Below are positions 1-64,000 of a stretch of DNA of 64,000 nt, in pieces. This stretch comes from an uncultured Lachnospiraceae bacterium (GTDB taxonomy: Bacteria > Bacillota > Clostridia > Lachnospirales > Lachnospiraceae). The notes under the pieces are model-generated. The model saw only the letters and a list, made by a program, of their open reading frames with translations, ran no database searches and had not been told where the DNA came from. Both the position numbers and the translations under genes were made by a program. How positions within the stretch are numbered: position 1 is the stretch's first letter; every line of letters begins with the position of its first letter. The stretch lies in contig CAMVNR010000002.1 in assembly GCA_947168905.1 (NCBI GenBank), positions 1,898 through 65,897 of the forward strand, written 5' to 3'.

Positions 1-1995
1 TTCCTTAATGGGATTTCGAAGGTTCTTCCGGAAAGAAGCTATCCGGGCGAATTCGGCGCACGGGTATTCAAGGTTTCCTATGACGACTCGGGGAACAGGC
101 TTCTGCATATGAAAATCACCGGGGGAAGGCTCAGCGTAAGAGACAGCATCGAGGGCCTCTCCAGGGATGAAAAGATTTCGCAGATCCGTATCTACACCGG
201 GGAACGCTATGTGCCGGCGGAGTCCGTGTCCGCCGGGGATCTGTGCGTCGTTACGGGCCTGAAAAGTGTGGAAAACGGTGCGGGCCTCGGAATCGAGAAG
301 GGAAGCCGGGAGCCGGTTTTAAACCCGGTGATGCGCTATACGATTGTGCTTCCCGAGGGCGTGGATCCGATGCAGGTCATGCCGGATTTTATCAGGCTCT
401 CGGAGGAGGATCCGGCGCTTCAGATCACCTGGGATCCGAAGCTTGCCGAAATTCAGGCGGGGCTCATGGGCGAGGTGCAGGCGGAAATTCTGAAAAGCCT
501 GATTCTAAGCCGCTTTGGGCTGCGCGTCGAGATTGTCAACGGACATGTGCTTTACAGGGAAACCGTTGAAAATACTGTGGAAGGCATCGGACACTATGAA
601 CCCCTCAGGCACTATGCGGAGGTGCACCTGAAGATTGAACCGCTGCCGCGCGGCTCCGGAATCGTGCTAAGAAGCGCTCTATCGACGGACAGCCTTGATA
701 AAAACTACCAGAACCTCGTGCTGCAGCACCTCGTGGAGAAGGAACACCTCGGCGTCCTTACGGGAAGCCCGCTGACCGATGTCCGGATCACCCTGACGGC
801 CGGAAGGGCACATTTGAAGCATACGGAGGGCGGTGATTTCAGGGAAGCGACTTACCGCGCTCTGAGAATGGGCCTGATGCGCGCAAAAAGCTGCCTTTTA
901 GAGCCCTGGTATCGTTTCCGGTTAGAAATACCGCAGACGGCCTTAAGCCGCGCTATGACCGATATTAAGCGCTTTAAAGGCACCTTCCTGCCGCCGGTCT
1001 ATTCCGAAGACCGGGTGCTCCTGTCGGGACGCGCACCGGTTTCGGAGATGAATTCGTACCAGCAGGAGGTTTTGGGGTACTCCGGAGGTACGGGTCACCT
1101 GTCGCTCGACTTTGACGGCTACGACCGCTGCCACAACGCGGAAGCGGTGATCGAAAGGATCCACTATGATCCGGAGGCGGATCTTGACAATTCGCCGGAT
1201 TCGGTATTCTGCGCGCACGGCGGGGGGTTCTTAGTCAAATGGCAGGACATACCGAAGTACATGCATCTTCCCGCGACGGTAGAGGAAGAGGTTTATATGC
1301 GGGGCATAAGCGAAGCGTCCGCAAAGACGAATACTCCTTCAATAGACCGGGGCGGGAGCGGCAGAACCCTCGCCTCCGACCGGGAGCTGGAGGAAATCAT
1401 GCTGCGGGAATTCGGGCCGATCCGAAGAGCGGAGTACGGAAAGAGCCGTACGGTTCTGAAGGCTTCGGGGCAGGAAGAGCAGACGGACCCGAAAAAGACT
1501 GTGCTTCTCATTGACGGCTACAATGTCATTTTCGCCTGGGAAGAGCTTCGGGAGCTCGCAGAGACCGACATCCAGGCGGCAAGAGAGGCGCTCATTGCAA
1601 TCGTGACAGACTACAGCGCTTTCAGGGCGATGGAAACGGTGCTGGTTTTCGACGGATACCGTGTATGGCAGAATCCGGGGGAGACCGTGATCCGCCCCTA
1701 TGTGACGATTGTTTACACAAAAGAGCGCGAGAGCGCGGACCTTTATATCGAGCAGCTTCTTATGAAGCTCCCGAAGGGAAGGAAAGGCGAGATTGTGACT
1801 TCCGACGGCATGATTCAGCTGGCAGGATTACGGTACGGCGCCCTCCGGGTGTCCTCGGGAGAGTTCAGGGAACGCGTGCAGGAAGCAAAGTTCGAAATCG
1901 GTGAGATTCTGATGCGCGCGAGGGAAAAGAGCCGGTCGACGATCGGAGAGATCCTTGCGGATGTGGAAGTGAAAGAGAAAGAACAGGAGCAGTAG
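1..1995 (+). CDS. Translation-factor GTPase family protein (TetM/EF-G-like domains II-V), 5' end off-window, fused to a C-terminal YacP/Rae1-like NYN ribonuclease domain
   Basis: Frame 1 is open from base 1 (FLNGISKVLPERSYPGEFGARVFKVSYDDSGNRLLHMKITGG...), so the ORF-track start at 109 is internal. The N-terminal ~400 aa resemble TetM/EF-G domains II-V (FKVSYD..., EDPALQITWD, EPLRHYAEV, LEPWYRFRLEIP). The C-terminal ~150 aa match the YacP pattern (LLIDGYNVIFAW...VLVFDGY...TIVYTKERESADLYIE...EIVTSDGMIQ). Confidence 0.8.
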   Translation, partial: FLNGISKVLPERSYPGEFGARVFKVSYDDSGNRLLHMKITGGRLSVRDSIEGLSRDEKISQIRIYTGERYVPAESVSAGDLCVVTGLKSVENGAGLGIEKGSREPVLNPVMRYTIVLPEGVDPMQVMPDFIRLSEEDPALQITWDPKLAEIQAGLMGEVQAEILKSLILSRFGLRVEIVNGHVLYRETVENTVEGIGHYEPLRHYAEVHLKIEPLPRGSGIVLRSALSTDSLDKNYQNLVLQHLVEKEHLGVLTGSPLTDVRITLTAGRAHLKHTEGGDFREATYRALRMGLMRAKSCLLEPWYRFRLEIPQTALSRAMTDIKRFKGTFLPPVYSEDRVLLSGRAPVSEMNSYQQEVLGYSGGTGHLSLDFDGYDRCHNAEAVIERIHYDPEADLDNSPDSVFCAHGGGFLVKWQDIPKYMHLPATVEEEVYMRGISEASAKTNTPSIDRGGSGRTLASDRELEEIMLREFGPIRRAEYGKSRTVLKASGQEEQTDPKKTVLLIDGYNVIFAWEELRELAETDIQAAREALIAIVTDYSAFRAMETVLVFDGYRVWQNPGETVIRPYVTIVYTKERESADLYIEQLLMKLPKGRKGEIVTSDGMIQLAGLRYGALRVSSGEFRERVQEAKFEIGEILMRAREKSRSTIGEILADVEVKEKEQEQ

Positions 1996-1998
1996 AAT

Positions 1999-3648
1999 AT
2001 GCTTAGAGACGGAAAAATCTGGATAGCACAGAGCTTTGACGGCAGGGACATTTTCCTGGAGCCGAAGATGGCCAACCGCCACGGACTGATCGCCGGCGCG
2101 ACCGGCACCGGCAAGACGATTACCTTAAAGGTGCTCGCGGAAAGCTTCAGCCAGATGGGCGTGCCCGTGTTCCTCGCGGACGTGAAGGGCGATCTCGCGG
2201 GGATGTGCGTGCCCGGCGAAGACTCGGAAAATATGAGAAAGAGGATCGAAAAATTCGGCCTTTCGGAGCACGGGTTTCATTATCACGGCTTCCCTTCGGT
2301 TTACTGGGACATTTACGGAAAGCGCGGAATCCAGCTGAGAACGACGGTGTCCGAAATGGGCCCGCTGCTCCTTTCCCGTATTCTGAACCTGAACGAGCTG
2401 CAGAGCTCGATCCTGACGATTGCTTTCAGAATCGCGGACGACAACGGCCTGATCCTGACGGATACGAAGGATCTGAAGGCGCTTCTGAACTTCATCGAAG
2501 AGAACCGGGAGGAGCTGGAGCCCGGGTACGGGAAGCTCGCTCCGGTATCGATCGGCGCGATTATGCGCGCCGTCGTGACGCTTGAAATTGACGGCGGAGA
2601 TATTTTCTTCGGAGAGCCGGCGCTTCAGATCTCGGACTGGTTCACGACGGATGACCAGGGACTCGGAACGATTCATATTCTGGATTCGTCGACCCTGATC
2701 AACAACGGCCGTCTGTATTCCACTTTCCTTCTGTGGTTTTTGTCGGAGCTTTTCGAGACCCTGCCGGAAATCGGAGACCCGGAAATGCCGAAGATGGTCT
2801 TCTTCTTTGACGAGGCGCATCTTCTGTTTAACGGGATTCCGGACGCGCTTCTTGAGAAGCTGACCCAGGTGGTGCGGCTCATCCGAAGCAAGGGCATCGG
2901 CGTCTATTTCATTACACAGAATCCGAGGGATATCCCGGACGTGGTGCTTGCCCAGCTGCAGAACAAGATCCAGCACGCCCTGCACGCCTATACGCCGGCG
3001 GAGCAGAAGGCGGTGAAGGCCGCAGCCCAGTCTTTCCGCGAAAATCCGGACTTTTCCACCTTTGACGCGATCCAGGAGCTCGGCACCGGACAGGCGGTCG
3101 TCTCCTTCCCCGATGAAAGGGGAATCCCCTCCGTCGCGGAAACGGCGAATATCCTGCCGCCCGAAAGCCTGATGGGCACGATTGACGACGCGAAGAGGGA
3201 GCAGGAAATCAGCGCCTCTTCCCTGTGCGGAAAATACCGGGAGGCGACAGACGGCTTCTCGGCTTATGAATTCCTGATGCGCCGCGGGGCGGAGGATGCT
3301 GCGGGGGCCTGTATGGAAGACACGGAGGAAGAAGACGAGGCTTCAGAGGCACAGGAGGAGCGCGATGCCTACGGCAATTATACCTTCGCCGGATCCAAGT
3401 ATGCGGATAAGGTGAAGAGCCCAAAGGGAAGCGAGAAAGCTTCCGGAAAAGCTTCCTCTTCAGGCAGAAAGAAGCAGACCGCGGCTGAGAAAGCCGCGAA
3501 GGCAACCGGCAAATCCATGGCCGGATCTCTCGGAAGGGAAGTCGGCAAGGCAGCAGGCTCCGTACTCGGCAGGACCGGGAAAAGAATCGGAGGAAATTTC
3601 GGAGCAGCGCTCGGCAGAGGTCTGTTCAGCACCCTGTTTTCAAAATAA
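1999..3648 (+). CDS. HerA-like / DUF853 (YjgR-type) P-loop NTPase with Gly/Lys/Ala-rich C-terminal tail
   Basis: Walker A GATGTGKT and Walker B-like MVFFFDEAHLLF. Overall length and layout fit the DUF853 family. The ATG lies 4 nt after the upstream stop, preceded by AGGAG. Confidence 0.8.
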   Translation: MLRDGKIWIAQSFDGRDIFLEPKMANRHGLIAGATGTGKTITLKVLAESFSQMGVPVFLADVKGDLAGMCVPGEDSENMRKRIEKFGLSEHGFHYHGFPSVYWDIYGKRGIQLRTTVSEMGPLLLSRILNLNELQSSILTIAFRIADDNGLILTDTKDLKALLNFIEENREELEPGYGKLAPVSIGAIMRAVVTLEIDGGDIFFGEPALQISDWFTTDDQGLGTIHILDSSTLINNGRLYSTFLLWFLSELFETLPEIGDPEMPKMVFFFDEAHLLFNGIPDALLEKLTQVVRLIRSKGIGVYFITQNPRDIPDVVLAQLQNKIQHALHAYTPAEQKAVKAAAQSFRENPDFSTFDAIQELGTGQAVVSFPDERGIPSVAETANILPPESLMGTIDDAKREQEISASSLCGKYREATDGFSAYEFLMRRGAEDAAGACMEDTEEEDEASEAQEERDAYGNYTFAGSKYADKVKSPKGSEKASGKASSSGRKKQTAAEKAAKATGKSMAGSLGREVGKAAGSVLGRTGKRIGGNFGAALGRGLFSTLFSK

Positions 3649-3669
3649 GGACGGAGGTAGAAGAAAGTC

Positions 3670-4551
3670 ATGATCACTATTGAATCACCCCGCCTCCGCG
3701 TCGAGATCGCGGAGCCGAATAAGGAGGAGAATACCTGCAGATTTGACCGTGCAGGATACATTACCCAGGTGACGCTGGACGGAAAATATGAATTCTGCAC
3801 TGCGGAATACGGCGGAACGAACGGCAAAGGCCTGTGCAGCGAGATTAAATTCGACCCGCTGTCCGAAAAGGTGCCGGTGGGCGGAAAATTCTTAAAGCCC
3901 GGCGTCGGAATCCTGACAAAGGTTGACGAACACCCCTACATCTTCATGCGCAGCTATCCTGTCATCCCCTTCCCGATCAGCGTGGAGGACCGCGGCTATC
4001 AGGCGGTGTTCAGGACGACGCCGATCGAGATCGAGGGCTATGCAATCCGTCAGAAAAAGACGGTGACCGTGTATGAGAACCGTCTTCGTATGGACTATGA
4101 ATATGAAAATGTCGGGCATCTGTCCGTGGACTTTACGGAATATGTCCACAATTTCGTCTCGCTGAACCACCGGCCGGTCGACCAGAGCTATGTGCTTCGG
4201 ATGCCTGCGATGAATTTGCCGGAGGGGGACTGCGCCATGCCCCGCAGGAAGGAGGCCGGCCCGTCCGGTGTCTACTGCGACAAAGAGGGCTTAAAGACCC
4301 GCGCGGCGGACTTCTATGACAGCATGATCATGTTCGACCCGTCCTGTGTCAACCATGATGTGAAGCCTTTTGAATGGACGATTGCCTCCTCCAGGGATGC
4401 TCTCTCGATCCGCGAGAAGGACTTTTTCGATCCCTCCCACATGTATGTCTGGACGGTCGGCGAGATTCTCTCCCCGGAGGTCTTCGCCCATGTCACAATG
4501 GACCCGGGCGAAGTCGCCGTCTATCACAGGGAGTGGGAATTCAATGACTGA
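3670..4551 (+). CDS. Hypothetical protein (possibly beta-sandwich, mutarotase-like; not confidently assigned)
   Basis: 293-aa ORF with a GGAGG-like RBS upstream and codon usage like its neighbours. No diagnostic motif recognised. Confidence 0.55.
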   Translation: MITIESPRLRVEIAEPNKEENTCRFDRAGYITQVTLDGKYEFCTAEYGGTNGKGLCSEIKFDPLSEKVPVGGKFLKPGVGILTKVDEHPYIFMRSYPVIPFPISVEDRGYQAVFRTTPIEIEGYAIRQKKTVTVYENRLRMDYEYENVGHLSVDFTEYVHNFVSLNHRPVDQSYVLRMPAMNLPEGDCAMPRRKEAGPSGVYCDKEGLKTRAADFYDSMIMFDPSCVNHDVKPFEWTIASSRDALSIREKDFFDPSHMYVWTVGEILSPEVFAHVTMDPGEVAVYHREWEFND

Positions 4552-4615
4552 CATCCGTCTTTTTCACGGATGATTTACGCTGCAAATCATATAAAACGAA
4601 ACAGGAACGAGCGCA

Positions 4616-7600
4616 TTATTTCCAGGATTCTATGGCGAAGGACGAATCCTTTTCAAGGCGGATGCTGTCTGTCTCGGCAGTAATCGTCCGCTTCTCCCCG
4701 GGCATCATGATAAGGTAGTTGTCGCTCCAGAATACCGGCAGGACATCCGCACCGTCCGGTGAAAGGAGACGGATGCGTACGCCGATCGAAGGCGCTTCGT
4801 TGTTCGAGATTTCAAGCGTGATGCGGGTTTTTATGCGGCCGTCTTTCGGATCCGTGAATTCTGTCCTGCCGGTTTCCAGAAGACAAAGGTCACTCGGGGG
4901 AAGCAGACAGAGCGCGCGGTAATCCTGGTAATCCTTTCGGTTGTACCAGTAGGTATTCTGCCCGAGAAGCCTGCCTTCTTCGTCCGTCATGGTGAGACGC
5001 AGGAAGACAAGATCCGTGTCGGATGCCGAAAAATCCGCATTTCCGACCACAAGTCCGTACGCGTCTGCAGGAAGCTCAGAAATCCGGTGCTCTTTATGAT
5101 CAAGCGGCTGTCCGTACAGATTGAAGAGATCCTCGGAAACGAGGACTTTTTCATAGGCCTTCGGCGAAGCGTTTGCCGCGAGAATCCGACATTTTCCCGG
5201 ATCAAAGAAGGCGCGGGTCGGCTGATTGCCGGCCTTTGTCCCGAAATAGCCGCCGTTGGTGTACAGGTAATAATCGTAGGTCTGCCACATAAATGACGGC
5301 CAGGAGGACTGGCTCATCCACATCAGAAGACCGTTCGAAAGTCGGGAAGAAAGCGCCTCAAACATCCCGCGGTGATGCTCATAGTTAATGAGCTGGGAAG
5401 CCTTGAAGAAGTCCCGGACATCCCAGGCCTTTGCGGCCTCTTCGCACATCTTCGCAATGTCTTCCTTATACTGCCTGAAGACCGGGTCCGAATCCTTCGG
5501 CGCCTGGCCCTGCACATGATCCTCCGGAACCGTAAACTCGCCGCCGAGAATGTTTTTCACGGCTTCCATATAGGTGTTCGCGGGCCCGTTCATATGATAG
5601 GTCCAGTCGTGAAGCGCCCAGGTTTCGCTGATCGGCCAGAGATGCTCCGGGCGAACGAACTTCAGGGCGGACTCGTACTCGGGGACGTTCGGTATTCCGC
5701 GCTCCGAACGGAGGACGGAAGAGGTAACGTCGTTATAGTACTGCCGGACACCGCCTGTTTCGCCGGGACGCGCGAGCTGGTATCCGCCGCCGGAGCCAAC
5801 TGGCGCCGCTGCGGAGTGCGGGAAATAGATCCTTGTGCCGTCAAGCACTGCTGTCAGCTTCAGAAGTCCTTCGTGAATATCTTCCCGGGGATTTCCCTCG
5901 TTCCGTCCGCAGTAGAAGACGAGCGAAGGATGGGAGCGCACCCGCCGGATTTTGTCCGCGGCGTTACAAAGGAACATTTCCGGGTCATCCGGTTCCGGTC
6001 CGTCGACCGGGTTTGCGAGCCAGAAGTCGTCCCAGATCAGGATTCCATAGCGGTCGCAGGCGTCGTAAAGCGCCGGGTGGTTCGTCATGCCGACCCAGTT
6101 CCGGATCATGGTCATATTGGCTTCGGCGTGCAGCCGGACCTTATTGAACAGGACCTCTCTCGTGTCACGCTTCAGGCCGTCGTCGAGACCCCAGTTTCCG
6201 CCCTTCGCGACAATCCGGACGCCGTTGCAGTAGAGGGTGAGAAGTCCGCCCTCAATCGGGGTGTCGAAGCGGCGGACGCCGAAATCAAAGGTTTTCCGGT
6301 CGCTTATGCAGCCGCTTTCTTCCAGCCGGACCTCACAGGTGTAGAGCGGCTGATCGCCGTAGGTATTCGGCCACCAGAGCTTCGGCTCTGAAAGCACAAG
6401 GGGCAGGCAGATGTCAAGCGTACTGTTTCCGGGGATGGCAAAGTCTTCGGAGAATTCCGGACCGTCCGGAAGGATTTTTCCGCACAGACGGACGGATTTC
6501 TCCTCCCCGCCAAGGTTCTTCAGTGCCGCCAGGAAGCTAAGCTCCGCCCTGGAGGTATCGAGTGTATAGCTGTGCTTTGTCGCCTGCTCGACCTCCTCGG
6601 GGGTTTCAGCATAGACACGGATTTTCCGGACAATCGTATCGACGGCTCTTCCGCTTAGTTCGCGCTGCTTTTCTACGGTAAAGCGTAGGAAGCGCGCTTC
6701 CGCAGGCTGTACGACAGGACGGTTTTCAATTCCGCGTCCGAAACGCTTCAGATCGAGGGCAACGATTGCCGTCGCGCCGGGACAGGTGTCGGAAATCGAA
6801 TGGCCGGGAAGGAGCCTGGTCCCGGGATTTTCAGGTGCATCCAGAAGACCGAAGAAGCGGACCGGAACCTTTCCGCCGGGGTAAGCGTCTAAGGGACGCC
6901 AGTTCACACCGTCTTCCGAAGTTTCCAGCCGGAAGCATTCCGGGTGGCGCGATTCGAAATCCGCCGCAGCGCCGCCGGCCTCGGTGCCCCACACGAGCGT
7001 AACCGCGCCGATGGGAACGGGCTTCCCGAAGTCCGCGGTAAAGCTGTCGCCGTCTTTACCGACCCATTCTTCGAAAGCTTCTCCGGGACAGACTGCTTTT
7101 TGATGGCTGACAGAGGTGCCTTTTCGAAGCATCAGGTCTTCTGTCGGGATCGCCGTCGACTCTTTAAGAAGCGGAAGATCCGTCTTCATCCAGGGGTCCA
7201 TGAGGAGCACGCCGCCCGAGGCCGTGACGGAGACATCGCCAAGGATGCCGATATTGCGTCCGCGGATGGTCGGAAGCCAGTCCCAGCCGACCGCCGCATG
7301 GCAGGTCGGGTTGTCCGCGCCGAGCTTCCCGCCGTTCGGACCGGGGCCGAAAGCAAGTCCCTGCGTTGTGACTTCTCCGGGAGTGTCATTCTTCAGAATC
7401 CGGACCGCGAGGAAGTTCTCTTCTCCGAAATGAACGAACGATGTCACATCGAATTTCGCGCGGACAAAAGCGCCTTCGATCGAATGAGCGCGGCCGGGCG
7501 CAGCGTTTTTCAGAAAGACGCCGTTAAAGAAGATATCGGCCTTCCAGTTGATTTCTTCAAAATTCAGGAAAATGTGCTGTCCTTTAGCGGTGTCCGGGAT

Positions 7601-8275
7601 CACAAAATGATTCCGGTACCAGAAGTCCGCGGTGAAGAATTCCTCCGAAACCTGGAACTGGTCGTCGTCGTAGAAGGGATCGGGAATGGCGCCGGCTTCA
7701 AGATAGGAATTCAGCACGGTGCCCGGAACGACGGCAGGCAGCCATCCGCTGTCGTCGTAACCTGCCTGCGAGAGCGTTTCGCCGCCGTGAGAGATCTCCG
7801 ATGCGCGTTCGACGCGCCAGTTTCCGCCGGTAAGAAGCTGCGTTCCGTTTTCGCCCGGCGAAGGAAGCTTCGGGAGAGCATACACAAGATCGTTTTCACC
7901 GAAGACCGAGACCTGGAAGATTTCATAGCAGTCGCCGGAGCATTCCCTAAGAAGCAGCTTAACATACCGCCCGGAACCGTGGAAGACAGACTCGGAGCTG
8001 CCGTTTTTGACACCTGAACCTGAGGCAGCTTCTATGAAATCGCTTCCGCTGTCCGACAGCTGAATGATGAATTCCCGCGAAAAAGCTTCGCCCCAGCGGA
8101 TGGATAACGAAGATATTTCCGAGACAGCGCCAAGATCAATGAGAAGCCATTCTTCCCGGTTTCCTTTGCTTTTCCAGGGAATATTCACCGGATTTGTGAC
8201 GAGATGGCCCGTGTTCGCGTAATTACACGCGCTCGAGTGCAGCACGGAGCGGTTCCTTGCGAGATCTCTTGTCAT
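4616..8275 (-). CDS. Glycoside hydrolase family 2 protein with N-terminal F5/8 type C (discoidin) domain
   Basis: 1219 aa. The N-terminus is discoidin-like (WKSKGNREEWLLIDLG...IRWGEAF). The GH2 sugar-binding and TIM-barrel region includes NFEEINWKADIFFNG, GGNWGLDDG, MIRNWVGM and ILIWDDFW. No signal peptide seen. Confidence 0.8.
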   Translation of the reverse strand: MTRDLARNRSVLHSSACNYANTGHLVTNPVNIPWKSKGNREEWLLIDLGAVSEISSLSIRWGEAFSREFIIQLSDSGSDFIEAASGSGVKNGSSESVFHGSGRYVKLLLRECSGDCYEIFQVSVFGENDLVYALPKLPSPGENGTQLLTGGNWRVERASEISHGGETLSQAGYDDSGWLPAVVPGTVLNSYLEAGAIPDPFYDDDQFQVSEEFFTADFWYRNHFVIPDTAKGQHIFLNFEEINWKADIFFNGVFLKNAAPGRAHSIEGAFVRAKFDVTSFVHFGEENFLAVRILKNDTPGEVTTQGLAFGPGPNGGKLGADNPTCHAAVGWDWLPTIRGRNIGILGDVSVTASGGVLLMDPWMKTDLPLLKESTAIPTEDLMLRKGTSVSHQKAVCPGEAFEEWVGKDGDSFTADFGKPVPIGAVTLVWGTEAGGAAADFESRHPECFRLETSEDGVNWRPLDAYPGGKVPVRFFGLLDAPENPGTRLLPGHSISDTCPGATAIVALDLKRFGRGIENRPVVQPAEARFLRFTVEKQRELSGRAVDTIVRKIRVYAETPEEVEQATKHSYTLDTSRAELSFLAALKNLGGEEKSVRLCGKILPDGPEFSEDFAIPGNSTLDICLPLVLSEPKLWWPNTYGDQPLYTCEVRLEESGCISDRKTFDFGVRRFDTPIEGGLLTLYCNGVRIVAKGGNWGLDDGLKRDTREVLFNKVRLHAEANMTMIRNWVGMTNHPALYDACDRYGILIWDDFWLANPVDGPEPDDPEMFLCNAADKIRRVRSHPSLVFYCGRNEGNPREDIHEGLLKLTAVLDGTRIYFPHSAAAPVGSGGGYQLARPGETGGVRQYYNDVTSSVLRSERGIPNVPEYESALKFVRPEHLWPISETWALHDWTYHMNGPANTYMEAVKNILGGEFTVPEDHVQGQAPKDSDPVFRQYKEDIAKMCEEAAKAWDVRDFFKASQLINYEHHRGMFEALSSRLSNGLLMWMSQSSWPSFMWQTYDYYLYTNGGYFGTKAGNQPTRAFFDPGKCRILAANASPKAYEKVLVSEDLFNLYGQPLDHKEHRISELPADAYGLVVGNADFSASDTDLVFLRLTMTDEEGRLLGQNTYWYNRKDYQDYRALCLLPPSDLCLLETGRTEFTDPKDGRIKTRITLEISNNEAPSIGVRIRLLSPDGADVLPVFWSDNYLIMMPGEKRTITAETDSIRLEKDSSFAIESWK

Positions 8276-8353
8276 AACAAGTCTCCTTCATTGGTTCTTT
8301 TAGGATGAAATGAGTTGTCCGAAAAATGGGATGCGGTCCCTTGACTCATGAAC

Positions 8354-9379
8354 TTACAGTTTTCTCGGTTTGATCCGAACTTCGCCGCTTCCAAGCGGCG
8401 TGAGTACATCTTCGCCGGGGAAGCGCACGAGAAGCCGGCAGTGATCGTCGATATCGACGGCTTCCGCCGCTTTTTCTGTGCCGTCCGGCAGGAGTACATC
8501 AACGGTCTCTCCGAGAACAAGCATGCGGGAACGGTATTCGGGAAGGAAGGTCCGCTCCTGAAGCCCCCGGTAAAGCGGAAGAAATTCCCGTAAGAAGGCT
8601 GCGGCGAGTTTAACACGCGCGCCGGCCGGCTTCCCGGATGAGAACAGTCCGCCCGCGACCTCCCGGATTTCGGCCGGCCATCCGCCTTCCGGCGATACGA
8701 GATTGAAACCGAGCCCCAGAACCGCCTGGTCAAATCCGCCGGTCTCCATGGAAAGAAGGCCTTCCGTGAGAATTCCGCAGACCTTGTGCCCGTGGTAATA
8801 GAGGTCATTGACCCATTTGATCATTACCTTCTCATGTCCCTCGGGAAGAAGCGCCTCGACAGCGCGCGAGGCTGCGACGCCGGCCATTGCGGTGATCAGC
8901 ACCGCTTCCGCGGCAGGAATCGACGGCCTTAAGAGAATGCTTAAATAGAGCCCGGAGCCTTTCGGCGAATAGAAGCTTCGCCCCTGTCTTCCGCGGCCCG
9001 CAGTCTGGGATTCCGCGAGGAGGACAAAGCCCTCCCGCTCGCCTCGGATCCCGGCTTCCCGTACGTCGGTATTCGTGGAGCCGGTTTTGGGCGTCGTATG
9101 TATTTCATAGAATGCGCGCGCGTCTTCAGGAAGAAGCGCGCGGATTTCCGCCGCGTTGAAGCGGTCTTTCTCTTCGGAATCGTCCGGAAGAAGCATCCGG
9201 TAGCCTAAGTTTTGCGTGCCTTCGATCCGGTAGCCTTCCTCCCGGAGTGCGCAGATCGCTTTCCAGACGGCTGTCCGGCTGACCTGAAGATCCTCCGCGA
9301 GCGATTCACCGGAGACGGCGGCGTTCTGATGCTCCAGGAAAAACTGGAGAATGCGTTCTTTAACAGTTATTTTACTCAT
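8354..9379 (-). CDS. birA: Bifunctional biotin-[acetyl-CoA-carboxylase] ligase / biotin operon repressor
   Basis: N-terminal winged HTH (GESLAEDLQVSRTAVWKAICALREEGYRIEG) and the biotin-binding motif GRGRQGRSFYSP, followed by the ligase core. Confidence 0.9.
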   Translation of the reverse strand: MSKITVKERILQFFLEHQNAAVSGESLAEDLQVSRTAVWKAICALREEGYRIEGTQNLGYRMLLPDDSEEKDRFNAAEIRALLPEDARAFYEIHTTPKTGSTNTDVREAGIRGEREGFVLLAESQTAGRGRQGRSFYSPKGSGLYLSILLRPSIPAAEAVLITAMAGVAASRAVEALLPEGHEKVMIKWVNDLYYHGHKVCGILTEGLLSMETGGFDQAVLGLGFNLVSPEGGWPAEIREVAGGLFSSGKPAGARVKLAAAFLREFLPLYRGLQERTFLPEYRSRMLVLGETVDVLLPDGTEKAAEAVDIDDHCRLLVRFPGEDVLTPLGSGEVRIKPRKL

Positions 9380-9699
9380 CTTTCCCCTGTTTTTTGGTGT
9401 TTAGAAGGAAGTGAGAACGGTTTTCAGGCGGTCCTTCCTTCTTTTTTGGGAAGACTATTCACAGATAATCCCCGGTTCCTTTAGTATAGCAGATACGGGG
9501 AGAGAATGAAACTGTTTTTTTGACAGGGGCAGGAGTATTTATGATGAATGTGTTGCTGAACGAAGTCTGTTTACGATAACGGCAGAAGGATCGAAAGATG
9601 GGAAAGGAGCACTTGTATCTGTCGATGCATTCTACGCATGTGTATTACAGAATTCTGTGCCGGTTCGTTAAATTGAATATATGCGATTCTTTTTTTGAT

Positions 9700-9735
9700 C
9701 GGCAGGCTTTTTGGAATGGCCTGCCGTTTTTCTTT
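9700..9735 (+). terminator. Orphan Rho-independent terminator-like hairpin
   Basis: cggcaggc (9700-9707) pairs with gcctgccg (9719-9726), followed by TTTTTCTTT. No annotated + strand gene lies upstream of it. Confidence 0.5.
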
Positions 9736-9752
9736 AGGATTTCATTTGCAAA

Positions 9753-9781
9753 TTGTCAAATGACAGGGTATATGCTATGAT
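9753..9781 (+). promoter_or_regulatory. Candidate sigma-A promoter upstream of the NUDIX gene
   Basis: TTGTCA (9753-9758), 17-nt spacer, TATGAT (9776-9781). Confidence 0.35.
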
Positions 9782-9907
9782 ACATATCACCGATGCAAAA
9801 AGAACTCATTCGATTCGTGAAAAAGGCAGAAGGAAGCTTTCCGCCGGCAATCCGCAGCGGGACTTTGGGACCGGCGAAGGCAGTTCAAGTGAAAGGGACA
9901 GGAGTCT

Positions 9908-10480
9908 ATGAATAAAGCAGAAACACAGCGGGAGGCGTTTACCCGAAAGGACAGAGAGCCGGCTTCGGAACTGAGGCTTGAGCTTCAGGACGATGAGTGG
10001 CCGTTTGAGTTTACAGATGAGACCCGCCTGATTGCAAGGGCGATTGTATTTGATGAGGACGGTTACCTGTACTTTGTCAGAGCAGAGCGGGACGATGATT
10101 TTGGAAAGGCAATTCTGATCGAGACCTCCGGCGGCGGTGTAGAGAAGGGGGAAGACCTGCAGTCTGCGGTAAGGCGGGAGCTTCGGGAAGAATTAGGCAT
10201 AGAGGCCGAGGTTGTCTGCAAAATCGGTACTGTCAGCGACTTCTACAATCTGATCCACCGGCATAACATCAATCATTATTTCCTCTGCAGGGTCCTGTCC
10301 TTCACGGAGAAGAACCTGACAGAAGATGAAAAGGAGAAGTTCCATTTATCTACACTGAAAATGACCTGTGACGAAGCGGTATCGGAGTACGAAAGGCGAA
10401 GAGAGACGAGAATCGGCAGATTGATCGCAAACAGGGAGCTGCCGGTACTCCATAGAGCCAAAGAGCTGATGGGCGAATAA
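9908..10480 (+). CDS. NUDIX hydrolase
   Basis: Nudix box GGGVEKGEDLQSAVRRELREELGI. RBS GGGACAGGAG upstream. Confidence 0.85.
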   Translation: MNKAETQREAFTRKDREPASELRLELQDDEWPFEFTDETRLIARAIVFDEDGYLYFVRAERDDDFGKAILIETSGGGVEKGEDLQSAVRRELREELGIEAEVVCKIGTVSDFYNLIHRHNINHYFLCRVLSFTEKNLTEDEKEKFHLSTLKMTCDEAVSEYERRRETRIGRLIANRELPVLHRAKELMGE

Positions 10481-10554
10481 ATTCAATTTGTTTGTGATAT
10501 TTTGATATCCGCAGCATCCTATATACAGAAGACCCGGAAGAAAGGAGGCGCCGG

Positions 10555-11046
10555 ATGGACAATCTGGAAACGATATTTGAGAAAAATTATCCGGCGGTGT
10601 TCCGTTATCTTCGCGGTCTCACGGGGACGGAGGATCTTGCGGAAGAGCTCACGCAGGAAACCTTCTACCGCGCCGTGAAAAGCCTGAAATCCTTCCGCGG
10701 AGACTGCGATGTCCGGGTCTGGCTCTGCCAGATCGGGAAAAACCTGTATTATGAGCAGCTTCGGAGGGAGAAAAAGACCGTCTCGATCGAGGACGATGAA
10801 AGCCTGTCTGAATTACCGGACGCGTCGGAGCCCTTTGTGTCGATGCTGATGGACAAGGAGACGGCGCTTGAAATCCACCGGGCGCTCCACGGGCTGAAGG
10901 AGCCGTACAAGGAGATCTTCACGCTTCGCGTCTTTGGTGAGCTGTCCTTCGACGAGATCGGCAGTCTCTTTGACAAGAGCGCCCACTGGGCCTGCGTCAG
11001 CTACCATCGCGCGAAGGAAATGATCCGGCGGAGGGTTGAGGGATAG
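10555..11046 (+). CDS. ECF-type RNA polymerase sigma-70 family factor
   Basis: Region 2-like EDLAEELTQETFYRAVKS and region 4 HTH LSFDEIGSLFDKSAHWACVSYHRAKEMI. Strong RBS AAAGGAGG. Confidence 0.85.
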   Translation: MDNLETIFEKNYPAVFRYLRGLTGTEDLAEELTQETFYRAVKSLKSFRGDCDVRVWLCQIGKNLYYEQLRREKKTVSIEDDESLSELPDASEPFVSMLMDKETALEIHRALHGLKEPYKEIFTLRVFGELSFDEIGSLFDKSAHWACVSYHRAKEMIRRRVEG

Positions 11047-11133
11047 TAATCGGGGACAGGTTCCCCGAAAGACTGCGAAATGACACTGTGATGTATTTGC
11101 AAAAAAACGGGTCGGGTTTATAAGGAGTAAGTA

Positions 11134-12234
11134 ATGTCAGAACCAAAAAAAGAATGTGAAATTGTGCAGGATCTCCTGCCCTTATATGCGGAGAATATGG
11201 TATCTCCGGCAAGTAAGGAAATGATCGAAGCGCACCTTTCGGGGTGCGCGGACTGCAGCGCGGTCTATAGGCGCCTGAAAGCGCCGGAACCAGCGATTGA
11301 GAAGCATAAATCCGAGGCGGAAAGCCTGAAAAAGTTTGAGAAGAAGCGGAGACTGAGGCTTGGATGGCGGATCGCGCTGATCGTGATCGGGGCGGTTATC
11401 CTGCAGAGCCTTCTTGTAGGCGGCCTGGCATTTTTCCTGGCTTCAGACTTTGCCACCGGCGGCGTGAAGGACGACCAGGACGTCAGGAATTACAGCCGCT
11501 ACATGGGAGAAGAGGCGGAAGAAGAGTACCGCTCGAAATGGGGCATGGACCAGTCCATTTTCCCGGATAAGATCACCATGGACATGGAGGTTTTGGAATA
11601 CCGCATGACTTATTACAATCCCTGGGACGCACAGTACTTAAGCTATCTCACGGTGCAATATGACGATGCAGATTATGAGAAGGAACTCGCGCGGCTTCAG
11701 GCTTACGAATCGACGCCCTACAAGGGCTATTACGGCGTGACGGGCTTCCCGGATCCGGAAAACCCGATCGCAATGTTTGCAGACTCCTACAACGGCTTCG
11801 TCTATGCGATCCATACGCCCGGCGAGGATGGAGCATTTGAGGAGAACACGATCACCTATGTCATGATCATTTTCTGCAACTATTTCATGGACCTGAAATA
11901 CGAGAAGTACATTCCGGAGCGGTATCTGCCGGCTGGCTTCAACGCGCATTCCGGGAATCCCTATGAAAAGGAGAAGATGAATCGATCATCATTTCTCCCG
12001 GACTTTCCGGAGATTTCCGCGTACGGACATTCATCAGTGTACGGCGGTCAAGTCGCTCTGCGGCCGGGAGAATTTTTCTCCGGAAGCGCCGATGCTTTTT
12101 ACATTTTCCATAGATTCAATCTGCGGGCAGTTTACAGTTTGATATTCACCCACTGGCCCTTCTTTACGCGGATGTGCAGCAGCACCCAGCGGACAATCGC
12201 GTCAATATCGAAGCTGATCCAGGGTCCGAGATAG
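11134..12234 (+). CDS. Putative anti-sigma factor (zf-HC2 N-terminus, single TM, extracytoplasmic domain)
   Basis: CEIVQDLLPLYAENM...HLSGCADCSAVY zinc-finger motif, then TM segment IALIVIGAVILQSLLVGGLAFFLA. It lies directly downstream of the ECF sigma gene. The 3' ~100 nt overlap the convergent MATE gene. Confidence 0.7.
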   Translation: MSEPKKECEIVQDLLPLYAENMVSPASKEMIEAHLSGCADCSAVYRRLKAPEPAIEKHKSEAESLKKFEKKRRLRLGWRIALIVIGAVILQSLLVGGLAFFLASDFATGGVKDDQDVRNYSRYMGEEAEEEYRSKWGMDQSIFPDKITMDMEVLEYRMTYYNPWDAQYLSYLTVQYDDADYEKELARLQAYESTPYKGYYGVTGFPDPENPIAMFADSYNGFVYAIHTPGEDGAFEENTITYVMIIFCNYFMDLKYEKYIPERYLPAGFNAHSGNPYEKEKMNRSSFLPDFPEISAYGHSSVYGGQVALRPGEFFSGSADAFYIFHRFNLRAVYSLIFTHWPFFTRMCSSTQRTIASISKLIQGPR

Positions 12235-13556
12235 GCGAGATACGCGTTTGGGAAGGCTTTATTCAGCGGATAGCAGCAGATAAAGGTGAGGAGCGGCCGC
12301 AGGATCGCGACACTGATCAGAGAGACCAAAGCTACATAGCGTACGTCGCCCGCGCCGCGAAGGCAGCCGGCGAGCATGACACGCATATTCTGCGGATAGA
12401 TGCCGATCAGAAGCACCAAAAAGGAGACGGCGCAGCCGTAGATAACGATCCGGTCGTCAGTGAAAAGCTTCGGAAGCCAGTGCCTTCCGAAGAAGGTAAA
12501 GATCATGATCGCAAGCGACATGAAGATGGAGATCCGTTCACCGACGCGCACATAGGCCATTGCTTTCTTCTTGGTGTTCGCACCCAGCGACTGGCCGACG
12601 AGCGAGGTGCAGGCGGAGGAGACGCCGTCGCCGAGACAGAAGGTCAGGGAGCTGACCTGTCCGACGATCTGGGAAGCCGCGAAAGCCGCCGTTCCGACGC
12701 CCGCGATCAGTTTGCCGTTAATGAGGAAGCCGATCCGCATGCAGACAGATTCGAGAATCGTGCCGGAGCCGACCTTGATGATCGAGCCGAGGGTGGATTT
12801 GTCGAAGCGGAAGCCCTTAAAGGGGCGAAGCGACAGATAGCCGCCCTTCTGGAAGACGACGACGATGGCGATCAGGCTGGATACGCAGGTGCCGATCGCG
12901 GTCGCGATCGCGGCGCCTTTGACGCCTAAAGCCGGGAAGCCGAGGTGTCCGTTGATCAGGCAGTAGTTCAGGAAAATATTGACAAGGTTTGCCGAGACAT
13001 TGACAACCATCGTGATCCGGGTCTTGCCGATACCGCGCATCGCCGAGCAGATGCAGATTGCCCAGCAGTTCGGGATGAAGGCGAGCGAAATGATCTGGAA
13101 ATAAATGACCGCATCGTCGAGCGTATCCTCTGCGCCGCCCGCGAGTTTTAACAGGGGAACCGCGAGGATAACGCCGAGAACCGTCATCAGAATGCCGATG
13201 AAGGTGACAAGGAGGAGCGACTGCCGAAGACAGGAGTTCGCCGCGTCCTGCCGGCCTTCGCCTTTCCTCCGGGCAATGACGGCCATCGTTCCGGTGCAGA
13301 TCGCCTGCGCGACGAGAAGGATGATCATGCGGGGCTGGGCGCATAAGCCGACGGAGGTAATCGCCGCCGGTCCCAGCTTTCCGACCATCATCGTGTCGAA
13401 TGAATTCATTAATGTGAGAAGCAGTCCTTCCAGAGCCGCCGGCCAGGCGATCTGGAGGACTTTTTTGTACATGGAGCCGAGGCGCTCCGAATCCCCCTCG
13501 TCATGCTCATAGCGAAAGCCGAGGAGGAGACTTAAGGGTTTTGAATTAAATTCCAT
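12132..13556 (-). CDS. MATE family efflux transporter
   Basis: Polytopic (~12 TM) protein with MATE-like segments (AWPAALEGLLLTLMNSFDTMMVGKLG; GCLRGAGDVRY). I place the start at MEFNSKP (13556), not at the ORF-track 13805, because that extension overlaps the divergent sigma gene region. Confidence 0.85.
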   Translation of the reverse strand: MEFNSKPLSLLLGFRYEHDEGDSERLGSMYKKVLQIAWPAALEGLLLTLMNSFDTMMVGKLGPAAITSVGLCAQPRMIILLVAQAICTGTMAVIARRKGEGRQDAANSCLRQSLLLVTFIGILMTVLGVILAVPLLKLAGGAEDTLDDAVIYFQIISLAFIPNCWAICICSAMRGIGKTRITMVVNVSANLVNIFLNYCLINGHLGFPALGVKGAAIATAIGTCVSSLIAIVVVFQKGGYLSLRPFKGFRFDKSTLGSIIKVGSGTILESVCMRIGFLINGKLIAGVGTAAFAASQIVGQVSSLTFCLGDGVSSACTSLVGQSLGANTKKKAMAYVRVGERISIFMSLAIMIFTFFGRHWLPKLFTDDRIVIYGCAVSFLVLLIGIYPQNMRVMLAGCLRGAGDVRYVALVSLISVAILRPLLTFICCYPLNKAFPNAYLAYLGPWISFDIDAIVRWVLLHIRVKKGQWVNIKL

Positions 13557-13725
13557 GCCAATAGGTTCCTTTTTCACGATCAGTCGGCATAGTGCCGATA
13601 GAGACAGTATACCACAGAAACGAAATAATAGTCGAAAAACTTTACTTTTTTCTGTTTTTCCTGTAACCTTAGGGCAGAGAATTCCGCTTATCAGGGTGAA
13701 GACGGTAAAAAGGAGGCGGAACCGC

Positions 13726-14286
13726 ATGGACGACCGCATGATTATTGACCTGTTCCTCGTGCACGACGAGTCAGCGATCACGGAAACCGAAAAAGCATAC
13801 GGCATTTCGCTGAGGCGTTTTTCCGAGCGGATCCTCGGGTCTTTTGAGGATGCGGAGGAAGTGGCGAATGACTGCTATCTGAGCTCGTGGAGGCTGATTC
13901 CGCCGAATAAGCCCTATGATTACTTCAGGCAGTTTCTGATGAGGATCGTGCGCCATCTCTCCTTTGACCGGCTTCGGGTGATGAAGGCTGAAAAGAGAAG
14001 CGCGGAAATTACGGAGCTGACACGGGAGATGGAGGAATGCCTCCCGGGGAATGGCAGTACGGAAGAAGCAGTCGAAGAAAAGCTTCTCAGGGAGACGCTG
14101 AATGCGTGGCTTCTCGGACTTTCTCCGGAGCATCGGGCATTCTTTGTGCGCCGGTATTATTTCGCAGAGAGCGTCCGGGAGATTGCTTCGCACACCGGCG
14201 CTTCCGAGAGCCGCATCAAGACGGCGCTTCACCGCACCAGATCAGCGCTTCGCGACTACCTTGAGGAGGAGGGATATCTCATATGA
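13726..14286 (+). CDS. ECF-type RNA polymerase sigma-70 family factor
   Basis: Start at MDDRMIIDLF with the AAAAGGAGG RBS at 13706-13716. Region 2-like EDAEEVANDCYLSSW and region 4 HTH ESVREIASHTGASESRIKTALHRTRSAL. Confidence 0.8.
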   Translation: MDDRMIIDLFLVHDESAITETEKAYGISLRRFSERILGSFEDAEEVANDCYLSSWRLIPPNKPYDYFRQFLMRIVRHLSFDRLRVMKAEKRSAEITELTREMEECLPGNGSTEEAVEEKLLRETLNAWLLGLSPEHRAFFVRRYYFAESVREIASHTGASESRIKTALHRTRSALRDYLEEEGYLI

Positions 14287-15371
14287 AAGGCGATGAATTT
14301 CTTGAAAAAATGGAGCTGATTGATGATAAAATCATCAAAGAAGCGGAAGAATACCGGGAGAAAAATACAGTGAAAAGATGGCTGCCGCCCCTTGCGGCGG
14401 CTGCGGCGGTCCTCCTTGTAGTGGGACTGGCGGCTGCCATCGGGGTGATCCGGCGCCTTCCGAAAGATTCGCCGGGGGCAGAGGAAACGAATCCGGCCTC
14501 ATTCTATGAGACGCGGCAGGAGACACGGAAGGCGGTACTGGATGAGACACGGAATGCGATACTGGATGATGGAGACAGCGATGCCGCAGATCCTGCTTTG
14601 TGGGAAACAGGCGAAACCGTGTCGGGTGTACCGGAGGAAACGGTGCAGGAAACCATCCGGGAGCAATCCTGGGAGGAGAGACCGCTTCGGGAGCGCTATC
14701 CGGAGTTTAATTTTGCGGGAAGACGGTATTCCGTCAGAGCAGTTGTACCGGAGTCGCGTGTTTTGGAGAAGCTTGGCGACCTTCTGGTCGTGGGGCAGGA
14801 TCCCTTCACCGGGGAGGAGCACGAAATTGAAGCCGAAGTCTTCCGGATGAGCGGGCTCCTTGATCAGGCAGCGGTTGTTCTGCGATACGCAGAAAGTGCG
14901 GACTATTACTGCGCGGTCTGCCCCCTTTTCGAGTCCGCAACGCTCGGAAGCTTTATGGGGGATGTGGATTTTGCGGAAGAAGTTTCAGCTTCAGGATACG
15001 CTTCGATCCTTCGGTATGACGAGGACGGCAGCGTGCACCGGTTTGTTTACGACGGCCTCACGACGGAATACATGCTTTCTTTCCTTTCGGCGCATGCGGA
15101 TGCCCCTTCGGTCAATTTTGACGAGACCATGGGAAAGCCCGAAAATATCGTCGCCTATATGAGCTTTGCGATCGATGCGCCGGACTTTAACCGGATGGCC
15201 GTGAGCGTGAATATGACAAAAACCGGCTATCTCTGGACAAATGTCTTTGACGTCGGAAAAGCCTTCGATATCGGCCCGGAGGCCGTGCAGGAGTTTGAAA
15301 ATTATCTTACGGGGAATCTTCCGGGCGAGGAAGAGTTCGCGCGGGCTGAAGGCGAAACGGTAGAGGAGTAA
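14283..15371 (+). CDS. Putative anti-sigma factor / membrane-anchored protein
   Basis: ATGA overlap with the sigma gene stop. The N-terminus (FLEKMELIDDKIIKEAEEY) is typical of clostridial sigma-associated proteins. One TM segment (LPPLAAAAAVLLVVGLAAAIGVI). Confidence 0.6.
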   Translation: MKGDEFLEKMELIDDKIIKEAEEYREKNTVKRWLPPLAAAAAVLLVVGLAAAIGVIRRLPKDSPGAEETNPASFYETRQETRKAVLDETRNAILDDGDSDAADPALWETGETVSGVPEETVQETIREQSWEERPLRERYPEFNFAGRRYSVRAVVPESRVLEKLGDLLVVGQDPFTGEEHEIEAEVFRMSGLLDQAAVVLRYAESADYYCAVCPLFESATLGSFMGDVDFAEEVSASGYASILRYDEDGSVHRFVYDGLTTEYMLSFLSAHADAPSVNFDETMGKPENIVAYMSFAIDAPDFNRMAVSVNMTKTGYLWTNVFDVGKAFDIGPEAVQEFENYLTGNLPGEEEFARAEGETVEE

Positions 15372-15403
15372 TTCTGCTGCCCGGGGGTACGGCCCCGCGA
15401 AAA

Positions 15404-15448
15404 GGCCTGCCTCCGGGGGAAGGGCATTTAGGCAGAAGGCGTTTTTTA
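15404..15448 (+). terminator. Rho-independent terminator-like hairpin
   Basis: ggcctgcct (15404-15412) pairs with aggcag(aa)ggc (15430-15440), followed by GTTTTTTA. Confidence 0.5.
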
Positions 15449-15474
15449 TCCTGCTCTTACAAAGGAGGAAACAG

Positions 15475-16311
15475 ATGAAGAAAAAACTGATCCTGCCTGC
15501 GGCACTGGTGCTGCTGGTTTTATCACTTGGCGCTTGCAGAGGAAGGAACGGAAGCGGGGAAGAAGGCGGTCCCGCCGCGCAGTGGACGGAAGGCATCTAT
15601 ATGGAGATTGCCGGAAGAGACGAGGCAATGATTTACCTCCCGAACACCGGGCCGTGCACTATGTACGGGCTGACGGAGGAAATGAAGGCGGTTCTTAAGC
15701 CGCTCTCGACGGGCGACGTGATCTCGGTCAAGATCAGCATTATTGAGGAAACCTATCCAGGAAATGTTTATCCGGAAGATGTGAAATTTGTCCGCGAAGG
15801 AGAAGAATCCGGGATCCCGGAGGGGGAACTTTTGCATTTGCGTGCAATGGGCCATCTGGTCATTGACAGCAGCCATCCTCTGGGGCTTCCGAATTTTGAA
15901 TTTACACTTTCCTGGGGCACCTACGGGTACAGCTCCTATGACAGCGCGAGCGGGAAGCTTGTGAAGACGACGGATGCTTCGCACCCGGAAGACTATGTGA
16001 CGACGCATCAGCTGACGGATGAGGAGCGGCGTTTATGCTGGCAGTATCTGATGAATTCGAACTACCGGGCCTTTCCGGAAATTTATGACCCGGATCCGAA
16101 TATGGAATGCGAACCGCCGTCCGAGTTCGCGCTTACAGTGACGAACGAGGGCGAGACGAAGAAGGTCAGCTGCTCAGATACCGCCCGGGACGCGAAGACC
16201 TGCGAACCGGGAGCCAATGACTTTTTCGACAGCCTGCAAAAGATCGCAGAGCTCCTGATGAATACGGAGGAGTTTCAGGCGCTGCCGGATTACGAGCATT
16301 ATTATGAATAA
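15475..16311 (+). CDS. Lipoprotein, function unknown
   Basis: Signal peptide with lipobox MKKKLILPAALVLLVLSLGAC. RBS AAAGGAGG. Confidence 0.75.
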   Translation: MKKKLILPAALVLLVLSLGACRGRNGSGEEGGPAAQWTEGIYMEIAGRDEAMIYLPNTGPCTMYGLTEEMKAVLKPLSTGDVISVKISIIEETYPGNVYPEDVKFVREGEESGIPEGELLHLRAMGHLVIDSSHPLGLPNFEFTLSWGTYGYSSYDSASGKLVKTTDASHPEDYVTTHQLTDEERRLCWQYLMNSNYRAFPEIYDPDPNMECEPPSEFALTVTNEGETKKVSCSDTARDAKTCEPGANDFFDSLQKIAELLMNTEEFQALPDYEHYYE

Positions 16312-16316
16312 AAACA

Positions 16317-16372
16317 GGGCCATCATCCCTTCTTTACCGCCAGAATTCACTGTCAAAAAAGGATGATGGCCC
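16317..16372. terminator. Hairpin between convergent genes (possible bidirectional terminator)
   Basis: 12-bp perfect stem: gggccatcatcc (16317-16328) with ggatgatggccc (16361-16372). The loop is large (32 nt). There is an A-run before the 3' arm. Confidence 0.4.
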
Positions 16373-16395
16373 GCTCTGTCTGACAGATCCCCTTC

Positions 16396-16953
16396 TTACA
16401 GCAGTCCGGCTTTTGAAAGCGCGTTTCTAACAAGCCGCCCGATGACGGCAGCAAGCGCGATTTTTACAAGGTCTCCCGGAAGGAACGGAAGGACACAGAC
16501 AGAAAGCGCGTAACCAAGCGCGGCCTTTGCCTGAAACATGAACCAGAGCGTACCGAAGGCGTACAGCACGGCGGTTCCGAGAAGCATTCCGAGAACGGAA
16601 AAGACCATTCTCAGGACCGGCTTTTCGAGTTTTGCGGACTGCCATACGAAAAGTCCGGCGATGAGCACCAGGAACAGGTAGCCCACGAGGAAGCCGCCGG
16701 TCGGTCCCGCAAGCTTCGCAATACCGCCGGCATAACCTGAAAAGACCGGCAGACCGAAGGCACCGAGTGCGAGATACACCGCGCAGGAAATCAGCGCCGA
16801 GCGCGTCCGAAGCACGTGGACGGACAGGTAGAGGACAAGCGTCGCGAGCGAGATCGGAATCGGCCCGATCGGGATGGAAAGCGGTGCGACAACACAGAGG
16901 ACAGCAGCCATGACAGCGGCTGCGGCAAGTTCATAAATCGTTGCTTTTTTCAT
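16396..16953 (-). CDS. bioY: Biotin transporter S-component BioY
   Basis: 185-aa, ~6-TM protein with a BioY-like sequence (PISIPIGPIPISLATL...GGFLVGYLF). A BirA operator lies upstream. Confidence 0.85.
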   Translation of the reverse strand: MKKATIYELAAAAVMAAVLCVVAPLSIPIGPIPISLATLVLYLSVHVLRTRSALISCAVYLALGAFGLPVFSGYAGGIAKLAGPTGGFLVGYLFLVLIAGLFVWQSAKLEKPVLRMVFSVLGMLLGTAVLYAFGTLWFMFQAKAALGYALSVCVLPFLPGDLVKIALAAVIGRLVRNALSKAGLL

Positions 16954-17002
16954 ACAAAAATCTCCCCGGGAACCGGCAGTCTATTCGCCGGAACCCGGGG
17001 AG

Positions 17003-17031
17003 ATTATATCAGAGAGGGTTCCAATTGTCAA
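17003..17031 (-). promoter_or_regulatory. Consensus sigma-A promoter of bioY
   Basis: The minus strand reads TTGACA (17031-17026), a 17-nt spacer, then TATAAT (17008-17003). Confidence 0.7.
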
Positions 17032-17057
17032 CCTGTGGATAGAAAAGGTTTACAATT
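17023..17057. promoter_or_regulatory. BirA operator (bioO-like inverted repeat)
   Basis: AATTGTCAACC (17023-17033), 13-nt spacer, GGTTTACAATT (17047-17057). The half-sites are reverse complements with one mismatch. The site resembles the Firmicutes BirA site TGTWAACC...GGTTWACA and overlaps the -35 box. Confidence 0.75.
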
Positions 17058-17066
17058 CGGCTTTTC

Positions 17067-19187
17067 TTATCTGAACAGTGTGAATCTGGCCATGACGCCG
17101 CCTAAGGTGTTCGCTACGGTTGACATGGACTTGATGAAGATATCGAGCGCAACGCCGACGACGTCCTTACGGGTATCGCCGATGGTATCGCCGGTCACGG
17201 CCGCCTTATGCGCGGCAGTTCCCTTGCCATGGCCCTTGATTGCGCCGGATTCGATATACTTCTTTGCATTGTCGAAAGCGCCGCCCGAGTTGCCCATGAA
17301 GATTGCACGCGGGATCGCGACGATGGTCGCGCCGACCAGAAGTCCGCCGACGAATTCGACGCCGAAGAGGAAGCCGCCGACAAGCGGAATCACCAGTGCG
17401 AGGATCGAGGGGAAGAGCATCTTTCTGAGCGCTTCCTTCGCTGCGGTGTCTATCATCTTGTTGTAGTCGGGACGTACCGTGCCCTCCAGAACGCCGGGGA
17501 TCGAGAGAAGCTTGTCACCCTCGTCCGCCATGAGCTTCGCGGAGTCGATCGTATTGTCGGTCAGGATTGCCGAGAAGAATTCTACGAGAGCGCCGCCGAG
17601 GATACCGCCCGCGACAACGACGTAGGAGGCAATGTTCAGAATCGGCTCGGCACCGACAGCGGTATAGTTGCCGACGTAGGCAACGATCAGGGATACGGTT
17701 GCGAAAGCGGCGGAGCCGATCGCAAAGCCCTTGCCGATGGCTGCTGTCGTATTGCCGACCGCATCCAGCTTATCCGTAATCACACGGACATCTGCCGGCA
17801 GGTGGCAGGATTCCGCGAGACCGCCTGCATTGTCGGCGATCGGTCCGAAGGCGTCGATCGAAACCGTAGTTCCGACGAAGGCCAGCATGCCGAGCGCGGA
17901 AATAGCGATGCCGTAGGTGCCGCAGACCTTACCGGAAACAAAGAGTGAAACCGCGATGAGAAGCACCGGCAGAAGGACGGATTTGGAGCCGATCGCGTCA
18001 CCCTTCGTGACGACGAAGGCTTCACCTTCCGTAGCCATTTCGGCAAGGGTTCTCGTCGGCTTGAAATCGGTCGAGGTGTAGTATTCGGTAATGGAGCCGA
18101 TCGCTACGCCGGAAGCGATTCCGAGGACTGCCGAGACCCACGGGGAAATCCAGCCGATCCGGAACTCTTCATACAGCGGGACATTTTTGAAAACAAACAT
18201 CGAAGCGAAGAAGCCGATCACCAGGGTCAGTCCAGCGGACAGCCAGGTCGCGATATTGAGTTCTTTCGACGGATTGTCGCCCATCTTCTTGACGTTGGCG
18301 AAAACAAGGCCGATGAGGCAGCCGAGGAGTCCGCCGCCGGCGAGGATAATCGGGAAAATGGTGGTGGCGGTGAAGGTTTCTGCAGCAACCGCTGCACCTT
18401 TTCCTGCGTACAGGGTCGCGCCGATCAGAATGGATGCCGCCATGGTTGCGACAAAGCTCTCCAGAAGGTCGGAGCAGTTGCCGGCGATATCATTGACGTT
18501 GTCGCCGATGAAGTCAGCGATCGTATTCGGAACGCGGCTGTCGTCTTCGGGAAGATCGTGACGGATCTTCGCGAGGATGTCGGAAGAAATGTCTGCAGCC
18601 TTGGTATAGTTTCCGCCCGCCACACGGTTGAACATGGCAACGATGGAGCAGCCGAGAGAATAGGTCGTGATGCGCATGGTCGTCGGATTGCAGCGAAGAC
18701 CGAGAAGGAATCCGCCGCCGTCCGCTTCATGATCCACGCCCCAGATCAGCAGAATGATCACGAGACCGAGCATGCCGAGCGCCTGGACCGAAAGTCCGGA
18801 AATGCTTCCGCCGGCAAGAGCAACCTTGACCGTTTCGCCGATCGATTTGGATTCTCTCGCACGGTTTGCCGTACGGACATTCGCATAGGTTGCGCTCTTC
18901 ATGCCCAGAATGCAGGCGCCGGAGCTGACGACAGCACCCAAAATAAAGGTGATGCCGCTGAGCTTCTCGATAAATAAAGTAAAGACTGCGGCGAGAATCA
19001 CAATGACGATAGCGATCGTCTTGTATTCCGTTTTAATAAACTGATTCGCACCCGAGCGGATAATTCCCGCCAGGTCCGCCATTTCCTCCGTGCCTTCTTT
19101 CATCTTTTTGATCCGCATGTAATTGAAGATAACGTAGCAGATCGCAAGGACAATAACGCAAAGCACGACGTACCAGTACCATTCCAT
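17067..19187 (-). CDS. hppA: Membrane-bound ion-translocating pyrophosphatase
   Basis: 706-aa polytopic protein with H+/Na+-PPase motifs (GDNVNDIAG, GPIADNAGG, GNTTAAIGKGFAIGSAA, GDTIGDTRKD). Confidence 0.9.
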   Translation of the reverse strand: MEWYWYVVLCVIVLAICYVIFNYMRIKKMKEGTEEMADLAGIIRSGANQFIKTEYKTIAIVIVILAAVFTLFIEKLSGITFILGAVVSSGACILGMKSATYANVRTANRARESKSIGETVKVALAGGSISGLSVQALGMLGLVIILLIWGVDHEADGGGFLLGLRCNPTTMRITTYSLGCSIVAMFNRVAGGNYTKAADISSDILAKIRHDLPEDDSRVPNTIADFIGDNVNDIAGNCSDLLESFVATMAASILIGATLYAGKGAAVAAETFTATTIFPIILAGGGLLGCLIGLVFANVKKMGDNPSKELNIATWLSAGLTLVIGFFASMFVFKNVPLYEEFRIGWISPWVSAVLGIASGVAIGSITEYYTSTDFKPTRTLAEMATEGEAFVVTKGDAIGSKSVLLPVLLIAVSLFVSGKVCGTYGIAISALGMLAFVGTTVSIDAFGPIADNAGGLAESCHLPADVRVITDKLDAVGNTTAAIGKGFAIGSAAFATVSLIVAYVGNYTAVGAEPILNIASYVVVAGGILGGALVEFFSAILTDNTIDSAKLMADEGDKLLSIPGVLEGTVRPDYNKMIDTAAKEALRKMLFPSILALVIPLVGGFLFGVEFVGGLLVGATIVAIPRAIFMGNSGGAFDNAKKYIESGAIKGHGKGTAAHKAAVTGDTIGDTRKDVVGVALDIFIKSMSTVANTLGGVMARFTLFR

Positions 19188-19422
19188 GGTATTCTTGCCC
19201 TCCTTTGGCTTGGTGTTCTTTGGACGTCTTTTAGCCGGCGCCCGATTTGAAATTAGTATAGCACAAATTAGTCAGAATATTCAATAGGAAAATGCCGTAG
19301 GGGGATGAGGGACGGAATCACACTGAGACAGGCAAAAAAGAGCCTGTGAAGGGTAAAAACAGACTTGCTTTTCTGCGTGCCGCTGTCTATACTGGAAGAC
19401 AGAAAAAAGGAGGTCGTTTTTT

Positions 19423-20157
19423 ATGGAAGAATTCTATATCGACAGTGACGGCGTGCGCCTGCATGCGAAGCTTGACAAACCGCAGGGGACGGACAAATGT
19501 CCTTTATGCATCGTAATCCACGGCTTTACGGGGCATATGGAGGAAACGCACATTATCGCGGTATCGAAGGCGATGAATGAATGCGGCATTGCGACGCTCC
19601 GTGTTGAAATGTACGGGCATGGCCAGTCGGACGGTGAATTTAAGGATCATACGCTCTACAAATGGGTGACAAATGCGCTCTCAGTCGTCGAATATGCGAA
19701 AAAACTGGATTTCGTGACTGATCTGTATATCAGCGGCCATTCACAGGGCGGCCTTCTCACCATGCTGATCGGCGGTATGTGCCCGGACGATTTCAAGGCA
19801 ATTATTCCGCTGTCGCCCGCCTGGATGATTCCCGACGGCGCGAGAAACGGAAACCTCCTCGGGATTCCCTATGATCCGAAGCACATTCCGGACGAACTCT
19901 CGCAGGGTCCGCTCCGCCTTTCCGGGAATTATATCCGCGTTGCGCAGACCATTCATGTTGAGGACGAAATTGCACGCTACGATGGACCGGTGCTGATCAT
20001 TCAGGGAGACCGGGACGAGGCCGTCCCGCTGTCTTATGCAGAAAAAGCGGCGGCGCTTTATAAAAACGCCAAGCTCGTCATTATTCCCGGCGACGATCAC
20101 TGCTATACGAAGCACCTTCCGGAGGTCGTTGCGGCCGTAAAAGAATATTTCAGTTAA
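19423..20157 (+). CDS. Alpha/beta hydrolase
   Basis: Nucleophile elbow GHSQGG, with downstream Asp (QGDRDEAV) and His (GDDHCY). RBS AAAGGAGG. Confidence 0.8.
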   Translation: MEEFYIDSDGVRLHAKLDKPQGTDKCPLCIVIHGFTGHMEETHIIAVSKAMNECGIATLRVEMYGHGQSDGEFKDHTLYKWVTNALSVVEYAKKLDFVTDLYISGHSQGGLLTMLIGGMCPDDFKAIIPLSPAWMIPDGARNGNLLGIPYDPKHIPDELSQGPLRLSGNYIRVAQTIHVEDEIARYDGPVLIIQGDRDEAVPLSYAEKAAALYKNAKLVIIPGDDHCYTKHLPEVVAAVKEYFS

Positions 20158-20169
20158 AAGGAGAAAACA

Positions 20170-21162
20170 TTGAAGATCAGGAACCGATGCGAGCTCAGTA
20201 TGCTCTATGACAAACCGCAGGACGGAATCCGCCCGGACTCGCCGGAAATTCTGCTGATGCAGGCGATCGCCGACAGCCGCGCAGACGATGCGGCGGCGCT
20301 TTTCAGGGAAAGGAAGCAGTTTACGGAGGCGCTCCCGGCAGTCGATGCGCCCTACGGAAGATTCGAAGGAAGAGAGGCCATCCGTGATTTCGCCGCGGGA
20401 TTTACCGGACGTTTTGAAGCGGAGGAGCTGTCAGTCCTGGTGATGTTTCAGACGCGTTCCGGCGGACGCTCGGTCTCGGAATGCATCCTTTCCTTTGTCC
20501 GAAACGGAATGATCGACGAGGTCCCGATGTTTGTCGTGGCGGATCTTGGCGCGAAGAATACCCTGGAAGAGGTGCGCCTGTACTGCCACTGCACTTTCGT
20601 GCCGCACCTCGAGCCTTACCGGCGGCCGATGTTTCCTTCGGCGCACCTTGAAATGGGCGACCCGGGACTACTCACCGGCGCGGTAAAGGAATATTATACC
20701 GCGCTTCATCACATGCCTGCGGTCGACGTGGACAGGATCCTTGCCTGTATGCATCCGGACTGTGTTTTCGGCGGCTACGGACCCTACGGCGCTCATCCGC
20801 ATAAGGCGGACCCGGAAGCGCTCAGGGAAACCTATACCCATATGGCTTCCTATATTCCGGCAAAGGTCGCAATGCGCTACGAAACGATTATCGATGACGG
20901 TGTGACGGGCGTCATCGAGTGGGTGCATGTGATCGCGGATAAAGGACGGGAAGACCTGCAGCGGGTCGCACTCTCCGGAATCGCGGCCTATATGCGCGGG
21001 GAGGACGGAAGGCTTGTAAGTATCCGGATCAGCGACTACGCAGGCTATGAAAAGTATATCGACTGGACGAAAATGCCCATCTCCAAAGAAGAGGCTGAGA
21101 GCGTCAACGCGGTGCATGAATTCCCTGCCGGTGTCGGAAGAAAGTCACAGGACATCCTGTAA
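20170..21162 (+). CDS. Hypothetical protein, probably two tandem NTF2/SnoaL-like domains
   Basis: 330-aa ORF. The TTG start at 20170 is preceded by AAGGAG at good spacing. The domain call comes only from the general sequence pattern. Confidence 0.5.
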   Translation: MKIRNRCELSMLYDKPQDGIRPDSPEILLMQAIADSRADDAAALFRERKQFTEALPAVDAPYGRFEGREAIRDFAAGFTGRFEAEELSVLVMFQTRSGGRSVSECILSFVRNGMIDEVPMFVVADLGAKNTLEEVRLYCHCTFVPHLEPYRRPMFPSAHLEMGDPGLLTGAVKEYYTALHHMPAVDVDRILACMHPDCVFGGYGPYGAHPHKADPEALRETYTHMASYIPAKVAMRYETIIDDGVTGVIEWVHVIADKGREDLQRVALSGIAAYMRGEDGRLVSIRISDYAGYEKYIDWTKMPISKEEAESVNAVHEFPAGVGRKSQDIL

Positions 21163-21250
21163 AGGATAAAAGTTTCAGAAAGCCCGGGCGGATGACCCCG
21201 GTCTTTCGTGACAATACGAAAACGACATATCGAAAAACGATAAATAATAG

Positions 21251-21279
21251 TTGACAAAATCTCCTTCTGCTGTTATGAT
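21251..21279 (+). promoter_or_regulatory. Candidate sigma-A promoter
   Basis: TTGACA (21251-21256), 17-nt spacer, TATGAT (21274-21279). Confidence 0.5.
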
Positions 21280-21287
21280 GTGCATCA

Positions 21288-21311
21288 GATTCACGGAATA
21301 TATTGTGAATC
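21288..21311. promoter_or_regulatory. Palindromic operator-like site at the predicted transcription start
   Basis: GATTCAC (21288-21294), 10-nt AT-rich spacer, GTGAATC (21305-21311). It sits immediately downstream of the -10 box. Confidence 0.35.
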
Positions 21312-21346
21312 GATAAAAAATTTCGAACGCAGAAGGAGATCTTATT

Positions 21347-22789
21347 ATGCCTGAATATAATTATGATCCGATGACGGGGGAAAAGCTGAATACGGCCGTG
21401 CCCGCCTGGAGTCCCGGCAAAGAGCAGGAATCAACACCGGAAGGAACCGGTTTGCCTTCGGGACCGGCGGCAGAGGCTGAGGCAACCAGGACACCGACGC
21501 CGCCTCAGCCGCGCCCGCGCTTCCTGGCATCCTTTGAAGAGAAGCTTGCGGCTTTTCTCATGTTCATTCCCGCATATTTCTATGCGAAAATGATCGGCGA
21601 CGGACTGATTCACGAACTGGATCCTATGTGGCGCGTGGACCTGGCGGTTTTCCTTCTCGGAACGATCGGGCTGACCGTGTTCCTGTTCCTGAAGGAAAAG
21701 CACCGCTTTGAGAGCCTGATCTTCTTTGTCTGCCTCGGGCTTACGGGCGTCAGTACGGTGTTCAATCTCGGCTCGGTCTGGGAGGACTATCAGAAGCTTT
21801 TGTTTATTCACGGCTTTCTCCTTTACTGGATCTTAAGTTTTTCAGACCGACTGTCTAAAGGCGAGAGCTCGAGCCTTCTCCTTTTGGATGCCGTGAACGT
21901 GCTGTTTATCGTACCCTTCAGGAACTATTTCTGCAGGATCCGGACGATTGGAGCCACCTTCCGGGATGAAGCTGTATCGAGGAAGCAGACAGAGGAAGGC
22001 GGCGGGGAAGTAAAGAAAAGGAGGAACGCGGTGCTCTGGACATTGCTCGCGGCTGCGGCCGCCGGCATTCTCTTCCCGATCGCGGTCGCGCTTCTTTCGA
22101 AGGCTGACCAGAATTTCGCGGATCTCGTGCAGAATATTTCGCAGGTTTTCGGCGACTGGAAATGGGGCCGCCATATCGGCTATTTCTTTATGTCCCTTCC
22201 GGTCGGAGCGTATGTGTACGGGGTGCTGGGCGGATTTAGAAGAACGCCTGCACAAAGGATCCGGGAGCGCGGAAATGCATTTGCCCGGGGCCTTGAGAAG
22301 CTTCGCCAGGTGCCTCCCGCCGCCTGGGCGGTGCTCGTGACGCTCTTTTCGGCGGTTTATACCGTCTTTTTCGTCCTCCAGTGGAACTGGGTGATCGACG
22401 CGTTTAGGGGAATCTGCCCGGCAGATCCCAGAACCTACGCCAGGGAGAGCTTCTTCGCGCTTCTGTGGGTTTCGCTGATCAATTTCCTGCTTCTGGGCAT
22501 TACGCATAACAGCGCGCGGGATCTTCAGAAGAAGAGCGTCGTTCTTACCGGGGCGAAGATTCTGCTTCTTCTGGACAACATGGTTTTCTGTGTGATCTCC
22601 TTCTCGAAGATCTGCCTGTACATCATGGTTCACGGCTTCACGCCGCTGCGCCTTCAGTCAAGCTGGCTCGTGGTCTCGCTTTTCCTGGCCTGCATTGCGG
22701 CGGTCATTTATATCTTAAGCGGCAAAAAAACCATGAAGTACTGGATGATCGCATCCAGCCTGCTGCTCTGCGGCCTCACGGTCTTCTGA
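21347..22789 (+). CDS. Polytopic membrane protein (DUF4153/DUF4173-like)
   Basis: 480 aa. Soluble Pro-rich N-terminus followed by ~10 hydrophobic segments. RBS GAAGGAG. The family call is from memory of similar clostridial proteins. Confidence 0.55.
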   Translation: MPEYNYDPMTGEKLNTAVPAWSPGKEQESTPEGTGLPSGPAAEAEATRTPTPPQPRPRFLASFEEKLAAFLMFIPAYFYAKMIGDGLIHELDPMWRVDLAVFLLGTIGLTVFLFLKEKHRFESLIFFVCLGLTGVSTVFNLGSVWEDYQKLLFIHGFLLYWILSFSDRLSKGESSSLLLLDAVNVLFIVPFRNYFCRIRTIGATFRDEAVSRKQTEEGGGEVKKRRNAVLWTLLAAAAAGILFPIAVALLSKADQNFADLVQNISQVFGDWKWGRHIGYFFMSLPVGAYVYGVLGGFRRTPAQRIRERGNAFARGLEKLRQVPPAAWAVLVTLFSAVYTVFFVLQWNWVIDAFRGICPADPRTYARESFFALLWVSLINFLLLGITHNSARDLQKKSVVLTGAKILLLLDNMVFCVISFSKICLYIMVHGFTPLRLQSSWLVVSLFLACIAAVIYILSGKKTMKYWMIASSLLLCGLTVF

Positions 22790-22965
22790 ATTACCTGAGA
22801 ACACTCAGGGAGCCGGATTTCTGCCGGCTCCCTGTTTCTTGTGACCCGCAATGAGAAAAATCGACACACGCCGGCGTATGCCGATTTGACGAATGCGTAC
22901 AATCCCGGAATGCGGCTTCATGCCGCTTCCGGTGATGAAGCGGCTGCTGCAGTACATAAAAGCAC

Positions 22966-22995
22966 TTGACAAATGCAGGGCACTTTCGTTATGAT
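22966..22995 (+). promoter_or_regulatory. Candidate sigma-A promoter
   Basis: TTGACA (22966-22971), 18-nt spacer, TATGAT (22990-22995). Its position argues for the downstream start at 23066. Confidence 0.45.
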
Positions 22996-23065
22996 TAATC
23001 ATGGGAAAATGTCCCGGAAAGATGATCATTCGCGAGAGTATCGGGCGAAGGAGAGGAGAGATACT

Positions 23066-23677
23066 ATGGCAAAGAGAGCAGAGGACAGAAAGACCTACAG
23101 TAATGTCGGAATAGATTATTTTGTGCAGAAATGCCGCACGATCGACCAGGGAGGCCTGAATGTAAACCTCAAGTCCGAGAATCCCGGCGCGAACGGCTCG
23201 GTCTGGTTCAGAGTGCTGCACGGGATGTCGATGGCCTCCTACGGCGAGAAAATTACGATAACGCTGACGCCCGTGGGCGCCGGTACAGATGTGCACATTC
23301 TTTCCGAGTGCGGAATGCCGACTCAGATTGTGGATTACGGCAAGAACAGACAGAACTGTGCCGCGATTTTCGCTTATTTTGACCGGGGGATCGAAGCGGC
23401 GAACCAGTACGCAGGAGCTCAGCCACAGCCACAGCCGCAGCCGATGCCGCAGCCGCAGCCACAGCCTCAGCCGATGCCGCAGCCGATGCCGCAGCCACAG
23501 CCGCAGCCGATGCCGGTACCGACACCGACACCGCAGCCGGTACAGACGAACGCTCAGGCCGCGATGGCCGCTCAGTACGCCGCGCAGGACTTTGTTTTCT
23601 GCATGGAGTGCGGAACGAAAAATTCCAAGGGCTCAAATTTCTGCATGAAATGCGGCGCGCGTCTGATGATTCCGTAA
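23066..23677 (+). CDS. Zinc-ribbon protein with a (P/Q)-repeat linker
   Basis: Start MAKRAEDRK follows the RBS AGGAGAGGAG. Globular N-domain, then the QPQPQPQPMPQPQPQPQPMPQPMPQPQPQPMPVPTPTPQP linker, then a C-terminal zinc ribbon CMECGTKNSKGSNFCMKCG. Confidence 0.65.
   Translation: MAKRAEDRKTYSNVGIDYFVQKCRTIDQGGLNVNLKSENPGANGSVWFRVLHGMSMASYGEKITITLTPVGAGTDVHILSECGMPTQIVDYGKNRQNCAAIFAYFDRGIEAANQYAGAQPQPQPQPMPQPQPQPQPMPQPMPQPQPQPMPVPTPTPQPVQTNAQAAMAAQYAAQDFVFCMECGTKNSKGSNFCMKCGARLMIP
23420..23539 (+). repeat. In-frame hexanucleotide (CAGCCR)n-type microsatellite encoding the PQ linker
   Basis: cagccacagccacagccgcagccgatgccgcagccgcagcc... read directly from the sequence. Confidence 0.85.
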
Positions 23678-23729
23678 AAAGAATGGAAAAGAAAGGAAGA
23701 AGCTTTTTTAGAAAAAGAGCAGTTATTGA

Positions 23730-25280
23730 ATGAATTATTATCTTGTAGACTATGAAAACGTGAAATCCCACGGTCTCGACGGCATCGTTAAAATGTCGCC
23801 GGAGGATGTGGTATGTATTTTTTACAGTGAAAATGCCGATACGATGACTTTTTCACTGCATCAGAAACTGAATGAGACCAGAGCTCAGGTCATCTACGAA
23901 AAGGTGGAGGTCGGAACGAAGAATGCGCTCGACTTCCAGCTGGTCACTGAGCTTGGCTATCTGATCCGGGATATGCAGGGCGAGCCGGTTGCGTTCTATA
24001 TTGTCAGCAAGGACAAAGGGTACGGCAACACGGTGGCTTACTGGCAGAAGCGCGGCGTGGCGATTTCCCAGGTCATCGATGTCAGCGGCCTCGACGAGGA
24101 AAAGATCGAGAATGACCTCAGGCTGAAGGTGGAACCGCTTGTCAGGGACAAGGAGGTCGTCGGCAAAGTCGTTAAAATGATCCTTCAGTACAAGACAAAG
24201 CAGGGCATCAACAATGCACTGATGAAGGAATTCCCGAGCAGCAACAATAAACGGGCGAGCGAAATATATACCGCGATCAAACCGCTTCTGTCGGATAAGA
24301 AGGGCAATGTCGCCCCGCAGCCGGCCGAAGGAAGAGACGAGAAGCCTGCAATGCCGCAATCCGGCACTGAAAAGAGAGCAGATCTCCTGCAGTGGAATTA
24401 TGAGAAAAAGGCGGACGGAGTCGTAAAAATTACGGAAAAGCCGGCTGAAGTGAAGCAGGAAGCGGCTCCCGGGAAGAAAGCAGCGCCCGCTGAAGACGCG
24501 GCGAGAAAACCCGCGGAAGAGAAGCCGGAAGCCAACAAGGCTGAGGTGAAGCCGGAAGCGAATAAAGCCGCAGAGAAAAAGCCGGAAGCCAGCAAGGCTG
24601 AGGTGAAGCCGGAAGCGAATAAAGCAGCAGAGAAAAAGCCGGAAGAAGAACGGCCTGCGGAAGAAAAACCTGCAGAGCTGAAGCAGGAAGAAGTGAAGCC
24701 TGCGGAAGGAAAATCTGCAGAAGCGAAGCCGGAAGATGTGAAGCTCGAAGAGAAGAAAACTTCCCGGGGAAAGCGCACAGATAAGAAGGCCGCAAAGGAT
24801 AAAGCGGCAGACAAAAAGCCCGCACAGGAGAAAGCCGCAAAGGATAAGGCGGCAGACAATAAGCCCGTGCAGGAGAAAGCCGCAGAAGAAAAGGCTGCAG
24901 CGGAAGCTGCGGCAGGTGAAGCCGCCGCAGGTGAGAAAAAGGCAGAAGATATCAGCCTTTCGGAAGCGATCGCCGCATCCGAAACACCGCTGAAAAAAGA
25001 AGCCGCACAGGAAAAATCCGAAAAGGCGCAGACGAAGCGCAGAAGGTCTTCCGGAAAATCGGCTGAAAAAAAGGCTTCCGGGAAGCAGACGGATGAAAAA
25101 GCGGCCGCTTCTGATGGCGCAGAAACCGTACCGGCTGCCGAAGCCGACGCGAAGCCCGTAAAGGAAGAGACAGAGCAGAAGCCTGCAAAGGAAGAAGCAG
25201 GCCGCTCAAGACGGAAGCCAAGGACCAGGAAACAGGAAGCAAAGAAGCAGGACGAGGCTTCTTTGACGGAAGAAGCTTAA
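23730..25280 (+). CDS. NYN/PIN-like N-terminal domain protein with long K/E/A/P-rich repetitive tail
   Basis: N-terminal ~130 aa carry acidic motifs in an NYN/LabA-like arrangement (YLVDYENV, NALDFQLV, IVSKDKGYGN). The C-terminal ~330 aa are low-complexity with tandem repeats. Confidence 0.7.
   Translation: MNYYLVDYENVKSHGLDGIVKMSPEDVVCIFYSENADTMTFSLHQKLNETRAQVIYEKVEVGTKNALDFQLVTELGYLIRDMQGEPVAFYIVSKDKGYGNTVAYWQKRGVAISQVIDVSGLDEEKIENDLRLKVEPLVRDKEVVGKVVKMILQYKTKQGINNALMKEFPSSNNKRASEIYTAIKPLLSDKKGNVAPQPAEGRDEKPAMPQSGTEKRADLLQWNYEKKADGVVKITEKPAEVKQEAAPGKKAAPAEDAARKPAEEKPEANKAEVKPEANKAAEKKPEASKAEVKPEANKAAEKKPEEERPAEEKPAELKQEEVKPAEGKSAEAKPEDVKLEEKKTSRGKRTDKKAAKDKAADKKPAQEKAAKDKAADNKPVQEKAAEEKAAAEAAAGEAAAGEKKAEDISLSEAIAASETPLKKEAAQEKSEKAQTKRRRSSGKSAEKKASGKQTDEKAAASDGAETVPAAEADAKPVKEETEQKPAKEEAGRSRRKPRTRKQEAKKQDEASLTEEA
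24528..24641 (+). repeat. Two tandem 57-nt coding repeats
   Basis: The unit gaagccaacaaggctgaggtgaagccggaagcgaataaagccgcagagaaaaagccg recurs at a 57-nt offset with 3 mismatches. It encodes EA(N/S)KAEVKPEANKAAEKKP. Confidence 0.85.
24789..24878 (+). repeat. Two tandem 45-nt coding repeats
   Basis: The units encode AAKDKAADKKPAQEK and AAKDKAADNKPVQEK. Confidence 0.8.
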
Positions 25281-25305
25281 AAAGGATCAGGGAGGGCAGA
25301 CGCTT

Positions 25306-26787
25306 ATGTCCTGTACGACAATACTTGTCGGAAAATATGCCAGTTACGACGGCAGCACCATGATGGCCAGAAATGAGGATTCCGGCGCAGGAGAGTTCAC
25401 GCCGAAGAAATTTATCGTCGTTCACCCGGAGGATCAGCCCGTGCATTACCGCTCGGTGATTTCCAAAGTGGAAATTGATCTTCCGGTGGATCCGCTTCGC
25501 TACACCGCGGTCCCGAATGCTTTCCCGGAAGACGAAGGTATCTGGGGCGAGTGCGGTGTGAATGCGGCGAATGTGGCGATGTCCGAAACGGAAACCATCA
25601 CCTCGAATGTTCGTGTGCTGGCCGCCGATCCGCTGGTCAAAACAGGCATCGGCGAGGAGGACTTCCTGACGATTGTCCTGCCCTATATCCGCTCGGCGCG
25701 TGAGGGCGTAAAGCGTCTCGGCGCGCTCCTCGAAGCCTACGGTACCTATGAAATGAACGGGATCGGCTTCCAGGATTTTGATGAGATCTGGTGGATGGAG
25801 ACGATCGGCGGGCATCACTGGATCGCCCGGCGGGTACCGGATGAGTGTTATGCGGTGATTCCGAACCAGCTTGGCATCGATACGCTGAACCTTCGGGACG
25901 CATTCGGCTCTGAGCAGGATTTCATGTGCTCTTCCGACCTGATTTCTTTTATCCGGGACAACCACCTGGATCTTCGGATGGATGAGGACGGCGAAGAAAC
26001 CGACCTTTCCTATGAGACGGATTTTGACGTGCGTGCGGCATTCGGCTCGCATTCCGATTCGGATCACAGTTATAATACGCCCCGCGCCTGGATTATGGAA
26101 CGCCGCCTGAATCCGAAAACTTTTGTCTGGGACGGCCCGGAAGCGGATTTTCGGCCGGATTCGGACGATCTTCCGTGGTGTCTGGTTCCTGAGCACAAAG
26201 TCACGGTGGAGGACATCAAATACGTACTCTCTTCGCATTTTCAGGGAACGGCCTATGACCCCTACGGCAAATACGGCGATCTGTCCGAGCGGGGAAGATT
26301 CCGTCCGATCGCGGTCAACCGCACGAATTTTGCCGGCCTGACGCAGCTTAGGCCCTATATGCCTGGCCGCTTTGCGGCCCTTCAGTGGATCGCAATGGGC
26401 TCGAATGTTTTCAACAGCTTCGTACCATTTTACACGAACATCACGAAAACACCTGCCTATTTTTCGGACACGCAGCGCACGGTTTCTACGGACAGCTTCT
26501 ACTGGACGAACCGTCTGATCGGGGCGCTTGCGGACCCGCATTTTTCGGACTGTCAGGCTTCCGTTGAACGTTATCAGCTGCAGCTTCCTGCGAAATGCAC
26601 CCGCCTCATCAGGGAGACGGATGAGGAACTCCTCACTGAGGCCCCGGCCGACCTCCAGGCTTACCTCGAGGACAGGAATCAGGCGATCGCAGACCTCGTA
26701 CGCGAGGAGACGGACCGTCTCCTCTCATCCGTGCTCTACACCGCGAGCCTCGGCATGAAGAACGGCTACTCCCGCTCCGACGCCTGA
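25306..26787 (+). CDS. C69 family dipeptidase
   Basis: N-terminal nucleophile context MSCTTILVGKYASYDGSTMMARNEDS. Size and remaining sequence are typical of peptidase C69. Confidence 0.9.
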   Translation: MSCTTILVGKYASYDGSTMMARNEDSGAGEFTPKKFIVVHPEDQPVHYRSVISKVEIDLPVDPLRYTAVPNAFPEDEGIWGECGVNAANVAMSETETITSNVRVLAADPLVKTGIGEEDFLTIVLPYIRSAREGVKRLGALLEAYGTYEMNGIGFQDFDEIWWMETIGGHHWIARRVPDECYAVIPNQLGIDTLNLRDAFGSEQDFMCSSDLISFIRDNHLDLRMDEDGEETDLSYETDFDVRAAFGSHSDSDHSYNTPRAWIMERRLNPKTFVWDGPEADFRPDSDDLPWCLVPEHKVTVEDIKYVLSSHFQGTAYDPYGKYGDLSERGRFRPIAVNRTNFAGLTQLRPYMPGRFAALQWIAMGSNVFNSFVPFYTNITKTPAYFSDTQRTVSTDSFYWTNRLIGALADPHFSDCQASVERYQLQLPAKCTRLIRETDEELLTEAPADLQAYLEDRNQAIADLVREETDRLLSSVLYTASLGMKNGYSRSDA

Positions 26788-26802
26788 CCGCCCGCCCCGA
26801 AA

Positions 26803-27663
26803 AGCCGCCGCATTCTCTCCCGCAGTACCCCCTGGCCCCTCCCGCTGCGGCCGACTCTTTTTGCCCCGGCCCTCTGCCAGTCTTCCCGCCGGACGATCAT
26901 CCCCGGCAATTAACCGATACAACCCGCCCGGAGGCCTCCGCCCCCGGGCATCTTATTGTCTGCAGGCTTTTTCTGGTCGGGAGTATTTTCCGCATTGCCT
27001 TTTCGGGTTTTGGCTGCCTTTCTCACTAAAGCTCCCGCGGCACGTACGTCTAAAGGATTTTTGCGCGCCTCTTGCGGTGAACTCGCGCTGAGCGCGGAAG
27101 AAACACGATCACGGCGCCATTTTGATGGAAGTGGTATGGACTTATGGTGTTTCACAAGCGGTTTGCGGGAGCGGCACAAATGGAAGCCCGGCTTTTTCCG
27201 GCCCCGGGCTGTGCAGAATTGTCCGAGCGAGTATAAAGAAACACGGCGAGCGCCGTGTTTCTACCTCGCTCGACGCGAGTTTTCTGCACTCGGGGCCAAA
27301 AAGCCGGAAGCTTCCGTGCCGCGGGAGCTTGAGCGGTGAAACACCATAAGTCCATACCATTTGTACACAGATCTCTGCCGTGATCGTGTTTCTTTTTATG
27401 CGCTCAGACAGCACGCAAGGGATCGGCGCGCAATAATCCAAGACGTAGGGTGCCGCTCGACGCAAATCGTTCGAAAGGCAGTCCAAAATCCGAAGCGGCA
27501 AATCGACAGCTGATCCGACCAGAAAAAGCCGCCTTCAAAAAACCCGGGGGCGGAGGCCTCCGGGCGGAAAACTTTTGGATGACTGCCGGGGATGACGGCC
27601 CGGCGGGGAAGAGAGAGTGCAGCGGGGGAGTCAGGTGCCGGGGCGGGAGAGGATGCGGCGGGC
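26803..27663. repeat. Long diverged inverted duplication (imperfect palindrome) centred at 27249/27250
   Basis: The left arm aligns with the reverse complement of the right arm. Perfect blocks are 26924-26948 with 27543-27567 (25 nt) and 27133-27155 with 27336-27358 (23 nt). The central hairpin is gaaacacggcg-ag-cgccgtgtttc (27238-27261). The outer ends are homologous to the last codons of the CDS at 27631-27663. Confidence 0.85.
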
Positions 27664-29169
27664 GACGTTCGCGCCGTTGCCGATGACGGGAGCCATGCCA
27701 TCGCCGCCGGCGCCGTGGGCTCCGGTGAAGTAGAGGCCGGAGATGAATTCCTCGGCTTCGGGGGTCATTGTGCGGGCGACCGTGTGGTCGCGCATCGAGT
27801 GGCTGTAACCGTAGACGCCGCCGTAGGGGGAGCCGACGTAACGGGCGAAGGTCATCGGAGTCTCGATGACAATTTCCGCGATATGGTCCGAGAGCGGTAC
27901 GCCGAGGGCTTCGCTCATGTCGTCGATGAGTTCCTTCGCAAGCTCGTGGCGGACGAGGTCATAATTGTCCGCCGTTACGGACTGCCAGGCCTCCACCCGG
28001 GGCATCATCGTGACACTGAAGGAAGTATAGCCCTCAGGGGTTGCGGATGGATTCGCGTTATTGAGGCAGATCGAGGCGGTGGTACGGCTTCCGCGCAGGT
28101 CTTTCAGCTCGGCGAAGAGCTCATCCGAATTCATGTGCGCAGCGTGAAACCAGCAGTAATCCTGAAGGTGCAGCGCTTCTTTTGGCTGATCGAGAATCAG
28201 AATTACCGAGAAGGCTGTCAGGTTCATCCGGCGGGAATGGACCATTTGAAGGGCTTCTCTCGGAACTTCCGAGGCGGGTTCGATCATCGACTGATAGACC
28301 CGCGTCGGATAGGCGCCCGAGACGACGATGTCTGAATGGATTTCGTCGCCGCGCGCCGTGCGTACGCCCGTTACCCGGCCGTTTTGGACCAGGATCTTTT
28401 CGACTTTCTGGCGGTATTCGATCTGAACGCCAAGCGATTCAGCGCGCTCGGCGAGCTTCAGGCTCATCTCGTGACTCGTCTTCTTCGGAATGTACGCTCC
28501 GTGGCCGATATATTCATTCATGACAACCGAGTAGACCGTGAAAGGAAGGTCCGATAAAGGAGCGCCCACATAAATCCAGTAGGGGGACAGAATCTCGCGG
28601 ACCTTTTCCGGGAGATGAAAGGCTTCCATCACTTCGCCTGCCGAATAGCCAAGCGTACGGACAAATGGCAGGTGATGGCGCAGAATATGCAGCACATTTT
28701 TCATTTCTTCCTGGAGCGTCGTCGCGCTTTCCGAGCAGATCCGGCAGAAATCCAGGAATTCGAGCACCTGCTTTCGGGAGCCGGGGCAGACCTCTTCAAT
28801 CTCGGATGCAAAAGTGTCAAATCCGGGGTGAAAAGTCCTGTCAAGGTGCGGCAGGCACAGATGGTAGGCGTCCGGTACCGGGAGCCAGTCGACGAAAACC
28901 CCGTGCTTTTCGAGGAGCTTTCGAATCCTTCTGGGCTCATCCTTAGAGCCGATTTCCATCATTTCATGCAGAGCGGCTTCCATTTCGAAGCCGCCCCGGA
29001 CAAAGCTGGTGGCAATCCCGCCGGGCAGGTTGTGCTGCTCGAGAATCAGTACCGACTTTCCCGCTTCTGCCAGTGAAATGGCGAGCGTCAGGCCGGCGAG
29101 AGCGCCGCCGATCAGGATCGCGTCATAATGTTCTTTATAATAGTTCAATGGTTTTCCCTTCAGCAACAT
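27631..29169 (-). CDS. FAD/NAD(P)-dependent oxidoreductase, phytoene desaturase (CrtI)-like family
   Basis: N-terminal dinucleotide-binding motif DAILIGGALAGLTLAISLAEAGKSVLILEQHNLPGG. The ~510-aa length and C-terminal GAHGAGGDG segment are typical of CrtI-like flavoproteins. Confidence 0.8.
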   Translation of the reverse strand: MLLKGKPLNYYKEHYDAILIGGALAGLTLAISLAEAGKSVLILEQHNLPGGIATSFVRGGFEMEAALHEMMEIGSKDEPRRIRKLLEKHGVFVDWLPVPDAYHLCLPHLDRTFHPGFDTFASEIEEVCPGSRKQVLEFLDFCRICSESATTLQEEMKNVLHILRHHLPFVRTLGYSAGEVMEAFHLPEKVREILSPYWIYVGAPLSDLPFTVYSVVMNEYIGHGAYIPKKTSHEMSLKLAERAESLGVQIEYRQKVEKILVQNGRVTGVRTARGDEIHSDIVVSGAYPTRVYQSMIEPASEVPREALQMVHSRRMNLTAFSVILILDQPKEALHLQDYCWFHAAHMNSDELFAELKDLRGSRTTASICLNNANPSATPEGYTSFSVTMMPRVEAWQSVTADNYDLVRHELAKELIDDMSEALGVPLSDHIAEIVIETPMTFARYVGSPYGGVYGYSHSMRDHTVARTMTPEAEEFISGLYFTGAHGAGGDGMAPVIGNGANVARRILSRPGT

Positions 29170-29193
29170 GGCCGATCAATTTCTGCTTCAGGA

Positions 29194-29541
29194 TCAGTCC
29201 TCGGCCTCAATCTGTCTGATCACACATTCATTCCCCTGTACAAGCCAGGTCTCCCCGGAGCCGCAGTTCGGGCATACGCGGCCGTACTTCACGGTCTCGT
29301 AGGTGCTCCTGCAGCTGTCGCACCAGGTCAGTGCCGGTATGATTCCGATATGAAGCTCAGCTTCCGAAAGCACCGGATGCTTCCTGCGGAAGTAATTCCA
29401 GCAGTCCTCGAAATAATCGGTGACAATCCCGCTGACTTCGCCGACGTCAAGCGTCACGGAGCCGATCTTCGTGAGGCCTTCCTCCCGGGCGGTTTCCTCC
29501 AGCGTCTTGGCAAGGTGAATGACAATTCCCATTTCGTGCAT
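29194..29541 (-). CDS. hypA: Hydrogenase/urease-type nickel metallochaperone HypA
   Basis: N-terminal MHE Ni-binding motif (MHEMGIV) and a zinc site of two CxxC pairs (CDSC...CPNCG). 115 aa. Confidence 0.85.
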   Translation of the reverse strand: MHEMGIVIHLAKTLEETAREEGLTKIGSVTLDVGEVSGIVTDYFEDCWNYFRRKHPVLSEAELHIGIIPALTWCDSCRSTYETVKYGRVCPNCGSGETWLVQGNECVIRQIEAED

Positions 29542-29543
29542 CG

Positions 29544-32477
29544 TTACACCCTGGTTTCGTCGCCGTCCATCAGATCCTTCAGGTCGACCGCGTTTCCGGT
29601 GTGCGGATGCGTCTTGTGGAATTCCTTGGTGGATTCGTTGTATTCTTTGCGTTTCTTCCGCATCTCCTTCGCTTCCTCGGAGCCGCTGTTCTTAATGATC
29701 TTGAAGCCGCGCTTCAGGGCGTAGGACAGCAGACCGCCGACCTTGTCCTCGGCCCGGCGCATATCGGAATTGTCCGGATGGTCGCGCAGAAGATGAATCG
29801 CGTCAAATTCGCAGCGGGTGGTGCACAGGCCGCAGCCGATGCACTTGTTGGGATCGACAACGGAGGCGCCGCAGGAAAGGCAGCGTGCGGTTTCGGTCTT
29901 TACCTGCTTTTCGGTGAGCGTCAGCCTCGGATCCCGGAAGCCGTGCTTCGGATCGATGGAAGGATCCGTCGGAGGGACTTCGCGCTTTGCCGAGTCATAG
30001 GAATCGATCGCGATGTTGTTTTTGTCGAGCTCCTTGAAGTAGCGACGGTCACGTCCGAGACGCTGGGAGACATTGTTCTTCGAAACAAAGCGCGCGAGGG
30101 ATTCGGCGGCTTCATGGCCCTGGCCGATGGCGTCGATCACGAATTTCGGCCCTGTGAAGACATCTCCGCCGACGAAAACGGCAGGATCCTCTGTCTGATA
30201 GGTGAAGGGGTCGGCGATGGGATAAGCGCCCCGGAAGGTGACCTTCGTTCCTTTGAGAAGATTGCCCCACTGAATCGCCTGGCCGATCGCGAAGACAATG
30301 TGATCCGCTTTCACCGTGATGGTATCCTCTTCATCGTATGCGGGAGAGAATTTGCCGGTCGCAGGATCAATGGTGCGAAGGCAGCGCTTCAGGACGAGGC
30401 CGCATACTTTTCCGCTTTCATCCGTCAGGACCTCCTTCGGGCCCCAGCCGGCGTTAATGACGACGGATTCTTCCTCCGCTTCCTGGATTTCCTCGGCAGA
30501 GGCAGGCATGGTTTCACGCGACTCGAGGCAGAACATGGAAACCTTTTCGGAACCGAGTCTTCCGGCCGTTCTCGCGCAGTCTATCGCTACGTTTCCGCCG
30601 CCGATTACGACGGTTTCGCCGGGAAGCTCCCGGATATTGCCGCCGAGCGCGTTCTCCAGGAAATGAACTGCGATGTCGGTGCCTTCGGCGGTTTCATTCG
30701 GGATGCCGGGAAGACGGCCGCCCTGACAGCCGATGGCGACGTAGAAGGCCTCATAGCCCTGCTTTTTCAGTTCTTCAATCGTAATATCTTTGCCGACTTC
30801 GACGCCGCAGCGTATTTCGGCGCCGAGTGCACGGATGATATCGATTTCAGCGTCGATAACGTCTTTTTCGAGCTTGTAGGCCGGAATGCCGTAGGTCATC
30901 ATGCCGCCCGGCTTTTCATGCTTCTCGAATACCGTCGGCCGGTAGCCGCGCTGGGCGAGGTAATAAGCGCAGGAAAGCCCTGCGGGGCCGGCGCCGATAA
31001 TCGCGATTTTCTGCGGCCATTCGCCGGTTAAATTGTTGATGTTTTTCTTCGGAATATAGCGCGTTTCCGCGTGAAGATCGCGCTCCGCGAGGAATTTCTT
31101 AACGTCGTCGATGGCGACCGGCTGGTCGATCGTGCCCCTCGTACAGGCGTCTTCACAGCGCTTGTTGCAGACTCTGCCGCAGATCGCCGGGAAGGGATTT
31201 TCGCGCTTGATGAGCGCAAGCGCTTCGTCGTAGCGGCCTCCTCTGGCCATCTTCAGGTAGCCCTGGATGGAAACGTGCGCCGGGCAGGCGGCCTTACAGG
31301 GCGCGGTGCCTGTTTTGTGTGTGTTGACGCGGGCGGTATCCCGGTAATTTTCGTCCCAGGCGTACTTGCCCCAGCGAAGCGCGTCCGGAATCGGCGCCTT
31401 CGGGTAGCTGACCTCGGAGCCGTCCTTTTGGCAGAGCTTCTGGCCGAGTTTTACGGCGCCGGCGGGGCAGACCTCGACACAGCGTCCGCAGGCGACACAG
31501 TTTTCCTTGGTCACCTGTGCGGTATAGGCGCTCTTCGACATGTTCGGCGTATTGAAAAGAAGCGAGGTCCGAAGCGCATTGCAGATCTGCACGTTGCAGT
31601 TGCAGATGTCGAAAATATGATCCTCGCCGTCGATATTAGTGATCTGGTGAACGTATCCGTTCTCTTCGGCCTTCTGCAGGATTTCAAGCGCCTTTTCCTT
31701 GGTGATGTAATGTGCGCGGCCGGTTTCGACGGTGTAGTCCGCCATATCGCCGAGCTGGATGCACCAGTCGTTTTCGTCATCCGTGCAGCCTTCTCCGAGC
31801 TTGGCGCGCGAGTAGCGGCAGGAACAGATGCCTGCTGCGATGTGTCCGTCGTATTTCTGCAGCCAGTAGGAGATTTTCTCGATCGATGCGGCTTCCCGGG
31901 TCATCTGGACTTCTTTCTCTACCGGAATGACATGCATGCCGATGCCGTTTCCGCCGGGGCGGACCATCGGCGTAATGTGCTCGAGGGGAAGGAAGGTCAT
32001 GCGCTCAAACATGCGGGCGACGGCGGGATTCTTATCCACCCGGTCCTGAGAGGAATTAAAAAGCTCCGCAGAACCCGGCACGAAATAGCTCGTGCGGTAG
32101 CGCTTTTCTTTCGGCGCGCCCTTCACCGGCCCGTTGTCGTCGTAGTGATCGCCGTAATCGTATTCGACAAAACCATGGGTGCAGAGAAGTTTCAGCGCTT
32201 CTTTGAAGCGCTTTTCGCCGAGTGCGGCATTCATTTTCAGAAGCTCTTCCTCTGTGTACCATTTGCGCTGCTTCATCGACAGGGCGATATCCACCTCGTC
32301 CTCGTTCAGGATTTCCCTGAGTCCCCAGTATTCCTCGTCGGTTGTTTTGAGACCGAAAAGCTTGTGCGGGACATTGTCGGTGATTTTCGCGCCGAGCTTC
32401 GCATATTTCTTATGAAGCGTCGCCTCACCGTCGTACTTCGATTTGGTTTCCGGATTCTGGTCATATATTTCCGGCAT
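29544..32477 (-). CDS. Large multi-[4Fe-4S] FAD/NAD(P)H oxidoreductase (GltD/NfnB-like core, Cys-rich N-terminal domain, C-terminal ferredoxin domain)
   Basis: 977 aa. Ferredoxin motifs CVACGRCVEVCP and CIGCGLCTTRCE. GltD-like segment CGRVCNKRCEDACTRG, then KIAIIGAGPAGLSCAYYLAQRG and VVIGGGNVAIDCART. The N-terminal ~340 aa carry unusual Cys motifs (ICSCRYSRAKLGEGC...WC; CNCNVQIC). Confidence 0.8.
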   Translation of the reverse strand: MPEIYDQNPETKSKYDGEATLHKKYAKLGAKITDNVPHKLFGLKTTDEEYWGLREILNEDEVDIALSMKQRKWYTEEELLKMNAALGEKRFKEALKLLCTHGFVEYDYGDHYDDNGPVKGAPKEKRYRTSYFVPGSAELFNSSQDRVDKNPAVARMFERMTFLPLEHITPMVRPGGNGIGMHVIPVEKEVQMTREAASIEKISYWLQKYDGHIAAGICSCRYSRAKLGEGCTDDENDWCIQLGDMADYTVETGRAHYITKEKALEILQKAEENGYVHQITNIDGEDHIFDICNCNVQICNALRTSLLFNTPNMSKSAYTAQVTKENCVACGRCVEVCPAGAVKLGQKLCQKDGSEVSYPKAPIPDALRWGKYAWDENYRDTARVNTHKTGTAPCKAACPAHVSIQGYLKMARGGRYDEALALIKRENPFPAICGRVCNKRCEDACTRGTIDQPVAIDDVKKFLAERDLHAETRYIPKKNINNLTGEWPQKIAIIGAGPAGLSCAYYLAQRGYRPTVFEKHEKPGGMMTYGIPAYKLEKDVIDAEIDIIRALGAEIRCGVEVGKDITIEELKKQGYEAFYVAIGCQGGRLPGIPNETAEGTDIAVHFLENALGGNIRELPGETVVIGGGNVAIDCARTAGRLGSEKVSMFCLESRETMPASAEEIQEAEEESVVINAGWGPKEVLTDESGKVCGLVLKRCLRTIDPATGKFSPAYDEEDTITVKADHIVFAIGQAIQWGNLLKGTKVTFRGAYPIADPFTYQTEDPAVFVGGDVFTGPKFVIDAIGQGHEAAESLARFVSKNNVSQRLGRDRRYFKELDKNNIAIDSYDSAKREVPPTDPSIDPKHGFRDPRLTLTEKQVKTETARCLSCGASVVDPNKCIGCGLCTTRCEFDAIHLLRDHPDNSDMRRAEDKVGGLLSYALKRGFKIIKNSGSEEAKEMRKKRKEYNESTKEFHKTHPHTGNAVDLKDLMDGDETRV

Positions 32478-32523
32478 GTTTCATTCCCTCCCTCAAAGAA
32501 TCATATGTTTGTTTTTCCTTAAG

Positions 32524-33192
32524 CTAACGGCCGCTCTGTTCCTGCCAGTCTTTCAGACTTTCAAGAAGCCAGCGCTCAAGTTCGGCCATTCCTTCTCCTG
32601 TCTTCGCACTGACCGGGAAAATACATATTTTCGGGTTCAGCTTCTTCGCACGCTGAATGCATTTTTCCACCTGGAAGTCAAAATAGGGCAGCGCGTCGAG
32701 CTTTGTTATGACAAGCGCATCGGATTTCTGAAATATCAGCGGGTATTTTAAGGGCTTGTCGTCGCCCTCCGGAACACTCAGTATCATGACGGAAAGCGCG
32801 GCCCCTGTATCATATTCGGCAGGACAGATCAGGTTTCCGACGTTTTCAAGAAAGGCAAGGCGGCTTCTTCCCGGGGTGAGCGCGCGTACAGCCTCGGCGG
32901 TCATCCCGGCGTCCATGTGGCACATTCCGTCCGTGTGCACCTGGACGGCTTCGGCGCCGAGCGCTTCGATCCTTCCCGCGTCCACAGTTGATGCGATATC
33001 CGCCTCCAGGACGGAGATGCCGGTTTCGGGAAGATCGCGGATAATCCGGGAAAGCAGCGTGGTCTTTCCGGCGCCGGGACTTGACATCAGGTTGATAAGA
33101 AGGGTGCCCTGACGGCGCATTTCTTCCCGAAGAGCCGCTGCTTCCCGGTCATTTCCTGCGGTGACAGAGGCGTGGAGTTCAATAACCTTCAT
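32524..33192 (-). CDS. hypB: Nickel-incorporation GTPase HypB
   Basis: P-loop SSPGAGKTTLL, metal-binding GMCHMDA, ENVGNLICPAE, and switch/NKxD-like ITKLD. 222 aa. Confidence 0.9.
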   Translation of the reverse strand: MKVIELHASVTAGNDREAAALREEMRRQGTLLINLMSSPGAGKTTLLSRIIRDLPETGISVLEADIASTVDAGRIEALGAEAVQVHTDGMCHMDAGMTAEAVRALTPGRSRLAFLENVGNLICPAEYDTGAALSVMILSVPEGDDKPLKYPLIFQKSDALVITKLDALPYFDFQVEKCIQRAKKLNPKICIFPVSAKTGEGMAELERWLLESLKDWQEQSGR

Positions 33193-33932
33193 TCGTATTC
33201 CTCCTTCCCTGCGCTTAAGTATCTTTTCGCCGAGATTTTCTGATCAAGAAAACGGCAGAATTCATCGTAGCCTTCCCCGGTTTTTGCCGAGACAAAGAAG
33301 ACGGAAAGATCCGGATTCAGTGCCAGGGCTCTTTGTACTGCCAGATCCCTGCTGAAATCGAAAATGCCTTCGGTATCGGTTTTACTGATCAGCAGGGCAT
33401 CGCTGATACTGAACATCAGGGGATATTTTAAGGGCTTGTCGTCGCCCTCCGGAACCGACAGAATCATGATCCGAAGATCCGCTCCGACCTCAAATTCCGC
33501 GGGACAGACCAGGTTTCCGACATTTTCGAGAATCACGAGATCCAGGTCTTTGATATCAAAAGCCAAAAGCCCTCTCCCCGTCATGTCGGCGTCCATATGG
33601 CAGAGTCCGCCTGTGTGCAGCTGGATCACCCTGGTGCCGGTTTTTCCGATCGCGGCTGCATCCGTGTCTCCGTCCGCATCCGCTTCCATGACGCCGATGC
33701 GGTACTTTTCCCGAAGCTTTTCAATGATCTTAAGGATCGTGCTTGTCTTCCCGGCGCCGGGGCTTCCCATGAGATTTACAAGAAAGCTTCCGTTTTGTTT
33801 CAGGCATTCCCGGTTTTTTTCGGCAGCTTTCCCGTTGTCCGCGAGTACCTGCTCCCGGACTTCGACGATACGGTATGACCGATTTTGCATTTCAGTATTT
33901 TCCATAACGCTCAGTATACCAGAAAATTCCAC
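33189..33932 (-). CDS. HypB-family GTPase, second paralog
   Basis: GSPGAGKTST, GGLCHMDAD, ENVGNLVCPAE, ISKTD. ATGA overlap with the downstream hypB. The exact start is uncertain (GTG at 33932 or internal ATGs at 33905 and 33890). Confidence 0.8.
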   Translation of the reverse strand: MEFSGILSVMENTEMQNRSYRIVEVREQVLADNGKAAEKNRECLKQNGSFLVNLMGSPGAGKTSTILKIIEKLREKYRIGVMEADADGDTDAAAIGKTGTRVIQLHTGGLCHMDADMTGRGLLAFDIKDLDLVILENVGNLVCPAEFEVGADLRIMILSVPEGDDKPLKYPLMFSISDALLISKTDTEGIFDFSRDLAVQRALALNPDLSVFFVSAKTGEGYDEFCRFLDQKISAKRYLSAGKEEYE

Positions 33933-33964
33933 CTTTTGGCAACAGGTAAACTGCTTTTGCGAGA

Positions 33965-33993
33965 TTGAAAGCGGAAAATTTTTTTGCTATAAT
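33965..33993 (+). promoter_or_regulatory. Candidate sigma-A promoter
   Basis: TTGAAA (33965-33970), 17-nt spacer, TATAAT (33988-33993). It lies ~150 nt upstream of the 34143 ORF. Confidence 0.4.
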
Positions 33994-34142
33994 ACCGCTT
34001 AAGGAAACGGTGGCTTCGGATCTTTGCGGAGCATTTTGAACCTTTTCTCGGAGAATTTTAGGATGTCCGTGCGGAAAAACAGCCGGACAGGGAAAGTTTT
34101 TTCAGGAAATGCGGCAAAAAGAAAGGGCAAGGGAATGTCGGG

Positions 34143-34586
34143 ATGGATCCGGTAAATATATTTGAGCAGTATTATGCGGCGGAAATGACGGTGAACGGGA
34201 GGCCGCGCCATGCGGCGCTTGTGATGCTGATCGCTTCATCGGAACAGGGCCGGATAAGCTATGAGGCAGCGGTCAGCTTTTTCCCGCATGACGATGAGGA
34301 AGATTATGCGGTGTCCTATGACGCCTACTTCACAAGAGTCCTGTTCGAGGGGAAGGGAAGACGCTCCCCAAAACGCGAAAAAGAGCTTCTTGGGAATTTT
34401 CGGCAGGTCATAGATGAAATCGCCGAAAACGCGGAAAAAGACGAAACGCCGGGCCGGACGGTTCAGACGCCGGGAAAAGTCTGCTGGGACCGGCCGCTCA
34501 GGCCTGCCCGGGGCGGTTATGAGCTGCCGCCGCTCTCCGATGAGGCGGAAGAAGAAAACGCTGAAAAAGACGGCAGTTTACACTGA
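34143..34586 (+). CDS. Hypothetical protein
   Basis: 147-aa ORF with an acidic C-terminus. No motif recognised. Confidence 0.45.
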   Translation: MDPVNIFEQYYAAEMTVNGRPRHAALVMLIASSEQGRISYEAAVSFFPHDDEEDYAVSYDAYFTRVLFEGKGRRSPKREKELLGNFRQVIDEIAENAEKDETPGRTVQTPGKVCWDRPLRPARGGYELPPLSDEAEEENAEKDGSLH

Positions 34587-34741
34587 TTCCCCTGTTTATG
34601 TCCGGAAAAAGGCTTCCATTTTTCGGGGATATAGTATATACTGATAAGAGCGCTGGCGCTTTTTCGGCGCTTCTGTTTGTGAGCCGAAATGCGGCTTCAT
34701 GCCGCATCCGGTGATTGTCTGTAGAAAGAGAAGAATAATCC

Positions 34742-35512
34742 ATGCTTGAACTGAAGAATATTTCCTTTATGGTAGATGACGAAGGGACGGATAAGGAGAT
34801 CATCCGGGATGTGTCTCTCACGATTCCGGACCGCAGGATGGTCGTAGTGACCGGCCCGAACGGAGGCGGCAAATCAACACTTGCGCGACTCATTGCGGGA
34901 ATCGAAAAACCGACGTCGGGGCAGATTCTGTTTAACGGCGAAGATATTACAGAGAAAAGTGTTACGGAGCGGGCCAGGCTCGGCATCGGCTTTGCCTTCC
35001 AGCAGCCGGTGAAATTCAAGGGCATCCGTGTCATTGACCTGATCCGGCTGGCGTCGGGAAATCCGCGGCTCACCACGGCGAACGCCTGCGAATACCTGTC
35101 GGCTGTCGGACTCTGCGCCGTCGATTATATCGACCGGGAGGTGAATTCCAGCCTTTCGGGCGGAGAGCTGAAAAGAATCGAGATCGCGACGGTCATTGCG
35201 CGCGCGACCAGGCTGTCGGTCTTTGACGAGCCGGAAGCCGGTATTGACCTCTGGTCCTTCCAGAACCTGATCGAAGTCTTCAAAAGACTCCGCGAACATA
35301 TCGAGGACAGCTCGATTATGATTATTTCTCATCAGGAACGGATTCTGGCGATTGCGGACGAGATTGTCGTATTAAAGGACGGTGTCGTGGAGAAACAGGG
35401 ACCCCGTGAGGAAATCCTTCCCGAACTCCTCGGAACGACATCGGCGGTTCCGAGCTGCCGGGTTGTGCAGGAGCAGGACAGCCTTGCGAAAAATACGGCT
35501 GTGAACGGATGA
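34742..35512 (+). CDS. sufC: Fe-S cluster assembly ATPase SufC
   Basis: Walker A GPNGGGKST, ABC signature LSGGELKRIEI, Walker B VFDEPEAGID, H-loop ISHQ. No membrane domain. A SufB/D-type gene follows. Confidence 0.85.
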   Translation: MLELKNISFMVDDEGTDKEIIRDVSLTIPDRRMVVVTGPNGGGKSTLARLIAGIEKPTSGQILFNGEDITEKSVTERARLGIGFAFQQPVKFKGIRVIDLIRLASGNPRLTTANACEYLSAVGLCAVDYIDREVNSSLSGGELKRIEIATVIARATRLSVFDEPEAGIDLWSFQNLIEVFKRLREHIEDSSIMIISHQERILAIADEIVVLKDGVVEKQGPREEILPELLGTTSAVPSCRVVQEQDSLAKNTAVNG

Positions 35513-36456
35513 GGGGAGGATCAAGGAAGATGAAAAAGCCTGATGAAATTCAGCTGAGGCTCTTAAGAGAAGTGGCCGACCTGCACGACATTCCCGAAGG
35601 CGCCTACAATATCCGCGCGAACGGAGCGTCGGCCGGCAGAAGATCGACAGAGAATATTGAAATCATTTCGAAGACCGATGTGAGCGGCCTTGAGATCCAT
35701 ATTAAACCCGGAACGAAAAAGGAAAGCGTGCATATCCCGGTCGTGCTGACAGAGACCGGCTTAAAGGAAGTGGTGTACAACGATTTCTTCATCGGCGAGG
35801 ATGCTGAGGTCGTGATCGTCGCGGGCTGTGGCATCGACAACTGCGGGCCGAAGGACTCCCAGCATGACGGAATTCACCGTTTCTATGTCGGAAAGAACGC
35901 GAAGGTCCGCTACGTCGAGAAGCATTACGGCTCGGGTGACGGTACCGGAAAGCGCATCCTGAATCCCGGAACCGAGGTCTACCAGGAGGAAGGCTCTTCT
36001 GTCGAGATGGAAATGGTGCAGATCAAAGGCGTCGATGACACGATCCGCACGACGACGGCAGAGCTTGCAGCCGGCGCGAAGCTGGTGGTGCGCGAGCGGC
36101 TGATGACGCACGGAGAGCAGAACGCAGTTTCAACCTATGTGATTCACCTGAACGGCGACGGTTCCTCCGCGGATGTCGTGTCCCGTTCGGTTGCCCGCGA
36201 TCATTCCTTCCAGAAATTCGATGCGAAGATCGTCGGGTCCGCTGCCTGCTCCGGTCATACGGAATGCGACTCGATCATTATGGATCAGGGACGGATCCTG
36301 GCAGTGCCGGGACTGGAGGCAAACTCCGTGGACGCCGCGCTCGTCCATGAAGCCGCGATCGGCAAGATCGCCGGCGACCAGATCATCAAGCTCATGACGC
36401 TCGGTCTGACGGAAGCCGAGGCCGAAGAGCAGATTATCAACGGTTTCTTACGCTGA
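35509..36456 (+). CDS. SufB/SufD family Fe-S cluster assembly protein
   Basis: C-terminal signature region VDAALVHEAAIGKIAGDQIIKLMTLGLTEAEAEEQIINGFL. ATGA overlap with sufC; an alternative start MKKPDE lies at 35530. Confidence 0.8.
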   Translation: MRGGSRKMKKPDEIQLRLLREVADLHDIPEGAYNIRANGASAGRRSTENIEIISKTDVSGLEIHIKPGTKKESVHIPVVLTETGLKEVVYNDFFIGEDAEVVIVAGCGIDNCGPKDSQHDGIHRFYVGKNAKVRYVEKHYGSGDGTGKRILNPGTEVYQEEGSSVEMEMVQIKGVDDTIRTTTAELAAGAKLVVRERLMTHGEQNAVSTYVIHLNGDGSSADVVSRSVARDHSFQKFDAKIVGSAACSGHTECDSIIMDQGRILAVPGLEANSVDAALVHEAAIGKIAGDQIIKLMTLGLTEAEAEEQIINGFLR

Positions 36457-36624
36457 AGACAGCTGCACCATAACAACAGGGGCTGTTAAAAAAGTCCCAA
36501 TGACACGAGCCCGGTGAAGACCGGGCTCAAAGTCTGTTTGCATATATTTTTTTCATAAGAAACCCGCCGTTTTTGTAGTAAATGATATGCTCCCTTCAAG
36601 GTAGACAAGCGAAATAATAAAAGC

Positions 36625-37329
36625 TTGTTTGCCGGGAAGGGGGCATTATCGTTGAGAAGGACAAAACTTGATCCAGAGATCATCATCAATGCTATGGAGG
36701 ATTATCTGGCAGGGCTCATCAGCAAAGAGGCTATAGCTAGAAGGCTTGAGGTCAGCTTGTCCAGCGTAAAACAGTGGGTGTTGAATTACCAGTCAATGGG
36801 CGAGAGCGCTTTTACCGAAAGCGGAAACAAGCATTACTCCAAGGAGCTAAAGGAACAGGCTGTGAAGGATTATCTTTCCGGGGAGGTTTCCTTGTATGAG
36901 ATCTGTAAAAAGTACAAAATTAAGTCAACTCGTCAGCTCCGAAACTGGATAAATGTGTATAATGGTCATGGGAAGCTGAAAGCTTCCGGAACAGGAGGAA
37001 CAGTCATCATGACCAAAGGCAGGAAAACCAGCTTCGATGAAAGAGTGGAGATCGTCCGGTACTGCATCGCGCATGACCATAATTATGCAGAGACAGCAGA
37101 GAAATACGGCGTATCCTATCAGCAGGCCCGGAGCTATACAGTCAAATATGAAGCTGGTGGTATCGATGCCCTGCAGGACAGGAGGGGCCGTACAAAACCG
37201 CTGGAGGAGATGTCCGAGCTGGAGAGGCTGCGGGCAGAGAACAGGATACTGCGGGCAGAAAAAGAGCGAGCGGAAATGGAGGTATCATTCTTAAAAAAAC
37301 TCGACGAGATAGAGAGGAGGCGGGGCTGA
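36625..37329 (+). CDS. IS3-family transposase OrfA (HTH domains, leucine-zipper-like C-terminus)
   Basis: Two HTH-like segments (ISKEAIARRLEVSLSSVKQWV; HNYAETAEKYGVSYQQARSYTVKY) and a coiled-coil end LERLRAENRILRAEKERAEMEVSFLKKL. Confidence 0.8.
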   Translation: MFAGKGALSLRRTKLDPEIIINAMEDYLAGLISKEAIARRLEVSLSSVKQWVLNYQSMGESAFTESGNKHYSKELKEQAVKDYLSGEVSLYEICKKYKIKSTRQLRNWINVYNGHGKLKASGTGGTVIMTKGRKTSFDERVEIVRYCIAHDHNYAETAEKYGVSYQQARSYTVKYEAGGIDALQDRRGRTKPLEEMSELERLRAENRILRAEKERAEMEVSFLKKLDEIERRRG

Positions 37330-38228
37330 GCCTAGTCAGACATACACAGGTCTACCAGGCGATCAGGGAAGAACACGAAAAACATGGATATCCGGTCGAA
37401 GCGCTTTGTGCGCTGGGACATGTAAGCCGCTCAGCATACTATAAGTGGCTCCACAGGGAAATCCCCGCCTGCGAGGCGAAGAACCTGCGGATCGCCGAAG
37501 AGATCGAGAACATCCATATGGAGAGCCCGGACAAGGGCTACCGGCGGATCCGTGACGATCTGGAGCGGTATCATGGAATCAGGGCAAACGATAAACGAGT
37601 GCTGCGGATCTGCCGCAGGAAAGGAATCAAGTCCACGATCAAGTATTCCAACCATGGCTGCACCAGACAGTCCGCAAATCCCCAGTTCATCGCGGAAAAC
37701 CTGTTGAACAGGGAGTTCACAGCCGATGCGCCGAATCAAAAATGGCTGACGGATGTCACGGAATTCAAGTACTATGTTGGCATTGAGGTCCATAAGGTCT
37801 ATCTAAGTGCCATTCTTGACTTATATGACCGGAGGATTGTGTCTTACGTAATCAGAGATTTCAACAACAACGCCCTGGTATTCGACACGTTTGACAGGGC
37901 TGCTGAAAAGAATCCATATGCAACACCCCTTTTCCATTCGGACAGGGGATATCAGTACACGAACCGAGACTTTCATAAGCGACTTGAAAAGGCAGGAATG
38001 ACGCAGAGTATGTCCAGGGTCGCAAAGTGCATTGACAACGGTCCGATGGAAGGCTTCTGGGGTATCCTGAAACGGGAAAGATACTATGGCAGGCGTTTCA
38101 CTGACCGGGAATCCCTGGTAAAGATGATAGAAGAATACATCGAGTACTACAACAACAGACGGCTGCAGAGAAACCTGGGTGTTCTGACGCCGATGGAGAA
38201 ACACGAACAATATATGGCGGCAGCATAA
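37293..38228 (+). CDS. IS3-family transposase OrfB (DDE/rve integrase core), expressed as OrfAB by -1 frameshift
   Basis: The -1 frame is open from the A7 run (37293-37299) and reads ...VSRSAYYKWL...GYRRI.... The DDE core includes WLTDVTEF, HSDRGYQYT and DNGPMEGFWGILKRE. Confidence 0.8.
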   Translation, partial: KKTRRDREEAGLSLVRHTQVYQAIREEHEKHGYPVEALCALGHVSRSAYYKWLHREIPACEAKNLRIAEEIENIHMESPDKGYRRIRDDLERYHGIRANDKRVLRICRRKGIKSTIKYSNHGCTRQSANPQFIAENLLNREFTADAPNQKWLTDVTEFKYYVGIEVHKVYLSAILDLYDRRIVSYVIRDFNNNALVFDTFDRAAEKNPYATPLFHSDRGYQYTNRDFHKRLEKAGMTQSMSRVAKCIDNGPMEGFWGILKRERYYGRRFTDRESLVKMIEEYIEYYNNRRLQRNLGVLTPMEKHEQYMAAA

Positions 38229-38508
38229 AAACTGCCACCAGAACGAAATCTGATGGCAGAAAGTTTTTGTTTTTTCAACTGTCTACTTGACGGGAAGCAG
38301 TTCAAAATACGGCGGGTTTCTGGTATAATTAAACTATGCTAAAACCAAATTATACCGATAGATATTATACTCCTCTTCAGCTGAAATTGCCACTGGAAAT
38401 TGAAAGAATTATTGATATTTCAGATCCGGTGTACAGTTTCAATGAGATCATCGAGCATATGACGGGAAAAGAAGGAAAGGTGCTTCTCGAGAAGCGCCGG
38501 AAGGAGTC

Positions 38509-39651
38509 CTAAGCGTTTCCGTCCGGCGAAAGCGCGGCCTTCCGGTAGGCGCTCGGCGTCATATGGTAGCGCGTCTCAAACTGCCGGTAAAAATGAGTTT
38601 TATTTGTAAATCCGCACTGAACAGCGATCTCCGAAACCGGGAGATCGCTGCTTTTTAAATACTGCTCGGCCTTCTTGAAGCAGAAGAGCATCCCGTAGTC
38701 ATACAGGCTGAGGCCGGCGTATTTCTTGACGATCCGGTTCAGATAGTCGGCGCTGTAGTTGGTGACGCGGGAGAGCTCGTCCCGCGTGATCCTTCCCGCG
38801 CGCTCCTCCATAAAGCTCGTGACGCGCGAAAACAGCAGATAGTCCTTGTTCATGGCAAGCTCGATGTTGGCGCAGTGATAGAAGGGAGAGTTCAGCAGCG
38901 AGAGGATTTCGGCGATCTTTGCGCGGACCATGTAGGAGGAGCCGCAGAAGGGCCGGAAAAGCGCCGCGAGGAGCTCCTCCGTGCTGTCGTGGAGGAGACG
39001 ATAGGGCTGTTCATTCTGCCAGGCCGGGAAGAAATCGAGGTAGCTTCTGCCGCCGGGCTCCTTGAGATCTCGTCGGATAAAGTGGAGCATCGGGCTCTCG
39101 AAGAGCTGGCGCTCGGATTCGATCCGGGAACTGCGGCAGAAATCCTCAAGCTCCCGGATGTATTCGGCGGAGAGACCGATGAAGAGAATCTTCGCGGCGG
39201 AGGCAAAGCCCTCCGCGTGCCGGAGCCCGCGGTTGATGAGGCAGGCGGAGCCCGCGGGGTAGCGGTAGTCCTTCCCCTCAATTTCGTTGATGACGGTTCC
39301 GTCAAGCACGATCATCAGTTCATAATAATCATGGTAGTGCTGAAGCTCTGTCCTGAAAAAGTTATTATGCTGAAGCGCGGATTCCTGCGACAGAAAGGAC
39401 TGATCTCCGGAAAGCGTGAGTACATTCAGGCGGTCTTCGGCGCCGGTGCCGGACACGGTCTCATAGGTAATCTGGTAGCTTTCCTGAATCTGATAGAAAA
39501 AGCGGCTGAAGGCAGAATCGGAGTGGTGGATGTGCAGGACGGAGTTCTCCACGCCGTCCGGACTGTAAAAATAGCCGAGCGAGCTGTGCGGCGTTTCCTG
39601 CGGCTCTGTCTCCTGTGATCTCTGAAAGCGGCTCATTTCCTGATCTGACAT
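38509..39651 (-). CDS. AraC family transcriptional regulator
   Basis: Cupin-like sensor region plus C-terminal AraC HTH (YLNRIVKKYAGLSLYDY...EIAVQCGFTNKTHFYRQFETRYHMTPSAYRK). Confidence 0.85.
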   Translation of the reverse strand: MSDQEMSRFQRSQETEPQETPHSSLGYFYSPDGVENSVLHIHHSDSAFSRFFYQIQESYQITYETVSGTGAEDRLNVLTLSGDQSFLSQESALQHNNFFRTELQHYHDYYELMIVLDGTVINEIEGKDYRYPAGSACLINRGLRHAEGFASAAKILFIGLSAEYIRELEDFCRSSRIESERQLFESPMLHFIRRDLKEPGGRSYLDFFPAWQNEQPYRLLHDSTEELLAALFRPFCGSSYMVRAKIAEILSLLNSPFYHCANIELAMNKDYLLFSRVTSFMEERAGRITRDELSRVTNYSADYLNRIVKKYAGLSLYDYGMLFCFKKAEQYLKSSDLPVSEIAVQCGFTNKTHFYRQFETRYHMTPSAYRKAALSPDGNA

Positions 39652-39822
39652 AAAAAATCTCCTCTTTTTCGGCGCAAAAAGCTATTAAATCCCGGATATG
39701 ATACTATTATAGCATAATCAGGCCTGTTTTTGCTATTGTAAAATTGATAAAAAACAATTAAAAATATAGCGTCAGGAAAAATTTCATGAGCGGACAAAAG
39801 TCAAAGGGGAGTTCTTTCAGAT

Positions 39823-40776
39823 ATGAGTAAGAAAAATCAGGCCGGCGGCGCGCCGGTAAAAAAAATGCCTTTTACGAAAGTGATCCGGAAGCACTGGCTG
39901 CTGCTTCTGATGCTGCTGCCGGCTGTTTTATATGTGGTCATTTTCAGCTATATTCCGATGACTGGCGTGATTATGGCCTTTGAACGCTACAGCTATGAAG
40001 GCGGAATCTATTTCTCGGACTGGGTCGGCTTCGATAATTTCCGCCAGCTGATTCTGGCGAAGAAGCTCGGCATGACGACCAGAAACACCCTGCTGTACAA
40101 TGTGGCCTTCATTTTCCTCGGAATGGTCTTTGAGATGGGCATGGCAATCCTGCTGAACGAGCTGCTTTCCAAGCACTTCAAGAAGGTGGCGCAGTCCTTC
40201 ATGTTCCTGCCGTATTTCATCAGCTGGGTTGTGGCAGGTGCCATCATGTACAACGTGTTCAACTACGAAAAGGGCGTCTTCAACCACATCCTGACCTTCT
40301 TCGGCGCGGAGCCCTTCGACCTTTACAACAAGCCGGGCGCCTGGCCCTTCGTCCTGATTGCCCTCAAGATCTGGAAGCAGACCGGTTACGGAACCGTCGT
40401 CTATCTGGCGGCGATCACCGGCATCGATCAGGAAATGTTCGAGGCGGCGGCGCTGGACGGCGCGAACGCCTGGCAGAAAATCCGGTATCTCACGATTCCC
40501 TGCCTCGTGCCGACGATGATGGTCCTGGTGCTTCTCGCGATCGGAAACATTTTCCGCGGCGACTTCGGCCTGTTCTATCAGACGGTCAAGTCTTCCGTGA
40601 TCCTGCAGCCTGTGACGGAGGTCATCGATACCTACATCTTCAAGCTGCTGATTAATACCGGCAACGTCGGCGTCTCCGCCGCGGCCGGACTCTACCAGTC
40701 CATTCTCTGCTTCGCGACGATCATGATCTGCAACGGCATCGTCAAGAAGGTCAATCCGGACTATGCATTATACTGA
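39823..40776 (+). CDS. Sugar ABC transporter permease (LplB/MalF-like)
   Basis: 6-TM permease with EAA loop EAAALDGANAWQKIRYLTIP. Confidence 0.9.
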   Translation: MSKKNQAGGAPVKKMPFTKVIRKHWLLLLMLLPAVLYVVIFSYIPMTGVIMAFERYSYEGGIYFSDWVGFDNFRQLILAKKLGMTTRNTLLYNVAFIFLGMVFEMGMAILLNELLSKHFKKVAQSFMFLPYFISWVVAGAIMYNVFNYEKGVFNHILTFFGAEPFDLYNKPGAWPFVLIALKIWKQTGYGTVVYLAAITGIDQEMFEAAALDGANAWQKIRYLTIPCLVPTMMVLVLLAIGNIFRGDFGLFYQTVKSSVILQPVTEVIDTYIFKLLINTGNVGVSAAAGLYQSILCFATIMICNGIVKKVNPDYALY

Positions 40777-40794
40777 GGAAAGGAGGAATCATTC

Positions 40795-41718
40795 ATGGCT
40801 GCGAAGTCTGAAACGGTCACATACACGAGACACAGACGGAAGCTGGCGGGAGATGTGATCGCCGTCAATACGGTCGGTTATATTGTGGTCGGGCTCTTTG
40901 CCCTGTTCTGCCTGATTCCCTTCTACCTGATCGTGGTGGCTTCCTTTACGGATAACGGTGAGCTGATCCGCACGGGTTACCCGCTCTTCCCGAGAAGCTT
41001 TACGCTGGAGGCCTACCATTTGAGCATCAAGAATCCCGAGCGGATCCTGAAGGCCTACGGGACGACGATCGGCGTCACGATTGTCGGCACCTTCCTCGCG
41101 GTTGTTCTTTCCACGATGACGGGCTATGTGCTTTCGAGAAAGGACTTCCCCTGGCGGAACGGATTTGCGTTTTTCTTCTTCTTCACGACGCTGTTCTCCG
41201 GCGGCCTGGTTCCGTGGTACATTCTCTGCACCCAGTACCTGAAGTTCAAGAACAGCTACGCGGGACTGGTGCTTCCTCTGATGTTCTCCGTCTGGAACAT
41301 GATCATCGCCAAGTCCTTCATGAACGGAATTCCGGCGGCGATTACGGAGTCCGCCAAGATCGACGGCGCGAACGACTTCACGATTTACCTGAAGCTGATC
41401 CTGCCGCTGTCGAAGCCGCTGATCGCCACGCTCGGCCTGTTCTCGGCGTTGGCGTACTGGAACGACTGGTACAACTGCATGCTCTTCATCGGCAAGGATG
41501 ACATGAACAATCTGCAGTATTATCTGCAGAGCATGCTGAGCTCGGCGGAGAAGATGAGAATCGCCGCGGAGAAATCCGGCCTGCCGATCACGAATGTGCC
41601 GCTCGAATCCATGAAGATGGCCATGACCGTCATCGCGACGGGGCCGATAATCCTGCTGTATCCCTTCGTGCAGCGCTACTTCGTAAAGGGTCTGACGATC
41701 GGCGCGGTCAAGGGCTGA
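40795..41718 (+). CDS. Carbohydrate ABC transporter permease (LplC/MalG-like)
   Basis: EAA loop ESAKIDGANDFTIYLKLILPLSKP. Polytopic. Confidence 0.9.
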   Translation: MAAKSETVTYTRHRRKLAGDVIAVNTVGYIVVGLFALFCLIPFYLIVVASFTDNGELIRTGYPLFPRSFTLEAYHLSIKNPERILKAYGTTIGVTIVGTFLAVVLSTMTGYVLSRKDFPWRNGFAFFFFFTTLFSGGLVPWYILCTQYLKFKNSYAGLVLPLMFSVWNMIIAKSFMNGIPAAITESAKIDGANDFTIYLKLILPLSKPLIATLGLFSALAYWNDWYNCMLFIGKDDMNNLQYYLQSMLSSAEKMRIAAEKSGLPITNVPLESMKMAMTVIATGPIILLYPFVQRYFVKGLTIGAVKG

Positions 41719-41842
41719 CAGAAGTTCCTCAATAAAGGAAATCTTAGGATGGTGACGGAGCGTGCTCCGAAGGCCCGGACTTTTTTCGGGGACCGAGGGG
41801 ACGGCTCCTTCAACATATAAAAAATTAAAAGGGAGAAAAAAC

Positions 41843-43501
41843 ATGAAGAAACTTTTAGCTCTGCTTCTTGCAGCAGTCCTTGCTATGTCTCTTCTTGCGG
41901 CCTGCAATTCCACGACAGGCGGAAATGAGACCGAGGCGACCAAGGCTGACAGTGCCGAGACCAAGGCTGACAGCGCTGAAACCGAAGCGACTTCCACGGG
42001 TGATCCTTTCGCGGATCTTCCGGCAGAAGTGACCATGGGCGGAACCATCAAGGGAACCCCCGAAATGTATCCGAATGTAGACCTTTCCAAAGAGGAGACG
42101 ATCTACTTCACTCTGATCGGCGATACGCCGAATGATTTCCAGGATATCCTGGCGAAGGTCAATGAGTACCTGCAGCCCTTCAATACGAAGGTGGATTTCA
42201 CGATCCTTGCATGGTCTGACTACGGCGATCTGTACTCGCTGAACCTGACTTCCGGCGAGAAGATCGATGTGATCTTCACCGCACCCTGGTGCTACCTCTG
42301 GACCGAGGCCAACAAGGGCTCCTTCAAGGCTATCGACGACGAGTTCATCTCGAAGTACATGCCGCTGACCGCGAAGTATCAGATTCCGGAATCCATGGAC
42401 GGCGTCAAGCTGAACGGCAAGTACATTGCCCTTCCGCAGAATACGACGAACCCCAACGGCAAGATCGTTGCCATCCGTCAGGATCTCGCGGAAAAGTACG
42501 GCATCACCGAGCTGAAGAGCTGGGATGATTACATGAACTACTGCAAGACGATCGCCGAGAAGGAAACTCCCGAATCCGGTATCCTTGCGATGGCGGCCGC
42601 AGGCTCCAACTCCGAGCTCTGGGACGTTTACCGTCAGCAGTTTGATACACAGCAGGCCATGAAGACCGGCGACTACTGCACCTTCTACTTCAGAAGCGCA
42701 ACGAATGATATCCCGAAGTACGAAGATATCGAATTCGCGTGGGAAACCGATTACTTCAAGGATTTCTGCAAAGACATGAAGGAACTCATGGATGCCGGCG
42801 CATGGAGCCGTTCCGCGCTGACCAACGAAGTCAACGACGACGATGCTTTCGCAGCCCTTTCCGGCGCTTCGATCGCATGGAACACCACCGTATTCAACTA
42901 CATGGAGCTGGCGGAGAAGTCCGAAGGCGTCAAGTGCGAGGCTTATGATATCACCATGAATTTCGCCCCGTGCGAAGCTTACAACAACAACGATATGGCG
43001 ATCACCTCTTCTTCGAAGAACCCCGAGCGTGCCGCAATGGTCCTCGACCTCTTCAAGAACGACACCTATCTGAACCATCTGTTCCGTCTCGGCATCGAAG
43101 GAACACACTACACCATCGACGAGAACGGCTACTTCACCGAGCTTGAAAAAGCCGCTGATTACCCGGCCGACAACCTTTCGATGACCTGGGCCATCAAGAA
43201 CGGCGATATCGAACAGGCCGGCGCTGATCCGAGAAAACAGGCGATCATCGACGAGCAGAAGGCCAAGATGCTGGCCTGCCCGACCGACGGATTTGTCTTC
43301 GATGATACCAATGTAGCATTTGAAAAAGCAGCGGTTGACTCGATTTTCTCCGAGTACATTCCGTCCCTGCAGCTGGGTCTTTTCGACGATCCGGAAGCCA
43401 AGATCCAGGAAATGCTGGATGCGGCAAACGCTGCCGGTCTTGACAAGATCAAGGAAGAGTTCAAGACGCAGTACGAAGCCTGGTATGCAAGCATGCAGTA
43501 A
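41843..43501 (+). CDS. Extracellular solute-binding lipoprotein (large LplA-type sugar-binding protein)
   Basis: Start MKKLLALLLAAVLAMSLLAAC (lipobox) with the RBS GGGAGAAAAAAC upstream. The ~550-aa size is typical of LplA-like SBPs. Confidence 0.85.
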   Translation: MKKLLALLLAAVLAMSLLAACNSTTGGNETEATKADSAETKADSAETEATSTGDPFADLPAEVTMGGTIKGTPEMYPNVDLSKEETIYFTLIGDTPNDFQDILAKVNEYLQPFNTKVDFTILAWSDYGDLYSLNLTSGEKIDVIFTAPWCYLWTEANKGSFKAIDDEFISKYMPLTAKYQIPESMDGVKLNGKYIALPQNTTNPNGKIVAIRQDLAEKYGITELKSWDDYMNYCKTIAEKETPESGILAMAAAGSNSELWDVYRQQFDTQQAMKTGDYCTFYFRSATNDIPKYEDIEFAWETDYFKDFCKDMKELMDAGAWSRSALTNEVNDDDAFAALSGASIAWNTTVFNYMELAEKSEGVKCEAYDITMNFAPCEAYNNNDMAITSSSKNPERAAMVLDLFKNDTYLNHLFRLGIEGTHYTIDENGYFTELEKAADYPADNLSMTWAIKNGDIEQAGADPRKQAIIDEQKAKMLACPTDGFVFDDTNVAFEKAAVDSIFSEYIPSLQLGLFDDPEAKIQEMLDAANAAGLDKIKEEFKTQYEAWYASMQ

Positions 43502-43674
43502 GGCAGCAGACCGGCAGATTACAATTTGAATCATTTTGAACCGGAGGGCGGCGGCAGTAATTCCTGTCCGCCGCCCAAAGTATACCCTGACAAGGGCTGG
43601 AAAAGCCCTGAGGAGGATATCTGCAGGAAGACATCAATGGAAGAGACAAGTATCTTTTTTGAGAGGACAGGACC

Positions 43675-46059
43675 ATGCGTACAACAGAACGGTTGAATCA
43701 GGACTGGTATTTCAGGCTGGATTCAGAACATGATTACAGGAATGCACAGGCAGGCGCAGAGGGCTTCAGGAAACTGACGCTGCCGCACGACTGGAGCGTT
43801 GACTATGCGCCGGAGGAGAATGAACCGACCGGCGGAGGCGGCGGATTCGGGAAATCCGGCATCGGCTGGTATTTAAAAACACTGAAACTGGATCATATTC
43901 AGAAGGACGGGAAGATTTTCCTGTACTTCGAAGGCATATATATGGATTCGACCGTGTATGTGAACGGCAGGGAAGCCGGCGGACACGGTTATGGATACAC
44001 TTCGTTCTATGTGGATATTACGGCGTTTGTAACGGAAGGGGAGAACCGGATCGCGGTGCGCGTGAACAACGGTCTCGTCCCGAATTCCCGCTGGTATTCG
44101 GGCTCCGGCATCTACCGGGATGTGTATCTCGTGCGGACGGAGGCACTGCATTTCGCGCACTTCGGCCTCCGGGCCGCGGCAAACGGCATCTATCCCGAAC
44201 AGGACCAGGCCACGCTGCAGATTCAGGCGGCCGTCGTGAATGAGACGGAGCATCCGCTTGCCGTCGGCATCCGGCACCGTCTGTACGACGCGGACGGACA
44301 GTGTGTGTCCTCTTCCGGTATCGCGCTTCGGCTGGAGGGAGGAGAGGAAAGCGACTGCTTGACGCGTCCCACGGTCACTTCCCCTGTCCTGTGGACCGAC
44401 GAGAAGCCTTATCTTTATACCCTGAAATCCGAGCTTCTTCTGGACGGAAAAACGGTGGACGAGCTGGAGACGCGCGTCGGTATCCGGACCGCGGTTTTCG
44501 ACGCGGACAGGGGCTTCCTTCTGAACGGAAAGACCGTCAAGATCAAGGGCATGTGCGTGCATCATGACGGAGGCCTCACGGGAGCCGCGTTCTACCGCGA
44601 GACCTGGGAGAGGCGGCTAAGGAAGCTGAAGGACATGGGCTGCAACGGAATCCGTACGGCGCATAACCCGCCGGCGCCGGGGCTTCTCGACCTCTGCGAC
44701 GAGCTCGGCTTCCTCGTCATGGATGAAGCCTTTGACGAATGGCTTCTCGCAAAAAACAAGACCGACAACTACTATTCGGAGCAGCTGGCCTACGGCTTAA
44801 GCCTGTTTTTCACGAAACACGCCGAGGAGGATCTTGTCACGATGATCCGCCGGGATTACAATCACCCCTCGGTGATCCTGTGGTCGATCGGCAATGAAAT
44901 CCCGGAGCAGTCATCGATTGACGGCGTGAAGATGCTGAAGACCCTTCAGGAGATCTGTCACCGGGAGGATACCAGCCGCATGGTGACATCTGCTTGCGAC
45001 AATATCGCGGCGGTGGAGCCGATCCGGACTTCAAGAGAGTTCGAAAACGCCCTGGATGTGGTGGGCTACAACTATGTCGGACGCTGGAGGGAGCGCGCGG
45101 AGACCTTCTACGAAGAGGACCGCACTGAGTTTCCGAAGCGCCGCTTCATCGGGACGGAGAATCCGTCTGCGGGCGGTGTGCGCGGCGAATACCGTCAGGA
45201 AGGCCGATTCGGAAGCTACGCCAATGTGTCGATGCACCACGAGCCGCTGTGGCGCTTCACGGCATCGCATGATTATGTCTCCGGAGACTATCTGTGGACC
45301 GGCATCGATTATCTCGGCGAAACCCGCTGGCCGTCCCGCGGCGCGGGTTCGGGGCCCCTGGATACCGCCGGCTTTGAAAAGGACAGCTTCTACTATTTCC
45401 GTTCGATCTGGAATGATCAGGAGGTCACGCTGCATCTTCTTCCCGCCTGGAATTTCCCGGGCGAAGAGGGAAGCTACAAGCAGGTGGTGGCCTACACAAA
45501 CTGCGAGGAAGTGAAGCTCTATATCAACGGAAAATATGTCGGCGCAAGAGGCTGCGAATGCCCGAGATACGGCGCCACGAAATCCTGGATGGACGGCTGG
45601 GAAAAGCGCGGACGCATTACGACAAATGACCTGCATCTTGCCTGGGACGTTGTGTACGAGCCGGGCGTCCTCAGGGCGGAAGGCTACATCGGCGGAAAGG
45701 TCGCCGCGGTGGCCGAGGTCCGCACGAATACCGCGATGTCCTTCCTTACGACGGATACCGACCGGACGAGGATTCCGGTGGGCGGAATCGCGCAGATTGA
45801 ACTGAGTGCGGCTGATGAAAGCGGTACGTTTGACGCCACGGCCTGCCCCATGATTTCCTGCACGATCGAAGGCCCGGGAGAGCTTCTCGGGATGGATGCG
45901 GGGGATCTGACGGATCTTTCTCTGTACGGAAGCGAAAAGCGCAGAATGTTCCACGGGCTGCTGCTCGCGGCGGTCCGGGCAGTCGGTTCGGGCGAAATCC
46001 ATGTGAAGTTTACTGCGGAAAACGGCACCGAAACGGAGTGCATCATCCACGCGGAATAA
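43675..46059 (+). CDS. Glycoside hydrolase family 2 (beta-galactosidase/beta-glucuronidase-like)
   Basis: LPHDWSVDY, GIYRDVYL, GMCVHHDGG, IRTAHNPP and NHPSVILWSIGNE (acid/base Glu context). No signal peptide. Confidence 0.85.
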   Translation: MRTTERLNQDWYFRLDSEHDYRNAQAGAEGFRKLTLPHDWSVDYAPEENEPTGGGGGFGKSGIGWYLKTLKLDHIQKDGKIFLYFEGIYMDSTVYVNGREAGGHGYGYTSFYVDITAFVTEGENRIAVRVNNGLVPNSRWYSGSGIYRDVYLVRTEALHFAHFGLRAAANGIYPEQDQATLQIQAAVVNETEHPLAVGIRHRLYDADGQCVSSSGIALRLEGGEESDCLTRPTVTSPVLWTDEKPYLYTLKSELLLDGKTVDELETRVGIRTAVFDADRGFLLNGKTVKIKGMCVHHDGGLTGAAFYRETWERRLRKLKDMGCNGIRTAHNPPAPGLLDLCDELGFLVMDEAFDEWLLAKNKTDNYYSEQLAYGLSLFFTKHAEEDLVTMIRRDYNHPSVILWSIGNEIPEQSSIDGVKMLKTLQEICHREDTSRMVTSACDNIAAVEPIRTSREFENALDVVGYNYVGRWRERAETFYEEDRTEFPKRRFIGTENPSAGGVRGEYRQEGRFGSYANVSMHHEPLWRFTASHDYVSGDYLWTGIDYLGETRWPSRGAGSGPLDTAGFEKDSFYYFRSIWNDQEVTLHLLPAWNFPGEEGSYKQVVAYTNCEEVKLYINGKYVGARGCECPRYGATKSWMDGWEKRGRITTNDLHLAWDVVYEPGVLRAEGYIGGKVAAVAEVRTNTAMSFLTTDTDRTRIPVGGIAQIELSAADESGTFDATACPMISCTIEGPGELLGMDAGDLTDLSLYGSEKRRMFHGLLLAAVRAVGSGEIHVKFTAENGTETECIIHAE

Positions 46060-46074
46060 AGACACGAAAAACGG

Positions 46075-47961
46075 GGGCAGTTAAAAAAGTCCCAATGACA
46101 CGAGCCCGGTGAAGACCGGGCTCAAAGTCTGTTTGCATATATTTTTTTCATAATAAACCCGCCGTTTTTGTAGTAAATACGGCGGGTTTCTGGGATAATT
46201 AAAGTATGCTAAAACCAAATCATACCGATAAATATTATACTCCCATTCAGTTGAAATTGCCACTGGAAATTGAAAGAATTATTGATATTTCAGATCCGGT
46301 GTACAGTTTCAATGAGATCATGAATCACATCGACCTGAAAGAACATCTCACAGTGAAGGAGCACGGGATCGGTCGTCCAAGGTGTGATTCCGTGAAGATG
46401 CTGAAAATCATCCTTTTTTCGTTCATGGAGAACGGTTATCTCTCCCTCGGGAACATCGAAAAATCCTGCAAAACCGATATCCGATACATGTGGCTTCTGG
46501 ATGGGATGAAGCCTCCGACATATGTCACTTTCGGAAACTTCATTAAGAATGAACTATCAGAATCCGTAGAGGAAATCTTCGGCGTAGTCAACCGAAGCAT
46601 CTTTGACTATGAGCATGTCGATACCGATCATGCCTACATTGACGGGACAAAGATTGAAGCCAATGCCAACAAGTACACATGGGTCTGGAAAAAGTCCTGC
46701 ACGAGGAACCGCGACAAGGTCTTTTTGAAGGTCACCGGTCTCATTGAGAGAATTAATGCCGAAGATCTTTTGTATTTTGGAGTGAGATTTGAGCCCCGTT
46801 CAGAATACGCCATTGAATACATAGATCAGATGTTGGAGTCATATCAACTGACGATGGGGATTGACGAATCAACTTTTGTCAGCGGAAAGGGACACCATAA
46901 GAGTAACGTTCAGAGAAAGTATGAGGAACTAAAAGGATACCGTGACCGGCTGAAGAACTATGCGAGGCATATAGAAATCTGCGGGGAAGCCCGGAACAGT
47001 TATTCAAAGACAGATCACGGGGCGACTTTTATGCGTGTTAAAAGAGACTACATGGGGAATGACCAGCTTCTGCCGGCATACAACATGCAGGCTGTGATCT
47101 GTGACGAATATATTGCAGCGATCGACGCAAAACAATACGCTTCGGATATGGATTGTTCTGATGGAAAAGTTCAGAGACATTTACGGTCATTATCCGAAGT
47201 ATCCTGTGGCTGATGCCGGGTATGGCTCCTACAACAATTATCTTTATTGTGAGGAACACGGCATGGAGAAGTACATGAAATTCACGATGTATGACAAGGA
47301 AAGCAAAGATCCAAAGTACAGGGAGAATCCATTCCGGGCAGTAAACTTTAAAAAGGGCGCAGACGGTAATCCTGTGTGTCCGAATGGGAAGAGATTCAAT
47401 TTCAAGTATGACCAGCATGTACGAGGCAACAAGTATGGGCGGACTGAGGAAGTCTATGAATGTGAAAGCTGCGAAGGGTGTGAGCTGAAGGGCAAGTGTT
47501 CAAGGAGCAGAGGAAACCGGAAGATACAGATCAACCGGGAGTTGACGGCGATCCATAAGGAGGTTCTGGAAAACCTGGACAGCGTACAGGGAGCCTTGTT
47601 AAGAATGAATCAGAGCATCCAGGCAGAGGGAACATATGGAAGTATGAAATGGAATCGGTCATACAAAAGGGCATTTAGACGAGGGTTAAAAGACGTAATT
47701 CTGGAGTTTACGCTGATAGCGATCGGTTTCAACTGGTGGAAATATCACAATAAGACACAGCGTTTGGAAGAAAGCGCATAAAGGCAGAGAAAAACAATCA
47801 TTGAAAAAAGCTGGAATTGGCCTCCGGCTTTTTAGAGGACGGAGAAAAAGATAAAAATAGACCACCAGAAATGATAAAACAATTTTAAAAAAGAATCAGA
47901 CCATCGGGATGGATTAAAACCCAATGGTCTGATTCTTTAAAGAGACTTTTTTAACAGCCCC
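46075..47961 (+). mobile_element. IS1182-family insertion sequence (complete ends, frameshifted transposase)
   Basis: Terminal inverted repeats GGGGCAGTTAAAAAAGTC (left) and GACTTTTTTAACAGCCCC (right). The element is visibly more AT-rich than its flanks. The internal transposase reading frame is split in two. Confidence 0.8.
46206..47781 (+). pseudogene. IS1182/IS5-like DDE transposase, interrupted by one frameshift near 47150-47165
   Basis: ORF 46206-47213 ends ...ICDEYIAAIDAKQYASDMDC. The overlapping ORF 47101-47781 continues in another frame with LMEKFRDIYGHYPKYPVADAGYGSYNNYLYCEEHGMEKYMKF, the expected continuation through the second catalytic Asp region. Confidence 0.75.
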
Positions 47962-48139
47962 TGTTATGATTATGAATCATCAGTAATGGATGCTCTTGAT
48001 GAAATTCTGAACCAGAGTTTTGGCCGATTCATCTTCATTGACATAAACCATCGTGGTTTTGATCTATCCTGTCCGCACTTTGTTATGGCTGCATGAAGCT
48101 TTATGAAACGGGAGAACCCTGCCCGTACTGTGGATACTG

Positions 48140-50788
48140 TCAGATGGTTTTTACGGCCCTGTCCCCGCGGTCTGCTGTAATAATGAGAAGAGAGAGATAC
48201 AGCAGGAATTTACCGCCGGCATGAAGGGCAGGATCCTGGAGAAGCAGGAGGAAAATGATCAGAAGGAAATCCGAAACAACCATAAGGAGCACAGAAGACC
48301 GAAGGCGGGGATGTTCGTTTATTGAACTCAGCCTGAGAAGTAACAGGACCGGCAAATAGACAGCCGCTGCCCAGCCCAGGAGTCTGTGGCTGGGGACAAA
48401 GAATATAATGACAGCCAGACTGACCGGCAGGGAAATCACGGCCCACTGGATCCATTTTCCGCGGGACATGCGGTTCCTTAGGATACAGTAGTTGATCATG
48501 ACTGCCCGTGACAGAAGACACAGGAAGGCACCGCCTGCGAAGTGTTCCGGCAGGAGAAGATCCGCTGTAAGCGCGAGTAACAGTGCGGGAAAGAGGGATT
48601 CAAGCAGACTTCGGACATTTTTTACGGGACGGTGCAGCAGAAAATAGGCGCCAGTCAGGGCGCAGGAGGCCGCCGCTTTCCAGAGGACGCCGACATACGG
48701 CTGATCGGCAAAAAACCAGTAGGCGGTTTCTGCCTCCAGAACCGAGATGCCGAAGATACACAGGAGGATGATTAACAGCGGGCTTTGCTTCCGATAACGT
48801 TCCGAACGGCTCCGAAGCAGCAGCCAAGCGACAGCTAAGAGGACGAAGGCCGTAATGGCGATGATGATCGTAAGCATGAGGCGCCAGGAAATTACAGGCG
48901 AAGCAATATCCAGGAACACCGCAAGATCCCAGCCGCCGAAGCTTTGCTCGGTAAAGCCCTCGAGAAGAACCGGCTGCAGATTATCCGAGAGAAAAGCGGT
49001 TCCGCGCTCGCCTGAGGATACCTTAACAGCCGGAGAGGCCGTCCCTTTATATAAAGCGGAGGCTTTGACGGAACATAAAGCGTTCAGACATGCAACGGTA
49101 CCGCTTCCTTCGGCGGTCCATTCGACTTTATAATTGGAGTCCATCGGAACAGCCATAACGCTGACATTGCCGATGCGTTCCATGTAAAAAAATTCAGACG
49201 CATCCTCGAAGGATATCCAGTCGGCGTTGACGGTCTTTTCTCCGTTCCTGTACAGCGTCACGTACTCCGTGCCGGTGCCAGGATCGGATAATGTGATATC
49301 GACCGGCCCCTTCACCATGACATAATAAAAGGAGGTGTTGGGCTCAAAGATCCCTTCCCGGATGGTGTAGGCATTGGCAAGATAGGCATTTTCCGTATGC
49401 TCTGTAATCAGGCGGAGAAACGTGTTTCCGGTATTTTGGTCCGCGGCAGAAAGACCTGAGCGGGAGGCCAGGGATCTGACAATCCGGGAGAGATACCCGA
49501 GCATATCGTCAAAATCCGAACGGGTATCGGGATCCGTACTGATCTCTGTCATGAGTTTTCGAAGCGTTGCCACAGAATTCTGAACAGTCTTCTCCTCCAT
49601 GATGCCTACAAGGGCCGGCTGATATTTTTCACAGTAATTCTCCTGCGTCCCGACAAGATCCAGAACCAGAGAATAGAGCAGCCTGAGCCGCAGGTTGAGC
49701 TCCGCGCTGTAAGCGCTTTCGACTCCGAAAACCTTCCGGTTGGTATCCTGCCGTTCTGAGGCGACCACGCTTCCCAGAATGGAGGAAAATTCCTTGGTCG
49801 GCAGATAAAATGTGCTGCCGTACCGGTCGAATCCCCAGTCCGCCGGCATCACCTGCGGAACCAGGTCCATCGGTCCGATAATATTGAAAATATTCTCATA
49901 GCCTTTCTCCGGCGGATTTTTTACCGCAGCCGGAGTGGCAAAAGTATAGGCATAGATGTCCGTGTTGGAAAAATCCTTGTACTGTACGAGCTTCCCCGCG
50001 ACGAGATTCGAAACGGCGGCAGCGCGGCTGAAACCGGAAATCCAGATCTTGATCCGGCCTTCGATGTTCCGGGAAGCGATATAGCCGAAGAGACGGTCCA
50101 GCACCAGTTCCGCGGCACTGTCAAAGCCTGCATGGATTTCGCCGTTTCCGGGGGACATGTTGGATTCCCATTCACTTCTGTATTTGCCGCCGCAGACGCC
50201 GATGGCAATCAGGGTGAACGGTTCCTCCCCGGGAGCCTCCATTTGTCGCATTCCGATCGCGGTCGAGACGGTATACATGCTCGGTATTTTGGAATAATCG
50301 TCCTTACGGATATCAGAGAATCCCGCGTCGCCCAGATAATGGACAAGATTCAGCGCGGGATCAAAATCTTCTGCGGAAATATGTTCAAAACCGACGGCCC
50401 GGTTGGCCGAGAGAGCCATGGCAAGGGACATGACGGCAAGATTTCCGTCGTAGGAGGTCGCAGGGAGGAAAAAAGGATAGTCCATGAAGTCGGTCGTGTA
50501 CTCAAAGGAATTCTGATCCCCGATGCTGTTGAACCCCGCGCGGACAGTACGGAAAGGGTGGCCGTTGATGAGAAGCGGTTCTCCGTCGCTGTCAAAGGTG
50601 ATTTTGGCTCTTGAACCGAAACGGTCCCAAAGACGGAGCTGTTCCTCGGTATATTGAGTATCCCCCTCGGTATCGGTAAGAGACTCGTCAGAAGCATCTG
50701 CAGCCGCCGCTGCATAAGCAGGAAGCCGGAATACCGTAAGACTCAGGAACAGAACAAATAGAAGCAGCTGTGATAAAAGCTTTTTCAT
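48140..50788 (-). CDS. Secreted lipase-like alpha/beta hydrolase fused to a C-terminal polytopic YhhN-like membrane domain
   Basis: Start MKKLLSQLLLFVLFLSLTVF (signal peptide) with the RBS AGGGGGA upstream. Nucleophile-elbow-like IWISGFSRAAAV. The C-terminal ~270 aa have ~8 TM segments with YhhN-like acidic motifs (LALTADLLL, MVVSDFLLI). Confidence 0.7.
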   Translation of the reverse strand: MKKLLSQLLLFVLFLSLTVFRLPAYAAAAADASDESLTDTEGDTQYTEEQLRLWDRFGSRAKITFDSDGEPLLINGHPFRTVRAGFNSIGDQNSFEYTTDFMDYPFFLPATSYDGNLAVMSLAMALSANRAVGFEHISAEDFDPALNLVHYLGDAGFSDIRKDDYSKIPSMYTVSTAIGMRQMEAPGEEPFTLIAIGVCGGKYRSEWESNMSPGNGEIHAGFDSAAELVLDRLFGYIASRNIEGRIKIWISGFSRAAAVSNLVAGKLVQYKDFSNTDIYAYTFATPAAVKNPPEKGYENIFNIIGPMDLVPQVMPADWGFDRYGSTFYLPTKEFSSILGSVVASERQDTNRKVFGVESAYSAELNLRLRLLYSLVLDLVGTQENYCEKYQPALVGIMEEKTVQNSVATLRKLMTEISTDPDTRSDFDDMLGYLSRIVRSLASRSGLSAADQNTGNTFLRLITEHTENAYLANAYTIREGIFEPNTSFYYVMVKGPVDITLSDPGTGTEYVTLYRNGEKTVNADWISFEDASEFFYMERIGNVSVMAVPMDSNYKVEWTAEGSGTVACLNALCSVKASALYKGTASPAVKVSSGERGTAFLSDNLQPVLLEGFTEQSFGGWDLAVFLDIASPVISWRLMLTIIIAITAFVLLAVAWLLLRSRSERYRKQSPLLIILLCIFGISVLEAETAYWFFADQPYVGVLWKAAASCALTGAYFLLHRPVKNVRSLLESLFPALLLALTADLLLPEHFAGGAFLCLLSRAVMINYCILRNRMSRGKWIQWAVISLPVSLAVIIFFVPSHRLLGWAAAVYLPVLLLLRLSSINEHPRLRSSVLLMVVSDFLLIIFLLLLQDPALHAGGKFLLYLSLLIITADRGDRAVKTI

Positions 50789-50809
50789 CAAATTGATCCC
50801 CCTGTTCAA

Positions 50810-50840
50810 CGAAGCCGGGCTTCTTTCCCGGCTTCGTTTT
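50810..50840. terminator. Hairpin downstream of pyk
   Basis: 10-bp stem: cgaagccggg (50810-50819) with cccggcttcg (50827-50836). It is flanked by TTTT on the + strand and an A-run equivalent on the - strand. Confidence 0.5.
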
Positions 50841-50862
50841 AATATGAACGGGTCAGGCCGTT

Positions 50863-52275
50863 TCAGACGGTTTCGACGCGGATGGTGTTGGTATTGCCGG
50901 ACTGACCGTTGATGCGTCCGCCGGTCAGGACGACCGCGTCGCCCTTCTGGAGGCGGAAGATCTGCTTTGCGTGCATCACGGCGAAGTGGAACATGACATC
51001 CATCGAGTCGAACTGTTCGGACAGCACCGGGATGACTCCCCAGGAAAGGTTGAGCTTTCGCCAGGCCTTATCGGTCGTTGTCATGCCGATAATATCGACG
51101 GGGCAGCGGAAGCGGCTGACAAAGCGCGCGGTAATTCCGGAACGGGAGGATACGACGATGCCCTTCGCCTTCGTATCGATCGCCATGGTGCAGACCGCAT
51201 GGGAGATCGCATCCAGATTGTTCTTGATGCTGTAGGAGGTGTTGTAGAACCACTCCTTGTAATCGATGTTTTTCTCGGTATACTCGGCGATCTCCGCCAT
51301 ATTGCGCACCGATTCGACCGGGTATTTTCCGGCCGCGGATTCACCGGACAGCATAATGGCCGAGGTCCCGTCATAGACGGCGTTCGCCACATCGGAAATC
51401 TCCGCCCGTGTGGGACGGGGGTTCTGGATCATGGATTCGAGCATTTCGGTGGCAGTGATGACGCGCTTTCCTCTGAGCCGGCATTTCTGGATCAGAAGCT
51501 TCTGGACCGCCGGAACCTCGACATATGGAATCTCGACGCCGAGGTCGCCCCTGGCCACCATGATTCCGTCGGCGATTTCGCAGATTGAATCGATGTTTTC
51601 CACGCCCGAGCGGTTTTCGATCTTGGCGATGATATCGATGTCCTGCCCGCCGTTTTCATTGAGGAAGGAGCGCATCGCCAGCATATCCTCTTTCGTGGAA
51701 ACGAAGGAAGCGGCCACGAAATCCACATCGTTTTCTATGCCGAACAGCAGATCGGATTTGTCCTGTTCCGAGAGGAAGTCGTTCTTCATCAGCTTGTTCG
51801 GGAAATTCATGCTCTTGCGGTCGGAAAGGACGCCGCCCGCGATCACCCGGCAGTGAATCTGCGGCTTTTCGATCGACTCGACCTCCAGGATGACAATGCC
51901 GTTCGCGATGAGGACCCGGTCGCCGGGGGCAAGATCATCCGCCAGTCCCGTGTAGGAAACGGAAACGATCTTCTCATTGCCGACGATGTCTTCGGTTGTC
52001 AGGGTGAACATTTCGCCGTCCTTTAAGGTGACGGATTTGTTTTCAAAGGTCTTGATGCGGTACTCCGGACCCTTGGTGTCCAGCATGATCGCGATCGGAA
52101 GGTTCAGTTCCTCGCGGACTTTTTTGATTGTATTGATTTTGGCCTGATGCTCTTCGTGGGTACCGTGGGAAAAATTGAGGCGGGCGACATTCATGCCCGC
52201 AAGGCACATCTTTTTCAGCACTTCTTCAGACTCGCTCGAGGGTCCGATCGTGCAGATGATTTTGGTTTTTCTCAT
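50863..52275 (-). CDS. pyk: Pyruvate kinase
   Basis: MRKTKIICTIGPSSES, NVARLNFSHG, MVARGDLGVEIP. Start chosen at the ATG preceded by GGAGGAAC. Confidence 0.95.
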   Translation of the reverse strand: MRKTKIICTIGPSSESEEVLKKMCLAGMNVARLNFSHGTHEEHQAKINTIKKVREELNLPIAIMLDTKGPEYRIKTFENKSVTLKDGEMFTLTTEDIVGNEKIVSVSYTGLADDLAPGDRVLIANGIVILEVESIEKPQIHCRVIAGGVLSDRKSMNFPNKLMKNDFLSEQDKSDLLFGIENDVDFVAASFVSTKEDMLAMRSFLNENGGQDIDIIAKIENRSGVENIDSICEIADGIMVARGDLGVEIPYVEVPAVQKLLIQKCRLRGKRVITATEMLESMIQNPRPTRAEISDVANAVYDGTSAIMLSGESAAGKYPVESVRNMAEIAEYTEKNIDYKEWFYNTSYSIKNNLDAISHAVCTMAIDTKAKGIVVSSRSGITARFVSRFRCPVDIIGMTTTDKAWRKLNLSWGVIPVLSEQFDSMDVMFHFAVMHAKQIFRLQKGDAVVLTGGRINGQSGNTNTIRVETV

Positions 52276-52603
52276 GGGAGTTCCTCCGTATGAATTCATG
52301 ACCGGCGGGAAGGGTTCTTCAGCCGGCCGACAGTACTTCTGTCTGTATTGTAAATGATTCCCGGCCGAAAATCAATGAGAATGCCGAAAATGTTCGCTCT
52401 GTCAGCGGACAATTCTCCTTGACAAAACAGGAAGAAGACATTTAATATGATATCAGGGCCCCCTCCCGGGAGATCCTTCCTTTGATGGATAACTTCGTTT
52501 TATTCCGGCAGGAATCCGTGACCCGGCAAGAAGGGACAAAAGAACTGAAAAATGAGGCGCCGGTAAAGCACCCCGCTGTAAACATGAAAAGGAGATTGTG
52601 AGC

Positions 52604-54319
52604 ATGAAGTATACTGTTCGTGAGTATGTTCCGGATCTTCCCGTCGACTATGCGAAGGAACCTTACGGAACCGCGTACAAAGGCCTGTACCGTCAGGATG
52701 TGGAAACGGACGGACGAAAGAGGAAAATCATCACCTTTATTCCGGATGATTATTTCCCGCAGCAAAAGGGAGCGCTGATCTTCGTCCCCGCCGGGATGTC
52801 TGCAGAGGAATTTGTCAATACTTCAAAGTGGGTTGAGTGCGCCAGGGAGAATTCGATCTGCCTCATTTTCCTCACGGCGGATCGGAAATGGGGCAGGCCG
52901 GAAAAGGAAAACGAGTTTATTTACAAAGCCTTCAACCAGGCCTTTCACACCGTGGGCGTGATCAATTTCGATCAGAAGTATGCGATCGGCTACGGCGACA
53001 GCGCGTCTTTCCTCGCGGAATATCTGATGTACAATTCCCTGCTTTTCGGCGGAGCAGTCCTTTTCGGACCGGAGGACGTCAAAAAGAGCGCGCCGGGAAA
53101 GGCGAAGGACACGCATCGGATTCCCGTCTGGGTTATCAATGAGAAGGGCTTAGAAACGCCGGTACTGACGGAGTATTATAAAAAGAGAAACCTCTGCCGG
53201 GACGAGCATTTAAGAAACGACTGGGCGAGAGTCTACAATGAGCGGATGCTTCCGGCGGATGAAGACGAAAGGACGCAGGCCGTGAGCCGGGTCTGGGTCA
53301 GCGAAGCGAAGAACGCGAAGGAGCTTTATAAGAATGCCTCCTGGACAAAACGCGCGTATATGGACTTCCTGATTCATCGCTATCATCACGACCACCTTTC
53401 AACGACACAGCTCAAGGTGAATTTCTCGCTTCAGGAAATCGGCATGAAGGTCTACAAAAAACGCATGCCGCACGCATCCTTTGACAAACCGCAGGAGCGC
53501 ATCTGGTCGGTATATGCGCCGTCGGACTACGACGAGACGAAGGCGTATCCGATGGTCGTCGTCAGCCACGGCTTCGAATGCACGCACGACCTGATGGTGA
53601 AGAATACGGATTTCTGGAAGATTGCCGAACAGCGGAAGTTCATTGCGGTGTTCACCCAGGGACTGCCGACGGAGGGCTCGAATTACGGCCTCCCGCGCTG
53701 GAGAAGCGGCGGTCTCTATCCGATGCGCGGCTTTAAGATGCGCTTCAGGAAGGAGGACACGATTGACGATTTCAATTCTGAAATCGCTTATTTCAGAACG
53801 GTCGTCGAGGATGTGAAGAAGCATTATAATATCGATTCGTCCCGCATTTACTGCACCGGTCACAGCAACGGCTCGGCGATGACCTACGGCCTGTCGATGG
53901 CCATGGGCGATGTGTTCGCGGCTTCCGCCCAGATCGGCGGCGCTTGCTGGCAGTTCGCCTCCCTTGAGGAAATGCCGAAGGATCACTACCGTATGCCGGC
54001 GCTGAATATCTCCTGCGAGCACGATCCCTGGAAAGACCCCTATGACAAAGAAGCGCCTCTTTACTGGGAGCTTCTGTGGCGGAAGGTCGAGAACGGGGTC
54101 GATCCGGAGGCGGAGCCCTTTGTGGTGGACAACGGTACGGCAATTACCTACATCTGGAACAACGCGGACGGAATCCCGGTCGTGAAATTCGCGATGTACC
54201 GTGACTCCAACCATTCCTTCCACAGCGGCGCCGCGTGGTACATCTGGGACAGCTTCCTCTCGGGCTACAGCCGCGGCGAGGACGGAACACGCTACTACGG
54301 CGGGCGGCCTATCAGGTGA
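52604..54319 (+). CDS. Esterase, PHB-depolymerase/CE1-like alpha/beta hydrolase (possibly two tandem hydrolase-like halves)
   Basis: C-terminal half has CTGHSNGSAM (GxSxG). N-terminal half has GYGDSASF. The AAGGAG RBS is 9 nt before the ATG at 52604. Confidence 0.7.
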   Translation: MKYTVREYVPDLPVDYAKEPYGTAYKGLYRQDVETDGRKRKIITFIPDDYFPQQKGALIFVPAGMSAEEFVNTSKWVECARENSICLIFLTADRKWGRPEKENEFIYKAFNQAFHTVGVINFDQKYAIGYGDSASFLAEYLMYNSLLFGGAVLFGPEDVKKSAPGKAKDTHRIPVWVINEKGLETPVLTEYYKKRNLCRDEHLRNDWARVYNERMLPADEDERTQAVSRVWVSEAKNAKELYKNASWTKRAYMDFLIHRYHHDHLSTTQLKVNFSLQEIGMKVYKKRMPHASFDKPQERIWSVYAPSDYDETKAYPMVVVSHGFECTHDLMVKNTDFWKIAEQRKFIAVFTQGLPTEGSNYGLPRWRSGGLYPMRGFKMRFRKEDTIDDFNSEIAYFRTVVEDVKKHYNIDSSRIYCTGHSNGSAMTYGLSMAMGDVFAASAQIGGACWQFASLEEMPKDHYRMPALNISCEHDPWKDPYDKEAPLYWELLWRKVENGVDPEAEPFVVDNGTAITYIWNNADGIPVVKFAMYRDSNHSFHSGAAWYIWDSFLSGYSRGEDGTRYYGGRPIR

Positions 54320-54397
54320 AAAATCGTTCCGGAAAAGAAACGGATCAAAATGGAAAGGGGGCTTTTAAGGCTCCCTTTTCAGGAGGAAATATAAAGT

Positions 54398-57300
54398 ATG
54401 AAGAAGTACACAGCAGTGTGGTGCCTGGTGGCAGCCCTACTTTTTTCGGCAGTATCCTGCAGGAAGTCTGCCGGGACCCCGGATCTCCGGGCGCCGGAGA
54501 GTGCTGCCGGCATAAATAGCACTGTGAGCGAAGAGGCGGAAGCGTCATTTCCGGCTCCGGACGAAGAGAATCTTACAGCCGAAGACGATCCTGAGGACGA
54601 AGACGACCTTACGGACGGCCGTCCGGAAGAGCCTGAAACCTCCCCGGCGGGAGAAGACAGCGAATTTTCGCGCGCACTGGCGAAAAAGAATCAGGAATAC
54701 CGGGAAGAGGATACAAATCTTACCGGGATACGGATTGAACCCTGTGCGAAAAAGGTCTGGACCGTCATGGTTTACATGATCGGCTCGAACCTGGAGAGCT
54801 CTCTGGGCGCCGCAAGCAGTGATCTTTCCGAGATGACAGAGGCGGGAATCAACTTTGAAAGGAGCAACCTCGTCGTCTATACGGGCGGCAGCGCGCGCTG
54901 GCAGTCGGATATTCCCTGTGACCGGAACAGCGTCCTGGACCTTTCCAAAGAAGGGAAGGACCGGATGGTGGCGTCGACGGAAAAGAACGCCGATATGGGC
55001 GCAAAGGAGACGCTCGCGGGCTTTGTGAATTTCTGCAGTGAATACTACCCTGCAGAGCACACCGCACTCATTCTGTGGGACCATGGCGGCGGCCCTTTGT
55101 GGGGCTACGGGTCGGACGAGTTATTCTCCGGCGACGGACTGCTTCTTTCGGAGATGGAGCTTGCGATGAACGCGACGGAGTATTCCGGGCTTCGCAGCCT
55201 CGACTTTGTCGGCTTTGATGCCTGTCTGATGGGCTGTCTCGAAAATATGATGCTCTGGTCTCAGTTTGCGGATTACATGGTCGCATCCGAAGAGCTGGAG
55301 CCCGGCGACGGCTGGGACTACGGGTTTTTGAAGCTTCTGAACGAAAGCGATGACCCTGTCACGGTCACCTCCGGGATTGTCAGCTGCTTCCGGGACTATT
55401 ATGCCGCGAAAAAAACCGATTATTACAACCCCGACCTGACGCTTTCGGTCTGTGATCTTTCCCGCGTCCAGCCACTGGTGCATGCCGTGTCGGATACGGC
55501 CCTTCAGATGTCGGAAATGCTCGGAAGAGGCGCTTACCAGACGCTCGCCCAGGTCCGCATGGACGCCCGAAGCTTCGGCCGGACTCAGGGCTCAGGGGAA
55601 GAAGGAGCGGGCGATGACTACGATCTCGTGGATATCGGAAGCCTGTTTACGTATCTTGCCGAAGAAACCGGAGAGCCTGCCGGCGAAAGTCCGGTCCTGA
55701 AGGCGCTTTCAGAGCTTGTCATCTGCAGCTATTCCAATATGGATCAGGCAAACGGTGTCAGTCTGTACTATCCCCAGCGGAACCGCCGGCAGTATTACGA
55801 TATGCGTGAAGTATATGAGGCTCTGTGGAGAAATACGGCATACAGGAATTACCTGAGGGCTGTCGGAAATGTCTGGCAGAGCGCCGAAAGAAAGGACTGG
55901 AGCATCCTGCCGGATGCGTCCGGAGAAGAGGAATATACGATTCTTCTTACCGATGAGCAGCAGGAGGAAATGATCTCGGCGCATTACAGCGTCCTTCTAT
56001 CGGAGCACCCCGGCCAGTACCGGCCGATCCTTCTGGACTGTGAAATCCGTCCGGACAAGGAGGGCATCCTGCATCTTTCAAAGGACCCTTCGCTGATGGC
56101 GCTTCACTCCGGGACCGATGTGGAACTCTGGCCGGCGGCCCAGTCGGAAAGCACAAAAAAGCGGCGCATTTATCAGACGAAGAACACCACCCTCTGTGCG
56201 AGCGGAGTGTATTTCTACAGCCGGTACAATGTCGACCGCGATTATGTGACCGTTGTCCTGCAGGAGGACGTAAAAACGGAAGACCTCAGCATCCAGACGG
56301 TCAACAGCTTTTCGGGGGATTACACCGTCGACGGACGGGAGAATATCAATGTCGAGAGCTATGACGCGATCTGCTATGAATATTCCGAACTCATTCCGAC
56401 CTACGGCCCGGACGGCGGACTTCTTGGCGTCTCTTCCTGGAAAACCGGAGATTATACGGGAAAGATCAGCCTGAACCTCCTGGAATCCTTCGGATTTGAA
56501 AAGATACACAGCTCGGATTTCTCCGGAAAGCTGTATTATGTTGTCAGTATCACCGATGTCAACGGCAGTGAATATCTGACGGAGCCCTTCCCGATCGAAC
56601 CGATGCGAAAGTATGAGATCGTACGCGAAGAAACACCGGAAGGACTTTTCACAGCGGCAGTGTACCCGGATCACGCCGAACTGCTTTCCTACGAAGGAAC
56701 GGACCCGGAACTGGAGATCCCGGAAACTTTTGGCGGCGCGCCGCTCACGGTGATCGGCCCGAAAGCCTTCTTCAAGCGCATCAGCATGGATTATGTCGGC
56801 GCCGGCGAGCACTACCCGCTGAAGAAAGTGACGATTCCGGATACCGTGACCCAAATCGCGCACGCTGCCTTCTATATGTGCGCCGATCTTGAGGAAGCGG
56901 TCCTTCCGAAGAATCTTGAGACGATCGGCACCCAGGCCTTTGCCGTGTGCCTGAAACTTCCGGAAATCCGGCTGCCGGAAAGCCTGGAATCGATCGGCCC
57001 CTATGCTTTCTCGGACTGCTGGGAGCTTCGGCACATCGACCTTCCAAAGAGCGTGAAGATGATCGGAAAGGGCGCCTTTGCCTGCTGCTATGCTCTGAAT
57101 GAAATTACGCTTCCTGCGGAAAACGAAGCGTACACGGTCTGTGAAGACGGTCTCTATACCAAAGACCTGAGAACGATACTGGCCTTTCCCGCCGCGAAAA
57201 CAGGGAACTGTACGGTAAGAGAAGAGACGGAAGAAATCGGTGCGGACTGCTTTTCCGGGACGAATCTTAGCGAAGTCATTCTTCCGGAGGGGCTGAAGAA

Positions 57301-59350
57301 GATCGGAAATTATGCGTTTTATGAAAGTGTGCATCTGAAGATGCCGCTGCTTCCCGAGAGCCTTCTCGAAGTCGGCTACAATGCTTTCAGCCGTGAAATG
57401 ATGGAATTTACGGAAGAGTTTGTTCATGATAAGACGCAGGAGATCCGTATCGGGAAAAATCTGACCACCATCCGCCGCGGCGCCTTTGTCGGAATGATTC
57501 CGCGTGTTTTCTCGGTAGACCCCGAGAACCCTCATTTCACCGAAAAAGACGGCGCCCTGCTTCTTAAAAGCGGCGATTCGCTGCAGGAATTCGCGGTAGA
57601 GAAAATGCGCCTCCTCGAGGTCCCGGACGGCGTAAAAGACCTGGATACGACCATTCTTACCCAGATCGGACAGTACGATGTCTGGGTTGACAAAACGACC
57701 ACCGATGTATATCTTCCGGACAGCCTGATCCGCATTTCGGGGGTGCTTCTGTACCGGGACAGCCTGGTTTTCCACTGCAGCGAGGGCTCCACAGCGGCGC
57801 GTTTTGCGGCGGAATACGGACTTCAGAAGAGCAGCGATACCGAACCGGTCCTCGAGACGGCGGAAGTGCCGACCGAGGCAGGAAGTCTTCAGTTCTCTCT
57901 GACAGAAAGCCACGCCGTCCTGACAATGATCCTAGGGACGGACGAGGAAATCACGGTTCCAGAAGAAGTGGCGGGAAAACCGGTAACCATCATCGGCTCC
58001 GGCGAATACAGCCTCTACGGAAAGTGGGGATATTTCGATGCGGAAGGAAGGGACCTTGAGCGGAAGATCATTCTCCCGGACACGGTTGAGGTGATCGGGG
58101 ACAGGGCATTTTCGGATGTGAAGCTTTCTGAAATCAATCTGCCGGACACTGTCCGGGTCATCGGGGAAAACGCTTTCGGACTCATCCGAAAACCCCTCAC
58201 TGCGCTCCCCAAAAACCTGGAGCATCTCGGCAAGGAAGCTTTCCGGAGAGGAACCTTCGATGCGGGCAGAGAACTGGTCCTTCCGGAATCCTTAAAAGAG
58301 ATTGCCCCGGGCGCATTTTCCGGCATCCGTACAGATGCATTCAGCCTGGAAAGCGGGGCTTCCGAAGATTTCCGGATTCTTGACGGAATGCTGGTTACGG
58401 CAGACGGGAAAACGATTCTTGCGGGCGTGAGTCCGGAAAAGCTCCTTACGATTCCGGAGGGGATTGAAAAAATCGGTCCGTATGCCTTTGCGAACCAGAA
58501 TTTTACCGAACTGGTTCTTCCGGAAACGCTGCGGATCATTGAGGAATACGCATTTTCGGGCAATTTTTACCTGGAACAGGTGCACTTTGCCGAAGGCCTT
58601 CAGGAGGTCGGAGCAGGTAATTTCACTTCTGGAATTCTGGAGGAAGTCCGCCTGCCGAGAAGCTGCGAAAGCATCGGTGAAAATGCATTTTCTTCCCAGA
58701 GCAAGCTGGTTTCTGTCAGTCTGAATGCGAAAGTCATCGGGAAGAAGGCCTTCTCTTCCTGCAAAAGCCTTCGGGAAGTCGATTTCGGTGAAGAACTGCA
58801 GGATATTTCAGATGACGCCTTTCTGGACAGTGCGCCTGAGACCTTTACGCTTCCTAAGAGCCTGCGCCAGATCGGCAAAAACGTATTCGGAACGCTGTAC
58901 GGCGAACCCGGTGAGGATTCCGGAAAGGATCGTAAGGCACGGATACTTCGTATTCCGGAAAACGTGCGGGAGATCGGGGAGAACTGCTTCTCGGCGCTTG
59001 AAATCAGCGGATACGAGGCAGCAGAGGAAAGCGAAAGCTTTTCATCGCCGGAGGGCCTTCTCACGGATAAAGCAGAACGGGTGCTTCTTTCCTGCCCGAC
59101 CGGAATCGGCGGGCTGATCACGCTTCCGGAATCCGTCTTTGAGATCCGGAGTACCGCCTTTGCCTGGTGCCACAATCTGTCGGGCATCGTGATTCCGGAT
59201 ACGGTGGAAGTCATCCGCCCCTTTGCATTTTCGGATCAGAAGTATTCCGTACAGGGAGAGAAAATCCTGCTTTACTGCAGGAAAGACAGTCCGGCCGCCC
59301 TGTGGGCTGCGGAAAATGACTGGCCATGGGACGAAAGACAAGAACAGTGA
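54398..59350 (+). CDS. Lipoprotein: clostripain-like C11 cysteine peptidase domain fused to a long array of BspA-type leucine-rich repeats
   Basis: Lipobox LLFSAVSC. C11 hallmarks WTVMVYMIGSNLES, ILWDHGGG (His) and VGFDACLMG (Cys). Over 1000 aa of repeats of the form IPxxVxxIGxxAFxxCxxLxxI. Confidence 0.85.
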   Translation: MKKYTAVWCLVAALLFSAVSCRKSAGTPDLRAPESAAGINSTVSEEAEASFPAPDEENLTAEDDPEDEDDLTDGRPEEPETSPAGEDSEFSRALAKKNQEYREEDTNLTGIRIEPCAKKVWTVMVYMIGSNLESSLGAASSDLSEMTEAGINFERSNLVVYTGGSARWQSDIPCDRNSVLDLSKEGKDRMVASTEKNADMGAKETLAGFVNFCSEYYPAEHTALILWDHGGGPLWGYGSDELFSGDGLLLSEMELAMNATEYSGLRSLDFVGFDACLMGCLENMMLWSQFADYMVASEELEPGDGWDYGFLKLLNESDDPVTVTSGIVSCFRDYYAAKKTDYYNPDLTLSVCDLSRVQPLVHAVSDTALQMSEMLGRGAYQTLAQVRMDARSFGRTQGSGEEGAGDDYDLVDIGSLFTYLAEETGEPAGESPVLKALSELVICSYSNMDQANGVSLYYPQRNRRQYYDMREVYEALWRNTAYRNYLRAVGNVWQSAERKDWSILPDASGEEEYTILLTDEQQEEMISAHYSVLLSEHPGQYRPILLDCEIRPDKEGILHLSKDPSLMALHSGTDVELWPAAQSESTKKRRIYQTKNTTLCASGVYFYSRYNVDRDYVTVVLQEDVKTEDLSIQTVNSFSGDYTVDGRENINVESYDAICYEYSELIPTYGPDGGLLGVSSWKTGDYTGKISLNLLESFGFEKIHSSDFSGKLYYVVSITDVNGSEYLTEPFPIEPMRKYEIVREETPEGLFTAAVYPDHAELLSYEGTDPELEIPETFGGAPLTVIGPKAFFKRISMDYVGAGEHYPLKKVTIPDTVTQIAHAAFYMCADLEEAVLPKNLETIGTQAFAVCLKLPEIRLPESLESIGPYAFSDCWELRHIDLPKSVKMIGKGAFACCYALNEITLPAENEAYTVCEDGLYTKDLRTILAFPAAKTGNCTVREETEEIGADCFSGTNLSEVILPEGLKKIGNYAFYESVHLKMPLLPESLLEVGYNAFSREMMEFTEEFVHDKTQEIRIGKNLTTIRRGAFVGMIPRVFSVDPENPHFTEKDGALLLKSGDSLQEFAVEKMRLLEVPDGVKDLDTTILTQIGQYDVWVDKTTTDVYLPDSLIRISGVLLYRDSLVFHCSEGSTAARFAAEYGLQKSSDTEPVLETAEVPTEAGSLQFSLTESHAVLTMILGTDEEITVPEEVAGKPVTIIGSGEYSLYGKWGYFDAEGRDLERKIILPDTVEVIGDRAFSDVKLSEINLPDTVRVIGENAFGLIRKPLTALPKNLEHLGKEAFRRGTFDAGRELVLPESLKEIAPGAFSGIRTDAFSLESGASEDFRILDGMLVTADGKTILAGVSPEKLLTIPEGIEKIGPYAFANQNFTELVLPETLRIIEEYAFSGNFYLEQVHFAEGLQEVGAGNFTSGILEEVRLPRSCESIGENAFSSQSKLVSVSLNAKVIGKKAFSSCKSLREVDFGEELQDISDDAFLDSAPETFTLPKSLRQIGKNVFGTLYGEPGEDSGKDRKARILRIPENVREIGENCFSALEISGYEAAEESESFSSPEGLLTDKAERVLLSCPTGIGGLITLPESVFEIRSTAFAWCHNLSGIVIPDTVEVIRPFAFSDQKYSVQGEKILLYCRKDSPAALWAAENDWPWDERQEQ

Positions 59351-59372
59351 ATGAATACAGGAGGAATTCAAA

Positions 59373-60260
59373 ATGATTAAAAACAAAAACTGCAACTCGA
59401 TGGACATCGCGAGGAAATACCTGGACTCGCTTGTGATTGAAGGCCGCATTCTCGGATCGGTGCATCCGTCAACGCGCTGCAGCATCCTCGGCATGGAATT
59501 CGACACGCCCGTGATGGGCGCGGCGCTCTCGCACCTTCGTCCGGGGATGGCAGGCTATGCGGAAGGCCTGAAGAACGCAAATGCATTCTGCTCCGTCGGG
59601 ATGGGGGATAATGAGGACTTCGCAAAAGTACTCGAAACCGGCGCGAAAGTGATGAAGGTGATCAAGCCCTATGCGGACCGGGAAGAAATCTTCTCAAGAA
59701 TCCGCTTTGCCGAAGAACACGGCGCTGCGGCTGTCGGGATAGACGTGGAACATGCGACAAATTCCGAGGATGACCGGGATTCTCTGGTAGCCGGCCTTCA
59801 GATGAAGCAGCCGACCCTGGAGGAGCTGAAAGAATATGTGAAGTCGACAAAGCTTCCCTTCTTCTTCAAGGGCGTCATGAGCGCAAAAGACGCGCTGACC
59901 GCAAAGGGAATCGGTGCCGCAGGAGTCATCCTGAGCCATCACAACAATATTTTCCGCTGTGCGGCGCCGCATGTGTTCCTGCTTCCGGAAATCCGCGCGG
60001 CAGTCGGTCCGGACTTCATCCTGATCGTTGACGGCGGGATCGAGGACGGCTACGACGCTTTCAAGGCGCTCGCAAGAGGCGCGGATCTCGTGTCCATCGG
60101 ACGCCCGTTCATGCCGCCCTATGAGGAAAAGGGACCGGAAGGCGTTTCAGAGACCGTGAAGGAATTCACGAACGAGCTCCGGGCGATGATGCTCAGGACC
60201 GGCTCGAAGGACCTGAAATCCATTGACCCTTCGGTGGTAAAGGAAGCGTACTGGCTGTAA
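59373..60260 (+). CDS. FMN-dependent alpha-hydroxy-acid oxidising/dehydrogenase family TIM-barrel protein
   Basis: PFFFKGVMSAKDA, GVILSHHNN, and IVDGGIEDGYDAFKALARGADLVSIGRPF (FMN phosphate-binding region). Confidence 0.7.
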   Translation: MIKNKNCNSMDIARKYLDSLVIEGRILGSVHPSTRCSILGMEFDTPVMGAALSHLRPGMAGYAEGLKNANAFCSVGMGDNEDFAKVLETGAKVMKVIKPYADREEIFSRIRFAEEHGAAAVGIDVEHATNSEDDRDSLVAGLQMKQPTLEELKEYVKSTKLPFFFKGVMSAKDALTAKGIGAAGVILSHHNNIFRCAAPHVFLLPEIRAAVGPDFILIVDGGIEDGYDAFKALARGADLVSIGRPFMPPYEEKGPEGVSETVKEFTNELRAMMLRTGSKDLKSIDPSVVKEAYWL

Positions 60261-60304
60261 GGATCTAAAATAGAAGACGCAAGAAAGCAACCGCCCGGCA
60301 GGCT

Positions 60305-60931
60305 TTACCCGGCTGTTTTTTCGAAATACACCTCCGTAAGCGCCGAAGGGAGCAGGTCTTCCGGCTTCCTGTCCGGACGGAGCCAGTCCGCGAGGGCTTC
60401 GCGCGAAAGAAGGAGAGGCATGCGGTCGTGAATGCGCCGCAGGGCGTCTGCAGGCTCCCTTGTCAGGATCACGAATTCCGGGAGTCCGTCCCGGATCCTG
60501 TAAAGGCCGCCGAGCCAGGTGATCTCTTCTCCTGCGGGCTGGATGAGGTATTTGTCTTTTGTGATGACTTTGCCGGCGGAATCCTTCAAGTGCTCCCACT
60601 CGAAATAATAGGAACAGGGCACGACACACCGGTGCGCGTTCCAGGCGTCCCGGAATGCCGGCTTTTCGGCCGCAGTTTCGACCCGCGCGTTTAAGATGGG
60701 CGGGCGTCCTTCCTGCATCCGGAAGCCAAAATGCATGGGGTAAACCTGGGCGTTTCCTTTCGGGTTTGGCGCGATTACGGCAGTGATATTGGTCGGAAAC
60801 ACCTCTCCGGAGCTGATGAGCCTTGCAGGCCCTCTCATCCGGAAGCGTTCCATTAAGACGGAATGCTCCGCCCTGCCGGTGATTTCCTGCAGCTCCTCGT
60901 TGCTTACGTCGATAAAAAACCGGGTGCACAT
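60305..60931 (-). CDS. SOS response-associated peptidase (SRAP/YedK family, abasic-site processing)
   Basis: Invariant N-terminal MCTRF (catalytic Cys2). ~208 aa, with FYEWE-like FEWEH and HDRMP motifs. Confidence 0.9.
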   Translation of the reverse strand: MCTRFFIDVSNEELQEITGRAEHSVLMERFRMRGPARLISSGEVFPTNITAVIAPNPKGNAQVYPMHFGFRMQEGRPPILNARVETAAEKPAFRDAWNAHRCVVPCSYYFEWEHLKDSAGKVITKDKYLIQPAGEEITWLGGLYRIRDGLPEFVILTREPADALRRIHDRMPLLLSREALADWLRPDRKPEDLLPSALTEVYFEKTAG

Positions 60932-61205
60932 TTTTTGATGCTTCCTTTCCCTGACAAAAAAGATGACGCGAATCGGTAGTAAACCGGAAGGTTCCGCACT
61001 TATTATACCCTCGCGCCCATCAAAAGGAAAGCTGAAAATGAGCGCGCTGGTAAGAAAAGATTAAAAGTGGATTTTACGCAGGCTGAAAGAAGAAAAAAGT
61101 GAAGGCTTCTGCACCCGGAAGGTATGGACTTTTTCTGGGAAATCAGATACAATAATACCGCATTAGGAGCATTTCACAATTCAGTTTTCATAAAGGAGAA
61201 AAAAT

Positions 61206-62624
61206 ATGTTAGTGAACACCAAAGCCAGGGTCGGCGTTTTTTCGATCTGCCACGGCCCCTACCTTCCCCAGTTCCCTCAGCTGGTTCCGGAATTCGAATC
61301 CCAGTTTGAAGCCTTCAAGAAGACGATTCCGGATACGGTCGAAATCATCGACGGCGGAATGATCTATAATAAGGAACTTGCAGAGGAAGCCGGCGAGAAG
61401 TTCAGAAAGGCCGATGTGGACCTTGTGATCATGCAGCTTCTGACGTACGCGACTTCCTACAATATGCTTCCAGCGGTCCGCGACCTGGATGTCCCGGTTG
61501 TCCTCGTGAATGTACAGAAGCTGAAAGCGCTGGATTATGACCATACCGATATCCCGACCTGGCTCGGCGAAGGCTATGCCTGCGGCGCGGTCGGCGAGAT
61601 GGTGGCGGATCTGGAGCGCCACGGCAAGCGTCACGCGGTGATTACGGGCGTCGTCGAGGGCGGCGATCCGCATGTTCAGAAGGAAATCGACGAGTGGTGC
61701 CGCGCGGCTCAGGTCAGACGCCGTTTCCGCGACACCAATATCGCGCAGATCGGCCGTCCGTATCCGGGCATGATGGATCTCTACATCGACGAGTCCAACC
61801 TCTACCGCAGAATGTTCGTCTATACCAAGCAGTTTGACTGGGAGAAAATGTGGGCGATCGCTGACGATGTCACGGACGAGGATGCGATCCGCGCGAAGGC
61901 GCAGGATATTCTCGATACCTTCGACATCGAGGGCGGCGGCTCGATTGAAGAAGTCTGGGAGATGGCGAAATACGTCGTCGCATTTGAAAAATGGGTCAAG
62001 GACGAGAAGATCGGCATGGTCGCTTCGCATTATGACGGCTTTGCACAGGGCAAGGCAGGCGTGCTTGACAGCATGCTGATCCCCGCATTCTCAATGCTGA
62101 TCAAGCAGGGCACGGCCTGCGCGGTTGAGGGAGACATGAAGGTTGCGATGGCGATGTCCATCATGAAGACCATCTCCGGCACCGGCCAGCTTTCCGAAAT
62201 GTACTCGATTGATTTCAATGACGATATCGCGATCATCGGACACTCGGGCTCCGGCGATGCGGATATCTCCGAGAAAAAGCCCACAATGAAGATTGTCAAG
62301 GTCTTCCACGGAAAGGTCGGCGGCGGATACTTAACGCAGTTCTACCCGTACCTTGGGCCGGTGACTTACCTTGCGATCACCCAGGACGGCGACGGTCATT
62401 TCAAGTTCGTCGTCGCGGAGGGCGTCAATGAGGACGGCCCGATCCTCTCGATCGGCGATACCAATATGCGCACCCGCTTCAGCTGCGGCGCAGCGAAGTT
62501 CGTGGACCTCTGGTCCGAAGCCGGCCCGACGCATCATTTCGCTGCCGGAACCGGACGTCACATCGATACGATTCTGAAGGTTGCGAAGATCCTGAACGTA
62601 CCGGTGGATATCATTACGAGATAA
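61206..62624 (+). CDS. L-fucose/L-arabinose isomerase family protein
   Basis: 472 aa. The N-terminal RVGVFSICHGPYL and overall pattern recall the sugar isomerase family. The assignment is from memory and lacks a sharp motif. Confidence 0.55.
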   Translation: MLVNTKARVGVFSICHGPYLPQFPQLVPEFESQFEAFKKTIPDTVEIIDGGMIYNKELAEEAGEKFRKADVDLVIMQLLTYATSYNMLPAVRDLDVPVVLVNVQKLKALDYDHTDIPTWLGEGYACGAVGEMVADLERHGKRHAVITGVVEGGDPHVQKEIDEWCRAAQVRRRFRDTNIAQIGRPYPGMMDLYIDESNLYRRMFVYTKQFDWEKMWAIADDVTDEDAIRAKAQDILDTFDIEGGGSIEEVWEMAKYVVAFEKWVKDEKIGMVASHYDGFAQGKAGVLDSMLIPAFSMLIKQGTACAVEGDMKVAMAMSIMKTISGTGQLSEMYSIDFNDDIAIIGHSGSGDADISEKKPTMKIVKVFHGKVGGGYLTQFYPYLGPVTYLAITQDGDGHFKFVVAEGVNEDGPILSIGDTNMRTRFSCGAAKFVDLWSEAGPTHHFAAGTGRHIDTILKVAKILNVPVDIITR

Positions 62625-62686
62625 AAACGGTTTTTCATGATCAGGGCGGAATCGCTTTAAGAAGTGAAAACCCCATTCATAAAAAC

Positions 62687-62730
62687 GCCGCGAAGCTGTT
62701 TGCAATATACAGTTTCGCGGCGCTTTTTCC
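62687..62730 (+). terminator. Rho-independent terminator
   Basis: 13-bp stem: gccgcgaagctgt (62687-62699) with acagtttcgcggc (62709-62721), including one G-U pair. It is followed by GCTTTTTCC. Confidence 0.65.
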
Positions 62731-62911
62731 GTTTTGCCGGACCTTCTCCGGAATGCTTTAGACAAACCTTCTCCGGGGGGAGGGATTCTTTCTTGCTTTT
62801 TCCGGTATATTCAGATATAATCCACTTAAAAAGAGGTACGAGGGCAGGTCCATGGAGGGCCTGAACAAAAGAAAAAGTGCTAAAAACATCATTCAGAAAG
62901 GGAAAAACAGC

Positions 62912-64000
62912 ATGAACATGAAATTATTCGTCACCGGCGGAGCGGATCTTGTAAAGCAGGTCTGCAATATCACGATGACTGACGAGAAGGACGAACCCCG
63001 CGCCCTGGAGAATCAGGTCGTCAATATCTACCCTGATTTTACGTATCAGACGATCACGGGTTTTGGCGGCGCGATGACGGAAGCGGCGGGCTATGCGCTT
63101 TCGAAGGTTTCCCCCGAAAAACAGCAGGAAATGATTGAGGCGTATTTCGGACCGGAAGGGAACGGTTATTCCGTGATCCGCACGCATATCGACAGCTCTG
63201 ATTTCTCCTGCAGCATGTATCAGGCGGTTGCGGATGTGACAAAGGACCCCAATTTTGAAACCTTTACGCTGGACCGCGACCGGAAATATATTATTCCGGC
63301 GATCAAAAAAGCCATGGAAGCGGCAGGCTATCCCATCTCCGTCCTTCTTTCTCCCTGGTCTCCGCCGGCGGAGTGGAAAACCGAGTCTGAGATGATTAAG
63401 GGCTTCCGGAAGATGGCTGATCTGAAAAAGGTGATGGCGACAGAGCAGCAGTCAGAAGAGATCAAAGAGGAAAGCCCGATGGTCCGCGCCATTATGGATA
63501 CGGTAAAGAACGCACCGACAGACGGCACGGGCACCCGCAAGTGCGGCGGCCATCTGAAGCCCGAATACTACGATTCCTGGGCCAAATACATGGCAAAGTA
63601 TGTCAAAGCCTACCTTGACGAAGGAATTCCGGTGAAATTCCTGACGGTTCAGAATGAAGCGCAGGCGGCAACTCCCTGGGATTCCTGCCAGTGGACGCCG
63701 GAAGAGGAGCATGTGTTCCTGCGCGATTATCTGTATCCGGCAATGGAGAAGGAAGGTCTCATCGGGCGCGTCGGCTTATATTTCTGGGACCACAATAAGG
63801 AAAATCTCGTGAACCGCACCCGGGTCATGATGGACGAGAAGACGGAAAAGATGGTCGAAGGCGCCGCCTTCCACTGGTATTCCGGCGACCATTTCGAGGC
63901 GGTTTCCCTTGTACACGAGCGCTATCCGAAGCTTCGGCTGATGCTGACGGAGGAATGCTGCGGATTTACCACGGACAAAGAAACCGAACTTGCGCACGGG
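62912..64000 (+). CDS. Glycoside hydrolase family 30 (glucosylceramidase-like), 3' end off-window
   Basis: Absent from the ORF track because no stop codon is reached. My translation from ATG 62912 reads MNMKLFVTGG...YPDFTYQTITGFGGAMTEAAGYAL...IRTHIDSSDF...KFLTVQNEAQ...YFWDHNKE...FHWYSGDH. It has GH30 hallmarks and is open to base 64000. Confidence 0.8.
   Translation, partial: MNMKLFVTGGADLVKQVCNITMTDEKDEPRALENQVVNIYPDFTYQTITGFGGAMTEAAGYALSKVSPEKQQEMIEAYFGPEGNGYSVIRTHIDSSDFSCSMYQAVADVTKDPNFETFTLDRDRKYIIPAIKKAMEAAGYPISVLLSPWSPPAEWKTESEMIKGFRKMADLKKVMATEQQSEEIKEESPMVRAIMDTVKNAPTDGTGTRKCGGHLKPEYYDSWAKYMAKYVKAYLDEGIPVKFLTVQNEAQAATPWDSCQWTPEEEHVFLRDYLYPAMEKEGLIGRVGLYFWDHNKENLVNRTRVMMDEKTEKMVEGAAFHWYSGDHFEAVSLVHERYPKLRLMLTEECCGFTTDKETELAHG

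Follow-up and report, generated by a model that had tools for sequence, protein, structure and literature searches.

The window, that is, the whole 64-kb stretch of DNA analyzed here, begins inside a gene on the + strand. Frame 1 of this strand is unbroken from base 1 to the stop codon at 1993–1995 and comprises 664 visible codons, while stops are found throughout the remaining two + strand frames at 1–1995. The G-domain part (first ~212 codons) would lie upstream of the window, as judged from the full-length counterpart P0001 (876 aa), which is 99% identical to the window protein and contains an intact G domain with the motifs AHVDAGKT, RGITI, DTPGH and TKMD. In the following, residue numbers (aa) refer to the visible window protein unless P0001 numbering is stated, and A1 and A2 denote alignments of 25 close and 20 distant family members, respectively. 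The features of the gene are:

1–1995, + strand: fusion gene, 3′ 76% (664 codons plus stop), open frame with the 5′ end lost at the window edge
52–279, + strand: EF-G-type domain II (PF22042, EF-G_D2, aa 18–93)
325–534, + strand: EF-G-type domain III (PF14492, EFG_III, aa 109–178; weak match, confident in the AF2 model, Foldseek top matches EF-G)
541–888, + strand: EF-G-type domain IV, the A-site-reaching domain (PF03764, EFG_IV, aa 181–296, E 1.9e-19)
589–627, + strand: family-specific loop of domain IV, GHYEPLRHYAEVH, almost invariant in A1 and A2
802–861, + strand: family-specific loop of domain IV, GRAHLKHTEGGDFREATYRA, almost invariant in A1 and A2
895–1140, + strand: EF-G-type domain V (PF00679, EFG_C, aa 299–380, E 1.2e-16)
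1129–1269, + strand: motif 1 of the C-terminal extension, CHN...PDSVFCAHGGGFLVKWQDIPKYMHL, without Pfam or PDB match and with no confident fold alone
1270–1383, + strand: variable low-complexity spacer, differing in length by tens of residues among relatives (A1 columns ~700–750)
1384–1419, + strand: motif 2, ELEEIMLREFGP, a short helix preceding the NYN domain (E674, L675, E676, E682, F683 and G684 invariant in A1; P0001 numbering)
1504–1977, + strand: Rae1/YacP-type NYN endoribonuclease domain with C-terminal helix (PF05991)
1513–1515, 1651–1653, 1738–1740 and 1804–1806, + strand: predicted catalytic Asp codons D505, D551, D580 and D602 (from the Rae1 alignment)

One polypeptide unites the G domain (seen in P0001), EF-G domains II–V and a C-terminal PF05991 domain. 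The original prediction, made from the sequence of the window, had joined EF-G/TetM-like domains II–V to a YacP-type NYN domain in one frame and placed the G domain off-window; both statements hold, the Pfam matches following in order along the single open frame 1–1995 and the full gene being visible through P0001. Short database “proteins” that span only the tether and the NYN domain could suggest that an assembly or frameshift artefact has united two separate genes, but several of the short entries inspected begin at internal Met codons (“MHLES...” inside YMHLES) and are fragment-like. Furthermore, in 80 of the 80 genome loci fetched, the NYN domain is part of one ORF with a length of at least 600 aa, so that the orthologous loci do not carry the two separate genes that the original prediction had asked about. 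The architecture is identical in all of the best 120 homologues, with ORFs of 840–960 aa both there and in the 80 loci, and the tether itself is conserved. An artefact is thus already refuted, and the fusion is real.

The GTPase Part and Its Relation to EF-G and Tet Proteins

The G1 motif AHVDAGKT, the switch I motif RGIT, the G3 motif DTPGH with the catalytic His and the G4 motif (N/T)KxD are invariant across the 25 close and 20 distant members, and the first ~680 residues of the full-length protein adopt an EF-G fold (AF2 model; Foldseek E 1e-49). With EF-G the protein shares, besides the fold, the stretch “EPLPRGSG” in domain IV, and its H483 (P0001 numbering) aligns to the tip His of EF-G (T. 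thermophilus H573); at least 90% of the close members keep this His, though not the family at large. It differs from EF-G by the extra tether and nuclease and scores under the EF-G cut-offs (TIGR00484, 243–296 bits vs 659; NF009381, 307–336 bits vs 583). The two domain IV loops align to LYYSPVSTPADFR of TetM and GSYHEVDSSEMAF of EF-G, and where loop I of EF-G reads GGxGQ(Y/F)GH, the fusion has GH(Y/F)EPLRHY (GHYEPLRHYAEV in the window protein).

The best sequence matches are TetO (258 bits) and TetM (252 bits), above EF-G (212 bits), and the fusion resembles these Tet proteins in the five domains of an EF-G-like GTPase, in its intact G motifs and in the layout of its G domain. Moreover, tet_protect (NF012153) is the best NCBIfam model, several members are named “TetM/TetW/TetO/TetS family...” by NCBI, and the fusion proteins were placed in the Tet subfamily (Atkinson 2015; PMC4342817). 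That the protein protects the ribosome from tetracycline, with the RNase as an addition, was suggested by Atkinson (2015) and follows from many NCBI annotations, but is very unlikely. Three members reach only 410, 407 and 397 bits with tet_protect against a cut-off of 775, and the specific Tet models give 225–309 bits against cut-offs of 900–1425. In TetM, Pro509 is placed on C1054 within the drug site (PMC8161019); in the alignment, the fusion replaces TetM Tyr506, Tyr507, Ser508 and Pro509 by Ala, His, Leu and Lys, and so is without the loop III residues that dislodge tetracycline. Instead, the family has its own invariant domain IV loops. It is also ~290 aa longer than TetM and TetO, it has a core-chromosomal, non-mobile context across hundreds of species where it is not carried on mobile elements, and a nuclease has no obvious use in drug displacement. 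Given the low tet_protect score, the replacement of Pro509 and Tyr506/507 and the housekeeping context, the fusion is, as judged from its residues, not a true tetracycline protection protein. The label “tetracycline resistance ribosomal protection protein” carried by many members is unsupported here and could inflate resistome counts of gut metagenomes.

The NYN Domain and Its Tether

The NYN_YacP match covers aa 502–659 (PF05991; E 7e-36, 124.1 bits vs a gathering score of 24.6), so that the domain had been recognized correctly, with a small shift relative to the residues ~470–600 first assigned to it, and its Pfam significance, raised as a check at that time, is clear. The acidic motifs read from the sequence are all present (IDGYN, aa 504–508; VFDGY, 549–553; ESADLYIE, 577–584; VTSDG, 599–603). 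In a phmmer comparison with Rae1 of B. subtilis (5MQ8; E 1.5e-15), Rae1 D7, D53, D81 and D104 are matched by identical residues, and their equivalents are invariant in the 45 family members of A1 and A2, in contrast to the loss of acidic residues that had been considered possible. The AF2 model of the domain has a pLDDT >90 and finds its best Foldseek match in Rae1 (5MQ9; TM 0.78–0.80, rmsd 2.5 Å). By these residues the nuclease active site is intact. The NYN fold (TM 0.8), a C-terminal helix and the catalytic Asp residues are common to the fusion domain and Rae1, whereas Rae1 is a free protein of ~170 aa encoded in an mrnC-rlmB-yacP operon; the NYN domain of the fusion is tethered covalently to a five-domain GTPase without such neighbours, and thus departs from the stand-alone ~170 aa form in the mrnC-rlmB-yacP neighbourhood. 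The activity expected of this nuclease group is translation-dependent cleavage of mRNA upstream of stalled ribosomes.

Between domain V and the NYN domain lies a conserved extension of about 120 residues. In motif 1, C589, Y601, D606, S613, F615, C616, G619 and V624 (P0001 numbering) are invariant in A1 and A2, but its pLDDT is <50 in both AF2 runs (full-length; C-terminal 301 residues), and residues ~609–710 (P0001 numbering) are of low confidence in both. The helix of motif 2 is predicted with moderate to low confidence as residues 97–108 of the 301-residue model (block-mean pLDDT ~57–69), while the equivalent helix 672–683 of the full-length model has a pLDDT <50. For motif 1, a sequence search of the PDB gave no match beyond domain V. 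Few parts of the protein are as well conserved as the domain IV loops and the two tether motifs (A1, A2), although the tether does not fold alone in the AF2 models, which is the profile expected of a segment that becomes ordered on a partner. Since the tether has no confident model, where the NYN domain would sit on the ribosome can only be guessed from geometry.

Distribution and Genomic Context

The architecture is not new. “TetM-like + NYN_YacP” proteins of Clostridia were noted in two surveys (Atkinson 2015, BMC Genomics, Additional file 8, PMC4342817; Matelska et al. 2017, NAR, PMC5499597), with members in E. rectale ATCC 33656, R. albus 7, A. thermocellum ATCC 27405 and D. hafniense. The published fusions share the architecture, the taxa and the motifs of the window protein (GH(Y/F)EPLRHYAEVH, GRAHxKHTEGGDFR, SVFC...YMH and DGYN...TSD) and show no essential difference from it, so that the latter is a further member of a known, uncharacterised family. 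Literature searches for a characterised NYN protein with TetM, EF-G or a translational GTPase returned the two survey mentions only; the original prediction, which knew of no characterised member, is borne out in this respect, though it had missed the surveys.

In a census of a genome collection, at least 598 genomes at the species level, from Oscillospiraceae, Lachnospiraceae and their relatives, carry the fusion. Hosts of the family include Faecalibacterium, Blautia, Dorea, Coprococcus, E. rectale and A. thermocellum. The nearest named relatives of the window protein are Lachnospiraceae; apart from P0001 (99%), the nearest full-length relatives are 74–76% identical to it, and more distant members roughly 40–55%. 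The distribution is wide and looks vertical. Among the candidates for split or NYN-only relatives, most of the short matches inspected in a search of representatives begin at a Met codon inside the fusion or at a spurious start, and these were taken as fragments.

The context is that of a housekeeping, core-chromosomal and non-mobile gene in hundreds of species. Across the related loci examined there were no conserved operon partners, and no defence or mobile-element signal was seen. A HerA_C ATPase gene downstream is common only to the closest relative, L001. An anti-phage defence reading was discarded, the fusion having no PADLOC match. No regulatory RNA was found by Rfam upstream of the gene in nine related loci, and the window has no Rfam match either. 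Neither the 64-kb window nor 87 loci, which span small parts of the respective genomes, contain neighbours of the mrnC-rlmB-yacP type or a second NYN_YacP gene; a stand-alone yacP, if kept in genomes with the fusion, would weaken the simple reading of the fusion as a tethered Rae1.

These neighbourhoods bear on a role in ribosome biogenesis or rRNA maturation, in which the GTPase would “test-drive” a near-mature subunit or 70S ribosome and the NYN domain would shorten one end of a precursor rRNA. Such a role has an analogue in eukaryotes, where eIF5B promotes cleavage of the 18S precursor by Nob1 (PIN), and would be in line with the implication of BipA and LepA, further GTPases of the EF-G family, in the assembly of subunits. 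The domain arrangement and the intact active sites would suit rRNA trimming as well as mRNA cleavage, and YacP was first predicted to act in rRNA/tRNA processing, with an mrnC-yacO(rlmB)-yacP operon in Bacilli (PMC5499597, PMC4342817). By contrast, the substrates of Rae1 established by experiment are mRNAs on translating ribosomes, and in none of 80+ loci does the fusion gene adjoin genes for rRNA processing or modification. We consider a biogenesis role unlikely.

Putative Role on the Ribosome

The gene product is best explained as a translational GTPase of the EF-G/Tet branch to which a Rae1-type NYN endoribonuclease is attached through a long, conserved tether. Whether it serves as a GTP-gated nuclease at the ribosomal factor-binding site, cutting the mRNA of stalled or collided ribosomes outside the A site, is in our estimate an even bet, in which we infer ribosome docking, the mRNA as substrate, the position of the cut and the link to tmRNA. 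In the first step, the GTP-bound fusion would dock at the factor-binding site of the ribosome, so that the family-specific domain IV could probe the decoding center of a blocked ribosome, being either a collided ribosome in the rotated state or a stalled one with a free A site. The C-terminal extension may then anchor close to the 30S subunit, allowing the tethered NYN domain to cleave the mRNA outside the A site, most plausibly on the mRNA entry side, between two collided ribosomes. The truncated mRNA would become a substrate for trans-translation, and the factor would be released by GTP hydrolysis. Overall, the Rae1 collision pathway would here be built into one protein and gated by GTP.

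In ribosome complexes of EF-G and TetM, domain IV itself fills the 30S A site. Since the NYN domain follows ~120 residues past domain V, the established structures imply that it could not share the A site with domain IV. The original prediction had proposed a GTPase-controlled delivery of the nuclease to the A site, of which the GTPase-coupled delivery to the ribosome is plausible, but not the destination, which domain IV would already occupy. Likewise, the view underlying the prediction, that Rae1 is a nuclease of the A site, has since been withdrawn by its original proponents, and Rae1 is now seen to act on collided ribosomes, feeding trans-translation (PMC13622287).

Regarding the state of the ribosome, the rotated/hybrid state is the one favoured by EF-G-type factors, and Tet proteins bind to non-rotated ribosomes with an empty A site. 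The highest overall similarity being to Tet proteins counts against fixing the rotated state as the one recognized. In favour of the model, native disomes of B. subtilis have their collided ribosome in the rotated/hybrid state (PMC10897456). The missing conservation of the EF-G tip-His (H573) equivalent across the wider family speaks against the model.

The C-terminus of Tet-type factors emerges beside h44 and the decoding center, as seen in the cryo-EM of TetM on the ribosome, so that a nuclease attached there could reach the rRNA. Conceivably, the fusion is a factor for ribosome inactivation or turnover, the GTPase part of which settles on ribosomes that are idle or damaged, with the nuclease cleaving rRNA or tRNA close to the decoding center, in the service of growth arrest, ribosome degradation or stress adaptation; such a function might also accommodate the conserved Cys/His-containing extension. 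We regard this as quite unlikely, since a nuclease that attacks rRNA, if constitutively encoded with its active site intact, would need tight control, of which there was no sign, the loci having neither an antitoxin-like or regulator partner nor a match in defence libraries, and since the precedent of Rae1 favours mRNA.

Cleavage of mRNA by a nuclease that is recruited to stalled or collided ribosomes has functional analogues in SmrB of E. coli and Cue2/NONU-1 of eukaryotes, the SMR fold of which is unrelated to NYN, and Pelota-Hbs1 is analogous, again in function only, in that its GTPase brings a probe into the A site. To our knowledge, none of these systems unites GTPase and nuclease in one polypeptide. 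More tentatively, and in our view with the odds against it, the fusion may be the main or only Rae1-type collision nuclease of Oscillospirales and Lachnospirales, i.e., a single-polypeptide, GTP-gated “no-go decay” factor, in which the EF-G-like module senses a collided ribosome that is rotated and blocked in translocation, and the NYN domain cuts the inter-ribosome mRNA. If so, the fusion would become the first nuclease-bearing translational GTPase of known mechanism, would cover dominant human gut species among these orders, and would offer a stable handle on the missing structure of ribosome-bound Rae1. Indeed, Rae1 binds to the ribosome only transiently, for which reason no ribosome-bound structure exists (PMC13622287), whereas the fusion could be trapped by non-hydrolysable GTP for cryo-EM. 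How Rae1 helps to rescue collided ribosomes is under active study. Its natural, covalent linkage to a GTPase of the factor site informs where a Rae1-type nuclease can be delivered, and hundreds of clostridial species have the family, including the genetically tractable A. thermocellum.

The fusion gene and its domains

The fusion of an EF-G/TetM-like GTPase with a Rae1/YacP-type NYN nuclease, as claimed by the original prediction, is confirmed by a single open frame and by Pfam matches. Frame 1 of the forward strand is open from base 1 to the stop codon at 1993-1995 (664 visible residues), and the other two forward frames are interrupted by stops throughout window 1-1995.

Domains of the fusion (Pfam; residues of the visible part, + strand)
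aa 18-93: EF-G domain II
aa 109-178: EF-G domain III
aa 181-296: EF-G domain IV (E 1.9e-19)
aa 299-380: EF-G domain V (E 1.2e-16)
~120 residues between domain V and NYN_YacP: no Pfam assignment
aa 502-659: NYN_YacP (E 7e-36; 124 bits vs a gathering score of 24.6)

The four NYN motifs noticed earlier were found at aa 504-508, 549-553, 577-584 and 599-603, and the domain had been recognised correctly, but it sits slightly downstream of the range first assigned to it. The homologue P0001, a metagenomic protein of 876 aa with 99% identity to the fusion across the entire visible part, carries in its first 212 residues a G domain of the canonical translational type (AHVDAGKT, RGITI, DTPGH, TKMD).

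Distribution of the fusion

When one genome was scanned for each species, at least 598 confirmed relatives came up, and in all 80 loci fetched (the best 80 of these) the NYN domain is part of one ORF that spans 600 aa or more, which rules out two separate genes; an assembly artefact joining two genes is thereby refuted. PF05991 is present in 120/120 best homologues (50-99% identity; 821-904 aa, except for a 644-aa fragment), and the G domain (PF00009) in all except that fragment. The fusion is a real, well-conserved gene. With the tether and NYN domain together as query, a full HMMER search gave 198 clusters (50% identity) at E ≤ 1e-30. Among the short matches inspected, several start at an internal Met of the fusion ('MHLES...' in YMHLES; the Met of 'EMNSY'), others have seemingly spurious starts, and these were taken to be fragments of the fusion. 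Many database 'proteins' of 200-300 aa are likewise pieces called from an internal Met (P0128, P0228, P0265, P0138 and similar entries), one of them named 'predicted RNA-binding protein with PIN domain', and such fragments could pass wrongly for stand-alone NYN proteins.

Relatives among the matches listed belong to Oscillospiraceae/Ruminococcaceae, Lachnospiraceae (Blautia, Dorea, Coprococcus, Anaerobutyricum), Faecalibacterium, Intestinimonas and Flavonifractor, and published members reach Acetivibrio thermocellum and Desulfitobacterium (PMC4342817). The sole non-Clostridia label among the 80 loci is that of L044, a member on an 89-kb contig (CAZRKN010000011.1) labelled 'uncultured Bacteroides sp.', which probably reflects an error of binning or labelling and not a transfer. 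The architecture has already been published (Atkinson 2015, PMC4342817; Matelska et al., PMC5499597), so that the observation itself is not novel; the family has been noted before but never characterised, and no characterised member was found in the literature.

Relationship to Tet proteins and EF-G

By overall sequence the closest solved proteins are TetO (258 bits) and TetM (252 bits), with EF-G behind at 212 bits. Every curated NCBIfam model misses its cut-off widely, tet_protect scoring 397-410 bits against 775 and the EF-G models 243-336 bits against 583-659. Pro509 of TetM, which lies within the tetracycline site on C1054 (PMC8161019), corresponds to Lys in the fusion, and Tyr506/Tyr507 of TetM correspond to Ala/His. 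With T. thermophilus EF-G the fusion has 'EPLPRGSG' in common, and His573 of EF-G aligns with H483, a residue that is not conserved across the wider family; the EF-G loop GGRGQYGH, by contrast, is replaced. Since the NCBIfam cut-offs are missed and both the TetM drug-site residues and the EF-G loop are replaced, the sequence places the GTPase module as a separate lineage inside the EF-G/Tet branch.

The NCBI name of the homologues P0002, P0014, P0041 and P0074 is 'TetM/TetW/TetO/TetS family tetracycline resistance ribosomal protection protein'. Such Tet-named members reach about half of the curated score threshold, and the drug-site residues are missing from them; the 'tetracycline resistance' names on several members are not supported and are a likely over-annotation, which could make the resistome of gut metagenomes look larger than it is. 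That the fusion is a tetracycline protection protein with an added RNase is highly improbable, being contradicted by loop residues, scores and genomic context.

Conservation and predicted structure

Conservation was assessed in alignments of 25 closer members (A1) and of 20 distant representatives with 39-49% identity (A2). In both, all G motifs are retained, including the catalytic His of DTPGH, and the domain IV loops GH(Y/F)EPLRHYAEVH and GRAHxKHTEGGDFR are almost invariant. Invariant in both are also the NYN residues D717-G-Y-N720, D763, D792 and D814 (P0001 numbering), and phmmer pairs the NYN Asp residues with D7, D53, D81 and D104 of Rae1. The extension beyond domain V conserves C589, Y601, D606, S613, F615, C616, G619 and V624 in A1 and A2, within the pattern '...CHN...PDSVFCAHGxGFxVxW..V..YMH', and is followed by a variable spacer and a predicted helix of the form 'ELExIMxREFGP'. 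The parts of the fusion and their conservation are directly observed.

AF2 modelled domains I-V and the NYN domain confidently. Foldseek places the N-terminal ~680 residues with EF-G structures (E about 1e-49), and the NYN model compares with Rae1 (5MQ9) at a TM of 0.78-0.80 and an rmsd of 2.5 Å. For residues ~609-710 the pLDDT stayed below 50 whether the full-length protein or just its C-terminal 301 residues were modelled. The strong conservation of a tether that stays unfolded by itself suggests that it becomes ordered when bound to a partner. The extension at window 1129-1269 (P0001 residues 589-634) contains the invariant Cys C589 and C616 and the well-conserved His H590, H618 and H634, and may be a metal-binding mini-module; it was left unfolded by AF2 and had no match in the PDB.

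Proposed mechanism

Domain IV of EF-G and of Tet proteins fills the 30S A site in their ribosome complexes, and EF-G-type factors prefer the rotated state of the ribosome. With domain IV in the A site and the NYN domain ~120 residues past domain V, the nuclease would therefore have to act elsewhere. GTPase-controlled delivery to the A site had been proposed on the premise that Rae1 works there, which is outdated. It has been suggested that collisions are sensed (PMC12407103). A 2026 preprint shows that tmRNA tagging on collided ribosomes depends on Rae1, and attributes the lack of a Rae1 structure on the ribosome to transient binding (PMC13622287). Native B. subtilis disomes pair a non-rotated stalled ribosome with a rotated/hybrid collided one (PMC10897456).

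In the best-supported model, to which we give roughly even odds, the fusion is a GTP-gated NYN nuclease that cuts mRNA on a ribosome unable to proceed, and for it we infer docking, substrate and cut site as follows. The GTP form would dock at the factor site of a ribosome that cannot advance, domain IV would contact the decoding region together with the conserved extension, and the tethered NYN domain would cleave the mRNA at the entry side, i.e. the inter-ribosome stretch where Rae1 cuts. The cut would yield a tmRNA substrate, and the factor would be let go upon GTP hydrolysis. A role in rRNA maturation or a 'test-drive' is favoured by what was originally predicted for YacP and by its operon in Bacillus, but is unlikely in light of what Rae1 is known to cleave and of the absence of neighbours of that kind from the fusion loci; ribosome inactivation or turnover via rRNA or tRNA cleavage appears less probable still. 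The fusion is of moderate interest, both for its direct bearing on the way in which Rae1-type nucleases are delivered to ribosomes and because its common resistance annotation seems to be wrong.

Genomic context

The gene content of the window is that of an ordinary chromosomal region (BirA-like ligase, MatE, H+-pyrophosphatase, pyruvate kinase, predicted GH2 enzymes), with no tRNA and no Rfam match.

Genes accompanying the fusion in the window
1999-3648, +: HerA_C/DUF853-type ATPase gene (PF05872, E 4e-191), starting 3 nt past the fusion stop
4616-8275, -: putative GH2-family glycosidase, 1219 aa
8354-9379, -: BirA-like HTH/biotin ligase gene
54398-59350, +: Peptidase_C11 (clostripain-family protease) with BspA-type leucine-rich repeats, 1650 aa, five matched PF13306 stretches

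The HerA_C ATPase gene is probably co-transcribed with the fusion, since its AGGAG ribosome-binding site falls inside the last codons of the fusion gene. Its product has a C-terminal tail rich in Lys/Gly/Ala/Ser and weak PADLOC matches (mad8, HerA). This adjacency is common only to the window and its closest relative, the Lachnospiraceae-like contig L001, and other members adjoin unrelated metabolic genes. Clustering of flanking ORFs across the 80 loci gave no recurrent neighbour, PADLOC had no match for the fusion, and no regulatory RNA was found upstream of it in nine loci. Such surroundings are typical of a housekeeping gene that stands alone, rather than of a mobile module for resistance or defence.

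L001 also carries a BirA-like gene and a GH2 glycosidase of 1258 aa for which the Pfam record lists F5/8 type C domains, and the order of its BirA/GH2 region matches that of the window, which is therefore syntenic with L001. At another relative's locus (L006), a T-box leader (4171-4416, - strand; 99.8 bits) lies ahead of an HTH/cupin/AMP-binding fusion gene on the opposite strand and has no relation to the GTPase-NYN gene. The 1650-aa Peptidase_C11/PF13306 protein of the window is probably a large protease that is secreted or sits on the cell surface.

Follow-up and report, generated by a model that had tools for sequence, protein, structure and literature searches.

The window (the whole 64,000-nt stretch of DNA analysed here) contains an 843-bp spacer (26788-27630) enclosed by two convergent genes, one encoding a C69 family dipeptidase (25306-26787, plus strand; 493 aa; PF03577, E = 1e-171) and the other a CrtI-like FAD-dependent oxidoreductase (27631-29169, minus strand; 512 aa; PF01593 Amino_oxidase over its whole length). 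The C-terminus of the dipeptidase (..YSRSDA, followed by the stop codon) is intact and is the same in the orthologue of the congener G015 (locus L024). The spacer is an imperfect palindrome along its whole length, and the giant imperfect palindrome proposed in the initial annotation was confirmed. A repeat search detected 16 co-linear inverted pairs spanning 26805-27661, which included all blocks quoted in that annotation; when 26788-27249 was aligned pairwise to the reverse-complemented segment 27250-27680, the two were co-linear from end to end; and self-BLAST of the genome gave an arm identity of 70.5% over 780 alignment columns, corresponding to 732 nt of the window (26881-27612).

The perfect blocks of the palindrome range from 16 to 25 nt. 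The longest (26924-26948 / 27543-27567) is a 100% inverted match over 25 nt, and a 23-nt block is contained in a 27-nt pair (27129-27155 / 27336-27362; 96%); further perfect pairs measure 18 nt (27098-27115 / 27377-27394) and 16 nt (26965-26980 / 27515-27530). The 25- and 23-nt blocks each occur at two sites in the window and nowhere else in it, and no shuffled sequence contained two matches. The arms meet at a hairpin, as had been noted, formed by a 12-nt pair (27237-27248 / 27251-27262) with 2 nt in between. Folded back as single-stranded DNA, the whole region reached -316 kcal/mol compared with -177 ± 7 kcal/mol for shuffles (z = -19). The two largest palindromes of the genome, as determined by self-BLAST, are the two complete copies of the repeat described below.

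Copies of the repeat and the plan of its core

Homologues of the arms, a search for which the initial annotation had proposed, were found on other contigs of the same genome (G000) and in the congener G008. The additional copies in G000 lie on contigs C33, C150 and C87, the latter two at contig ends, and those in G008 on contigs C80/C7, C64/C41 and C89 (prefixed G8 below), four of these again at contig ends, giving four loci in G000 and three in G008. A sequence-only covariance model of the repeated module (~90-100 nt), built from 18 modules, matched 11 modules in each of the two genomes (10-11 modules per genome), with 0 matches in the other 15 congeners and 0 in 400 other Lachnospiraceae genera represented by one genome each. 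Collections of plasmids, phages and viral contigs (including IMG/VR) contained no similar sequence, a single hit (L193) being a chance match in coding DNA, and an exact-protein look-up returned no strain variants of the locus on record. Scanning metagenomes with the pattern of the B-type module head (see below) yielded at least 120 loci, and among the matches listed only L159 was a true copy: it represents a strain of G008 and carries a short copy, 98.3% identical and co-linear, in an independent metagenome contig. No gene was shared among the neighbours of the different copies at the loci compared. G000 is a fragmented metagenome-assembled genome (MAG) of 154 contigs that lacks the partner arms of C150 and C87, and complete copies number only two or three. 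On sequence grounds, the spacer is a copy of a rare, low-copy, non-coding, modular quasi-palindromic repeat that two related rumen-type Lachnospiraceae carry at a small number of gene ends.

The core of the repeat (~27008-27487) consists of four modules of ~90 nt and of two types, A and B, all pointing at the centre, and each A faces a B. In window orientation the plan reads Ao - link - Bi - centre - Ai(rc) - link'(rc) - Bo(rc), so that from the outside inwards the order is A,B in the left arm and B,A in the right arm. Each module runs for ~75 nt up to AAGAAACACG and is then followed by a hairpin; the A-type head is ..CTAAAGCTCCCGC-GGCAC, with an extra AACTCGCG ahead of GAGCG, and the B-type head is ..CGATTTGCGGGAGC-GGCAC. 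On the plus strand, the outer A-type module Ao (27023-27108; head TCACTAAAGCTCCCGCGGCAC) leads into the link (27098-27155), an imperfect hairpin (z = -2.6) in which the blocks 27098-27115 and 27129-27155 surround a loop unlike that of link', and then into the inner B-type module Bi (27156-27246; head GGTTTGCGGGAGCGGCAC). The centre (27224-27275) has the form CGAGCGAG..AGAAACACGGCG-AG-CGCCGTGTTTCT..CTCGCTCG and folds into a strong hairpin that resembles a terminator in both directions (-33 and -34 kcal/mol; z = -5.3 and -5.8). It is followed on the minus strand by the inner A-type module Ai (27253-27335), by link' (27336-27394), which by repeat pairs and folding is the mirror of the link with a different loop, and by the outer B-type module Bo (27384-27473; head CGATTTGCGTCGAGCGGCAC).

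The same polar plan was found in every long copy, namely in the window, C33, G8C80 and, as far as assembled, C150, and the interior, which in an invertible DNA switch (inverton) would occur in both orientations, had one and the same orientation, with Ao beside Bi, in the four assembled copies that show it. Two shorter variants occur in G008, one of the structure Ao-hairpin-Bo (G8C89; ~250 nt) and one with an internal deletion (G8C64). In all copies the core ends in (R)CTGTCYTTC and its complement, the terminal inverted repeats being short and imperfect; the GCGG-AC heads and the A/B asymmetry are invariant across all copies in both species, and conservation drops sharply at the core boundary.

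Comparison of modules across copies revealed that their closest relatives lie at other loci. Window Ao is 92% identical to Ao of C150 and 91-92% to Ao of G008; Bi is 92% identical to its C150 and 87% to its C33 counterpart; Ai is 89% identical to Ai of C33; and Bo is 83-84% identical to the G008 Bo modules. Facing modules inside the window are only 67-69% identical (67% for Ai and Bi, 69% for Bo and Ao). The spacer had been interpreted as a single inverted duplication whose arms later diverged, which predicts that the two arms are each other's closest relatives; this holds at the outer rim only, and the core contradicts it, its arms being built of different module types and the left modules being 91-92% identical to those of another contig and another species. 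Since each A faces a B in a fixed plan, the arms were already unlike when the element multiplied and are not decayed twins. The same arrangement explains the apparent covariation of GCTCCCGC...GCGGGAGC in one arm with GAGCG...CGCTC in the other: these are the heads of the two module types, whose order is swapped between the arms, and in G008 the changes in these 8-mers (two mismatches) break the pairing with no compensation. The mosaic conservation of the core reflects an alternation of parts shared by A and B (link stems and module ends) with type-specific parts and free loops, inherited by all copies.

The Ao modules at two G008 loci are 99% identical, which suggests recent copying or conversion. 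In the link, four or five positions are common to the two arms of the window and differ in C150, a hint that some homogenisation within the locus may have taken place there too. Orthologous coding DNA of G000 and G008 is 71-79% identical and thereby falls below the core modules (up to 92%). Selfish junk alone is insufficient to account for conservation above the coding level, which requires constraint, conversion between loci or recent transfer; it could point to recent transfer or to a function at the DNA level.

Mirrored flanks, terminator-like hairpins and empty sites

Outside the core, the sequence between stop codon and core is specific to each locus and yet mirrored at every locus. On the left of the window, a 15-nt spacer (26788-26802) separates the dipeptidase stop codon from the start of the mirrored region, which begins with the left rim (26803-26884, plus strand), a locus-specific mirror copy of 27608-27663 that bears relic CrtI codons, (S)RRILSR, at 26803-26823. 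The right rim (27568-27663, minus strand), from which the copy derives, takes in the final 10 codons of the CrtI-like gene (RRILSRPGT) together with its stop codon (27631-27633) and 3' UTR. Comparison of 26804-26847 with the reverse complement of 27620-27663 gave a score of 36, a value reached in none of 1,000 shuffles (mean 17, maximum 30). In the stretch CCGCCGCAT[T/C]CTCTCCCGC, 18 of 19 positions match, the left side reading SRRILSR and the gene ARRILSR. The CrtI orthologues of G015 and G005 end in AKRILGK and AQRILEKAGKNRH, each followed by the stop, and because these C-termini are similar, RRIL is native to the CrtI-like gene of the window. The decayed coding remnant recognised in the left arm is therefore a mirror copy of the real CrtI 3' end. 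We also considered RRILSR as a terminus of the element instead of a gene relic; this was rejected, as the similarity to the C87 outer end was not significant (16 and 24 of 300 shuffles) and RRIL is kept in the orthologues. Between the left rim and the adjacent hairpin lies a block (CCCGCCGGACGATCATCCCCGGCA..; 26885-26923, plus strand) that mirrors 27568-27607 (inverted pair, 81%) and is weakly similar to the equivalent position in the G8C80 copy (1/300 shuffles).

Mirroring of the flanks was likewise detected at the other loci, with no shuffle reaching the observed score for the window, C33, G8C80 compared with G8C7, G8C64 compared with G8C41, and G8C89, and cross-locus controls of flank mirroring were not significant. 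At C33 the mirror extends through the stop codon of the reductase gene. In the window, coding sequence was copied from right to left, and the mirror ends 15 nt after the dipeptidase stop codon. The spacers between the terminator-like hairpins and the core are 72-76% identical within a locus and 53-66% between loci. Patchy gene conversion, offered in the initial annotation as an explanation for the conserved blocks, thus fits the outer arms and fails for the core, whose mosaic is the architecture of the family. Template switching is known to homogenise and expand the arms of inverted repeats (PMC8604942, PMC13100816, PMC7202029, PMC8794818), and the mirrored outer arms probably arose when replication or repair folded back, or switched template, across the palindrome. 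Such switching would homogenise the arms and push the palindrome outward; at this locus it would have copied the CrtI 3' end to the left side and halted 15 nt before the dipeptidase stop codon, where further overwriting would destroy the gene.

In the window, C33 and G8C80/C7, terminator-like hairpins (T) of the type GCCCGGA(A)GG...CTCC...CCGGGC with a U-containing tail flank the core on either side at a distance of 100-107 nt. They are placed between each gene and the core, are oriented to stop the incoming gene and fold better than shuffles (z -1.4 to -4.6). In the window, T_L (26924-26962, plus strand; hairpin 26924-26948; -19.7 kcal/mol, z = -2.5) faces the dipeptidase gene and carries a weak tail with a poor U-tract, and T_R (27529-27567, minus strand; hairpin 27543-27567; -19.9 kcal/mol, z = -2.1) faces the CrtI-like gene and is followed on the minus strand by TTTTTTGAAGG, its tail having a run of six U residues. 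The remaining spacers towards the core mirror each other: the left one (26963-27022, plus strand) contains the 16-nt block 26965-26980 and the core terminus GGCTGCCTTTC at 27012-27022, as defined by repeat pairs and comparison of copies, and the right one (27474-27528, minus strand) the core terminus at 27474-27484 and the 16-nt block 27515-27530.

Searching downstream of CrtI-like orthologues in relatives, as had been recommended, showed that in G015 (L024) the C69 and CrtI genes are convergent and 53 nt apart, separated by one bidirectional terminator, and that the element is absent. The site corresponding to the G8C41/C64 copy is a 68-nt terminator on contig C3 of G000, and that corresponding to the C33 copy, which lies between a methyltransferase gene and an aldo/keto reductase gene, is a ~70-nt spacer with one hairpin in both G008 and G015. 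As the orthologous sites in relatives are empty, insertion is a more parsimonious explanation than a series of losses; the empty sites could also stem from excision by which one hairpin is restored. The element occupies sites that in relatives hold no more than a short bidirectional terminator shared by the converging genes, and it replaces that terminator. Judged from the folding models, transcription termination for both flanking genes is most likely provided by the element, and the core is probably silent DNA.

The window T and the single hairpin of the empty C33 sites in G008 and G015 share the 12-mer CCCGCCCGGAGG and are of the same hairpin type, which suggests that the long form may have arisen at the methyltransferase/aldo-keto-reductase locus of C33, from which it would have spread together with flank that it had captured. 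Stems of the form GCCCGG...CCGGGC occur moderately often (24 observed, ~10 expected), and convergence could also have given rise to the shared type.

Weighing the explanations

The interpretation that we regard as probably correct is that of a MITE- or SPRITE-like palindromic element that supplies terminators and whose arms were extended by template switching; its mobility is something that we infer. No direct target-site duplication was visible, because the flanks are mirrored and not direct: in the window, G8C89 and G8C41/C64, the sequences bordering the core are inverted complements of each other. Genome BLAST and the covariance model found only non-coding copies and no autonomous IS or transposase-bearing relative with the same ends. 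Y1 genes (IS200/IS605, PF01797) are present in 7 of 17 congeners, comprising both carriers and 5 genomes without the element, with no similarity to the element near them, and IS110-type genes are present in G000 and absent from G008; both were rejected as partner transposases, since their distribution does not track the element. This reading accounts neither for the conservation of the core beyond that of coding DNA nor for the fixed A/B asymmetry.

An in-situ origin, in which a single inverted duplication of the CrtI 3' end and the region downstream of it was followed by decay of the arms except for patches preserved through selection or gene conversion, draws on the rim, which truly mirrors native CrtI codons, and on outer arms that resemble each other within the locus (72-76%) more than between loci. 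We consider it very unlikely given that the left core modules resemble those of another contig and another species (91-92%) far more than the right arm (67-69%), that the order of module types is swapped between the arms identically in every long copy, and that the family occupies unrelated loci with empty orthologous sites. Still less credible, and hardly worth entertaining, is a palindromic chimera created during assembly: the MAG is indeed fragmented into 154 contigs with several copies at contig ends, but the palindrome is imperfect and internal to a contig of 67 kb, the genes on both sides of it are intact and keep their convergent arrangement in a relative, its architecture recurs in an independent genome, and a short copy is 98.3% identical and co-linear in an independent metagenome contig. 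An active role of the DNA itself, in which the asymmetric palindrome folds into a cruciform or a fixed-bubble hairpin that is recognised by a recombinase, a transposase, or a nucleoid or replication protein, would suit the A/B asymmetry and invariant GCGG-AC heads in all copies of both species, the sharp drop of conservation at the core boundary and the 99% identity of Ao at two G008 loci. We hold this role to be unlikely, though conceivable, since the loci have no associated gene in common, the candidate transposase families do not co-vary with the element, plasmids, phages and viral contigs gave no matches, and shared ancestry of the copies explains the asymmetry without function. As a slightly more doubtful speculation, the core could be self-propagating DNA that homes to terminator-hairpin centres between convergent genes with no target-site duplication, is recognised by its asymmetric fold-back and not by its termini, and grows by mirror-copying its flank, so that captured flank is carried along. 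The resemblance of the window T hairpin to the native methyltransferase/aldo-keto-reductase terminator, which the empty sites of two congeners each contain once, is a hint in this direction.

The initial annotation had further raised the possibility that each arm encodes a structured 3'-UTR or non-coding RNA element, which the analysis did not support. Rfam 15 returned only AbsR28, a chance match on the centre hairpin (24 bits, the gathering score being 50; of the 180 positions of the model, 126 were skipped), neither tRNA nor tmRNA was found in the region, and no sigma-70-like promoter was found on either strand. As RNA, the arms folded no better than shuffles (z = +0.87 and +0.46), single modules had z-scores of -1.6 to +1.0 and no common fold, and RNAalifold predicted 0 consensus pairs for 18 aligned modules and, for six arms, 12 pairs that are almost all invariant. 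A functional RNA made from an arm or module, either a structured 3'-UTR element or an sRNA such as one of two convergent sRNAs sharing the central bidirectional terminator, is thus quite unlikely, even though every module ends in a hairpin followed by a U-containing run, the modules are conserved above coding DNA between the two species, and RNAalifold places a 9-bp stem specifically in A-type modules. The nine pairs of that stem never vary and are missing from single-sequence minimum-energy folds; the 8-mer stem proposed earlier gains two uncompensated mismatches in G008; the terminator-like hairpins shield the core from both genes; and 1-nt indels between close copies exclude a conserved small ORF. 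Three other candidates were tried and discarded. The frame that starts at an ATG in the 23-nt block is not the same in the window as in C150, owing to 1-nt indels; the spacing to GC of a putative sigma-54 promoter at the GGCAC heads is off by one and is not conserved; and the parS-like sequences TGTTTCAC and GTGAAACA are mere half-sites 180 bp apart that are not conserved in other copies.

Relation to known palindromic repeats

If the terminator-supplying element is the correct reading, the locus bears on annotation in general. What looks like a long, decayed inverted duplication where two genes converge can be a dispersed element, and changes that seem to covary between arms can stem from swapped module types. 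A palindromic repeat can come to serve two genes as their terminator, its arms can be kept alike within a locus while copies at other loci diverge, and a few codons of a real gene can be overwritten onto the opposite flank.

The element belongs to the known class of bacterial palindromic interspersed repeats. Like SPRITE, BOX and RUP of Streptococcus pneumoniae (Croucher et al. 2011, PMC3049150), it is a non-coding interspersed repeat located after genes; SPRITE carries a hairpin resembling a Rho-independent terminator, as here, and BOX is modular, as here. Judged by folding, the window likewise has a GC-rich hairpin with a U-tract placed to stop the upstream gene. The pneumococcal repeats measure ~100-200 bp and occur in tens to more than 100 copies, whereas the present element spans 0.25-0.85 kb at 3-4 loci per genome and differs further in its fixed four-module quasi-palindromic plan, its filling of the gene gap from stop to stop and its mirrored flanks; host phylogeny and size differ, and the likeness to SPRITE is a functional analogy. 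With MITEs and Correia/NEMIS elements it shares a non-autonomous, non-coding nature, inverted termini (here ~(R)CTGTCYTTC ... GAARGACAG(Y)), presence/absence polymorphism at orthologous sites and the capacity, here a predicted one, to provide terminators, and, as expected of a MITE, several copies lie at unrelated loci with empty orthologous sites. Unlike these elements, it has no visible target-site duplication, no parent IS with matching ends that was found, a very low copy number, conserved non-complementary segments in its arms and mirrored flanks.

REPINs and BIMEs are likewise hairpin-forming inverted pairs at gene ends, and the mosaic of oriented units with linkers is BIME-like; REP units are 20-40 nt long, occur in hundreds of copies and are linked to RAYT, whereas here modules of ~90 nt number 10-11 per genome with no specific Y1 transposase. 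Template-switch mutagenesis at quasipalindromes and the expansion of inverted repeats (PMC7202029, PMC8604942, PMC13100816, PMC8794818) offer an explanation for the homogenised arms, the perfect patches and the mirrored coding flank. The documented cases involve tens of nucleotides, whereas the rim here extends over ~80-200 nt per arm around a dispersed repeat, and the locus may represent a natural instance of such processes on a scale well above that of most documented cases.

Near-identical modules and assembly breaks

The outer A modules (one of the two ~90-nt module types of the repeat) of two copies in the congener G008 were compared, revealing 99% identity between positions 1034-1119 of L027 (contig C7) and 1026-1111 of L028 (contig C41), although these represent different loci with unrelated flanks. 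The G008 contigs of both loci (C80/C7 and C64/C41) all end within this near-identical stretch (4/4); the module identity despite unrelated flanks, together with these breaks, suggests that the outer A modules were recently copied, or converted between the loci by inter-locus gene conversion. In the window's own genome (G000), contig C150 starts 24 nt past the centre hairpin of a family copy (L010 1-30). Breaks in the short-read assembly seem to fall at palindrome centres or inside near-identical modules of family copies, so that the family copy numbers in MAGs are lower bounds.

Borders with neighbouring genes

In two congeners with an empty site, the methyltransferase gene is separated from the aldo/keto reductase gene by a native single terminator (L195 1420-1494 and L194 1426-1494); the hairpin of this terminator is of the same type as the T hairpins outside the element's core, hinting that the element captured the native terminator of this site. 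The CrtI-like protein of the window ends in ARRILSRPGT* (27631-27663), whereas its orthologues end in AKRILGK* and AQRILEKAGKNRH*; judged from these differing ends, the tail C-terminal to RIL is free to vary. This variable tail overlaps with the palindrome rim.

Other palindromes and parS resemblance

A second, unrelated family of small palindromic repeats was observed in G000 outside the window (C91:6052-6435, comprising two inverted copies, and C92:3426-3679), in which a terminator hairpin with A/T flanks sits between the arms TTCCGGGTCCCTTCG ... GCCGAATCCCGGAA. By size, these palindromes come next after the two window-family copies, the largest in G000.

Within the window copy, link carries TGTTTCAC (27148-27155) and link' carries GTGAAACA (27336-27343), each at its inner end and 180 bp from the other; each is one half of the Firmicutes parS consensus. 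Since neither the C150 copy nor the G008 copies conserve these halves, the likeness to parS is probably coincidental.

Follow-up and report, generated by a model that had tools for sequence, protein, structure and literature searches.

The closest described system is that of IsrA, a putative isoprene reductase from Acetobacterium wieringae ISORED-2 (Kronen et al. 2023, PMC10134865). Among 988 homologs of IsrA, 73% have their genes near hypA and 56% near hypB; the same hyp linkage is seen in A. wieringae ISORED-2, whose genome is without [NiFe]-hydrogenase and hypCDEF, and isoprene induces IsrA together with HypA and HypB (PMC10134865). IsrA has two CxC motifs (Cys180/182 and Cys254/256) that are 74 residues apart, and its model shows six cysteines grouped where the FeS chain ends, next to a predicted substrate tunnel. 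Kronen et al. pointed out that this Cys6 site resembles clusters of the double-cubane and P type and proposed IsrA as a nickel client, so that the idea of such a flavoprotein as a client of HypA and HypB is already published (PMC10134865). In Pelotomaculum, hypA is up 373-fold and hypB 585-fold with isoprene; where its genomes have IsrA-like genes, [NiFe]-hydrogenases are encoded as well. HypA and HypB deliver nickel to [NiFe]-hydrogenase and, in Helicobacter pylori, to urease.

The window, that is, the whole 64-kb stretch of DNA analysed here, contains five minus-strand open reading frames (ORFs) that an ORF check places as hypB1, hypB2, a 977-residue oxidoreductase, hypA, and a CrtI-like gene (Table 1). 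The junctions, in this order, are a 4-nt overlap followed by gaps of 46, 2, and 24 nt, exactly as laid out in the first-pass annotation of this DNA. We read the locus as an operon that encodes an IsrA-like oxidoreductase together with metallochaperones dedicated to it, with a probability of roughly 60%. The start of hypB1 is uncertain, being either GTG 33932, which is overlapped by a promoter-like match, or ATG 33905 or 33890; in the closest relative (locus L006) the hypB1 ortholog is a 248-residue ORF with an ATG start. The promoter-like site is a consensus match only: chance alone would give 3.3 such sites in this region, and three were seen. Scanning 41 ORFs from across the window against Pfam brought up no hydrogenase subunit, HypC-F, urease, CODH/ACS, LarA, or nickel transporter, in agreement with the earlier remark that the 64 kb hold no nickel enzyme.

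Table 1. Features of the operon, with coordinates as positions in the window
Feature	Coordinates	Strand	Remarks
Promoter-like site	33913..33942	-	TTGCCA, 18-nt spacer, TATACT, extended TG; 5′ of/overlapping hypB1 start
hypB paralog 1	33189..33932	-	G3E GTPase metallochaperone; 247 aa if GTG 33932 is the start
hypB paralog 2	32524..33192	-	222 aa; 4-nt overlap with paralog 1
IsrA-like FeS flavoprotein oxidoreductase	29544..32477	-	977 aa; proposed HypA/HypB client
N-terminal domain	31518..32477	-	residues 1-320; no Pfam family, no solved homolog; Cys-rich part follows
First CxC motif, C218-S-C220	31818..31826	-	translation CSC; part of putative Cys6 metal site
C239 in WCIQ motif	31761..31763	-	putative Cys6 site; ≥90% conserved among 69 sequences
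Second CxC and cysteine, C292-N-C294 ... C299	31581..31604	-	translation CNCNVQIC
CxxCxxCxxxC [4Fe-4S] motif	31467..31499	-	residues 327-337; translation and Pfam Fer4/Fer4_6
Fer4_20	31074..31310	-	residues 390-468; PF14691, 71.6 bits; two-[4Fe-4S] domain of DPD, GltD, NfnB
FAD and NAD(P)H module, Pyr_redox_2	30117..31010	-	residues 490-787; PF07992, 92.5 bits; GAGPAG, GGGNVA
C-terminal ferredoxin-type Cys motif	29811..29882	-	residues 866-889; translation CLSCGASVVDPNKCIGCGLCTTRC; PF00037 match
hypA	29194..29541	-	115 aa; 2 nt 3′ of oxidoreductase gene
CrtI-like FAD flavoprotein	27631..29169	-	512 aa; 24 nt 3′ of hypA

In the oxidoreductase, an N-terminal stretch of ~290 residues without a Pfam match is followed by Fer4 (~320-341), Fer4_20, Pyr_redox_2, and a second Fer4 (873-894), and the protein misses every NCBIfam equivalog cutoff. 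More than 120 full-length homologs share 67-84% identity with it, and its AlphaFold2 model has a pLDDT of 91.2 and a pTM of 0.91. From residue ~372 on it matches the solved NfnABC, StnABC, NfnI, DPD, and GltD, with no PDB sequence match ahead of residue 372; a Foldseek search with a low-confidence model of the isolated N-terminal domain gave no match at E < 0.009, and its weak winged-helix matches are not significant. A search for the domain in 1.84 billion proteins at E ≤ 1e-3 gave 1030 representative clusters, and relatives of it are encoded in at least 559 stretches of species-representative genomes. An alignment of 69 sequences, which takes in relatives at 34-54% identity, shows C218, C220, C294, C299, and H277 to be invariant down to 34% identity, and C292 is conserved in at least 90%. 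The two CxC motifs are 74 residues apart in the window protein and 74-75 in all subclades checked. The glycines of the GAGPAG and GGGNVA motifs are invariant.

The architecture suggests how the enzyme may work. Electrons from NAD(P)H would enter at the GltD/NfnB-type FAD module and travel through four [4Fe-4S] clusters to reach a special metal site within the N-terminal domain, putatively built from C218, C220, C239, C292, C294, and C299, the invariant H277 also lying in this domain. The pair of HypB GTPases, perhaps as a heterodimer, would load Ni(II) onto HypA, which would insert it at or next to this cysteine site. This would yield a nickel-containing FeS centre able to reduce C=C bonds that are non-activated and probably conjugated; in this rumen or gut clade the most likely substrate would be an unsaturated fatty acyl chain with conjugated double bonds, ahead of isoprene. 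The same pathway may use the CrtI-like flavoprotein as an accessory double-bond enzyme.

The fatty acyl substrate is suggested by gene context. Close homologs of the Propionibacterium acnes linoleate isomerase (PAI; PDB: 2B9W, matched with E = 7e-138 and 4e-114) occur near the oxidoreductase gene in 21 of 83 related loci. One of these (L057) has a PAI-hypB-hypA-oxidoreductase operon in which PAI, hypB, and hypA are separated by 3-nt gaps and the called hypA ORF overlaps the oxidoreductase gene, and some loci add genes for an acyl-ACP thioesterase, an ACP, an AMP-ligase (acyl ligase), a CrtI-like protein, and FNR-2Fe2S. The fatty-acid reading comes from related loci only, since the window itself holds no PAI homolog, ACP, ligase, or thioesterase gene and the closest relative is without the CrtI-like gene; there, the context suggests reduction of conjugated fatty acids, as in rumen biohydrogenation. 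This link to linoleate isomerase is a lead beyond Kronen et al. 2023. Alternatively, the enzyme could be a reductase of isoprene, terpenes, or other hydrocarbons like IsrA, with the fatty-acid genes near some homologs marking a different sub-function. The lack of PAI and acyl-handling genes in the window would fit this, and IsrA and strain Y do reduce isoprene and 1,3-butadiene; terpenes were suggested for homologs by Kronen et al. (PMC10134865). However, the window protein shares only 42-53% identity with the other subclades checked, Acetobacterium strains with homologs 47-49% identical to IsrA do not reduce isoprene (PMC10134865), and it is in the window's own clade (66-85% identity in the N-terminal domain) that the link to PAI-like and acyl-handling genes is seen. 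We consider a hydrocarbon substrate doubtful, if still a serious alternative.

The chaperones themselves bear on which metal is delivered. Both HypB copies, 50% identical to each other, score far above the TIGR00073 cutoff of 121 bits (226 and 224 bits for hypB1 and hypB2), whereas models of UreG, MeaB, and CobW give at most 41 bits. GAGKT, CH, and NVGNLxCP motifs are present in both, as GAGKT, LCHMDA, and NVGNLVCP in HypB1. The best solved relative of HypB2 is H. pylori HypB (PDB: 4LPS, E = 2e-44), and its CH and CP cysteine ligands align with the nickel ligands of that structure. For HypA, PF01155 gives 106 bits (cutoff 28.9) and TIGR00100 gives 70 bits, below the equivalog cutoff of 88 bits; an alignment with H. 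pylori HypA (PDB: 6G81) matches its MHE (residues 1-3) and both of its CxxC pairs. The motifs named in the first-pass annotation (MHE and CxxC pairs in HypA, P-loop and CH in HypB) are therefore borne out by alignment to solved structures, in the case of 4LPS for the 222-residue copy. They are also kept elsewhere: MHE and both CxxC pairs in 49 of 49 HypA copies from related loci, and the P-loop, CH, and CP motifs in 34 of 35 HypB copies.

Sequence does not fix the metal, because HypB-type sites bind zinc too. The chaperones could thus be dedicated to the flavoprotein but handle zinc, iron, or cobalt, or HypA could mainly be a scaffold in the folding or assembly of an all-iron Cys6 cluster, of double-cubane or P-cluster-like type for instance. 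The HypB CH/C site takes zinc besides nickel, the G3E GTPase family includes zinc and cobalt chaperones, and the HypA score below the TIGR00100 cutoff points the same way. In Clostridium isatidis a CbiM/PDGLE component of Ni/Co uptake follows the cluster, which counts in favour of the nickel reading, yet transporters of the CbiM type carry cobalt as well as nickel. For an all-iron cluster, there is the likeness of the Cys6 site noted by Kronen et al. (PMC10134865). Against these options stand the unbroken retention of the nickel-specific N-terminal MHE in HypA and the far higher score of HypB on the HypB model than on those of UreG, MeaB, or CobW, and we regard a metal other than nickel, or a scaffold role, as unlikely.

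Conservation of gene order ties the chaperones to the oxidoreductase. Sixty-eight related loci have enough flank to be informative, and in 60 of them hypA adjoins the oxidoreductase gene (directly downstream in 53, directly upstream in 7); hypB, in one or two copies, is present in 50. No hyp gene lies near the oxidoreductase gene in eight of the 68, or within 8 kb of a spirochaete homolog. The adjacency of hypA, in two gene orders, spans Clostridia, Erysipelotrichaceae and Bacilli MAGs, and Clostridium relatives. The order hypB-oxidoreductase-hypA also occurs in C. isatidis and Metaclostridioides mangenotii, whose proteins were found by a search seeded with P0185, a relative that shares 45% identity with the window protein. 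Spacings of 2-30 nt point to co-transcription. The pairing, which recurs in many genomes of anaerobes, is no accident, and the synteny comparison called for in the first-pass annotation has come out in its favour. That annotation had named either the flavoprotein, through its Cys-rich N-terminal domain, or the CrtI-like enzyme as a possible new HypA/HypB client; conserved synteny and retained ligands support the former, and the latter did not hold up.

HypA and HypB might instead serve a conventional nickel enzyme whose gene lies outside the window ([NiFe]-hydrogenase, urease, or CODH) and be encoded beside the flavoprotein only by coincidence. Our view of the genome is limited to 64 kb, both HypB proteins exceed a curated HypB equivalog cutoff, and the Pelotomaculum hydrogenases mentioned above point the same way. 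The recurrence of hypA beside the oxidoreductase gene in two orders and several lineages, the short gaps, and the same linkage in A. wieringae ISORED-2, with neither [NiFe]-hydrogenase nor hypCDEF, make this very improbable.

The CrtI-like protein (67.7 bits on PF01593; 117 bits on TIGR02734, short of its cutoff of 238 bits) has orthologs at 43-55% identity in 9 of the 83 loci, beside PAI-like and FNR-2Fe2S genes, and is a recurrent, non-universal accessory partner. As the HypA/HypB client in place of the 977-residue enzyme it was rejected as scarcely credible: although it shares the operon, immediately after hypA, it is missing from the closest relative, where hypA stays by the oxidoreductase gene, and it appears to be of ordinary FAD amine-oxidase/CrtI fold with no conserved Cys/His-rich site.

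The preferred reading, an IsrA-like oxidoreductase with dedicated metallochaperones, can be set against several known systems. Both by sequence (E = 5e-93 to 1e-39) and by Foldseek comparison of the fold (E = 1e-41 to 1e-28), residues ~372-900 resemble NfnB, GltD, the large subunits of NfnABC/StnABC, and the N-terminal module of DPD, with two [4Fe-4S] clusters and FAD and NAD(P)H sites in common. Unlike those systems, the locus has no NfnA, GltB, or DPD catalytic partner, and the protein carries an extra N-terminal part of 370 residues, with the putative Cys6 site, that has no counterpart in solved structures. The H. pylori-type HypA and HypB are the closest solved structures to the chaperones and share the MHE nickel site, the Zn(Cys)4 site, the GTPase fold, and the CH...C bridging metal site. 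The window differs from hydrogenase or urease nickel delivery in that the neighbour is a flavoprotein, with no hydrogenase, urease, or HypCDEF nearby; compared with the canonical proteins, its HypB copies are without the N-terminal CxxCGC and His-rich sites and its HypA falls below the TIGR00100 cutoff.

The A-cluster of acetyl-CoA synthase is a Ni-Ni-[4Fe-4S] centre with a Cys-Gly-Cys motif, matured by AcsF/CooC. By analogy only, it and the double-cubane proteins share with the 977-residue protein a Cys-x-Cys beside an FeS electron chain and a low-potential centre for which small unsaturated molecules are the proposed substrates, a likeness also noted by Kronen et al. (PMC10134865); neither in sequence nor in fold was any similarity to them detected, and AcsF/CooC take the place of HypA and HypB there. 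Metformin hydrolase, a Ni-dependent ureohydrolase, is likewise a non-hydrogenase nickel enzyme, and by term counts two papers on it mention hypA and hypB several times each (PMC11399263, PMC10927577), but its fold and chemistry are unrelated, with a hydrolytic dinickel site in place of a redox FeS flavoprotein.

IsrA and its "clade 9" homologs have, by published description, the same domain order (unassigned N-terminal domain, Fer4, Fer4_20, FAD/NAD(P), Fer4), and IsrA (VUZ27132.1) shares with the window protein the spacing of its CxC motifs and the presence of hypA and hypB in the operon. It is shorter (901 against 977 residues, the window N-terminus being ~38 residues longer), and its locus has one hypB and two hypA, as opposed to two hypB and one hypA, and a stand-alone N-domain ferredoxin gene where the window operon has the CrtI-like gene. 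The host of the window locus also differs, probably being one of the rumen or gut Clostridia, and with it probably the substrate. The locus is a further member of the IsrA kind of putative nickel enzymes, and its pairing of HypA and HypB with an oxidoreductase probably marks a putative new nickel enzyme.

The ORF listing places five minus-strand genes in a row, running from a hypB-like gene through a second hypB, the 977-aa FeS flavoprotein (the oxidoreductase) and hypA to a CrtI-like flavoprotein gene, with a 4-nt overlap at the first junction and then 46-, 2-, and 24-nt gaps; order and spacing are precisely those described in the first-pass annotation. Besides its GTG, the first hypB has two in-frame ATGs (33905 and 33890) as alternative starts, and its ortholog in L006, the locus most closely related to the window, is an ATG-initiated ORF of 248 aa. 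A promoter-like match (TTGCCA-18-TATACT) lies across this GTG; the promoter and terminator scans gave matches at chance level only, and an Rfam scan of the whole window for Ni/Co or other riboswitches gave no hits. Genes for a SufC-like ABC ATPase and a SufBD-core protein diverge from the hypB operon, and IS3-type transposase ORFs (HTH, then rve integrase core) adjoin these Suf genes. We also noticed, elsewhere in the window, a DUF772 transposase within a low-GC stretch (GC 0.43 at 46-48 kb), a protein in which a clostripain (C11) peptidase domain is joined to BspA-type leucine-rich repeats, and a PIN7-domain protein whose low-complexity Lys/Glu/Ala/Pro-rich tail of ~400 residues is built of repeated KPEANKAAEKKPE-like units and coincides with a strong AT skew (0.36).

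Coordinates of the operon genes (from the ORF listing) and of other features in the window and in related loci
Feature	Sequence	Position	Strand	Remarks
Five-gene row	window	27631-33932	-	
hypB-like	window	33189-33932	-	247 aa, GTG start
hypB	window	32524-33192	-	222 aa
Oxidoreductase	window	29544-32477	-	977 aa
hypA	window	29194-29541	-	115 aa
CrtI-like	window	27631-29169	-	512 aa
Promoter-like match and alternative ATG starts of the first hypB	window	33890-33942	-	
SufC-like and SufBD-core genes	window	34742-36456	+	
IS3-type transposase ORFs	window	36625-38228		
DUF772 transposase	window	46206-47213		
PIN7-domain protein	window	23730-25280	+	
Clostripain/BspA-type protein	window	54398-59350	+	1650 aa
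Class-3 lipase domain protein	window	48140-50809	-	889 aa
Lipase_3 gene	L003	8054-9619		
Extended cluster	L046	115-13299		thioesterase to hypA; similar in L042, L044, L047, L048, L084
PDB 2B9W homolog	L042	5580-6968		~470 aa
PDB 2B9W homolog	L057	7549-8949		~470 aa
CbiM/PDGLE component	L086 (C. isatidis)	11081-13075		with DUF5692 membrane protein
DUF5692 gene	L088 (M. mangenotii)	6137-7060		
HGD-D, activator, ATPase and CBASS-like genes	L087 (spirochaete MAG)	509-3615 and 11705-16098		

Both HypB copies score well above the cutoff of the equivalog model TIGR00073 (226 and 224 bits, cutoff 121) and can be assigned to HypB. HypA is a member of PF01155 (106 bits, cutoff 28.9) and falls below the stricter TIGR00100 equivalog cutoff (70.4 vs 88.1 bits). 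The metal-binding motifs read from the sequence in the first-pass annotation are borne out by alignment to solved proteins: the MHE motif (N-terminal Ni site) and the two CxxC pairs (Zn(Cys)4 site) of HypA line up with those of Helicobacter pylori HypA (6G81), the P-loop and the CH and CP cysteines of the 222-aa HypB line up with the ligands that bridge Ni in H. pylori HypB (4LPS), and the motif listing finds the P-loop and CH...C metal-ligand motifs of a G3E GTPase in both HypB copies. The same residues are kept in the related loci, with MHE and both CxxC pairs in 49 of 49 HypA copies and the P-loop, CH and CP motifs in 34 of 35 HypB copies; an E. coli-type CxxCGC or His-rich N-terminus was found in none of the 35.

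The remaining 36 sizeable ORFs of the window encode no hydrogenase, urease, CODH/ACS, LarA, HypC-F, or Ni transporter detectable by Pfam, in agreement with the earlier reading that the 64 kb hold no Ni enzyme. Large or small subunits of [NiFe]-hydrogenase and HypC, D, E, or F are likewise missing from the 64 kb and from the examined flanks of related loci, so that the co-occurrence typical of a Hyp system is seen in neither.

The oxidoreductase begins with ~290 residues without a family match, followed by Fer4, Fer4_20, Pyr_redox_2, and a C-terminal Fer4 domain. An exact look-up returned no record, but the family is strongly conserved: more than 120 full-length homologs at 67-84% identity are all annotated merely as "FAD-dependent oxidoreductase". 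Searched against 1.84 billion representative proteins, the N-terminal domain matches 1030 clusters (E ≤ 1e-3; 87 of them at E ≤ 1e-30), including full-length relatives of 883-945 aa from other subclades that are 42-53% identical to the window protein over ~860-940 residues. By sequence and fold, residues ~372-900 resemble the FAD/NAD(P)H and two-[4Fe-4S] module of NfnABC/StnABC large subunits, NfnI-L, dihydropyrimidine dehydrogenase, and GltD. Assignment as a glutamate synthase small subunit or NfnB is not supported, with scores below the cutoffs of TIGR01316 (277 vs 472 bits), TIGR01317 (196 vs 448), and PRK12771 (452 vs 516) and no gene for a GltB or NfnA partner in the window.

The full-length AlphaFold2 model is of high confidence (pLDDT 91.2, pTM 0.91); its Foldseek matches span ~425-553 columns, and the sequence matches to the same proteins begin at residue ~372. 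The PDB sequence and Foldseek searches yielded no solved structure for the first ~370 residues. Modeled in isolation from a 10-sequence alignment, the N-terminal domain is poorly predicted (pLDDT 63), and Foldseek returned nothing below E 0.009 for this model, only weak winged-helix matches. A closer inspection of its conservation in 69 sequences (identity down to 34%) revealed invariant residues including C218, C220, C294, C299, and H277, with C239 and C292 conserved in ≥90% and C231 swapped for other residues in distant members. The CxC motifs C218/C220 and C292/C294, whose positions were confirmed by translation, keep a spacing of 74-75 residues across all subclades checked.

A GTDB scan that took a single genome for each species and used patterns drawn from the N-terminal domain identified at least 559 stretches that encode a relative, and the family is thus widespread in anaerobes. 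The best 80 of these at least 559 loci, most of them Clostridia, Lachnospiraceae, Erysipelotrichaceae, and Bacilli MAGs from the rumen and gut, were fetched, and synteny was counted by tblastn with the window proteins over the 68 loci with enough flank. The linkage of the hyp genes to the oxidoreductase is conserved and not accidental: hypA adjoins the oxidoreductase in 60 of the 68 loci, in two gene orders, directly downstream in 53 and directly upstream in seven (hypB-hypA-oxidoreductase), and is absent from eight; one hypB is present in 39 and two in 11. In the first three relatives examined (84, 76, and 69% identity) hypA is immediately downstream in all three, preceded by two, one, or zero copies of hypB upstream of the oxidoreductase. 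L006 (~81% nucleotide identity to the window) retains SufBD-SufC, hypB-hypB-oxidoreductase, and hypA.

A search seeded with P0185, a distant relative 45% identical to the window protein, gave Clostridium and spirochaete homologs and no Acetobacterium entry among the matches listed. The order hypB-oxidoreductase-hypA recurs in Clostridium isatidis and Metaclostridioides mangenotii from this search, where a CbiM/PDGLE Ni/Co uptake component follows the C. isatidis cluster and a DUF5692 gene flanks both; by tblastn, CbiM and DUF5692 are absent from the window and the 83 rumen-clade loci. No hyp genes lie within 8 kb of the spirochaete MAG homolog. Its neighbors are two HGD-D (2-hydroxyacyl-CoA dehydratase-type) genes, a BcrAD/BadFG activator, and a CbiA-like ATPase, and a CBASS-like SMODS/SAVED pair lies upstream in the same locus.

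Two candidate clients of HypA and HypB had been put forward in the window, and the synteny separates them. The proposal that the flavoprotein is served through its Cys-rich N-terminal domain is supported by the conserved hyp linkage, and this domain is a likely HypA/HypB client. The alternative, that the CrtI-like enzyme is the client, is not supported by its distribution and was rejected: the gene lies outside the conserved core, being present in nine of 83 related loci and missing from L006, which keeps hypA. The 512-aa product, an amine-oxidase/CrtI-type flavoprotein, stays under all curated carotenoid-enzyme cutoffs (117 bits against TIGR02734, cutoff 238), and a Pfam scan of the ORFs found no carotenoid gene, such as phytoene synthase, in the window, so neither score nor context makes it a phytoene desaturase. 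SufC/SufBD can be set aside as a conserved partner of hypB, being shared with L006 only and missing from the other loci.

A nickel client of this kind has been proposed before. Kronen et al. 2023 (mSystems, PMC10134865) reported an isoprene-induced five-gene operon, isrA-hypA-hypB-ferredoxin-hypA, in Acetobacterium wieringae ISORED-2, whose genome is without [NiFe]-hydrogenase and hypCDEF. The putative isoprene reductase IsrA (901 aa) has a ~270-aa unassigned N-terminus, four canonical [4Fe-4S] clusters, FAD, and NAD(P)H, and it was proposed to be a nickel client whose likely Ni site is "Cys6", with CxC motifs Cys180/182 and Cys254/256, at the end of the substrate tunnel (PMC10134865). Among 988 homologs, hypA lies within five genes in 73% and hypB in 56%, and the conjugated dienes isoprene and 1,3-butadiene are reduced by IsrA and strain Y (PMC10134865). 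The idea of a Ni client was therefore already in print, and the first-pass annotation rediscovered a published, putative hypothesis. In Pelotomaculum, isoprene raises hypA 373-fold and hypB 585-fold according to a 2026 preprint.

The neighborhoods of the related loci, grouped by unbiased clustering and confirmed by Pfam, suggest a different substrate for the rumen/gut clade. In the recurring extended cluster, genes for an acyl-ACP thioesterase, ACP, and an AMP-binding ligase share one strand; next come a ~470-aa flavoprotein, the CrtI-like gene, an FNR-type reductase carrying a 2Fe-2S domain, a second oxidoreductase paralog (~936 aa, CxC motifs retained), the main oxidoreductase, and hypA; the CrtI-like gene of related loci is thus found beside isomerase-like and acyl-handling genes. 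The ~470-aa protein is closely homologous to PDB 2B9W (E 7e-138 and 4e-114), the Propionibacterium acnes linoleate isomerase (PAI). PAI converts linoleate to the conjugated diene t10,c12-CLA. In 21 of the 83 related loci such a homolog is encoded no more than 10 kb away, and one group has a tight isomerase-hypB-hypA-oxidoreductase operon, as in L057, with 3-nt gaps between isomerase, hypB, and hypA and a called hypA ORF overlapping the oxidoreductase. The window has no isomerase homolog by tblastn, and the fatty-acid reading is therefore indirect for the window locus. P. acnes linoleate isomerase and a 2006 structure paper are cited in PMC13365329. Isomerases and linoleate do not come up in Kronen et al., who name only an oleate hydratase close to the A. 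woodii homolog (PMC10134865), and beyond that study we found no literature that connects CLA reductase or PAI-type isomerases with hyp genes, nickel, or the IsrA-like family.

From the diene reduction by IsrA and strain Y together with the isomerase neighbors, we infer that the clade reduces conjugated fatty-acid dienes, the reductive step of biohydrogenation. With a probability of roughly 0.3, the rumen/gut clade may be the long-sought fatty-acid biohydrogenation reductase, a Ni-dependent FeS flavoenzyme with its own HypA/HypB that saturates PAI-made dienes. Such an enzyme would take dienes from PAI-type linoleate isomerases and convert CLA to trans-18:1, perhaps further; ACP-bound acyl chains could be its substrate, the CrtI-like flavoprotein might act as a second double-bond isomerase or saturase, and both ruminal and intestinal biohydrogenation would be covered. 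A class-3 lipase domain protein is encoded 16 kb from the operon, and a Lipase_3 gene lies directly upstream of the oxidoreductase in three related loci (L003-L005); these genes may or may not be related to fatty-acid release.

Taken alone, the window adds one recognized member to a family already flagged in the literature. The IsrA-like family is probably a new class of nickel enzyme, with nickel still putative; if nickel is confirmed, the class would join a short list of nickel enzymes, and the role of HypA/HypB would reach beyond hydrogenase and urease. A new class of nickel enzyme would also follow if the biohydrogenation reading is true. How much CLA and trans fat milk and meat contain is shaped by biohydrogenation, and the neighborhoods, by tying a linoleate-isomerase homolog and acyl-ACP handling genes to the rumen/gut clade, provide a cloneable candidate for its reductive steps and turn an old question into a directly testable one.

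Compared with IsrA as described, the window protein has an identical domain order over its full length, from an unassigned N-domain of ~270-320 aa to the C-terminal Fer4, and the two CxC motifs are spaced by 74 residues in both. Its gene is flanked by hypA and hypB, inside the five-gene distance used for the IsrA-like "clade 9" of GltD-family oxidoreductases. Judged from architecture, Cys spacing, and synteny, with IsrA compared by its published description, the window locus appears to be another member of the IsrA family from a different subclade.
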